From Candidatus Eiseniibacteriota bacterium (GTDB lineage Bacteria > Eisenbacteria > RBG-16-71-46 > CAVPCR01), in NCBI GenBank assembly GCA_044867365.1, contig JBIOUT010000046.1:1-33050 (forward strand): a DNA stretch of 33,050 bases, in the 5' to 3' direction. Shown piece by piece: positions 1 through 33,050 of this stretch. Each line of letters opens with the position of its first letter. Within the stretch, counting starts at the first letter, position 1. A program made the position numbers and the translations under genes. The notes under the pieces are model-generated. The model did not search any database, had not been told where the DNA came from, and saw only the letters and a list, made by a program, of their open reading frames with translations.

Positions 1-1
1 T

Positions 2-913
2 GGCTACTCCACCCGGCGATCCGATGTTCAGCATGCCATCGATCTCTTCCGGTCGCTGACCGTCGCCGAGCGGCGGGATCTCGAGGGCCTGAGCCCCGAC
101 CGGGCCGACATCATTCTCGCCGGCGCCGCCGTGGTCAACGAAGTTTTACGGTACTTCCATCTCAACAGCTTCATCGTCAACGAGCATGGGATCCGGGAAG
201 GCCTGGTCATGCAGCTGACCCGCCAGATCTTCGGCCCGCCGGTGACCGAAGTCTCCGCCGATTGGCGCGAGAGCCTGCATGTCTTCGGCGCCGCCTGCGG
301 CTACGATCGGGCGACCGACGAGCACGTCGCCTCGCTCGCGGTGGCGCTCTTCGACGACCTGGTCAAGCTCCACGGCTACGGCGAGCCCGAGCGGCGGCTG
401 GTGGAAGCGGCGGCGCTCCTCAGGAACGTCGGCTATCACATCAGCTACCAGCGCCATCACATCCATTCTTATCATCTCATCCGCCACGCCAAGCTCACCG
501 GCTTCACCCCGCGTGAGGTCGAGCTCATCGCCAATCTCGCGCGCTACCACCGGCGAACCCTTCCTTCCAAGCGCCACCCCAATTTCGCCCGGCTCAATCG
601 CGCCGATCGCGAGCGAGTGATGTGTCTGGGGGCGCTCGTGCGGCTCGTCGACGGGATCGACCGTTCCCATCGCCGGCGGGTGCAGGCGATCGAGATCCAG
701 CTCAAGAAGCACCATCTGCGGCTCAACCTGGTGGCCAGCGAACCGGTCGAGCTCGAGCTCTGGGGCGGGCGGCAGAAGAAGGATCTACTCGAGCGCGCCT
801 ACGGGTTGGTCGTGACCCTCGAAGCGAAGACTCCCAAGACCGCGGGTGCGGACGGCGGGGGTGGGAGCGGAGCGGCGGCGCTGAAACCGGTCGAGCCGGG
901 ATCCGCCCTCTAG
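2..913 (+). CDS. ppx: Ppx/GppA-family phosphatase (exopolyphosphatase / guanosine pentaphosphate phosphohydrolase), 3' portion; gene starts upstream of the window
   Basis: The frame of tracked ORF 131..913 is open from base 2 (GYSTRRSDVQHAIDLFRSLTVAERRDLEGLSPDRADIILAGAAVVNEV...), so the gene enters from the left edge. HD-type C-terminal strings LLRNVGYHISYQRHHIHSYHLI and LARYHRR are characteristic of Ppx/GppA. Stop TAG 911-913. Confidence 0.85.
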   Translation, partial: GYSTRRSDVQHAIDLFRSLTVAERRDLEGLSPDRADIILAGAAVVNEVLRYFHLNSFIVNEHGIREGLVMQLTRQIFGPPVTEVSADWRESLHVFGAACGYDRATDEHVASLAVALFDDLVKLHGYGEPERRLVEAAALLRNVGYHISYQRHHIHSYHLIRHAKLTGFTPREVELIANLARYHRRTLPSKRHPNFARLNRADRERVMCLGALVRLVDGIDRSHRRRVQAIEIQLKKHHLRLNLVASEPVELELWGGRQKKDLLERAYGLVVTLEAKTPKTAGADGGGGSGAAALKPVEPGSAL

Positions 914-994
914 GACGGGCTCGGATCTCCCTTGTTGGGCGGCAAGGGAGGCGAAAGGGTTGCAGGCGAGCGGGCAATCTGGGAAGCTCGACCC

Positions 995-1828
995 ATGCCC
1001 ACTTCTTCGGATTGGAGGCGCGTCTTCGCGCGGAGCGTCGGCGTCGAGCACCGAGAAATGTCGCTCGACAAGGTGGCGCTTCTCATCGCTGCCGAAGAAC
1101 GCCCCGATCTCGAGATAAGAAACTATTTGAATCGCCTGGACGAGATCGGCGAGATCGTCCGCAAGCGAATCGGAAGCGAGCTCGATCCTTATCTGATTGT
1201 CGGTGTTCTCAACAAGGTTCTGTTTCAGGAGCTCGGGTTTCGCGGCAACCGGGACTCCTATTATGACGAGAAGAATAGTTTCCTCGATCAGGTCATCGAA
1301 CGGCGACTCGGCATCCCGATAACCTTGTCGATCGTCTATATGGAAGTCGCCAGGCGCGCCAAGCTGCCGGTTGTCGGGGTCAATTTTCCCGGACATTTCC
1401 TGGTCTGTTATCAGGCGGCGGACGAGCGCCTGCTCATCGATTGTTTCAGCGGCGGTGAGATCGTGCTCAGGCGACATGTGCAGGAACGGCTCGATCAGAT
1501 GTTCGACGGACGGCTGCGGTTCCGTCCCGAGTTTCTCGATCCCTCGCCGTCTCGTGCCATCATCGCCCGCCTGCTCACCAACTTGAAGGCGATCTACTGG
1601 CGGCGGAACGATTACCGGCATGCGCTGGCGGTGAGCGACCGCCTACTTCTGGTCAATCCCAACCTGGTGGAGGAGTATCGCGACCGCGGCGTCCTGCTCG
1701 CGCAGTTGCGGGACTTTGATGGGGCACTGCCCGACCTCGAGCTCTACCTGGCTCTGGCGCCCGAGGCTCCGGATGCAGCCCAGGTTCGCTGGTTGGCGCA
1801 CCGGCTGCGGAAAAAGCGCAGCAAGTAG
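995..1828 (+). CDS. SirB1/YchA-like protein (transglutaminase-like fold plus TPR-like C-terminus, UPF0162-type)
   Basis: Tracked ORF 932..1828; first ATG at 995. Core LNKVLFQELGFRGNRDSYYDEKNSFLDQVIERRLGIPITLSIVYMEVARRAKLPVVGVNFPGHFLV matches my memory of the SirB1 N-terminal family. The C-terminal helices (YRHALAVSDRLLLVNPN...YRDRGVLLAQL...DLELYLAL) look TPR-like. Start uncertain (TTG 932 vs ATG 995). Confidence 0.7.
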   Translation: MPTSSDWRRVFARSVGVEHREMSLDKVALLIAAEERPDLEIRNYLNRLDEIGEIVRKRIGSELDPYLIVGVLNKVLFQELGFRGNRDSYYDEKNSFLDQVIERRLGIPITLSIVYMEVARRAKLPVVGVNFPGHFLVCYQAADERLLIDCFSGGEIVLRRHVQERLDQMFDGRLRFRPEFLDPSPSRAIIARLLTNLKAIYWRRNDYRHALAVSDRLLLVNPNLVEEYRDRGVLLAQLRDFDGALPDLELYLALAPEAPDAAQVRWLAHRLRKKRSK

Positions 1829-1855
1829 CGATCCCGCCGGCGGAGGGAGGTGGCG

Positions 1856-2305
1856 ATGAAGACCATCCGCGGCCTTATCGAAGGCAAGGTTGTATACAGC
1901 GTTCCACCCGAGGCGAACGTGCTGGAAGTTGCTCGCTACATGAGCGAGAAGCGTGTCGGTGCAATTGTCGTCATCGAGGGGGATCAGGTCGTCGGTGTGT
2001 TCTCCGAGCGTGATCTGATGGAGCGAGTGGTCATTCGCGGGCGATCACCTGCCGATGTGCGGGTCAAAGAGGTGATGACTCGCGACCTCCTGACCGCCGG
2101 TCCCGACGAGAGCTACGTCGATTGCATGAAGAAGATGCAGCTTCGCGGTTGCCGCCACCTTCCGATTGTCGAGGGTGGACAAGTGATCGCCATGCTCTCG
2201 TTACGCGATCTCCTCAAGGTCGAGATCGAGCAGATGGAAGAGGAGATCAAATGGATGAACGCCTACATCCACGGAGTGCCGCCCGACCGCATGGAGCTGG
2301 GATAG
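1856..2305 (+). CDS. CBS-domain pair protein
   Basis: Two CBS-like units (VARYMSEKRVGAIVVIEGDQVVGVFSERDLMERVV and CMKKMQLRGCRHLPIVEGGQVIAMLSLRDLLK). Strong SD GGAGGGAGG at 1842-1850 lies 5 nt before ATG 1856 (the track starts at GTG 1850). Confidence 0.85.
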   Translation: MKTIRGLIEGKVVYSVPPEANVLEVARYMSEKRVGAIVVIEGDQVVGVFSERDLMERVVIRGRSPADVRVKEVMTRDLLTAGPDESYVDCMKKMQLRGCRHLPIVEGGQVIAMLSLRDLLKVEIEQMEEEIKWMNAYIHGVPPDRMELG

Positions 2306-2317
2306 AGCGTTCGCCGA

Positions 2318-5300
2318 TCACTTGAGAAGGATGAACTTGCTCCTCCCGATCTCCCGGGCGCCGGCCGCCATCCGCACCCAGTAGACGCCCGCCGGCACTC
2401 GATCGCCGTTCCTGCCCCGGCCGTCCCACGGGGCCTGCCAGCTCCCCGGTTCCCAGCTGCGGGACGGGAGCGCCGCCACCACCCGCCCGGCGACATCGAG
2501 GATCTCGAGGTCGACCGCTCCGCGCTCGTGGAGATCGAAGGCGATCTGAACGCTGCCTGCCGCCGGATTCGGTCGTGGCGCACCGAGGGCTGTCGCCGCG
2601 GGCACGCTGCTCGGGCCGGGATCGTTCACCGCCGTGCTGGCGACCGAGATCCCCAGCCGATAGTCCCCGGCGAGACCGGTGTCATTGACCACCACGATGC
2701 CATACCAGTCATCGACGGGGGCGGGGTAGAGCGTGTGCAGGGCTTGGGTCTCGAGCTGCGCCGCCGATCGCGGCGCCCAGTAGATTCCGTTCTCACTCTT
2801 GAAGAGCAGGAGCTTGGTATCGTCGGCGCGGGTGCGCTCGAAGAAGATGTCGTACTGGACGCCTGCCGAGAGAAGCACATCCCATACCTCGAGCACGTCG
2901 GATTCGCCGGTAGCGCGTGAGATGGGTGGATCGCCGACGAAGAGCTGATTGGCCCCGTCATCCCACTCGGTGCGACCGCTCATCCCGTAGAAATCAAAGG
3001 GGGAAACATAATAGGTGCCGATCGGATTGTGGTTGAAGTCGCCGATGACGAAATCGACCGTGCTGACCCCGGTCGATGAGGCGAGCGGATTCGAGAAGCA
3101 GGATGGCCACGCCCCCCCTGATCCTTGCTGATAGGCGGTCAAGTCCCAATCATCGCCGCTCTGCTGGCGCACGCCGACGGCGGTCCAGTAGATGTTGTTC
3201 TGGTTAAAGCTGTAATAGCCGACGGCGGGAGGGGTGATGACGCTCACGCCGCTGGCCAGCGCGACGGGCGCGGTGCAGGTCCCGACCCGTAGCGAGTAGG
3301 TGCCGGCTTGGCCGTTGTCGTTGACCACCACCACTCCGTACCAGTCGCTGGCAGGAGCGGTGTAAGTGTTGGGGACGGTCGTCTCCAGCACCCGGGAGTT
3401 CCGCCCCACCCAATAGGTGGCGCCGGGATTCCGGAACAGCATCATCCGGGTGTCGGCGGATCCGACGCGATTGAAATCGAAGGTATAAGTGGTGCCGCCG
3501 TCGAGGAAGACATCCCATACCTCGATCACGTCATTGGAGCCGGTATTGCGGGTGATCGCCGGGGCGTTGATGGTGAGCGCATCGGGGCCGTCGTCCCACT
3601 CGGTGACCGCGCTACCCGGACCGGAGTAACGATGGGAATACACGTAGTAGCTGCCAAGTGGGTTGTGGTTGAAGTCGCCGATCACGAAATCGGCGCCGTT
3701 GACGTTGCTCGAGGAGGCGAGAACGCCGCTGAAGCAGTTGTCTCCCGAGCCGCCGGTGCCCGAAGAGAAGACGGCGATGTCCCAATCGGCGACGGGGTTG
3801 CGAACCGCCGCCGCCGACCAGTAGATGGGAGATTGAGTGAAGGTGAAGAAGCCGCCGGGGGCGGGAGTGATCGCCGCGGCGCCGCTCGCCAGAACGAGCG
3901 GGTCATCGCACTGCGCTTGCCGGACCGCATTATAGGCGTCGATGACGCCCCAACCGTAGCTATTGTCCTCGCCCGCCGCCCCTTCGTCGCGGGCGGTCCT
4001 CATGAGGATTTGTTTCGCGGTCGTCACGTCGATGTTCGGATTCGCCTGTCGCATGAGGGCGATGGTTCCTGACACATGCGGGCCGGCCATTGAGGTTCCG
4101 CTCCAGCCGAACTGACCGTAGCCGCCGTTGCGAGTCGTCGAATACACGGTGACTCCGGGGGCCGAGACCTCCGGCTTGATCGTCGTGTGGTTGCAACCCG
4201 ACGGCCCGCGGCTCGAGAAGTTGGCGATCGGGTAGGGGAACTGGAAGTCGGTCGCGTTCACCGCTCCGATCGCGAAGGCGTCGGTCGGGGTGGTGATGCG
4301 ATCGGGAGGTGATCCAATGGTCTCCGCCCCCGGCCCTTCGTTCCCCGCCGAAAAGACAACCGCACAACCCGCCGCCTCGCATCCGTCCATCACCGCCCAC
4401 CACCTGGGATCACAATCGATGTAGCCGCCGGGGAAGTCCTCGTTGATTCGCCAGGAGTTCTCGACGACGTCGGGCACATCGGCGGTCGTCTGCGGATTGC
4501 CGTCCGGATCGGCGAACCACTGGAAAGCGGCGATGACGTCGTTGTCGAACTCGGCCCCGGTCGATGGGTTGCCGATCGCATTGCAGGCGATCCACTGCGC
4601 CCCCCATGCGACTCCCACGGTGTCGTGGGTGGCGGCGCCGAGGCCCACCATGGTTCCCATCGTGTGAGTTCCGTGCCCGCACACATCGGCGTCGACCGGC
4701 GACTGAGTGTTCGTCCCCAACCGATCGAGCCAGGCATGCTGCCAGGGAACGCCCGCCTGCGCCCCGCGCCAGCGGGCAGAGAGCGCCACATGCGTTCCGG
4801 TGACCCCGCTATCCAGACCGCCGACGAGTCGGCCACTGCCGTTGAACCCGAGCTCATACCAGACGCGGGGAGCGTTGATCGCCCTGAGTCCGGGGGGCAC
4901 CTGGATGGCCAGCGAGCCCCCGAGCTCCGGGCAGACCATCGGCGCCGCCATCGGCGACACGGTGAAGTTCGAGTAGACGGTGCCGACATCGGCGCGGGCG
5001 GCGACTACCCGCAGGGTGCGAACCGTCATCTTCGCCACGACCAGGTTGGCGATCCAATACGGAGTGTAGCCCGCGACCTCGCCGGTGGCTTTGAGCGCCG
5101 CGAGATCGGTGAGCAACGGGCCTTGAGTCGCCGCCGCCTTGTCGATGAGCGAAGTGATAATGGCGGCATGGCGCTCGGCGAGGGGCGCCCGCTCTTCGCG
5201 AAGCTCGGTGTCCAGGTTGGAGATCGGCGCCTGATCGGCCATCATGATCAGGATCGAGACCTTGGCGTCGTCAGGGAGCGTGCGCAGATAGGATTCGAAG

Positions 5301-5401
5301 GGCGGATCGATCATTCCCGCGTGGGCGGTGCCGGCGAGCTGGACGGAAGCGAATGTGATGAGAACGAGAGGGAGGGCAATGAATCCCGCGGCCGGCTTCA
5401 A
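2318..5401 (-). CDS. Secreted subtilisin-like serine protease (peptidase S8) with I9-like propeptide, two tandem ~211-aa repeat modules and a FlgD-Ig/T9SS-type C-terminal sorting domain
   Basis: Signal peptide MKPAAGFIALPLVLITFASVQLAGTAHA. Catalytic triad motifs GGLDSGV (D196), HGTHTMGT (H242), GTSMAGPHVSG (S436), plus oxyanion SAGNEG. C-terminal PNPAAGSVQIAFDL...VDLEILDVAGRVV...WDGRGRNGDRVPAGVYWVRM...KFILLK resembles T9SS/FlgD-Ig tails. The start is TTG at 5401, preceded by AAGGAGGT with 7-nt spacing; no in-frame ATG or GTG would preserve the signal peptide. Confidence 0.92.
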   Translation of the reverse strand: MKPAAGFIALPLVLITFASVQLAGTAHAGMIDPPFESYLRTLPDDAKVSILIMMADQAPISNLDTELREERAPLAERHAAIITSLIDKAAATQGPLLTDLAALKATGEVAGYTPYWIANLVVAKMTVRTLRVVAARADVGTVYSNFTVSPMAAPMVCPELGGSLAIQVPPGLRAINAPRVWYELGFNGSGRLVGGLDSGVTGTHVALSARWRGAQAGVPWQHAWLDRLGTNTQSPVDADVCGHGTHTMGTMVGLGAATHDTVGVAWGAQWIACNAIGNPSTGAEFDNDVIAAFQWFADPDGNPQTTADVPDVVENSWRINEDFPGGYIDCDPRWWAVMDGCEAAGCAVVFSAGNEGPGAETIGSPPDRITTPTDAFAIGAVNATDFQFPYPIANFSSRGPSGCNHTTIKPEVSAPGVTVYSTTRNGGYGQFGWSGTSMAGPHVSGTIALMRQANPNIDVTTAKQILMRTARDEGAAGEDNSYGWGVIDAYNAVRQAQCDDPLVLASGAAAITPAPGGFFTFTQSPIYWSAAAVRNPVADWDIAVFSSGTGGSGDNCFSGVLASSSNVNGADFVIGDFNHNPLGSYYVYSHRYSGPGSAVTEWDDGPDALTINAPAITRNTGSNDVIEVWDVFLDGGTTYTFDFNRVGSADTRMMLFRNPGATYWVGRNSRVLETTVPNTYTAPASDWYGVVVVNDNGQAGTYSLRVGTCTAPVALASGVSVITPPAVGYYSFNQNNIYWTAVGVRQQSGDDWDLTAYQQGSGGAWPSCFSNPLASSTGVSTVDFVIGDFNHNPIGTYYVSPFDFYGMSGRTEWDDGANQLFVGDPPISRATGESDVLEVWDVLLSAGVQYDIFFERTRADDTKLLLFKSENGIYWAPRSAAQLETQALHTLYPAPVDDWYGIVVVNDTGLAGDYRLGISVASTAVNDPGPSSVPAATALGAPRPNPAAGSVQIAFDLHERGAVDLEILDVAGRVVAALPSRSWEPGSWQAPWDGRGRNGDRVPAGVYWVRMAAGAREIGRSKFILLK
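2645..3910 (-). repeat. Intragenic tandem duplication inside the S8 protease: two ~633-nt (211-aa) modules (3278-3910 and 2645-3277)
   Basis: aa 498-708 and 709-919 align along their whole length. Examples: LASGAAAITPAPGGFFTF / LASGVSVITPPAVGYYSF; DFVIGDFNHNPLGSYYV / DFVIGDFNHNPIGTYYV; TEWDDG in both; VIEVWDVFL / VLEVWDVLL; DWYGVVVVNDNGQAGTYSLRVG / DWYGIVVVNDTGLAGDYRLGIS. The DNA is also near-identical locally (ttgtggttgaagtcgccgat at ~3024-3043 and ~3664-3683). Confidence 0.9.
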
Positions 5402-5799
5402 GGCGCAACCTCCTTATCGCAGATCTTGGGAGCTTGAGAGCTCGCCGGAGCGTGCGACTTGCTCTCTTGAAACTCGTGCGGCGTGGTCCCTGCGAGCTTG
5501 GCTTGCTCGAGTGGGGAGAGTCCCGGAGGTCCGATGACGATCGTCGACAGCTCGCGTCCCTTGACTGGCGCCGGTAGAGGCGCGAGCGGCGGGCCCAGCT
5601 CGACTTGTTCGATGAGGTCGATGAGCTTCTCGAGCTCGGCGGCGGTGAGCGCGGGAGGTCCAGGCTCGATGGTGTTGATTTCTACCTCTTTATTGGAGCC
5701 GGGCTCGTCGGTCACCAGCACGCTCGGCGCCGCGGCCAGGGCGGCGGCGCTCATGACCATCAGCAATGGGACGATGGGGAGTTGTCGGTAGTGAAACAT
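5398..5799 (-). CDS. Small secreted hypothetical protein (133 aa) with internal GPPxL(S/T)xxExxKL repeat, translationally coupled to the downstream S8 protease
   Basis: Signal peptide MFHYRQLPIVPLLMVMSAAALAAA. SD GGAGA lies 6 nt upstream of ATG 5799. Its stop TGA (5398-5400) overlaps the protease TTG start (TTGA), and the protease SD AAGGAGG is embedded in its last codons (..DKEVAP). No family recognised. Confidence 0.6.
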   Translation of the reverse strand: MFHYRQLPIVPLLMVMSAAALAAAPSVLVTDEPGSNKEVEINTIEPGPPALTAAELEKLIDLIEQVELGPPLAPLPAPVKGRELSTIVIGPPGLSPLEQAKLAGTTPHEFQESKSHAPASSQAPKICDKEVAP

Positions 5800-5900
5800 C
5801 GATCGTCTCCGATCCGCATGCGGGGGGGCTCAACACGCGTGGGTTCTCCGGTCCACCCTTCCTAACGAACGAAGGCCGGAAATCGCACGCACGATCGGGC

Positions 5901-5932
5901 GGGTTTGGAGCGGAGCGGGTTTGGAGCGGAGA
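5901..5932. repeat. Perfect-to-near-perfect 16-bp direct repeat x2 (gggtttggagcggagc / gggtttggagcggaga) in the 156-nt gap between the kinase stop and the small secreted ORF
   Basis: Read directly: 5901-5916 and 5917-5932 match at 15/16 positions. It lies 24 nt downstream of the kinase stop (5956) and about 100-130 nt upstream of ATG 5799 on the minus strand. Confidence 0.8.
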
Positions 5933-5955
5933 AAGGGCGGGTGGCGAGGGAGAAG

Positions 5956-8900
5956 CTACGCGGTGCCTGCTTCCCAGGCGGCCCGGATCTCCCGATGGAG
6001 GGGCACCTGACTCATCATCGACTCGCGGTACTCCTCTGGAGCATGGTCGCGAATGTAGATGAGGATGCGGTGAGCCTCGGCCAGGTATCGACCCTCACCG
6101 GTGAGCCTCCACAAGTTGAAGGCGACCTCCATTCTCGAGAGGGCGCTCATCTGCGAAGCGCTCGCGCTGAAGGCTGCCGCCGCCGGCGCGGGATCGTCTC
6201 GCTTGATCATGGCGAGAGAAGTCAAGGCGCAAACCTCCACTTGCGCGCTGCCGATCTCCCGGCCAATGACCAGCGCCTCTTCGAGGAGAGACGCTCCGCG
6301 GGTCGGGTCGGCTTGCATAGGATGCCGGCGGAGGAAGTCGCCATAGGTGAGGAGCATTTGAGCGTAAGCCCACCGTGTCCCATTTTTTCGTGCCATGGCA
6401 GCCGCTTCCTTGTACTCGGCGGCGGCGCGAGTCAGGTCGCCCTCGTGCTCGGCGAGTATGCAGCCGTATAGGCGAGCCGTGACTTCCCGCGGCGTCTGGT
6501 TCAATGACCTCGCCAGGGACAGGGCCGCCCTGAACGCCGTTCGAGCACGGGGATGATCGCCAAGGTAGGTGTAATACGCGGCGTTGCCGCATTCGCCGAA
6601 AAGGATTCCTTCGGCGTCGGCCATTTCGCGGGAGAGGGAGACATGCTCTTCCCTGAGTCGCATCGCCTCGGCGAATTGGCCCATGTGATCGGCCAGGAGC
6701 GACAGGTTGCCGAGAGCGGTCGCTTCCCCTTTGCGATAGCCGGTCTGGCGTTGAATGGTGAGTTGCCGCTCCCAAAGGGTTCGGGCTTCCTCCAACTTCC
6801 CCCGGCGGAACAACACCCTCGCCAGGCTGCCGCTGCCTCTGCCCTCGCCCTGGCGGTAACCGGAGCGCCGGCAAAGGGCGATCTGGCGGCGGAAGCACGA
6901 CTCGGCCGCCTCCCAGTCGCCGAGATCGACCTGGGCGCTTCCCAGCCGGCCGAGCATCGCAGCCTCGAGCTGCGGCGCTCCCGTAGCGCGCGCCAGGTCG
7001 AGCGCGCGCTCGAAGCAGTCCCGTGCCGCAGCCGGCCGTCCCTGAGTCAGATGAACGCTGCCCAGATTCTTTGTCGCCTCGCACTCGTCGGCGAGGCTCT
7101 GCACCCTGCGCGCCAAGCCGATCGCCTGTTCGCTCTCCTGAATGGCCTCCTCGTATCGACCGAGCAAGCAGTCGATCGACCCCAGGCCTGACATCGCTTT
7201 GGCTTCGAGTTCACCATGTTCCGCCGCTCGCGACAGCTCCAATGCCTGTACGAGCACTGTTCGCGCCTGCGTGTAGTGACTCCTGTCGGATAGGTATCGA
7301 CCGAGCTGGGTGCGAACGCGGGCGCGGAGAACGGCATCCCCCGTGGTCTCGGCCGTGAGGAGTGCCCTTTCGTAGACGCGATGCTGCTCCCGGTGGTGAC
7401 CGAGGATGGCGAGGTGCTGAGCCTGACGGAGCAGGAGATCGATGCGCTCGCGCTCAGGCAGGGCGTCCTCGTGCTGCAAGACCTCGCTCACCAGCGCAAG
7501 GAGCGCGGTACTGTTGAGGGTCGCTTCCAGATGCCCGACCGCGGCCTCGAGAAGAGGGAGCACTCGGTCGAGGGCTCCCCCGCGCAGGAAGTGGAGAGCC
7601 AGGTCGACCGCCTGCGCTCCGCGGATAGTTGCCGGCTCCTGCGCTGCGTCCGGCTCCCGGGCCCCCTCGAGCCTCTTCTCCAGGGACTCGGCGATGGCCA
7701 GGTGATAGGTCTGGCGCAGAGCCGGGGGGAGACCGCTGTAGATCGCCTCTTGAACATAATGGTGCTCGAAGGAATACGAGGGCTCGCCGGAGCGGAGCAG
7801 GCGGTGCGGATGCTCGAGGGCGGCCAAGCTGCGGAAGAGGACGAGTGGGGTGATCCGTCGCGCCTCTGCGATCAGCATCGGGTCGAAGCCGAATCCGCAG
7901 CAGGATGCGGTCTCGAGCACCTCCCGCTCCGCCGGGCCGAGTTGGGCGGCGCGGGCGCGAATCAGGTTCGCCAGCGTCTCGGGCAACGGAAAGTCTCGGA
8001 TCGAGGCGTGCGGATTCTGCTTCCAGCGACCGTCCGCACCCCGGACCAATTGCCCGTTTCCCTCGAGCACGCGCAAGAGCTCGAGCATCACGAAGGGATT
8101 CCCATCGGAGCGATGGACGAGCTCGCCTCTCAGCTCATCGGCGAGGATCTCCGAGCCGAGGAGGTCGGTGAGAAAGATGCGCGAGTCATCATCACTCAAA
8201 CCGCCGAGATCGATCCGCGCGGTGTGCGGAAGTCGCTCGAGCTCGCTTTGCCATTCCGCGGGTAGGTCGGAGCGTGCCGAAGCGACAAGCAGCAGCCGAT
8301 GCCCGGGAGCCGTGCGTGCCAGAACCAGAAATGCATTCCGCTCCTCTTCAGCAGCGAAATGGAGATCTTCGAGCATGAGCAAAGTGGGACGTTGGCGAGC
8401 CAGCGCCAGCGCCGTTTCGACGAGCGCAACTTGTAACGGCTCGGAGGCCGACGCCTCCGCATGCCCGTCGTCGCTGCCGCTGATGAGCGCGGCCAGCGCT
8501 TGCGCGGCGGGCGGAGCTTCGGGCAGGAGGGCGGCCAGGGCTCGGGCTGGATCTTGGCCGCCGAGGTGAGCGCGATAGGCGGCGGCGAAACCGGATAAGC
8601 TCCGCGTCTCGCTTGTTGGTGCGCTCGAGCCTGCGAGGAGATGGACTTCGTCTGCGTTTGCCGCCACCGCATCGACAAGCTCGCCGAGAAGTCGCGACTT
8701 GCCGATACCGGCTTCTCCCGTGAGGAGAACGACGCGCGCCTCGCCGTTGCACACGGCGTCCCACGCCTGAGTCAGCTTTCCCATCTCCGAGCGGCGGCCG
8801 CAGAACGCGGTCTGGGGTGAGGTGACAAGCCGGCGAGGACGAGCCGCCGTGAGGCGCGACGAGCGATCGCTCCAGAACTCCGAGCGCTCGGCCTCGGCGA

Positions 8901-10464
8901 GCACCTCCTCGAGCTCCGCCGCGGAGCGGAAACGAGCTTCCGGCTTGCGTGCCAGGAGAGTGCGAATGATCTCCTGGAAGAAGGGAGTGAGCGTGAGTGC
9001 CGCCGCATCCATCGATGGCTCTTCATCGGCGAGGACTCGACGGCGGTAATCGGCGAAATCGCGAGCGGGGTGGGGATGCTTGCCGGTCGCAAGCTCGCAG
9101 AGCATGACGCCGAGCGCGAAGAGGTCGGCGCGCCCGTCGGGGACGCCACTCTCCCCAGCCATTTGCTCGGGCGCGGCGTAGTGGAGCGTTCCCTCGCCGG
9201 CCGGTGGCTCCACGAGCTCGATGGTGCGACCGGCGCGGATGAAGACCGTCTCGGGACGAAGGTGTCGGAAGGTGCGGCCGGTGGCGTGGAGCCTGGCGAG
9301 GGCGGCGGCGATCTCTCGGCCGATGTAGCGACAAAAAGTCTCGGGGAGACGACCCATCTCGTTCTGCAGGTCGCGCAGCGACTGTCCTTGGTCATCGCCA
9401 TGCACCTCGAACGCCAGGAGGGTCGTGGCCAGAATCTCGCGCAACGCCTCAGCGCTCGGCGGCCGGTCCTCGGCTCGCTGGGCGAGGGCTTGCTCCACCG
9501 CCTCCACGACGACCGCGGGAAGATCGGGGCGCGCCTCGTGCAGTGGCACCCGTTCTCCTCGCCGGTGCTTCTCCTCCAGCTCGAGGATGGTCTTGCCGGT
9601 GACCGGGTGCCGCCCGCTCAGGAGCTGATACAAGAGCACGCCGAGGGCATACAGATCCGACGTTGCCCGGGGCGTTTCCCCGCGGAATAGCTCCGGAGCC
9701 ATCGCAATCGGCGTCCCGGTGAGGGCAGCGCCGCCGGGGTCCGAGGGATGCTCCGCAAAGAGAATGGCGGAGCCGAAATCGGCGACGATGATCCGCCCGG
9801 TCTCTTCGCACAGGACATTGGCTGCCTTGAGATCGCCATGCACGAGTCCGGCGGCATGAATGGCGCTCAACGCCCGGCAGAGCTCGATGCCGATGAGCAC
9901 CGCTTCGGCGGCCGGGAGCGTTCCCTCGGCTTCCAACCGATCAGCGAGCGTTCGACCCGGGACGAGGTCGGTCCATAGCCCCACTTGCCCGCCGTGGATG
10001 TCCGCTCCATGAACGACGAGGACATTGGGATGGCGGACCCGGGCCAGGTTCCGCGCTTCCTCGAGATTGCGGCGGGACGCGGCGATCGAACGGTCGGTCT
10101 GCCGGAGCTTGAGCGCCACCTCGCGCAGGAGGACGGTGTCCTGGGCGCGATAGATCTCGCCGAAGCTGCCGGAGCCGAGATGCTCGAGCAAGCGGAAGGG
10201 TCCCCATTGACCGAGTCCGGCCGCGGCGGTCGCGGATCCGGAGCTCGATGGCTCACCGCCGGTGGTCGCGGCCGATCGATGAGTCTGCACCGCCGATCGA
10301 TGAGCTCGCACCACCCCTTCGAGCAATTGGTATGCGGCGATGGGGATCTTTCGCCGCCCATGGCTATCCTCGACTCGGCCCCAATCGATCGAGCCTTCCT
10401 CGTCGAGAGCAGCGGCGAGCTCGAGGCGGAGCTTGTGATCGGAGTCAGGCCGAGCGCTCCTCAT
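5956..10464 (-). CDS. Multidomain Ser/Thr protein kinase: N-terminal 88-aa region, non-RD Hanks kinase domain, degenerate second kinase C-lobe (pseudokinase), AAA_16/STAND P-loop NTPase, long TPR array (1502 aa)
   Basis: Kinase motifs: LGSGSFGEIY (G-loop), VALKL (Lys), HGDLKAANVL (catalytic loop, G instead of R), ADFGSA, MAPELF. Second module aa ~365-520: RHLRPETVF, no DFG, YAAPEQ, DLFALGVMLCELATGKHPH, RKPEARF. Walker A LLTGEAGIGKSRL (aa 581-592, nt ~8695-8718) and Walker B-like TLLMLEDLH. Many ~40-aa TPR units in aa ~990-1460. ATG 10464 lies 20 nt inside the upstream sigma gene. Confidence 0.92.
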   Translation of the reverse strand: MRSARPDSDHKLRLELAAALDEEGSIDWGRVEDSHGRRKIPIAAYQLLEGVVRAHRSAVQTHRSAATTGGEPSSSGSATAAAGLGQWGPFRLLEHLGSGSFGEIYRAQDTVLLREVALKLRQTDRSIAASRRNLEEARNLARVRHPNVLVVHGADIHGGQVGLWTDLVPGRTLADRLEAEGTLPAAEAVLIGIELCRALSAIHAAGLVHGDLKAANVLCEETGRIIVADFGSAILFAEHPSDPGGAALTGTPIAMAPELFRGETPRATSDLYALGVLLYQLLSGRHPVTGKTILELEEKHRRGERVPLHEARPDLPAVVVEAVEQALAQRAEDRPPSAEALREILATTLLAFEVHGDDQGQSLRDLQNEMGRLPETFCRYIGREIAAALARLHATGRTFRHLRPETVFIRAGRTIELVEPPAGEGTLHYAAPEQMAGESGVPDGRADLFALGVMLCELATGKHPHPARDFADYRRRVLADEEPSMDAAALTLTPFFQEIIRTLLARKPEARFRSAAELEEVLAEAERSEFWSDRSSRLTAARPRRLVTSPQTAFCGRRSEMGKLTQAWDAVCNGEARVVLLTGEAGIGKSRLLGELVDAVAANADEVHLLAGSSAPTSETRSLSGFAAAYRAHLGGQDPARALAALLPEAPPAAQALAALISGSDDGHAEASASEPLQVALVETALALARQRPTLLMLEDLHFAAEEERNAFLVLARTAPGHRLLLVASARSDLPAEWQSELERLPHTARIDLGGLSDDDSRIFLTDLLGSEILADELRGELVHRSDGNPFVMLELLRVLEGNGQLVRGADGRWKQNPHASIRDFPLPETLANLIRARAAQLGPAEREVLETASCCGFGFDPMLIAEARRITPLVLFRSLAALEHPHRLLRSGEPSYSFEHHYVQEAIYSGLPPALRQTYHLAIAESLEKRLEGAREPDAAQEPATIRGAQAVDLALHFLRGGALDRVLPLLEAAVGHLEATLNSTALLALVSEVLQHEDALPERERIDLLLRQAQHLAILGHHREQHRVYERALLTAETTGDAVLRARVRTQLGRYLSDRSHYTQARTVLVQALELSRAAEHGELEAKAMSGLGSIDCLLGRYEEAIQESEQAIGLARRVQSLADECEATKNLGSVHLTQGRPAAARDCFERALDLARATGAPQLEAAMLGRLGSAQVDLGDWEAAESCFRRQIALCRRSGYRQGEGRGSGSLARVLFRRGKLEEARTLWERQLTIQRQTGYRKGEATALGNLSLLADHMGQFAEAMRLREEHVSLSREMADAEGILFGECGNAAYYTYLGDHPRARTAFRAALSLARSLNQTPREVTARLYGCILAEHEGDLTRAAAEYKEAAAMARKNGTRWAYAQMLLTYGDFLRRHPMQADPTRGASLLEEALVIGREIGSAQVEVCALTSLAMIKRDDPAPAAAAFSASASQMSALSRMEVAFNLWRLTGEGRYLAEAHRILIYIRDHAPEEYRESMMSQVPLHREIRAAWEAGTA

Positions 10465-11050
10465 CGATGATCTCTGCCAGGCGCGCCAGTGAGCGGGTGA
10501 CCCGCATGCGCGCGGCGTTGGCGGAAGCGCAACCGATCGCGCTCGCGATCTCCTGATGGCTCCATCCGAATTCCACTCTCAGGATCACCGCTTCGCGCTG
10601 GATGGGTGATAGACGGGCGAGCGCATCTTCGTAACGCTCGACCGCCTCGCGTCCGATCGCCTCCTCGAGGAGCGAAGGCTTTTGATCGGCGAGGTTCGGC
10701 GGAAGCTCGCCGGCGTGTTCCGGGGCGATCCGCGACCGGCGCAACTGGTCGCGCATCGAGTTGAGGAGGATGCGGCGAAGGTAGGCGAGGAAAGCGCCCT
10801 CCCGGCGCGGCTCGAAAGTGTCGAGTCGGGCGAGGGCGCGTACTAAGGTGATCTGGACCAGGTCATCGGTATCGCCGGGACCCCGGGCGTAGAGGGGCAG
10901 CCGCCCATGGGCCCAGGTCTGCAGGATGGGCAGGTAGCGGCGGAAGAGGGCATCGCGGGCCGGGGCATCGCCGTCACGTGCTCGCGAGAGGAGATCTGCG
11001 GTCGATTCCACCGGCGGCGGATGCCGCCGCGCGCGGGAACCCTCCACCAC
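10445..11050 (-). CDS. ECF-type RNA polymerase sigma-70 family factor
   Basis: Region 2 (DTDDLVQITLVRALARLDTFEPRREGAFLAYLRRILLNSMRDQLRR) and region 4 HTH (LSPIQREAVILRVEFGWSHQEIASAIGCASANAARMRVTRSLARLAEI). GTG start at 11050 immediately follows the TAA stop (11051-11053) of the upstream gene. Confidence 0.92.
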   Translation of the reverse strand: MVEGSRARRHPPPVESTADLLSRARDGDAPARDALFRRYLPILQTWAHGRLPLYARGPGDTDDLVQITLVRALARLDTFEPRREGAFLAYLRRILLNSMRDQLRRSRIAPEHAGELPPNLADQKPSLLEEAIGREAVERYEDALARLSPIQREAVILRVEFGWSHQEIASAIGCASANAARMRVTRSLARLAEIIDEERSA

Positions 11051-11719
11051 TTAACACCCTGGAGCGTGATGGATCCCCAGCTTGTCGAGGGCGAGCGATT
11101 GCAGCTCCTCGGCCAGCCTGAGGGTGCCGATTACGGCCTCGCGCGCCCTCCCCTGCGCCTCAGGAGTGGTGGCAAGTCGGCGGAGCAAGCGCTCGCCCAG
11201 CTGGTGATGGTAACGCTCGTCGACGTTGATCGTGTCGCGATAGAGAGCCGCGGTCTTGGCGTCTCCTCGTGATTCGCAAAGGGCGATGAATTGCGCATTC
11301 TTTACGAGCGCGATTCCCTCGCGCGCGAACTGGCCGGCCGCTACGCGCCCGACCGTATCGGTGAGCTGGTCCAGGTAGTTGAAGAGCGGAGAAAACCCCT
11401 TGGCGAAGGGGTTGTATTCACTCAGGTTGGCTCCAAGTTCGAGCAGGCGATCGTAGATCAAGCGATAATGTTTGGATTCGTCGCCCACTTGCCGGGCGAG
11501 TGCGATCTTGATCTCCGGGTCGCCGGTGAGCGGAATCCAGCGGGCGGCGATCTCGGTGGCCTCCATCTCGTTCTTGAGCGCCGCGCGAAGGAGCGCCTGA
11601 AGATCGAGCTTGGGGTCGTCGGCGCGCAGGGCCGCGCCGGGTTCGAGGCGGGCGAGAAGATCGCGCAGGGTCTCCTGGAGCTCGTCGACAAAGAGGCCGG
11701 CGCTGCTGGTCGTCGTCAT
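11051..11719 (-). CDS. Ferritin-like superfamily protein with a complete diiron-carboxylate motif set (222 aa)
   Basis: Four-helix pattern with E51/E53/E56 ... E81-S-K-H84 and E134 ... E168-R-Y-H171, i.e. two E-X(~30)-E-X2-H units. No signal peptide. SD AGGATGG lies 6 nt upstream of ATG 11719. Exact family not recognised. Confidence 0.65.
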   Translation of the reverse strand: MTTTSSAGLFVDELQETLRDLLARLEPGAALRADDPKLDLQALLRAALKNEMEATEIAARWIPLTGDPEIKIALARQVGDESKHYRLIYDRLLELGANLSEYNPFAKGFSPLFNYLDQLTDTVGRVAAGQFAREGIALVKNAQFIALCESRGDAKTAALYRDTINVDERYHHQLGERLLRRLATTPEAQGRAREAVIGTLRLAEELQSLALDKLGIHHAPGC

Positions 11720-11794
11720 GAGTCCATCCTAGCAGCGGGGGCAGGCGGCGGCCACCAGGACACCGCCCCAAGGAGGAGGCTCGACTTGGGCCGC

Positions 11795-12343
11795 ATGATC
11801 GCGCACAATGCGCGCATGAGACTTCCCATGCCTCGAATCGCTGTTTTGTGCCTGGGCGCGGCCCTGGCCCTGAGTTTGGCCTGCCACAGGAGCGGCGTCA
11901 GCTCCACGACCACCACCACCACTACGACCGAAGCTACGCAGCCGGGGCAAGCCCAGGAGCCTGCGCAAACGGCGGCGATCCCCGAGATCACCTACGAGCT
12001 CACCGGCGGGATCGCCGGGTTCCAGCTCCGTCTTCACATCGATCGCGAGGGGATGGCAAAGGTCTATGATCGGGGAAACCCGGTCCGTGGCGGCCAGCTC
12101 AGCGCCCAGGACTGGCAGGATGTGCAAAGGCTCGTCGATGCGGCGGAGCTTCCGGCGCTGGCCAGGACTTATGGGCGGGATGGGGCAGTGGTCGATGCCA
12201 TGCGCGAAGTGGTGACGGTCGAAAGCGGCGACAAGTTCGTGCAAGTGGCGGCGGTGACCGATCCGTCGGAACAGCCTCCCCAGGGGTTTGTCGAATTGAC
12301 TCGCCGCCTCATGGAGCTTACCAACACCCTGCCTCCTGACTGA
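11795..12343 (+). CDS. Lipoprotein with poly-Thr linker and a GGIAG-containing globular domain (possibly emfourin-like)
   Basis: Lipobox LALSLAC, then SSTTTTTTTTEATQPGQAQEP linker, then ITYELTGGIAGFQLRLHIDREG...LSAQDWQDVQRLVDAAELPAL. The tracked ORF 11291..12343 is over-extended antisense into the ferritin-like gene. In-frame start candidates are TTG 11786 (5 nt after AAGGAGGAGG), ATG 11795, ATG 11816 and ATG 11828. Confidence 0.7.
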   Translation: MIAHNARMRLPMPRIAVLCLGAALALSLACHRSGVSSTTTTTTTTEATQPGQAQEPAQTAAIPEITYELTGGIAGFQLRLHIDREGMAKVYDRGNPVRGGQLSAQDWQDVQRLVDAAELPALARTYGRDGAVVDAMREVVTVESGDKFVQVAAVTDPSEQPPQGFVELTRRLMELTNTLPPD

Positions 12344-12352
12344 CGGATCGAT

Positions 12353-13957
12353 ATGGTCGTGCTCACGTCTCCCGCCGTCCTTCCGGCCACCGAGCCCGAG
12401 GTGCGGCTGATCAACTGCTTCGACCGCCCGCTCGACAATGCCATTGCGGCGGCGCGCACCTGCTACTCCTCCCGCGGCGTGGTGACCCCGGAGGAAGTGG
12501 CGGGGGATGGGCTCCCGGAAGCGGAGCGGAAAGAGCGCGCCGAGCGGCGGAATGCTCTCGCTCGCGATCTCTATCGGGCCGGTCACCACACGACCTTCCA
12601 GCACGTTCATCTCCAGTATGTGCTCGATCGCGTGTCGAGACAGTTCATATGGTCGTTCCTGCATGCCCATCCCTTCTACAACTCGGAGCAGGTGAGCCAG
12701 CGATATGTCGAGGTGAAGCCGGATGCCTTTTATGTGCCGCCGCTTCCGGAGGCGGCGCGGCAGCGCTACCTCGAGGTGGCGCGGCGGCAGATCGAGGACT
12801 ATCAGGCCCTGGCAACCGACCTCGAGCCGATCGTCGCCGCCGAGTTCTATCGCATCTTTCCGGCGCGCTCCCGGCAGCCGGAGCGCTGGGCCAAGGCGAT
12901 CGAGAAGCGGGCGCTCGAGGTCGCGCGTTACGTTCTTCCGGTCGCCACCCTGTCCCGCCTCTATCACACGATCTCGGCGATAACCCTCCTGCGCTACCAC
13001 CGCCTCGCCGCCCAGTACGACGCTCCCTACGAGCAGCGGCAGGTCGTGTCGAAGATGGTGGAGGAGCTGCTGCGGGTCGATCCCGCTTACGCCGAGGTGA
13101 TCGATGATCCCATCGAGCTCGAGGAGACGCTCGAGCATCGCTTTTATGCGGCGCACCAGGTGCCGAGTCCCGCCGATCATCGCGCCTTCGTCCAGGAGTT
13201 CGACCGTGAGCTCGACCGCCTCACGTCACGGCTCATTGCCCGCAAGGAGGACAACGAGTCGGTGCTCGCAAGCTCGGTGCGCGAGGTGCTCGGTTTGCCA
13301 CGGGGCCAGCTCGACGACGACGCGGCGATTACTCTCGTGCTCGATCCGGCGCATAATCGCTATCTCGGCGATTCGCTCAACCTGACCACTCTCTCCAAGC
13401 TGTCGCGCTGTCTCGTTCATCCTTCGTACACGTTCATGAAACGCCTCAGCCATGCCGCCGACTCACAGGATCAACGGCACCGCGCCACCCCCGCGAGCCG
13501 CCCTTGCCTTCCCGCCTATCTCGGACACGATCCCGACGCGGTGCTGCCGGTCTTGGTGAGAGCCGACGAACGGGTGAGGCGCCGCTACGAAGACAGCCTG
13601 GAAGCCACCTGGGAAGGGATTGCGGCGGTGCGCAAGCTCGGAGCGACGGCCGAGTTCGCGGCTTATCTGCTGCCCAACGCGGTGGCGATTCGATTCACCG
13701 AGTCGGCCGATCTTTCCGGGCTCTGGCACAAGCTCGAGATGCGCCTCTGTTACAACGCCCAGGAGGAGATCTGGCAAGCATCGGTGGACGAGGCCCGACA
13801 GATCGCGGCGGTGGAGCCTCGGATCGGCAGTCACTTGCTACCGCCCTGCACCGTTCGGCTGCGGGCGGGCACCCGTCCCATTTGCCCCGAGGGCAAACGA
13901 TTCTGCGGGGTGCGCGTTTGGGACCTCCCGGTTTCCGCGTACGAGCGGCTCATCTAG
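12353..13957 (+). CDS. Long (534 aa) divergent ThyX/Thy1-like protein (FAD-dependent thymidylate synthase family), apparently two-lobed
   Basis: N-half: RTCYSS, GHHTTFQHVHLQY, RVSRQFIWSFLHAHPFYNSEQVSQRY (a ThyX RHRx7S..RY-type motif with HAH in place of RHR). C-half: SHAADSQDQRHRATPASR (RHR present) and LEMRLCYNAQEEI. Family call from motif memory only. Confidence 0.6.
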   Translation: MVVLTSPAVLPATEPEVRLINCFDRPLDNAIAAARTCYSSRGVVTPEEVAGDGLPEAERKERAERRNALARDLYRAGHHTTFQHVHLQYVLDRVSRQFIWSFLHAHPFYNSEQVSQRYVEVKPDAFYVPPLPEAARQRYLEVARRQIEDYQALATDLEPIVAAEFYRIFPARSRQPERWAKAIEKRALEVARYVLPVATLSRLYHTISAITLLRYHRLAAQYDAPYEQRQVVSKMVEELLRVDPAYAEVIDDPIELEETLEHRFYAAHQVPSPADHRAFVQEFDRELDRLTSRLIARKEDNESVLASSVREVLGLPRGQLDDDAAITLVLDPAHNRYLGDSLNLTTLSKLSRCLVHPSYTFMKRLSHAADSQDQRHRATPASRPCLPAYLGHDPDAVLPVLVRADERVRRRYEDSLEATWEGIAAVRKLGATAEFAAYLLPNAVAIRFTESADLSGLWHKLEMRLCYNAQEEIWQASVDEARQIAAVEPRIGSHLLPPCTVRLRAGTRPICPEGKRFCGVRVWDLPVSAYERLI

Positions 13958-13959
13958 CG

Positions 13960-16374
13960 GTGTCGGGCTCGAGGGCGGTCACGGTCTTCGCCGCTCTCGC
14001 CTTCTTGCTCTTTCTCGGCAATTCGGGTTGCGGAGCGTCGGGAGGTGAATCCCGATCCGGCGCGGGGAGCTGGATCACCATCCTCCACACCAACGACATT
14101 CACGGCGAGTATCAAGCACGACCCGGCGAAGCGGGCGCGGGTGGAGAGTCTCGCGGCGGCTTCCTCGCCCTCGCCGGCACCGTGGCCAAGATCCGCGCCG
14201 CCTCGACCGTGCCGCCCTTGCTTCTCGATGCCGGCGACCTCATGGCGGGGACACCGCTCACCGCCATTTCCCGCCAGGGGGTGGAGGGCGGTGGTGCAAT
14301 GGAATTCATGAACGCCCTCGGCTATGACGCGATGGAGCTCGGCAATCATGAGTTCGACCTCGGGCGGGAGAATTGTCTCCGCCTGATCGGATTGGCCAAG
14401 TTCCCGGTCCTCTGCGCCAATCTCGCCGAGCGTGAAAGCGGCAAGCTCTTTGCACCCACCGCGCATGTCGTAATCGAACGCAACGGAGTGCGAATCGCCG
14501 TGATCGGTCTCATTCTCGATGAGCTGCCGACGGTTGTGGCCAGCGAGCCAATCGCCGGTCTCGAGGTCCGCTCGGGAATCGAGGTGGCGCGCGCCGAGGT
14601 TCGAGAGCTGGATCCAATCAGCGATCTGATCGTTCTCCTGGTCCACCGCGGGCTCGATGACAGTCGCGCGCTGGCCGCCGCCGTGCCGGGGATCGATGTC
14701 ATCATCGCCGGCCATGATCATAAGCGCACCGCAAAGCCGATCGTCGAGTCGGGAGTGCTCATCGTCGAGGCCGGAAGCCGGCTCGAGGCGCTCGGCCGTC
14801 TCGACCTGCGAGTGGCCGATGATCGGGTGGTCGAGCACCGCTATCAACTCCTCGACCTCCCGGTCTCGGCGGAGAAGGCGGCGCCGGCGGCAATCGCCGC
14901 TCTCTATCACGAGATCGAGACGGCGATCGAGGCCGAGTACGGGCAGGTGATCGGCGAGCTGACCACGCCTTTCGTTCGCGACGACTATGGGGAGTCCAAT
15001 ATCGGCAATTGGGTCACCGATGTGATGCGGGAGGCGGCAGGGGCCGATTTCGCGGTCACCAACTCCACCGGTCTTCGAACCGATGTCGACGCCGGGCCGC
15101 TTACTCGGGGCGAGATTTATCACATCTCTCCGTTCCCCAACGTGCTCGCCACCTTCGAGGCGACCGGTGCGCAGCTTTTGACGTTCGCGTGCAAGAATGC
15201 GCGAGGCGCACTGGGCAAAGAGAAGGCGATTGTTCAGATCTCCGGGATCTCTTATGCCTATGACCCGAACGGCGAGGTGCACGATCTTCGAGTGAGGGGC
15301 AAACCGGTCGATCTCGAGCGGTCGTATCTGGGGACGTCTTCCGATTATCTGATCTTCAGTCAGCCGGAGAAGTACCTGGGGTTCATCCCGGCGAGTCGAC
15401 AGCTCAGGACTGAAAAGATCTTCGATCTCCTGTGCGACGCCGCAGCCCGCCAGAGTCCGATCTCGGCAAAGGTGGAGGGTCGGATGCGAGCCATCCCTGC
15501 GCCACCGAAGGCGTCTCCTCGCGGGCGGGCCTGTCAGCCCGACTCGCTCCGGCTCTCCAGTCTGCCGGCGATTCACACCCTCGATCGAGCCTCGCTCGAT
15601 CGCCTGCTCGCCGATCTTCCCGGCCGGGTTCCCGGATTCGAGGACCGGTTGCGGGCGCTGGCACTCGCTCGTCTCGGCGCCCCCTACAAGCTCGGCACCC
15701 TTGGCGAGGGAACCGGCGAGGATCCCGATCCGGTGTTTCGTGTGGATGAGGCCGATTGCACCGTCCTCGTCCTCACCACCGTCGCCCTGGCCAACGCCCA
15801 CAGCGTCGAAGAAGCGGAGCGATGGATGGGCCCCGCCAACTATCGTCGCCAGGGCGATTCGTTCCCTGAAACCTATCGGAACCGCCTTCACTTCACGTCC
15901 GACCGCATCACCTCGTCGCCGCTCTTCGAGGACATCACCTCCGAGGTCGCCAGGCCCAACGATCGCAAGACGGCCAGGGTCTTTCTCAATCGACAGAAAT
16001 CCGGCAAGGAATTATTGCCGATCGGTTGGGAGCATGAGGTCCTCCTCACCTATGTCCCCGCCAATCGCCTGCAAGCGGTGCTCGCTCGCGCGCCCGCCGT
16101 CTGCGGCATTGCTTTCGTGCGCCGGAGCAACTTCCCCAAGGGTCTCGATGTCTCGCACGAAGGATTTCTGCTCGACGGTTGCTGCCTTCTTCATGCTTCT
16201 TCCGAGAGCGGCAAGGTAGCTCTCGTCGATGTGCTCGACTACGTGTTCCGGGCCGGTGATTCGGATCCGGCGCGCGCCGGTCAGCCGCGTTACGATGGGG
16301 CGATCCTTTACTCCTTCCGTAAAGGGGCGCCGTCTCTCATCGCCCCGCGACACGGCGGGGTGGATGAGCCATGA
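13960..16374 (+). CDS. Exported (lipoprotein-like) bifunctional protein: UshA-type 5'-nucleotidase/metallophosphoesterase plus C-terminal DUF1460 (NlpC/P60-like amidase) domain
   Basis: GTG 13960 lies 2 nt after the thyX-like stop. Signal sequence SGSRAVTVFAALAFLLFLGNSGC. Metallophosphatase motifs ILHTNDIHGE, DAGDLMAGT, LGNHEFD, IIAGHDH. 5'-nucleotidase C-domain GESNIGNWVTDVMRE...FAVTNSTGLR...GEIYHISPFPN. C-terminal LGAPYKLGTLGEG...VDEADCTVLVLTTVALA...YRNRLHFTSDRI...DITSEV...VSHEGFLL matches my memory of DUF1460. The tracked ORF 13504.. is over-extended into the previous gene. Confidence 0.8.
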   Translation: MSGSRAVTVFAALAFLLFLGNSGCGASGGESRSGAGSWITILHTNDIHGEYQARPGEAGAGGESRGGFLALAGTVAKIRAASTVPPLLLDAGDLMAGTPLTAISRQGVEGGGAMEFMNALGYDAMELGNHEFDLGRENCLRLIGLAKFPVLCANLAERESGKLFAPTAHVVIERNGVRIAVIGLILDELPTVVASEPIAGLEVRSGIEVARAEVRELDPISDLIVLLVHRGLDDSRALAAAVPGIDVIIAGHDHKRTAKPIVESGVLIVEAGSRLEALGRLDLRVADDRVVEHRYQLLDLPVSAEKAAPAAIAALYHEIETAIEAEYGQVIGELTTPFVRDDYGESNIGNWVTDVMREAAGADFAVTNSTGLRTDVDAGPLTRGEIYHISPFPNVLATFEATGAQLLTFACKNARGALGKEKAIVQISGISYAYDPNGEVHDLRVRGKPVDLERSYLGTSSDYLIFSQPEKYLGFIPASRQLRTEKIFDLLCDAAARQSPISAKVEGRMRAIPAPPKASPRGRACQPDSLRLSSLPAIHTLDRASLDRLLADLPGRVPGFEDRLRALALARLGAPYKLGTLGEGTGEDPDPVFRVDEADCTVLVLTTVALANAHSVEEAERWMGPANYRRQGDSFPETYRNRLHFTSDRITSSPLFEDITSEVARPNDRKTARVFLNRQKSGKELLPIGWEHEVLLTYVPANRLQAVLARAPAVCGIAFVRRSNFPKGLDVSHEGFLLDGCCLLHASSESGKVALVDVLDYVFRAGDSDPARAGQPRYDGAILYSFRKGAPSLIAPRHGGVDEP

Positions 16375-16883
16375 GCCAGGTCGCCTATGACCCCCTCCGT
16401 GGCCCGGTTCGAGTGACCATGGACCAGCGGCTCGGGGACGGGAGCTGGGCCACCGCCGATGAAGTGGCGATCGCCTGCGACGAGCGCCAGGTGCTGCATG
16501 TGCTGCGCGACATGGACGGCTATTCGAGATGGTGGCCGTGGATGAACGTGCGCTTGCTCCTGCACACGCCGGTGGGTGTGGGTTCCGAAGGAGTGATGTC
16601 CATCGGACCACTTCGCCGCCCGTGCTGGCGCTTTCGTGTTGCCGAGATCCGGGAGCCTTGCTTCATCCAGTACGACTTCCGCGGCGACCTGGTGGGAAGA
16701 GCGGCGTGGGAGATCGAGCCCCATGGAGCGCTCACCGCCGTGCGCTTTTGCTGGTATGCGGTACGGCCTACCGGCAGGGTGGCCAGGTTCATGGTGCGCC
16801 TGTCCGAGGTGAGATGGCATCATCTCTGGGTGCGGATCGGGCTTCTGGGGCTCAAGGCGCGCCTCGAGCATGGCGGACGGTAA
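16371..16883 (+). CDS. SRPBCC (START/polyketide cyclase-dehydrase-like) superfamily protein
   Basis: ~170 aa with the typical ...VLHVLRDMDGYSRWWPW... and ...GRAAWEIEPHGALTAVRFCW... pattern. ATG overlaps the upstream stop as ATGA (16371-16374). Confidence 0.65.
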   Translation: MSQVAYDPLRGPVRVTMDQRLGDGSWATADEVAIACDERQVLHVLRDMDGYSRWWPWMNVRLLLHTPVGVGSEGVMSIGPLRRPCWRFRVAEIREPCFIQYDFRGDLVGRAAWEIEPHGALTAVRFCWYAVRPTGRVARFMVRLSEVRWHHLWVRIGLLGLKARLEHGGR

Positions 16884-16896
16884 AAGAAGGGTGAGC

Positions 16897-17478
16897 ATGA
16901 AACCGCCTGCAGAGGACATCCGGCATGCTTACCTGACCGGACAGGGCGTGTATTTGCGGGGAGCCACTCCCGAGGATGCCGCGGTTTGCGCCCCCTGGTT
17001 CAACGACGAGGAGGTGAATCGCTATCTCCTGGTCGGCCGCCGCCCGAATACGGTCGAGAACTCGCGCCAGTTCTTGGCGCGGGCGATGACCTCCAAGCGA
17101 GATATCGTCTTCGCCATCATCGAGCGGGAGACGGGACGTCACATCGGCAACACCGGTCTCCATCGCATCGATCCCATCTTCCGCAGCGCCGGCTTCGGGA
17201 TCGTGATCGGGGTTCGCGACTGCTGGGGCCGCGGTTACGGCACCGAAGCGACACAACTGGTCACCGACTATGCCTTCGCGCGCCTCAACCTGAATCGGGT
17301 CGAGCTCGAGGTCGCAGCCGAGAATCCGCGCGCTCGCCGGATCTACGAGAGAATCGGCTATCGCGTCGAAGGGACGCGACGCGATGCCTTTTATGTCGAG
17401 GGCCGATATCTCGACGCGGTGATCATGGCGATCCTCCGCCGCGAGTGGGAGGCCCTCCGCAAGCAGCCGCCGAGCTAA
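16897..17478 (+). CDS. GNAT family N-acetyltransferase (RimJ/RimL-like)
   Basis: LRGATPEDAAVCAPWFNDEEVNRYL, IGNTGLHRIDPIFRSAGFGIVIG...WGRGYGTEATQLVTDYAFARLNLNRVELEVAAENPRARRIYERIGY. SD AAGAAGGG lies 6 nt before ATG 16897. The alternative ATG 16870 would overlap the upstream gene by 14 nt. Confidence 0.85.
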   Translation: MKPPAEDIRHAYLTGQGVYLRGATPEDAAVCAPWFNDEEVNRYLLVGRRPNTVENSRQFLARAMTSKRDIVFAIIERETGRHIGNTGLHRIDPIFRSAGFGIVIGVRDCWGRGYGTEATQLVTDYAFARLNLNRVELEVAAENPRARRIYERIGYRVEGTRRDAFYVEGRYLDAVIMAILRREWEALRKQPPS

Positions 17479-17525
17479 GACTGGCCATAAGAGCCAAGCG
17501 GTGATAGCTCACACGAACCCGACGA

Positions 17526-18626
17526 TCACGCAGGGGTTACGAACGGGGGCGGAAGGACTTCGGCTTCCGCCTCCGTTTTTTCTTGCCCGATCTCGACGCG
17601 GAGATGCGCTCCGGGAGAGCCTTGCTCGAGCTCGACGTAGGCGAGCGCCAGGGGAGCGCCGCCCAATCCCGGCGAAGAAACCGCGCTTGTTACGCGTCCC
17701 ACCTCGGCTCCATCGGCGGCAAGCACCCGGCTTTCCGGAGGGGGCATGACTTTTCCCGACACGCGGAGACCGCGCAGCCCTCGTTGCACCTTCTGATAGG
17801 TGTTGAGCCGGGCGACGACCTCCTGTCCGGTGTAGCACCCCTTGGTGAAGCTGATCGCTTGACGCAGCTCGGCTTCGAGCGGGTTGAAGCGCTCGCTGAG
17901 CTCTCGTCCGGGGGCCGGTAGCCCAGCCTCCACACGCAGAATCTCTTCGACCTCGGCGCCGGTCGGCCGCAAGCCGAGTGCGGCTCCATGGCGAACGAGC
18001 GCATTCCAGATCTCTGGCGCATCAGAACGAGCGCAGATCACCCGGAATCCCCGGCCGGCGAGTGGCTCCGCTCCCCCGGCGAGGACGGGCCGACCGGTGA
18101 TCTCGCCCTGCCGATGATCGCGGCCGCTCAGATCGTCGGCGCCGACCCCGGCTGCGGCGAGCACCTCCGCGGCGGCCGGCCCGAAGACGCCGAGCTCGGA
18201 GGTATCGGAGCTCACGTCGGTCGCCGTGACATCTTCCATGAAGACGAATTTGGTGATCCAGCCCATGACTCCGGCGGAATTGGAGCTCAGGAGCGCGAGC
18301 AGGAGATGATCCTCGAGGACGAGGAGATCGAAGAGCTCGATGATCCGGCCCTTGGGAGTGAGGAAGAGATCGGGCACTCCTCTCCCCGCGGCGAGGGTGT
18401 GAACATCGTTGGTCGAGAGTCGATGGAGGAGATCCAGGCGGTCACGACCAGCCAGGCGCAGCCGGCCGCGGTGGTTCCGGTCGATCACCACCGCCTGGCG
18501 GCGAGCCGCCCAGTACTCGCCGAGCACGTCGCCGTAATGGGCGGGGCGAGATCCGCCGTGGGTGGTGGCGGCGAAGGTCGCCCCGGAACGGCGGTGGATA
18601 TCATCGAGGGTAACGGTATTGCTCAT
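17526..18626 (-). CDS. ygfZ: Folate-binding YgfZ/GcvT-family protein (aminomethyltransferase-like)
   Basis: Signature FTKGCYTGQEVVARL, plus a GcvT-like N-terminal half (YWAARRQAVVIDRNHRGRLRLAGRDRLDLLHRLSTND). ATG 18626 is preferred over the track's TTG 18683, which would overlap the divergent Rieske gene. Confidence 0.8.
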   Translation of the reverse strand: MSNTVTLDDIHRRSGATFAATTHGGSRPAHYGDVLGEYWAARRQAVVIDRNHRGRLRLAGRDRLDLLHRLSTNDVHTLAAGRGVPDLFLTPKGRIIELFDLLVLEDHLLLALLSSNSAGVMGWITKFVFMEDVTATDVSSDTSELGVFGPAAAEVLAAAGVGADDLSGRDHRQGEITGRPVLAGGAEPLAGRGFRVICARSDAPEIWNALVRHGAALGLRPTGAEVEEILRVEAGLPAPGRELSERFNPLEAELRQAISFTKGCYTGQEVVARLNTYQKVQRGLRGLRVSGKVMPPPESRVLAADGAEVGRVTSAVSSPGLGGAPLALAYVELEQGSPGAHLRVEIGQEKTEAEAEVLPPPFVTPA

Positions 18627-18673
18627 GGTGATCTCGGCCAAGTATAGGCGGTTCCCAAGTCTCCCATGATACG

Positions 18674-19003
18674 ATGCTGACAACCGCGATGAAGACCTTC
18701 ATTCGAGTGGCCGACGCGGCCGAGATTCCGCCGGGGACCGGCAAGCACGTCGAGGTGGGCGATCATGTGATCGCGGTCTTCAATCACGAGGGCCGCTTTT
18801 ACGCCCTGGACGGGACCTGTCCGCATCAGGGAGGTCCGCTTGGGGAGGGTTATCTGGACGAGCAGGGCATTGTGACCTGCCCCTGGCATGGCTGGCAGTT
18901 CCGGGTGGCGGATGGCGAGTCGCCGCTCTCTCCGGCTCTTCGCGCCCGAGCGTACGACGTCGAAGTGCAGGACGGTCAGGTCCTGGTTGCCGTTGAAAGC
19001 TAG
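18674..19003 (+). CDS. Rieske [2Fe-2S] ferredoxin-like protein (NirD / oxygenase ferredoxin component-like)
   Basis: CPHQGGPL ... CPWHGWQF, the two Cys-x-His Rieske boxes with typical spacing. 109 aa. Alternative start ATG 18689. Confidence 0.88.
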   Translation: MLTTAMKTFIRVADAAEIPPGTGKHVEVGDHVIAVFNHEGRFYALDGTCPHQGGPLGEGYLDEQGIVTCPWHGWQFRVADGESPLSPALRARAYDVEVQDGQVLVAVES

Positions 19004-19019
19004 GTCGATGAGGTGAACT

Positions 19020-19421
19020 ATGGCGATCGATGACATGAGCACCGCATCCCAGAGCCGAACGGCTCTGCTCGTGATCGGAAATGTTTTCTTCAGTTCCCGC
19101 CTCCGAGACACGCTCAAGCATCTGGGAATGGGCGCGGTCTCGGCGCGATCGGAGGCGGAGATCGCCTCCGCCATCGAGAAGAGCCGGCTGAGCCTGGTCA
19201 TTGTCGACCTGTCCATCGCCACTGTCGACGCCGGCGCTCTCGTCCGCCGGCTCAAGTCGACCGAGGAGACGCGCGAGCTACCGATCATCGCCTTTGCCGG
19301 TCACCTGGAGGGCGGGCGATTGGAGGCCGCCGCCGAGGCGGGAGCCGACCGGGTGGTCACCAACGGACAGATCTCGGCCAATTTGCCCGAGATCCTCGCC
19401 TCGCTCGGCGTTCATGCTTGA
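19020..19421 (+). CDS. Stand-alone receiver (CheY-like) domain protein with degenerate active site
   Basis: (beta-alpha)5-like pattern: LLVIGNVFF / LSLVIVDLS / LPIIAFAGH / GADRVVTNG. The Asp in VIVDL is retained, but the acidic pair is GN and the conserved Lys position reads N. Confidence 0.6.
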   Translation: MAIDDMSTASQSRTALLVIGNVFFSSRLRDTLKHLGMGAVSARSEAEIASAIEKSRLSLVIVDLSIATVDAGALVRRLKSTEETRELPIIAFAGHLEGGRLEAAAEAGADRVVTNGQISANLPEILASLGVHA

Positions 19422-20262
19422 GCCCGTTCACCACGAGCGATTCTCCATTCCAAGCCGCGACGGTTACCCGCTTCGGGGCGACGTGCGTTACCCCGAAGGG
19501 TTTTCCAGCGGGCGAGCGATCGTCGTCTGCCACGGGTTCAAAGGATTCAAGGACTGGGGCTACTTCCCGGAGCTCGGCGCCGAGTTGGCGCGCGCCGGCT
19601 ATCTGGCAGTTTCATTCAACTTCTCCGGGAGCGGGGTCGGTCCTGATCTCGAGAACTTCACCGATGTCGATCGCTTCGAGCGTGCTACCTTGAGCGGCGA
19701 TCTCGATGACCTGGGACGCATTCTCGATGCGCTGGCCGGAAAGCTCCCCGGACCGCGAGCGGCGGCTCCCTTCGGCCTTCTCGGCCATTCCCGTGGCGGG
19801 GGAGTCGGGGTGCTGCGAGCGGCGGCGGACGACCGCATCGGATGTCTCGTCACCTGGTCGGCAGTGGCACGGTTCGATCGTTGGGACCGCGAGGCCCTGG
19901 AACGCTGGCGGCAGCAGGGTTTCACCGAGGTCTTGAACGCCCGGACCGGTCAGGTCTTTCAGCTGCGCGCCGATTTTCTCGACGATTTCGCGGCCCATGC
20001 CGCCGATAGGCTCAATGTGGAGCGATGCGCGAGCCGGCTCACCATCCCCCATCTCGTCGTTCACGGAACCGCCGATGAATCGGTGCCGGTCGATGAAGCG
20101 CTGGCGCTCGCCAAGTGGGGGAGAGGCGAGCTCCATCTCATCGACGGCGCCGGTCACACCTTCGGCGCCGTGCATCCGTTCGCCGGCAGGACACCCGCTC
20201 TCGATGACGCCCTCGGCTCGACCGTCGCCTTCTTTCGTCGCCACCTGACCCCTGCGCCCTGA
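19414..20262 (+). CDS. Alpha/beta hydrolase fold protein
   Basis: VVCHGFKGFKDWGYF, nucleophile elbow LLGHSRGGG, VVHGTADESVP, DGAGHTF. ATG 19414 overlaps the receiver gene stop by 8 nt. The tracked ORF 19201.. is over-extended. Confidence 0.82.
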   Translation: MLEPVHHERFSIPSRDGYPLRGDVRYPEGFSSGRAIVVCHGFKGFKDWGYFPELGAELARAGYLAVSFNFSGSGVGPDLENFTDVDRFERATLSGDLDDLGRILDALAGKLPGPRAAAPFGLLGHSRGGGVGVLRAAADDRIGCLVTWSAVARFDRWDREALERWRQQGFTEVLNARTGQVFQLRADFLDDFAAHAADRLNVERCASRLTIPHLVVHGTADESVPVDEALALAKWGRGELHLIDGAGHTFGAVHPFAGRTPALDDALGSTVAFFRRHLTPAP

Positions 20263-20330
20263 GCAGCCCCCGGAGAAGCGGCTGCCGGCGCCAAACCCGG
20301 CGAGTGGTTCCGCCCGCCGGCTCCATCGCC

Positions 20331-20336
20331 TATAAT
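20331..20336 (+). promoter_or_regulatory. Perfect TATAAT -10-like hexamer placed so that a typical +1 coincides with the A of ATG 20343 (candidate leaderless start of the radical SAM gene)
   Basis: cgccTATAATgccgccATG: 6 nt separate the hexamer from the ATG. No SD. The -35 region (ttccgc, 20308-20313) is poor. Confidence 0.3.
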
Positions 20337-20342
20337 GCCGCC

Positions 20343-23054
20343 ATGTCGATCTTGGAACGCTCGATCAAAGCTCAACGCCCGGCCGGCGCTCCTACTGCGT
20401 GGGAGCGAGTCGAGATCGAGCATTTCCTGGCGCTCGTCGAGAAGCCGCAGCGCTACGTCGGAGGCGAGCGCCATGCGCTTCGCCGTCCACTCACCCCCGA
20501 TGCGGTCAAATGGGCGCTTTGCTTCCCCGAGGTCTACGAGATCGGCATGAGCCATCTCGGGCTCAAGATCCTCTATTCGATCCTCAATGGGCTGCCGGGA
20601 TCGACGGCCGATCGCGCCTACTGTCCCTGGGTAGACATGGAAGCCGAGATGCGGCGCCGTGGGGTGCCGGCCTTCGCCATCGAATCGCGGGCGCCGCTCC
20701 GCGCCTTCGACATCCTCGGGTTCTCGCTCCAGTACGAGCTCACCTACGGCAACGTCCTCACCATGCTCGATCTCGCGGGGATCCCGCTCTGGTCGAGCGA
20801 GCGCTCCGGCGGCGATCCGCTCGTCATCGGGGGCGGCCCCTGCATGGCCAATCCCGAGCCCATCGCCGACTTCTTCGACGCCTTCCTGATTGGAGACGGC
20901 GAGGAGGCGGTCGTGCCGATCAACGACGTCGTGCGCAGCTACCGCGGCGATCGCCCGCAACTCCTGCATCAGCTGGCCCGCATTCCGGGGGTCTATGTGC
21001 CCTCGCTCTATGACGTGAGCTATCACGACGACGGCACGATCGCCGGTTTCCATCCTCGTCATTCGGACATTCCCGAACGAGTCAAGCGGGTGTGGATCGA
21101 GAATCTGGCGGAGGCGCCCTTCCCGATCGACTCACCGGTGCCGCTGGCGGAAATCGTTCAGGACCGTCTGGCGATCGAGGTGGTGCGCGGCTGCACTCAA
21201 AGCTGCCGCTTCTGCCAAGCCGGTTACTGGTATCGGCCGATCCGCGAGCGCTCGGCCGATGAAGTGACGAAGCTGGCGAAGAAGGGAATCGCGAGCGGCG
21301 GCTGGGATGATGTGAGCCTGGTCTCGCTCTCGACCGCCGACCACAGCCAGGCCCAGGAAATGGCGCGCAAGGTGACCGACGCGCTCAAACCGCAGCAGGT
21401 CTCGATCAGCTTGCCGTCACTTCGCGCCGACAGCTTTTCGGTGGGATTGGCGGAGGCGGCGGGCGAGGTGAAGAAGAACGGCTTCACCTTCGCGCCGGAG
21501 ACCGGCTCCGAGCGGTTGCGTCGGGTCATCAACAAGAACATCACCGACGCCAATCTGCTCGATGCGGTGGAAACCGCCTATCGGCGGGGATGGAACCTGA
21601 TCAAGCTCTATTTCATGATCGGTCTTCCCACCGAGACGATGGACGACGTCGATTCGATCGTCCAGCTGGTCAACAAGGTCAATGATGTCGGCAAGCGGGT
21701 GGGCGGAGGCAAGCGGGTCAACGCCTCGGTCGGGGCGCACGTGCCGAAGGCGTTCACCCCTTTCCAGTGGGAAGGGTTCGAGAGCCTGGAGAGCCTGGAC
21801 GCGAAGCTCGCGCACCTGAAGCGCCGGCTCAACAATCGCTTCGTGCGCCTCAAGTGGCATGATCTCCGGCCGTCGTTCACGGAGGCCGTCTTCTCGCTCG
21901 GTGATCGGCGGGTGGGACGGGCGCTTCATGCCGCCTGGCGGCGGGGAGCGCGGTTCGACGGCTGGGGGGAGAGGTTCGACTGGGATCTGTGGATGGGAGC
22001 GTTCCGCGAGGTGGAGATCGATCCCCACTTCTATACCCGGGCGCGCGGCGTCGATGAGATCTTGCCCTGGGACATCCTCGATCCCGACATCACCAAGAAG
22101 TTCTTGCTCCGGGAACGGCGCAAGGCGTTCGAGGAGCGGCTGACCAACGACTGCCGCTGGGGTGATTGCCACATGTGCGGCATCCCGGGGGCGCCGGACG
22201 ACATCCGGTTGTCGGTCGATCGACGAGAGGCGCAAGGAGTCGCCGGACGGATCGGGCTCGACGGCAATCCCATCCCGCGCGCCGGGTTTGCCCGCCGCAT
22301 TGCGATCACGCCGGCTCCGCTGTCAGCTCCATCCATGCCAGTAACGATGGCGCCGGTGGAGGCCCCGGTGGCTGTCAAGGAGCCCACTCCCTCCGAGAAG
22401 ACCGTGCACATTCGGGTCTGGTATCGAACGGGAGAGTCCTTGCGCTTTCTCCCGCACGGCGATCTCATGCGCGCATTTCATCGCGCCTTCCGCATCGCCG
22501 AGCTGCCGGTCGTGTTCAGCCAGGGATTCACGCCGCGACCGCGCGCCGCTTTCGGGCCGCCCCTTCCGGTCGGGATCACCGGCGCCCGCGAGGCGATGGA
22601 TCTCGAGATCGTGCCGCCAGTGCCTGACGATCTGGTGACGCGCCTTAATGCGGTCATGCCGGATGGTCTCGAGGTGTTGGAAGCATCTCCGTCGCCGGAA
22701 GGGCCGGCCCTTGCTGCGGCGGTCGTCGCCGCCGACTACCAGGTGGCGCTCCCACGCAACATTGACATGACGCAATTGTCGAAGCGACTCGCGGCATTCG
22801 ATGCGGCGAGCTCGATGCCGGCCGCCAAGGAGCGGCACGGCCGCCCGGATCGCACCATCGATCTCAAGCGAGCGGTGCTCGGAGCTGGACTCACGGGGGG
22901 GCAAGCAACGTTCCAGCTGGCAGTCAACCGCGCCGATGGGCACCAGGCCAATGCCCATCTCGTCTTGAGTGCGCTCTTCGGCCTCGACGAGGACCAGGTC
23001 GCCGCCTGCGCCGTGGAACGCGTCGCCCTCTACGACGCCGGCGGTCGCATCTAG
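20343..23054 (+). CDS. B12-binding-domain radical SAM protein (TIGR03960-type) fused to a DUF2344/TIGR03936-type C-terminal domain
   Basis: VEKPQRYVGGE near the N-terminus, radical SAM cluster RGCTQSCRFCQAGYWYRP, FAPETGSERLRRVINKNI. The C-terminal module RVWYRTGESLRFLPHGDLMRAFHRAFRIAELPVVFSQGFTPRPR is typical of DUF2344. Start ATG 20343 (the track begins at GTG 20304). Confidence 0.85.
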   Translation: MSILERSIKAQRPAGAPTAWERVEIEHFLALVEKPQRYVGGERHALRRPLTPDAVKWALCFPEVYEIGMSHLGLKILYSILNGLPGSTADRAYCPWVDMEAEMRRRGVPAFAIESRAPLRAFDILGFSLQYELTYGNVLTMLDLAGIPLWSSERSGGDPLVIGGGPCMANPEPIADFFDAFLIGDGEEAVVPINDVVRSYRGDRPQLLHQLARIPGVYVPSLYDVSYHDDGTIAGFHPRHSDIPERVKRVWIENLAEAPFPIDSPVPLAEIVQDRLAIEVVRGCTQSCRFCQAGYWYRPIRERSADEVTKLAKKGIASGGWDDVSLVSLSTADHSQAQEMARKVTDALKPQQVSISLPSLRADSFSVGLAEAAGEVKKNGFTFAPETGSERLRRVINKNITDANLLDAVETAYRRGWNLIKLYFMIGLPTETMDDVDSIVQLVNKVNDVGKRVGGGKRVNASVGAHVPKAFTPFQWEGFESLESLDAKLAHLKRRLNNRFVRLKWHDLRPSFTEAVFSLGDRRVGRALHAAWRRGARFDGWGERFDWDLWMGAFREVEIDPHFYTRARGVDEILPWDILDPDITKKFLLRERRKAFEERLTNDCRWGDCHMCGIPGAPDDIRLSVDRREAQGVAGRIGLDGNPIPRAGFARRIAITPAPLSAPSMPVTMAPVEAPVAVKEPTPSEKTVHIRVWYRTGESLRFLPHGDLMRAFHRAFRIAELPVVFSQGFTPRPRAAFGPPLPVGITGAREAMDLEIVPPVPDDLVTRLNAVMPDGLEVLEASPSPEGPALAAAVVAADYQVALPRNIDMTQLSKRLAAFDAASSMPAAKERHGRPDRTIDLKRAVLGAGLTGGQATFQLAVNRADGHQANAHLVLSALFGLDEDQVAACAVERVALYDAGGRI

Positions 23055-23069
23055 GCGCGCCGAACTCGA

Positions 23070-24521
<1,452 letters not shown>

Positions 24522-24531
24522 GGGCCACGGG

Positions 24532-25260
24532 TTGGAGCTCGCGGGCAAGGTCGCGCTCGTCACCGGCGCCGCGCGACGGGTTGGGAGGTCCATCGCTCTC
24601 GAGCTCGCGCGCCGCGGAGCATCGATCGCCCTCCATCATCACCGGTCGATCGCCGAGGCCGGAGAAACGGCCGCGGAGATCCGCGCTCTCGGCGCCGATG
24701 TCGCCACCTTTGCCGCCGACCTCTCCTTGCCGGCGGAGAGCGAGATCCTGGCTCAGGATGTCCTGCGACGCTTCGGCACGGTCGAGATCCTGGTCAACTC
24801 GGCGGCGATTTTTTACCGGAACCGGCTCGGATCGGTGACCGTCGAGGACTGGGATCGCCTCTATGCGCTCAATCTGCGCGCTCCCTATCTCCTCACTCAA
24901 GCGCTTGCCCCGACCCTTCGCGAGCGCCGGGGTCGGGTGGTGATGATCGCCGATGTCGCGGGGATCGAGCCCTGGGCCAATTACGTTCCCTATGGGGCGA
25001 CGAAAGCCGGGATCGTTTATCTGACCCGCGGGCTCGCCAAGGAGCTGGCTCCGCAGGTGCTGGTCAATGCGGTGGCGCCGGGGACGGTGCTGCCGCCGGA
25101 GGATGCGACCCCAGAGGAGATCGAGCGGGAGAAGAAACGGGCGGCGCTCGGACGGATCGGTACTCCCGAGGACGTGGCGCGCGGGGTCGCCTTTCTCTGC
25201 GAGTCGGATTATATCACCGGGCAGGTGCTGGCGGTCGACGGCGGCAAGCTGCTCGGCTGA
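24532..25260 (+). CDS. SDR family oxidoreductase (pteridine reductase/FolM-like by N-terminal motif)
   Basis: LAGKVALVTGAARRVGRSIALELARRGASIALHH, NSAA, catalytic YGATK, PGTV. TTG start as in the track. Confidence 0.82.
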   Translation: MELAGKVALVTGAARRVGRSIALELARRGASIALHHHRSIAEAGETAAEIRALGADVATFAADLSLPAESEILAQDVLRRFGTVEILVNSAAIFYRNRLGSVTVEDWDRLYALNLRAPYLLTQALAPTLRERRGRVVMIADVAGIEPWANYVPYGATKAGIVYLTRGLAKELAPQVLVNAVAPGTVLPPEDATPEEIEREKKRAALGRIGTPEDVARGVAFLCESDYITGQVLAVDGGKLLG

Positions 25261-25294
25261 CCAGGGTTCTTTCTCACCCACGAGGAGCGAGAGA

Positions 25295-25990
25295 ATGCGC
25301 ATGCCCCATCACGAACGTCATCGTACCGGCCGCATAGGTTGGTTGCGCGCCGCGGTTCTGGGTGCGAACGACGGCATCGTATCGACGGCGAGTCTCGTCG
25401 TCGGCGTCGCCGCATCGCATGCGGCGAGCCACGATGTCCTGGTCGCAGGTGTCGCCGGTCTGGTTGCCGGAGCCATGTCGATGGCTGCGGGTGAGTACGT
25501 CTCGGTCAGCTCTCAGGCGGACACCGAGCGCGCCGATATCGAGCGCGAGCGCAAGGAGCTCGCGACCGATGAAGAGCTCGAGCGTGCGGAGCTGGCGTCG
25601 ATCTATATCCGTCGCGGCCTCGATCGTGCGCTCGCCAAGAAGGTCGCTGAACAGCTCATGGCTCATGACGCGCTGGCCGCTCATGTCCGCGATGAGCTCG
25701 GAATCTCGGAGATGGTCGCTGCGCGGCCGGCCCAGGCGGCGCTGGCCTCGGCGGGAACGTTCACCGTCGGCGGCGCCTTGCCGCTCCTCACCCTGTTCAT
25801 CGCCCCCGGGGCAAGTCTGATCCCGGTCGTCGCCGGAACTTCGCTCGTCTTCTTCGCCCTCCTGGGCGGTCTCGCGGCGATCGCCGGCGGGGCAAACGTT
25901 ACGGTAGGGGCGGCGCGAGTCACCCTCTGGGGTGCGCTCGCCATGGCGGTGACCGGCGGGGTCGGCGCCTTGTTCGGAACGGTCGTGTAA
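25295..25990 (+). CDS. VIT1/CCC1-family iron/manganese transporter
   Basis: WLRAAVLGANDGIVSTASLVVGVA, MAAGEYVSVSSQ, then an acidic helix (ERADIERERKELATDEELERAEL), then C-terminal TM helices. ATG 25295 is preceded by GAGGAG. The tracked ORF 25067.. is over-extended into the SDR gene. Stop TAA 25988-25990. Confidence 0.85.
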   Translation: MRMPHHERHRTGRIGWLRAAVLGANDGIVSTASLVVGVAASHAASHDVLVAGVAGLVAGAMSMAAGEYVSVSSQADTERADIERERKELATDEELERAELASIYIRRGLDRALAKKVAEQLMAHDALAAHVRDELGISEMVAARPAQAALASAGTFTVGGALPLLTLFIAPGASLIPVVAGTSLVFFALLGGLAAIAGGANVTVGAARVTLWGALAMAVTGGVGALFGTVV

Positions 25991-26059
25991 CGGGCGATCT
26001 ACCGCTAACGGGCGATCTACCGCTAACGGGCGTTCTACCGCTAACGGGCGATCTACCGC
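25988..26059. repeat. Tandem repeat: 18-bp unit taacgggcgatctaccgc x4 (third copy has a->t at 26033)
   Basis: Units at 25988, 26006, 26024 and 26042. The first unit begins with the TAA stop of the VIT gene. The fourth unit contains the TAG stop (26053-26055, minus strand) of the convergent secreted-protein gene. Confidence 0.95.
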
Positions 26060-26649
26060 GCCATGCCGCCGCGGAACAGGGCCTTGATCCGCCCCCAGCT
26101 TGCAGGTGCGGCCGGCTGAGGGGAAAAGGCGAAGACGCCGACGAAGAGTCGGATGTTGTTCCCCTCGACACCGCTCACCACGTTGCGCTCGGGGTCGACC
26201 TTGAGATTGGCAAGCGCCGTCCACTGGCGGTGGTCGGCATCGTAACGGGCGAGAACGACGTCCTCTTCCTGGATGCCGAAGCGCTGCACTTCCTCTTCGT
26301 CATAACGGAGTTCGACCGTGACCGGGCGCACCAGTGCGCCGCCGCCGCAGCAACCGCCGTCATTGAAGCTCACCAGATAGGCGCGGCCGCCGAGACATCC
26401 CGGGCCGTCGCAAAGCGGAATGTCGATGCCGATCGTGGCCAGGGTTCCCGGCGGATGATTGCCAAAGGCGCCCGGGGGAATGCGAATCAGGCTCAGAGGA
26501 TCTCCAATGACTCCGACCTCGATGGGATCGGGGGAACCGAGGTCGATGGTCCGATACTGCGCGCGAGCTTCAGAGGGGTAGGTAAGCGCCCCGAGGACGG
26601 CGAGAAGCGGGATGAGGTAAAGCAAGCCCAGGATGTTCTTGATGCGCAT
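26053..26649 (-). CDS. Secreted hypothetical protein with Cys-rich Gly-rich segment (198 aa)
   Basis: Signal peptide MRIKNILGLLYLIPLLAVLGALTYPSEARA. Cys cluster PLCDGPGCLGG...NDGGCCGGG. C-terminal beta-rich part (VTVELRYDEEEV...VVLARYDADHRQWTAL...VSGVEGNNIRLFVGVFAF). No family recognised. Confidence 0.6.
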   Translation of the reverse strand: MRIKNILGLLYLIPLLAVLGALTYPSEARAQYRTIDLGSPDPIEVGVIGDPLSLIRIPPGAFGNHPPGTLATIGIDIPLCDGPGCLGGRAYLVSFNDGGCCGGGALVRPVTVELRYDEEEVQRFGIQEEDVVLARYDADHRQWTALANLKVDPERNVVSGVEGNNIRLFVGVFAFSPQPAAPASWGRIKALFRGGMAR

Positions 26650-26682
26650 GGTGACGGCGGGTGGGGGGCGATCGATAGGAGA

Positions 26683-26711
26683 ATTCTAGCAAGCGGATGG
26701 AGGGCCGTCAA
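26683..26711 (-). promoter_or_regulatory. Near-consensus sigma-70-type promoter: TTGACG (26711-26706) - 17 nt - TAGAAT (26688-26683), upstream of the secreted Cys-rich protein gene
   Basis: Minus-strand read: cgTTGACGgccctccatccgcttgcTAGAATtctcctatcgatcgccccccacccgccgtcacATG. Both hexamers are 5/6 to consensus with optimal 17-nt spacing, which is rare in GC-rich DNA. Predicted leader ~27 nt, C-rich and without an SD. Confidence 0.45.
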
Positions 26712-26721
26712 CGGGAGGCGG

Positions 26722-27888
26722 TCAACGCGTTGTCGCGGCGACGAGCCCGGCTCCCTCGATCGCCTGTCCTACCGCCTCGGGAGAGCGTCCGAGGACTCGA
26801 CCGAGCGCCGCGAGGAGCAGGATGACATGGTTCATTCGGCTCGTCTCGCCCATGAGCCCGATCCGCCACACCTTCCCTCGCAGCTCGCCGAGCCCTCCTC
26901 CGATCTCGATATTGAACTCGTCGAGCAACCGCCGACGGACTTGCGCCTCATCGACCCCCGGCGGCACCCGCACCGCGGTGAGCATCGGCAGGCGATGTCC
27001 CGGAGGCGCGACGATATCGAGCCCGAGGGCCTCGAGCCCGGCGACGAGCGCCGCTCCGTTCTGCCCGTGACGCGCCCAGCGATCGGCCTCGCCTTCTTCG
27101 GTCGCCAAGCGCAGCGCTTCGCGAAAAGCGCAAATCATGCTGACAGGAGCTGTGTGGTGATAGGCATGGTCGCCGCTCCAGTAACGGGAGATGAGCGGCA
27201 GATCGAGATAGAAGCTTCCTCGTCCCTTCCGCGCCTCCATGCGGGCCGCCGCCTGCGGGCTCACGGTCAACGGCGCGAGACCCGGTGGACAACCGAGGCA
27301 CTTCTGCGAACACGACGCGGCGGCTGAAAGCCCGAGCTCATCGGCGGCGACCGGGATCCCGCCGAGCGAGGTGACGCAATCGACAAAGAGCAAGGCCTCC
27401 ACCTCGCGAGCGATCTCCGCCACCTCCTCGAGCGGTTGCAGAACGCCGGTCGAGGTTTCGGCATGAACGACGGCGATGACCTGAGGCTTCACTCTGCGGC
27501 AGGTGCGGCGCAGATCCTGGGGATCGAGAGGACGGCCCCAGGGGGAATCGACGCGCGTCACTTCGCCGCCCAGGCGAGTCGCCATCTCGGCCATGCGGCC
27601 GCCGAAGAATCCATGCACATCCACCACTACTCGATCGCCCGGCTCGATGAGCCCGCCGAGACAGGCTTCGATTCCTGCGGTGCCGGTGCCCGAGACGGCG
27701 AGGGTGAGCCGATTGCCGGTGCCGAAGAAGGGCCGAAGCAGGTCCTGCACATCTCCCAGGATCCCGAGAAACACCGGGTCCATGTGTCCGAGAAGCGGTG
27801 CGCCGAGAGCATCCCGAACCCGGGGGTGGATGTTCGCCGGACCGGGGCCCATGAGAAGGCGGGAGGGAAAGCCTGGCGTATCCATCAC
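26722..27888 (-). CDS. Class V pyridoxal-phosphate aminotransferase (alanine-glyoxylate / serine-pyruvate aminotransferase family)
   Basis: LLMGPGPANIHPRVRDALGAPLLGHMDPVF, VVHAETSTGV, and CSQKCLGCPPGLAPL (Lys in the SQK motif as the PLP Lys). First codon GTG 27888, second codon ATG 27885; either may be the start. Confidence 0.85.
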   Translation of the reverse strand: MMDTPGFPSRLLMGPGPANIHPRVRDALGAPLLGHMDPVFLGILGDVQDLLRPFFGTGNRLTLAVSGTGTAGIEACLGGLIEPGDRVVVDVHGFFGGRMAEMATRLGGEVTRVDSPWGRPLDPQDLRRTCRRVKPQVIAVVHAETSTGVLQPLEEVAEIAREVEALLFVDCVTSLGGIPVAADELGLSAAASCSQKCLGCPPGLAPLTVSPQAAARMEARKGRGSFYLDLPLISRYWSGDHAYHHTAPVSMICAFREALRLATEEGEADRWARHGQNGAALVAGLEALGLDIVAPPGHRLPMLTAVRVPPGVDEAQVRRRLLDEFNIEIGGGLGELRGKVWRIGLMGETSRMNHVILLLAALGRVLGRSPEAVGQAIEGAGLVAATTR

Positions 27889-27963
27889 CTTTGCCTTCGC
27901 TCTGCGGCGTGGGCCGTCGCAGAATCGAGGTTGGAGGGCGAAAGCGGCAGGGAGTTTACCTGA

Positions 27964-28374
27964 TCAATCCCTGGTCAGGGAGCGGACGACTCCGGTCTCA
28001 TCGACGATCAGGGAGTCGATGCCGATGTCGGAGTCGAGATTCGCCCATCCCCGGCAAACGAACGAGGAGCGCTCGGGCACGTGGAGTGAGAAGCGGTAGA
28101 CCGGATCAACCGGCTGCGGGAGCCCGATCGAATAGAGCGCCGCGAAGTTGGAGGTGAATTGCCCGTGGACAGCGCAATGGAGAATTTCGGAGCGGTAGAT
28201 CCTGTCCATCGAACCGCGGCCGCGCGCTCGCCAGGCGTTCTTCTTCGCCTGATTGGCCAGGGCATGGCCGACAAGGCTCAGCATGCCGGCAAGCGCCAGA
28301 ATGGTGGCGATCTCCAGGAAGGTTATGCCTGGGCTGCCTGGTCGGGGTCGACGCTCTCGTCTGGACTTTCGCAT
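27964..28374 (-). CDS. Type IV pilin-like / pseudopilin protein with prepilin-type N-terminal cleavage-methylation motif
   Basis: MRKSRRERRPRPGSPG|ITFLEIATILALAGMLSLV: Gly at -1, Glu at +5, then a hydrophobic helix. Two Cys (HCAV, FVCRG) could form a C-terminal disulfide. Strong third-position GC bias supports coding. Confidence 0.7.
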   Translation of the reverse strand: MRKSRRERRPRPGSPGITFLEIATILALAGMLSLVGHALANQAKKNAWRARGRGSMDRIYRSEILHCAVHGQFTSNFAALYSIGLPQPVDPVYRFSLHVPERSSFVCRGWANLDSDIGIDSLIVDETGVVRSLTRD

Positions 28375-29234
28375 GCGCTGCTCATGAATGCCGGAGGGCC
28401 GGTGGTGGTGGCGCCTTTGGGATCGTCAGCCTCCTCGGACTCGAGCATCTCTGAAGTCTGGAATACGGCAAGCTCGGCATCGACCCGGGCGGCGCTCGCG
28501 GCCAACAACTCGATTGCTCGGAAACGCTCGGTGGCGCTCCCGAACTTGGCGCGTTCGAGATCGGCAAACCGCTGGCTGAACTCCTGTGCCGCCGATTGCG
28601 CCCGGCCCAGGTGCTCGTCGAGCGAGGCGACCGTGGTGTTCCATCCCCGGCAAAGGGCGGCCAGGTTGTCGGTCTGGCGAACCACAATCCGCCGGCGGAG
28701 GTCGCCGGAGGCGGCGCGCTCGAATTCCGCCTCGATTCGCGGAATCGGTCCCAGCATCCGCATCGACATCTGGAGGAAGTGGAGGCCGAGGATCAGGATC
28801 AACCCGAGAGCGGCCGGCCAGATTCGGTCCTCGAAAAGGCCGATTTCTGCCGCGGAGACCAGCGCTTGATCGGGAGAGAGGTCGAGGCGCGAACGGTCCC
28901 AAATCGAGACCACCACCGTCGGGCCGAGAGCGATTGCCGAGAGGGCCACGGTGTACACCACCAGGTAGGTGACCATGAGAAAGGTGTTGAGGAACACCTC
29001 CCGGTGATTGTTTAGGATGTTGCGCCCGCGGCGCGGATTAGGGTTGGGTGTCAAATCGATCGGGCCTATGGTGTCGATGGAGCGGCTCGCGGAGGTGGAG
29101 CGGCTCAGCTGGTGCTCGAGGGGGAGTTGACGCAAGCTCCATGCCGCCCGGTCCACGCGCAAGAAAGCCCCAACGATGGTGCAAGTCCAGGTTTTGGGCG
29201 GAAGTTCAGGCGGAAGTGGGAAGGAAGTTGGCAA
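28323..29234 (-). CDS. Two-TM membrane protein with HAMP domain and coiled-coil/acidic C-terminus, no recognisable output domain
   Basis: TM1 FLMVTYLVVYTVALSAIALGPTVVV, ~27-aa loop, TM2 PAALGLILILGLHFLQMSM, then HAMP-like LGPIPRIEAEFERAASGDLRRRIVVRQTDNLAALCRGWNTTVASLDE. The start is uncertain: track TTG 29234, alternatives TTG 29162, GTG 29156, ATG 28976. The 3' end overlaps the pilin-like gene by 52 nt. Confidence 0.6.
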   Translation of the reverse strand: MPTSFPLPPELPPKTWTCTIVGAFLRVDRAAWSLRQLPLEHQLSRSTSASRSIDTIGPIDLTPNPNPRRGRNILNNHREVFLNTFLMVTYLVVYTVALSAIALGPTVVVSIWDRSRLDLSPDQALVSAAEIGLFEDRIWPAALGLILILGLHFLQMSMRMLGPIPRIEAEFERAASGDLRRRIVVRQTDNLAALCRGWNTTVASLDEHLGRAQSAAQEFSQRFADLERAKFGSATERFRAIELLAASAARVDAELAVFQTSEMLESEEADDPKGATTTGPPAFMSSACESPDESVDPDQAAQA

Positions 29235-29299
29235 TTGGAATCCGGGTGGGCCGTGCAGCCTGCATGGTGTCGGCGTGGGGGTTGCGCCTTGCCGGTTGT

Positions 29300-29367
29300 C
29301 TCGATATGAGGAGCGAGTCCTGCGTATGAGTAGGGAGTCCCCGATTTGAGGAGGGCCTCGATATGAG
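29300..29367 (+). promoter_or_regulatory. Triplicated translation-initiation region upstream of glcD: three stop/start-overlapping mini-ORFs (29306-29329 MRSESCV; 29326-29349 MSRESPI; 29346-29366 (M)RRASI) ending on the glcD ATG 29363
   Basis: Direct reading. ATGAGgAGcGAGTCC (29306), ATGAGtAGgGAGTCC (29326), TTGAGgAGgGcCTCg (29346) and ATGAGcGAGgcGGTCC (29363) are spaced 20, 20 and 17 nt apart. The junctions are ATGA, TTGA and ATGA. ctcgatatgag occurs exactly twice (29300-29310 and 29357-29367). Confidence 0.7.
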
Positions 29368-30826
29368 CGAGGCGGTCCCGGTGATTGCTCACGGGGCGCT
29401 CGACGAGCGACTTCTCGGCGAGATTCGGTCGGTGGTCGGCCCGGACGGGATCTTGAGCCAGCCCCAGGAGCTTCTGGTCTACGAGTGCGACGGCTACACC
29501 CTCGAGAAAGCGGTTCCGGCTGCCGTGGTCCTGCCGCTCTCGACCGCCGAAGTGGCCGCGGTGGTGAAGCTCCTCCACGCGCACCAGATCCCCTTCGTTC
29601 CGCGCGGCGCGGGGACGAGTCTGGCGGGGGGCACCGTCTCTCCGCCGGGCGCCGTTGTCATCGGGCTCTCGCGCATGAAGCGAATCCTCGAGGTCGATCC
29701 GGTGAACTGCTTCGCGGTCGTCGAAGCGGGAGTGGTCAACCTGGCGCTCAGTCGGGCGGTCGGTGAACATGGGCTTCACTTCGCTCCCGATCCCTCGAGC
29801 CAGCCCGCGTGCACGATCGGCGGCAACATCGCCACCAACTCGGGCGGGCCGCATACGCTCAAGTACGGCGTCACCACCAATCATGTCCTGGGGGTGAAGC
29901 TCGTCCTTCCCGATGGAACCGTGGCGGAGCTCGGCGGGCCGGTGGCGGACGAGCCCGGCTACGACCTGGTGGGTCTGGTGGTCGGGCACGAGGGCACGTT
30001 CGGTATCGTCACCGAGGCCACGCTCCGGCTGGTGCCGTTGCCGCAGGCGGTGCGTACATTTCTGGCCGTCTTCGAGTCGGTGGCGGATGCGAGCGGTGCG
30101 GTGTCGGGCATCGTCAGCGCCGGCATCGTGCCGGCGGCCCTCGAGATGATGGACCAAATCATCATGCGCACGGTCGAGGACGCCTTCCATCTCGGCTTGC
30201 CGCTCGATGCCGGCGCAGCGCTCTTGATCGAGATCGACGGCATCGAAGCCGGATTCGAAGAGCTCACCCGGCGCATCGAGGCGGTGTGCCGGGGAGCCGG
30301 CATGCGCAACATCCGCGTGGCTCGCGATGCCGCCGAGCGCCAGGCGCTGTGGACGGCGCGCAAGCGAGCTTTCGGCGCCATCGGTCGCCTGGCGCCGAAC
30401 TACTGCACTCAAGATGGCGTGGTACCGCGCTCCCGCTTGCCGGAGGTCCTCGAGCGCATCCAGGCGATCGGGAGGCGGCACGGACTCACCATTCCCAATG
30501 TCTTCCATGCCGGGGATGGAAACTTGCACCCCATCCTGCTCTACGACGAGCGCGAACCCGATCAGATTCGCCGGGTCTTGGCGGCGAGTCGCGAGATTCT
30601 CGAGGCCTGCATCGAGCTTGGAGGCTCGGTGACCGGCGAGCATGGGATCGGGGTTGAGAAGATCTCGATGCTCGAGCGTCTCTTCACCGCCGATGATCTC
30701 GCCACCATGCGACGCGTGCGCGATGTCTTCAATCCCGACGGGCTCGCCAACCCGAACAAGATCTTCGCCACCGGAAGCGGCGGTTGTCTCGAGCCGCTTC
30801 GCCCGGGGCGGCAGGCGCCGCTCTGA
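29363..30826 (+). CDS. glcD: Glycolate oxidase subunit GlcD (FAD-linked oxidase)
   Basis: FAD PCMH domain (VVLPLSTAEVAAVVKLLHAHQIPFVPRGAGTSLAGG), CTIGGNIATNSGGPHTLKYG, and C-terminal FHAGDGNLHP...GSVTGEHGIGVEK. SD GAGGAGG lies 8 nt upstream. Followed by glcE and glcF. Confidence 0.9.
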   Translation: MSEAVPVIAHGALDERLLGEIRSVVGPDGILSQPQELLVYECDGYTLEKAVPAAVVLPLSTAEVAAVVKLLHAHQIPFVPRGAGTSLAGGTVSPPGAVVIGLSRMKRILEVDPVNCFAVVEAGVVNLALSRAVGEHGLHFAPDPSSQPACTIGGNIATNSGGPHTLKYGVTTNHVLGVKLVLPDGTVAELGGPVADEPGYDLVGLVVGHEGTFGIVTEATLRLVPLPQAVRTFLAVFESVADASGAVSGIVSAGIVPAALEMMDQIIMRTVEDAFHLGLPLDAGAALLIEIDGIEAGFEELTRRIEAVCRGAGMRNIRVARDAAERQALWTARKRAFGAIGRLAPNYCTQDGVVPRSRLPEVLERIQAIGRRHGLTIPNVFHAGDGNLHPILLYDEREPDQIRRVLAASREILEACIELGGSVTGEHGIGVEKISMLERLFTADDLATMRRVRDVFNPDGLANPNKIFATGSGGCLEPLRPGRQAPL

Positions 30827-30827
30827 C

Positions 30828-32150
30828 ATGGACGCACCGAAGGCCGTCGCCATACTGCGGGAGGAGGTCGGCGAGGCGATGGTGGCTTCGCCTGCCGTCG
30901 AGCTTCAGGTGGGCGGGCGAGCGCCCGAGATCGTGCTCGCTCCCGAATCGATCGACGAGATGGGAGCGGCGATCGCGGCAGCCGGGAAGGCGGGTCTCGC
31001 CGTCGCTCCACTGGGCGGCGCCACCGCGCTTGGCGCGCTCGGGCCGCCGTCGCGCCCCTTCGTCGCGCTCCTCAGTCGCCGACTCGCGGGCATCGTCGAG
31101 CATGCGGCTGATGACATGACCGTCACCGTGCGCGCCGGAACCACGGTGGCCGAGATGGCGGCGACTCTCGGGTCGGCGAGTCAGCGGCTGCCCATCGATG
31201 TGCCGCTCGCCGAGCGAGCAACGGTGGGTGGGATGATCGCCGCATCCGCGAGCGGGCCCCTCCGCTTCGGGCATGGCACCGTGCGCGACTATCTCCTCGG
31301 AATCACGGTCATCGACTCGACCGGCCGGCGGGTGCGAGCCGGGGGGCGGGTGGTTAAGAACGTGGCCGGCTACGACCTGATGAAGCTGCATGCCGGGGCG
31401 CGGGGAACCCTTGGAGTCGTGGTGGAGGCGACATTCAAGGTGAAACCGACGCCCGACCACTTCGCCTGGGTTACCGCGGAGACGACGCCCGAAGAAGCAG
31501 AAACGATTCGGCGCGGCCTGAGGGCGGCGAAGGTTCCGGCGGCGGGTCTCATGCTCGTGAGCAAGGGGGTCGCCGGCATGCCGCTGTCGGCTCCGGCATC
31601 GCCTGCGGAGGGAAGCGAGGAGCGGTTCATCCTGGCGGTGGGAATCGAGGGCATCGAGCCCGAGCTCCATTGGCAGGAGACGCAAGTTCGAGCGGTTATG
31701 GGCGCGGTCGGGGCAGCAGCCGTACATCTCATCGAAGGACCATCAGCCCGCAATTACCTGCGCCAGTTCGTTGATTTTGGCGCCGCCGGCGGCGAGGAGC
31801 TCCTCGTCCGCGGGACGGTGCTTCCCAGCCGATTGCCGGAGCTAGTCCACGCTTGGGGTCAAGCGGCTCCCGAGGCGCGGTTCGCGGCGGAGGTGGGGAT
31901 GGGGGTCCTTCGCATGCGCGGGACCTCCCCCGCGGCGACGGTCGCCAACCTCCGCGCCGCCGCGGTCAAGGCCGGCGGGCACGCGATTGTCGAGGCCATC
32001 CCACAGGCATTGCGCGGTCCCATCGATCCCTGGGGCGAGCCACCTTCTCCTCTCGCCGTGCGGCTCAAGGCGGCGCTCGATCCGGACGGCATCTTCCTCC
32101 CCGGCTCCTTTTTTGCGCTCGGCGCCGGAGAACAGGTCGGAGCAGCATGA
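30828..32150 (+). CDS. glcE: Glycolate oxidase FAD-binding subunit GlcE
   Basis: ATG 30828 lies 1 nt after the glcD stop. FAD-binding PCMH-like LAVAPLGGATALG...DMTVTVRAGTTVAEM...GGMIAASASGPLRFGHGTVRDYLLGITVIDSTGRRVRAGGRVVKNVAGYDLMKL. The tracked ORF 30642.. is over-extended into glcD. Confidence 0.85.
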   Translation: MDAPKAVAILREEVGEAMVASPAVELQVGGRAPEIVLAPESIDEMGAAIAAAGKAGLAVAPLGGATALGALGPPSRPFVALLSRRLAGIVEHAADDMTVTVRAGTTVAEMAATLGSASQRLPIDVPLAERATVGGMIAASASGPLRFGHGTVRDYLLGITVIDSTGRRVRAGGRVVKNVAGYDLMKLHAGARGTLGVVVEATFKVKPTPDHFAWVTAETTPEEAETIRRGLRAAKVPAAGLMLVSKGVAGMPLSAPASPAEGSEERFILAVGIEGIEPELHWQETQVRAVMGAVGAAAVHLIEGPSARNYLRQFVDFGAAGGEELLVRGTVLPSRLPELVHAWGQAAPEARFAAEVGMGVLRMRGTSPAATVANLRAAAVKAGGHAIVEAIPQALRGPIDPWGEPPSPLAVRLKAALDPDGIFLPGSFFALGAGEQVGAA

Positions 32151-33050
32151 GCATCGCCGACAGCAGAGCCCCCGCCAACCCCACCGCCGCTACGCTGGCG
32201 ATCGCGGTGGACTACGACCGCTTCCTCGACTGCGTTCACTGCGGCCTCTGCCTCGATGCTTGTCCGACCTATATGGAGCTCGGTGTCGAGCCGGACTCGC
32301 CGCGCGGGCGGATCCATCTCATGCGTGCGGTTGTGGACGGAAAGATCGCGATCGACTCGACGGTGGCCCGTCACCTCGATCTCTGTCTCGGCTGCCGAGC
32401 CTGCGAAACCGCTTGTCCCTCCGGGGTTCGTTACGGCTTGCTGATCGAGGCAGCGCGATCGACGGTGGAGGAACGGCATCGGCGTTCGCTCACCCAGCGG
32501 CTCCTGCGGCGTCTGGTCATCGAGGAGGTGCTTCCTCATCCTCGCCGCCTGGCACTCGCCATCGCACCGGTGCGGGTGCTCGACCGTCTGGGCCTGCGGG
32601 AGCCGATCGCTCGCCTCTTACCCGCCCCGCTCGGCCGACTTCTTCGCCTCCTCCCTGCTCCTCGTCCGGCTTCACCGCTTCCACGCTGCACTCGACCGTT
32701 CGAATCTCCGAGCGCCGCCGCCCATGGGGTATCTACGGCTGCGCCAGTCGAGAGGGTGGGTTTGCTTCGAGGCTGTGTGATGCCGGTTTTCTATCCCGAT
32801 ATCGCATCGGCCACCGCTCGTTTGCTCGCCGCCGCAGGTTTCGAGGTGGATGCACCGGAGAGCGGTTGTTGCGGGGCCTTGCACCTGCACGCCGGCGACC
32901 GCGAGGCCGCGCTCGCCGCCGCCCGGCGGACCGTCGATGCTTTCGTTCCGAATTTGCAGGCGATGCCCAGCCATGGGCCGCCATTGACCGCCATCGTCTC
33001 GAACGCGGCGGGTTGCGGGGCGATGATGCGCGAATACGGAGAGCTCCTGG
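32147..33050 (+). CDS. glcF: Glycolate oxidase iron-sulfur subunit GlcF, 5' portion (continues past the window end)
   Basis: Not in the ORF track because it has no stop in the window. My translation from ATG 32147 (ATGA overlap with the glcE stop): [97 protein letters not shown]... This gives two CxxCxxCxxxCP 4Fe-4S motifs, then a CCG-type region ([14 protein letters not shown]). Confidence 0.88.
   Translation, partial: [301 protein letters not shown]

Follow-up and report, generated by a model that had tools for sequence, protein, structure and literature searches.

Five genes on the minus strand at positions 2318-11719 of the window (the whole stretch of DNA analysed here, 33,050 nt) raise the question of how an ECF sigma factor with no anti-sigma gene beside it is controlled, and which of its neighbours belong to the same system. 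An earlier note on this DNA had proposed a five-part system of undescribed composition. All five genes are present where that note had placed them, and all four junctions are as it described:

2318-5401, minus strand: ORF of 1027 aa, protease (subtilase) with S8 domain and signal peptide
5398-5799, minus strand: ORF of 133 aa, small secreted protein
5956-10464, minus strand: ORF of 1502 aa, Ser/Thr kinase (Pkinase, AAA_16, TPR)
10445-11050, minus strand: ORF of 201 aa, ECF sigma factor with sigma2 and sigma4 (Sigma70_r2, r4_2)
11051-11719, minus strand: ORF of 222 aa, ferritin-like, DUF455-related protein (weak DUF455/Ferritin matches)

Read from the sequence, the sigma GTG (11050) directly follows the ferritin-like TAA (11053-11051), the kinase ATG (10464) lies 20 nt within the sigma gene, which ends with TGA at 10447-10445, and the small ORF and the protease gene share the junction TTGA (5401-5398), with AAGGAGG located 7-13 nt upstream of the protease TTG. 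The only gap among the five genes is at 5800-5955 (156 nt). A 483-aa ORF at 11729-13180 (minus strand) was rejected as spurious since it overlaps thyX (12353-13957, plus strand) and a lipoprotein gene (11828-12343, plus strand), and the gene run therefore ends at 11719. No plausible anti-sigma candidate ORF was found between the five genes, and the claim that an adjacent anti-sigma gene is absent was borne out for the whole window. The small ORF product has a single hydrophobic segment, which is signal-peptide-like and sits at the extreme N-terminus, and it has no cytoplasmic anti-sigma domain.

The sigma factor has a partner directly downstream. We surveyed 80 sigma-family loci, of which 76 are informative in that no contig end truncates them. 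In 68 of the 80 loci, or 68 of the 76 informative ones, the sigma strand encodes a kinase domain that begins 170-440 nt past the sigma gene, which makes the proposed sigma-kinase partnership a true conserved pair. In 55 of these 68 loci the kinase frame has a start codon ahead of the sigma stop, so that the two genes overlap by 4-20 nt (20 nt here). From this gene arrangement, sigma and kinase are predicted to be translationally coupled, with the kinase cognate to the sigma factor. ECF sigma factors that are linked to a Ser/Thr kinase and lack an anti-sigma factor have already been described for the groups ECF43, ECF59-62, ECF217, ECF267 and ECF283 (PMC7826278). The island described below is a variant of such a kinase-linked sigma system and not a novel five-part system. 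The pair family occurs in Eisenbacteria, Acidobacteriota, Krumholzibacteria, Gemmatimonadota and Marinicella; its centre lies in Eisenbacteria and Acidobacteriota, and Marinicella forms its proteobacterial branch, whereas ECF59, 61, 62, 217, 267 and 283 were described in Planctomycetes, Actinobacteria or Proteobacteria.

The sigma factor matches Sigma70_r2 (49 bits), r4_2 (42 bits) and PF07638 (31 bits). Among curated models the planctomycete subfamily TIGR02984, the best NCBIfam match, comes closest, at half the cutoff (90.8 versus 183.75 bits). We found 3733 homologues, and the GTDB species genomes contain at least 508 relatives. The motif that bears most on its control is in region 2.2:

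10862-10873, minus strand: D60-T61-D62-D63 (DTDD), the DxxD motif that contacts the RNA polymerase beta' subunit

T61, D62 and D63 are invariant in an alignment of 30 sequences, the pattern xTxD is present in 114 of the 120 closest sigma clusters, and DTDD aligns with DVDD of CnrH (PDB 4cxf). In the family alignment WAHGRLP is invariant as well, and S126 in the linker is conserved in at least 90% of the sequences.

The ECF43 pairs EcfP-PknT of Vibrio parahaemolyticus and EcfK-PknS of Xanthomonas citri resemble this arrangement in that an ECF sigma gene lies beside a gene for a Hanks-type Ser/Thr kinase, mostly a single-pass receptor, without an anti-sigma gene. Their local output can also be secretion- or surface-related (T6SS for EcfK), and a Ser/Thr in the sigma2-sigma4 linker is conserved (T106 in EcfK, S126 here). 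Direct sigma phosphorylation was shown for both pairs, and EcfK also carries a linker phosphosite (PMC8999054, PMC13147305). However, the analogy to ECF43 and EcfP drawn in the earlier note fails on the defining motif. ECF43 sigma factors have an uncharged QTTA or STTA in place of the acidic DxxD and are activated by phosphorylation at its third position, while DTDD is acidic at positions 1, 3 and 4 and carries the conserved Thr at position 2. Since the acidic motif is kept, restoration of charge as in ECF43, the only mode of kinase control that has been demonstrated, is not applicable. ECF59, 61, 62, 217, 267 and 283 are likewise kinase-linked and typically without an anti-sigma factor (Casas-Pastor et al. 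2021, PMC7826278). The kinase-linked groups other than ECF43 retain an acidic motif of the DAED kind, and a Ser/Thr is sometimes present within or beside it, as in the sigma family studied here; their mechanism is not known (PMC8999054).

The kinase matches Pkinase in two stretches (159 bits), AAA_16 (64 bits) and TPR_12/TPR_MalT (101 bits for TPR_12), and is organized as follows:

10261-10464, minus strand: family-specific N-terminal helical module, aa 1-68 (L..A..IAD..PVDW...L..L....A.A.R)
9415-10209, minus strand: catalytic Hanks kinase domain, non-RD, aa 86-350 (VALK, HGDLKAAN, DFG, APE)
8830-9387, minus strand: second, degenerate kinase-like lobe, aa ~360-545 (second Pkinase stretch)
5959-8805, minus strand: NTPase of the STAND type (AAA_16), aa 554-727 and further on, then MalT-like TPR repeats to the C-terminus

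The HGD catalytic loop is shared by 54 of 69 family kinases. In the second lobe FRHLRPE replaces HRDLKxxN and DFG is missing; it aligns with the C-lobe in other kinases of the family and is likely a pseudokinase. The arm that follows has the Walker A motif GEAGIGKS and the Walker B motif LLMLED and is present in just 2 of the 80 family loci. Family kinases are normally single-pass receptors with a transmembrane segment at about residue 340-390. In contrast to most of them, the kinase encoded here contains no hydrophobic 19-mer, and it is predicted to be a rare cytoplasmic form in which pseudokinase, AAA_16/STAND and TPR arm replace the membrane and sensor half. This substitution for the transmembrane sensor and the N-terminal module both set it apart from the ECF43 kinases. 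Full-length homologues (33-44% identity) are found in Eisenbacteria and Planctomycetota. The arm itself resembles STAND NTPases with TPR sensors (MalT/AfsR-like proteins and the TOMM kinase/cyclase TIGR03903), in which MalT-like TPRs follow an AAA_16 P-loop that carries the Walker A and B motifs. TIGR03903, a kinase-AAA_16-TPR fusion, aligns to residues 550-1115 with 264 bits, far under its cutoff of 705.75. In contrast to these proteins, the kinase encoded here joins the arm to a Hanks kinase domain and a pseudokinase, is paired with an ECF sigma factor and carries no cyclase or DNA-binding output domain.

The N-terminal module could be the site at which the kinase meets the sigma factor. Its sequence pattern is conserved among the kinases downstream of this sigma family, and it matched no Pfam or PDB sequence. 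AlphaFold2 predicts helices at residues 8-21, 28-34 and 42-68 (pLDDT 75-88), followed by a disordered linker (71-81). It is conceivable, if rather unlikely, that this three-helix module sequesters the sigma factor much as classical anti-sigma factors do with their cytoplasmic domain, and that kinase activation by autophosphorylation or STAND oligomerisation releases it, so that sigma phosphorylation would not be the switch. With its DxxD core-binding motif intact the sigma factor should be competent by itself and would have to be restrained, for which no separate anti-sigma gene is available. The disordered linker that joins module and kinase in the AlphaFold2 model would suit such a role, as would the topology of typical family kinases, which is that of an anti-sigma factor (N-terminal cytoplasmic helices, one transmembrane segment, an outside domain). 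However, the module has no sequence similarity to known anti-sigma domains or Pfam families, it is with about 60 residues shorter than a class I anti-sigma domain, and the invariant Thr in DTDD and the conserved linker Ser suggest that the sigma factor is a substrate.

The boundaries of the system were addressed by blastn of the window against the related contig L008. In L008 only 78 bp separate the ferritin-like gene (window 11693-11055) from the CBS/TGase genes (window 2289-977), compared with 8.77 kb in the window. The 8.7 kb indel (window about 2306-11050) defines a four-gene regulatory island between two backbone genes, the ferritin-like and the CBS gene:

2306-11050, minus strand: island of sigma, kinase, small ORF and subtilase genes, an indel versus related genomes

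Five related contigs (L008 and four more) have the ferritin-like gene against the CBS gene without sigma, kinase or protease in between. The island has the GC and GC3 values of the host; flanking repeats at its edges and mobility genes within it were not found. It had been proposed that the ferritin-like protein provides an iron, O2 or redox input to kinase and sigma factor. Two ExxH motifs would fit a diiron site, and its stop codon abuts the sigma start with neither terminator nor gap, which makes co-transcription probable. This coupling is real in the sequence analysed but conserved nowhere else. The ferritin-like gene is absent within 10 kb at all 80 sigma-family loci and from the closest orthologous loci (L001, L002 and L095). 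Its product is a single widespread family (2907 homologues, 60-82% identity across phyla; DUF455/Ferritin matches below cutoff) with a conserved partner of its own, since a Transglut_core2-TPR_9 gene lies beside the ferritin-like gene in different phyla. The five-part reading is largely refuted by this synteny and seems very improbable; by the same comparison the ferritin-like gene is part of the conserved chromosome backbone and not a module component, although transcription probably reads through from it into the sigma gene.

At the downstream end, the small protein has a signal peptide and two EISTIEPGPxxLTxAELEKL-like repeats, matches nothing in Pfam or NCBIfam, and has just 6 representatives among 1.84 billion proteins. 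The subtilase consists of a signal peptide, an S8 domain (Peptidase_S8, 138 bits; triad motifs DSG, HGTH and GTSMAGP), two repeats of ~210 aa and a FlgD_ig-type C-terminal domain (29.2 bits, above cutoff). The T9SS tail previously ascribed to it is only this FlgD_ig-type domain, as the Por_Secre_tail/T9SS models score below cutoff (20.5 versus 27; 17.1 versus 23). The suggestion that the protease pair is the output finds support in the gene neighbourhood of the closest relatives. Small ORF and S8 genes adjoin, differently arranged, the two closest orthologous sigma/STAND-kinase pairs, L002-L004 (sigma 71% and kinase 43% identical to those in the window) and L095 (69% and 44%). The subtilase shares 47-48% identity with the S8 proteins of L002 and L095, and over the C-terminal 540 aa it is 56% identical to an FG-GAP protein of L002. 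In L002, L095 and one JGI contig, homologues of the small protein are coupled to large proteins with a FlgD_ig tail. In L096, FG-GAP/FlgD_ig genes sit between sigma and kinase. In the wider family the small ORF is found in 0 and S8 in 2 of the 80 loci; the association is restricted to the closest clade. A role of the STAND kinase and the protease in phage defence or conflict, as a PD-T4-6/Avs-type system to which the sigma factor is incidental, is hardly credible, because the PADLOC matches that point to it (PD-T4-6 and mad6 for the kinase, up to 272 bits, and a subtilase model for the protease) are confined to generic kinase and S8 catalytic domains, and because, although defence systems commonly hold STAND NTPases and the block is an indel island, this island has native composition without mobility genes, the kinases coupled to this sigma family are mostly ordinary receptors without a STAND arm, and a signal peptide with a surface or secretion tail means that the protease is not a cytoplasmic effector.

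We consider it fairly probable that the island is a unit in which the kinase-controlled sigma factor drives expression of the small secreted protein and the subtilase. Gene structure, pair conservation, indel, motifs and promoter-like footprint are observed directly, and from them we infer the following route. Sigma and kinase genes would be transcribed by read-through from the ferritin-like gene. The STAND-TPR arm would sense a cytoplasmic ligand or partner and thereby switch the kinase, whose N-terminal module may dock the sigma factor, placing its control at the post-translational level, most likely through phosphorylation of the invariant Thr61, the conserved linker Ser126 or both. The active sigma factor would then initiate at a promoter in the 156-nt gap, leading to expression of the small protein and the FlgD_ig-tailed subtilase. 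The candidate promoter is:

5864-5888, minus strand: bipartite promoter-like motif GTGCGATT-N11-TTCGTT; the ATG of the small ORF follows about 65 nt downstream

An internal promoter had been suspected in this gap, and the motif found there is conserved. It has one exact match in the window, and three copies (exact or with one mismatch) are present in each of L002 and L095, upstream of the S8 gene, a second secreted-protein operon and the kinase gene. Every strong copy is intergenic and points into a secreted-protein or kinase gene. The consensus is GTGCGRTT-N11-YTCGTT, and in an alignment of the seven intergenic regions only GTGCG..T and TCGTT are invariant; these seven strong sites represent just three related lineages, and some of the sites served to derive the motif. 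Outside the derivation set, the relaxed core gave 8 matches in the 80 loci versus 1.3 in shuffles. Six of the 8 are on the sigma strand downstream of sigma, and three of these six lie within kinase coding sequence. At L096 and L097, STAND-kinase loci that are more distant, the motif is absent. It is also absent upstream of the sigma genes, so that no autoregulatory signature links it to this sigma factor; many sigma genes are preceded by sigma70-like TTGA-N~19-TAGCCT sites.

The five minus-strand ORFs that the earlier note joined into one signalling-to-secretion system were all recovered by ORF reading of the window:

2318-5401, minus strand, secreted S8 protease (subtilase)
5398-5799, minus strand, small secreted protein
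5956-10464, minus strand, kinase
10445-11050, minus strand, ECF sigma factor
11051-11719, minus strand, ferritin-like protein

The junctions, read directly in the sequence, were as described: TAA|GTG between the ferritin-like and sigma genes (11051/11050), a 20-nt overlap of sigma and kinase (10445-10464), a TTGA junction of small ORF and protease (5398-5401), with the Shine-Dalgarno sequence AAGGAGG lying within the small ORF, and a single gap of 156 nt (5800-5955). Profile searches also upheld the domain content of the five genes, save for a true T9SS sorting tail on the protease. A standard sigma70 scan of 1800-12600 returned no promoters, and terminator-like sites occurred at chance level.

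The sigma factor (201 aa) is of ECF form, with Sigma70_r2 and Sigma70_r4_2 domains only. It scored 77 bits with TIGR02937 (cutoff 42.9) and 30.7 bits with PF07638 (cutoff 21.1), a family that does not coincide with ECF43. Among curated models the planctomycete subfamily TIGR02984 comes nearest, and the sigma matched it at half the cutoff (90.8 against 183.75 bits). We found 3733 homologues, and a pattern scan with one genome per GTDB species gave at least 508 relatives, distributed over Candidatus Eisenbacteria, Acidobacteriota (Thermoanaerobaculia, Holophagae, Polarisedimenticolia), Krumholzibacteriia, Gemmatimonadota and the cultured gammaproteobacterial genus Marinicella. Multiple copies per genome are common. 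A metagenome scan with the sigma protein yielded three distant loci alone (52-58% identity). A WAHGRLP motif is invariant in the sigma alignment, as is T-D-D within [D/E]TDDLVQ of region 2.2 in a 30-sequence alignment (D60-T61-D62-D63 in the window sigma). The xTxD pattern is present in 114 of the 120 closest homologues and Ser S126 in the sigma2-sigma4 linker is near-invariant. This sigma family is large and apparently unstudied and has an intact acidic motif; the window copy belongs to its rare cytoplasmic STAND type and has a putative local regulon of small size. The family is useful since it keeps an invariant Thr inside the acidic motif and its cultured Marinicella members allow experiments.

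The pairing of sigma and kinase holds across this family. In 68 of the 80 family loci kept for neighbourhood counts (68/76 when those cut by contig ends are left out) a Hanks kinase domain follows on the same strand, starting 170-440 nt past the sigma gene; four of the 12 loci without a downstream kinase call are the ones cut by contig ends. An in-frame kinase start overlaps the sigma stop by 4-20 nt in 55/68, a count that is biased upward because the candidate start nearest the sigma stop was taken. Marinicella litoralis has the pair by itself, with putA on one side and cox genes on the other, and the unit therefore consists of two genes. The gene-neighbourhood check proposed earlier thus supported the pair itself and, in close loci, the S8 protease with its small ORF; it did not support the ferritin-like gene.

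As the earlier note had stated, no anti-sigma gene is adjacent: the only neighbours of the sigma gene in the window are the ferritin-like and kinase genes, and the small ORF product has no cytoplasmic domain. We also considered the small ORF as a single-pass anti-sigma factor and rejected it; its hydrophobic segment, residues 8-25, has no cytoplasmic part ahead of it. The arrangement of an ECF sigma with a conserved kinase neighbour and without an anti-sigma gene in the window resembles that of kinase-associated anti-sigma-less ECFs generally. The ECF43-type mechanism, to which the earlier note had referred, does not fit. In ECF43 the acidic DxxD is replaced by uncharged QTTA or STTA and the sigma is switched on by phosphorylation at position 3; ECF43 is the only kinase-linked ECF group with a demonstrated mechanism, in which phosphorylation restores the missing acidic contact to RNA polymerase (PMC8999054, PMC13147305). 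Unlike these EcfP/EcfK-type sigmas, the window sigma carries acidic DTDD in place of uncharged QTTA and so lacks the defining feature of the group. DTDD aligns with DVDD of CnrH and is therefore the DxxD contact to the beta' subunit. Other kinase-linked groups described in the literature (ECF59, 61, 62, 217, 267 and 283) keep the acidic motif; TIGR02984, which the sigma matches at half the cutoff, served as the proxy for these six. A Marinicella family member (locus L064) has the sigma-kinase pair without the FecR-like gene reported for ECF267.

Family kinases are typically single-pass receptors of ~600 aa, with one hydrophobic segment near residue 340-390. Among the kinase genes downstream of the sigma in loci L011-L090 most are non-RD (HGD in 54/69, HRD in 9). 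This form is unusual for bacterial Hanks kinases and suggests that control is not exerted by activation-loop phosphorylation. All family kinases have an N-terminal extension of 55-109 aa in which the pattern L..A..IAD..PVDW...L..L....A.A.R is conserved. AlphaFold2 predicted helices at 8-21, 28-34 and 42-68 and a disordered linker after these (mean pLDDT 87), and sequence comparison of this module with Pfam and PDB gave chance-level matches alone. A conserved and uncharacterised kinase module runs through a large sigma-kinase family that, unlike ECF43, keeps the acidic motif. The window kinase (1502 aa; Hanks kinase, AAA_16, TPR) has no transmembrane segment and contains a second, degenerate lobe between the active kinase and the STAND NTPase:

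8830-9387, minus strand, pseudokinase-like second lobe (kinase aa ~360-545), with FRHLRPE for HRDLKxxN, no DFG, and APE kept

This lobe looks like a pseudokinase module and is common to proteins of the type encoded at the comparison loci L040, L002 and L095. AAA_16 follows at residues 554-727 (64.4 bits, cutoff 32.6; Walker A GEAGIGKS, Walker B LLMLED) and then MalT-like TPR repeats (TPR_12 100.6 bits; TPR_MalT 42.8 bits, just under its cutoff of 45). The protein thus has the P-loop with Walker A/B and the subsequent repeat sensor arm of STAND NTPases. The pseudokinase-STAND-TPR arm is present in 2/80 family loci, and a separate search for full-length kinase homologues found a few dozen at 33-44% identity, mainly in Eisenbacteria and Planctomycetota.

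We propose that the STAND-TPR arm would sense a cytoplasmic cue, upon which the kinase, docked on the sigma via its N-terminal module, would control it, most likely by phosphorylation of Thr61 and/or Ser126. The sigma would then fire a candidate promoter at 5864-5888 in the 156-nt gap, so that both secreted proteins, the small one and the subtilase, are made. In the main rival reading the N-terminal module would be an anti-sigma domain and the switch would be release of the sigma, which fits both the intact DxxD motif of the sigma and the anti-sigma-like topology of the receptor-form kinases. One could go further and postulate a third kinase-to-ECF wiring. Here the N-terminal module would be a new sigma-binding (anti-sigma-like) domain and the kinases anti-sigma/kinase hybrids that hold a core-binding-competent DTDD sigma, released or tuned by phosphorylation of Thr61 or linker Ser126. 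Receptor ectodomains and cytoplasmic STAND-TPR arms, the latter as in the window, would be freely exchangeable sensor halves, and a lineage-specific GTGCGRTT-N11-YTCGTT promoter would precede secreted FlgD_ig-tailed proteins. We regard this composite scheme as speculative and rather unlikely to be right. The window offers a compact test case: its STAND-type kinase is cytoplasmic, and it has a single candidate target promoter and a single secreted protease operon.

The candidate promoter was found by comparing intergenic regions:

5864-5888, minus strand, bipartite motif GTGCGRTT-N11-YTCGTT, ~65 nt upstream of the small ORF and its sole occurrence in the window

Its layout is typical of ECF promoters, with a -35-like block, a spacer of ~15 nt and a CGTT -10. 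In the homologous loci L002 and L095 the motif lies upstream of the S8 gene and upstream of the downstream secreted-protein gene, and a one-mismatch copy precedes the kinase gene, in the gap that separates it from the sigma gene. Alignment of seven sequences left GTGCG..T and TCGTT as the sole invariant blocks. We estimate a chance expectation of ~0.07 exact matches in the 1.41 Mb of fetched loci. Two more exact matches with a 12-nt spacer were present in unrelated family loci, of which the L020 copy lies ~100 nt upstream of a 1075-aa FlgD_ig-tailed ORF. At family locus L070 the exact motif is present, but high-GC ORF noise blurs the downstream gene and it was not kept as an independent site. 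The relaxed core had 8 matches in 80 independent loci against 1.3 in shuffles; 6/8 were on the sigma strand downstream of the sigma, three of those six inside the kinase coding sequence. Around the pair in L096 and L097, which are more distant STAND-kinase loci, the motif was absent. We infer that the window sigma reads this motif. No autoregulatory copy was found upstream of family sigma genes, many of which carry a sigma70-like TTGA-N~19-TAGCCT instead; this agrees with constitutive synthesis of the sigma and post-translational control. In the form TTGA(A/G)-N~19-TAGCCT this element lies 40-110 nt upstream of many Eisenbacteria family sigma starts (L021, L023, L053, L057, L060, L072, L085 and others) and is probably the housekeeping promoter form of the phylum.

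The earlier proposal that a protease is the output was borne out, as the S8 gene and small ORF recur beside the pair in close homologous loci (identities are to the window proteins):

L002-L004: sigma 71%, kinase 43%; S8-FlgD_ig protease (47%) and small-ORF homologue (49%) divergent from the pair; second small ORF and FG-GAP-FlgD_ig protein downstream of the kinase
L095: sigma 69%, kinase 44%; S8 and small ORF divergent as in L002-L004; FlgD_ig protein downstream of the kinase
L096: kinase 39%; two FG-GAP/FlgD_ig genes between sigma and kinase
L097: kinase 37%; FG-GAP gene nearby

The window protease has a signal peptide, two internal repeats of ~210 aa and a FlgD_ig-type C-terminal domain. 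Peptidase_S8 matched with 138 bits over profile positions 1-288 of 288, and the catalytic Asp-His-Ser triad motifs (GLDSGV, HGTHTMG, GTSMAGP) predict an active S8 subtilase. A T9SS tail was not recovered: at the C-terminus only PF13860 FlgD_ig passed its threshold (29.2, cutoff 27), with PF18962 (20.5, cutoff 27) and TIGR04183 (17.1, cutoff 23) below theirs, and no T9SS genes were found within the 33-kb contig. The small protein (133 aa, signal peptide) had no family match outside its own small family, which has six representatives among 1.84 billion proteins and two EISTIEPGPxxLTxAELEKL-like repeats. In every locus inspected its gene is coupled to a large secreted-protein gene, in either gene order. 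In the window the small ORF precedes the S8 gene (2318-5799, minus strand), and the S8 gene comes first in L002 (925-4184, minus strand) and L095. The C-terminal 540 aa of the window protease are 56% identical to the L002 FG-GAP protein. Because the small ORF also pairs with this type of non-protease protein, which shares only the C-terminal repeat and FlgD_ig, its partner is probably that C-terminal module rather than the protease domain. A different arrangement is seen at locus L005 (10001-16941). Here the kinase of the family pair has TPR and DUF4384 domains, the gene after the pair encodes a TPR-CHAT protease-like protein of 1077 aa, and the large gene beyond it has a one-mismatch copy of the bipartite motif in its upstream region (17014). 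L005 is another protease-linked version of the sigma-kinase module.

A five-part system with a diiron protein as input is poorly supported. By its start/stop abutment and shared strand the ferritin-like gene seemed to belong to the system, until comparison of synteny in relatives excluded it, which is a caution for similar cases. The protein (222 aa) is weakly DUF455/ferritin-like with two ExxH motifs; it scored 24.0 bits with the DUF455 model (gathering cutoff 34.3), and its close homologues carry precomputed PF04305 matches. Homologues number in the thousands, at 60-82% identity, in several phyla. In L008, a 574-kb contig of a relative without the four genes, it is 75% identical, and blastn showed the common order Ppx, Transglut_core2-TPR_9, CBS, ferritin-like, lipoprotein, thyX, nucleotidase, GNAT. 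The sole difference in neighbourhood is the distance from the ferritin-like to the CBS gene, 78 bp in L008 and 8.77 kb in the window. The same adjacency occurs in four further related contigs (ferritin-like proteins 73-82% identical to that of the window). A ferritin-like gene was found within 10 kb of 0/80 sigma-family loci, and none at the closest sigma orthologue loci L001, L002 and L095. It follows that 2306-11050, with its four genes, is an indel island and that the ferritin-like gene is chromosome backbone outside the module. GC and GC3 of the island are host-like, and its borders showed neither flanking repeats nor foreign composition. The abutment of ferritin-like stop and sigma start reflects no conserved functional link. 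In this genome transcription of sigma and kinase probably reads through from the ferritin-like gene, since no gap, terminator or recognisable promoter precedes the sigma gene. A role in defence is likewise poorly supported, as the PADLOC matches were confined to generic kinase and subtilase domains.

The ferritin-like gene and the Transglut_core2-TPR_9 gene (932-1828) are kept partners across distant phyla, where the latter directly follows the former, often with an M48 peptidase-TPR gene. They are directly adjacent in the homologous loci L009/L010 (8001-9485) and have the CBS gene between them in the window lineage; they form an uncharacterised conserved pair in their own right. A TAGGAT -10-like hexamer (window 11720-11830) ends ~6 nt before the ferritin-like ATG, which suggests a leaderless or near-leaderless transcript. 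Two plus-strand genes lie beyond it:

11828-12343, plus strand, lipoprotein gene, beside thyX
12353-13957, plus strand, thyX, beside the lipoprotein gene

A 483-aa ORF at 11729-13180 (minus strand) was rejected as a sixth operon gene; it has no family match and overlaps both of these on the opposite strand. The lipoprotein gene is divergent from the ferritin-like gene, encodes a lipobox (LSLAC) followed by a poly-Thr linker, and is hidden inside a longer ORF in a plain ORF list. The remaining window genes are housekeeping genes. ThyX is of double length (534 aa) and contains two Thy1 stretches, suggestive of a tandem or fused protein; the long form is also present in L008 (547 aa) and a JGI contig (539 aa). 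Lastly, 13504-16374 (plus strand) combines Metallophos/5'-nucleotidase and an AmiA-like amidase in one ORF, which are two separate genes in L008 (543 and 321 aa); a gene fusion, a lost stop codon or an assembly error could account for the single ORF.
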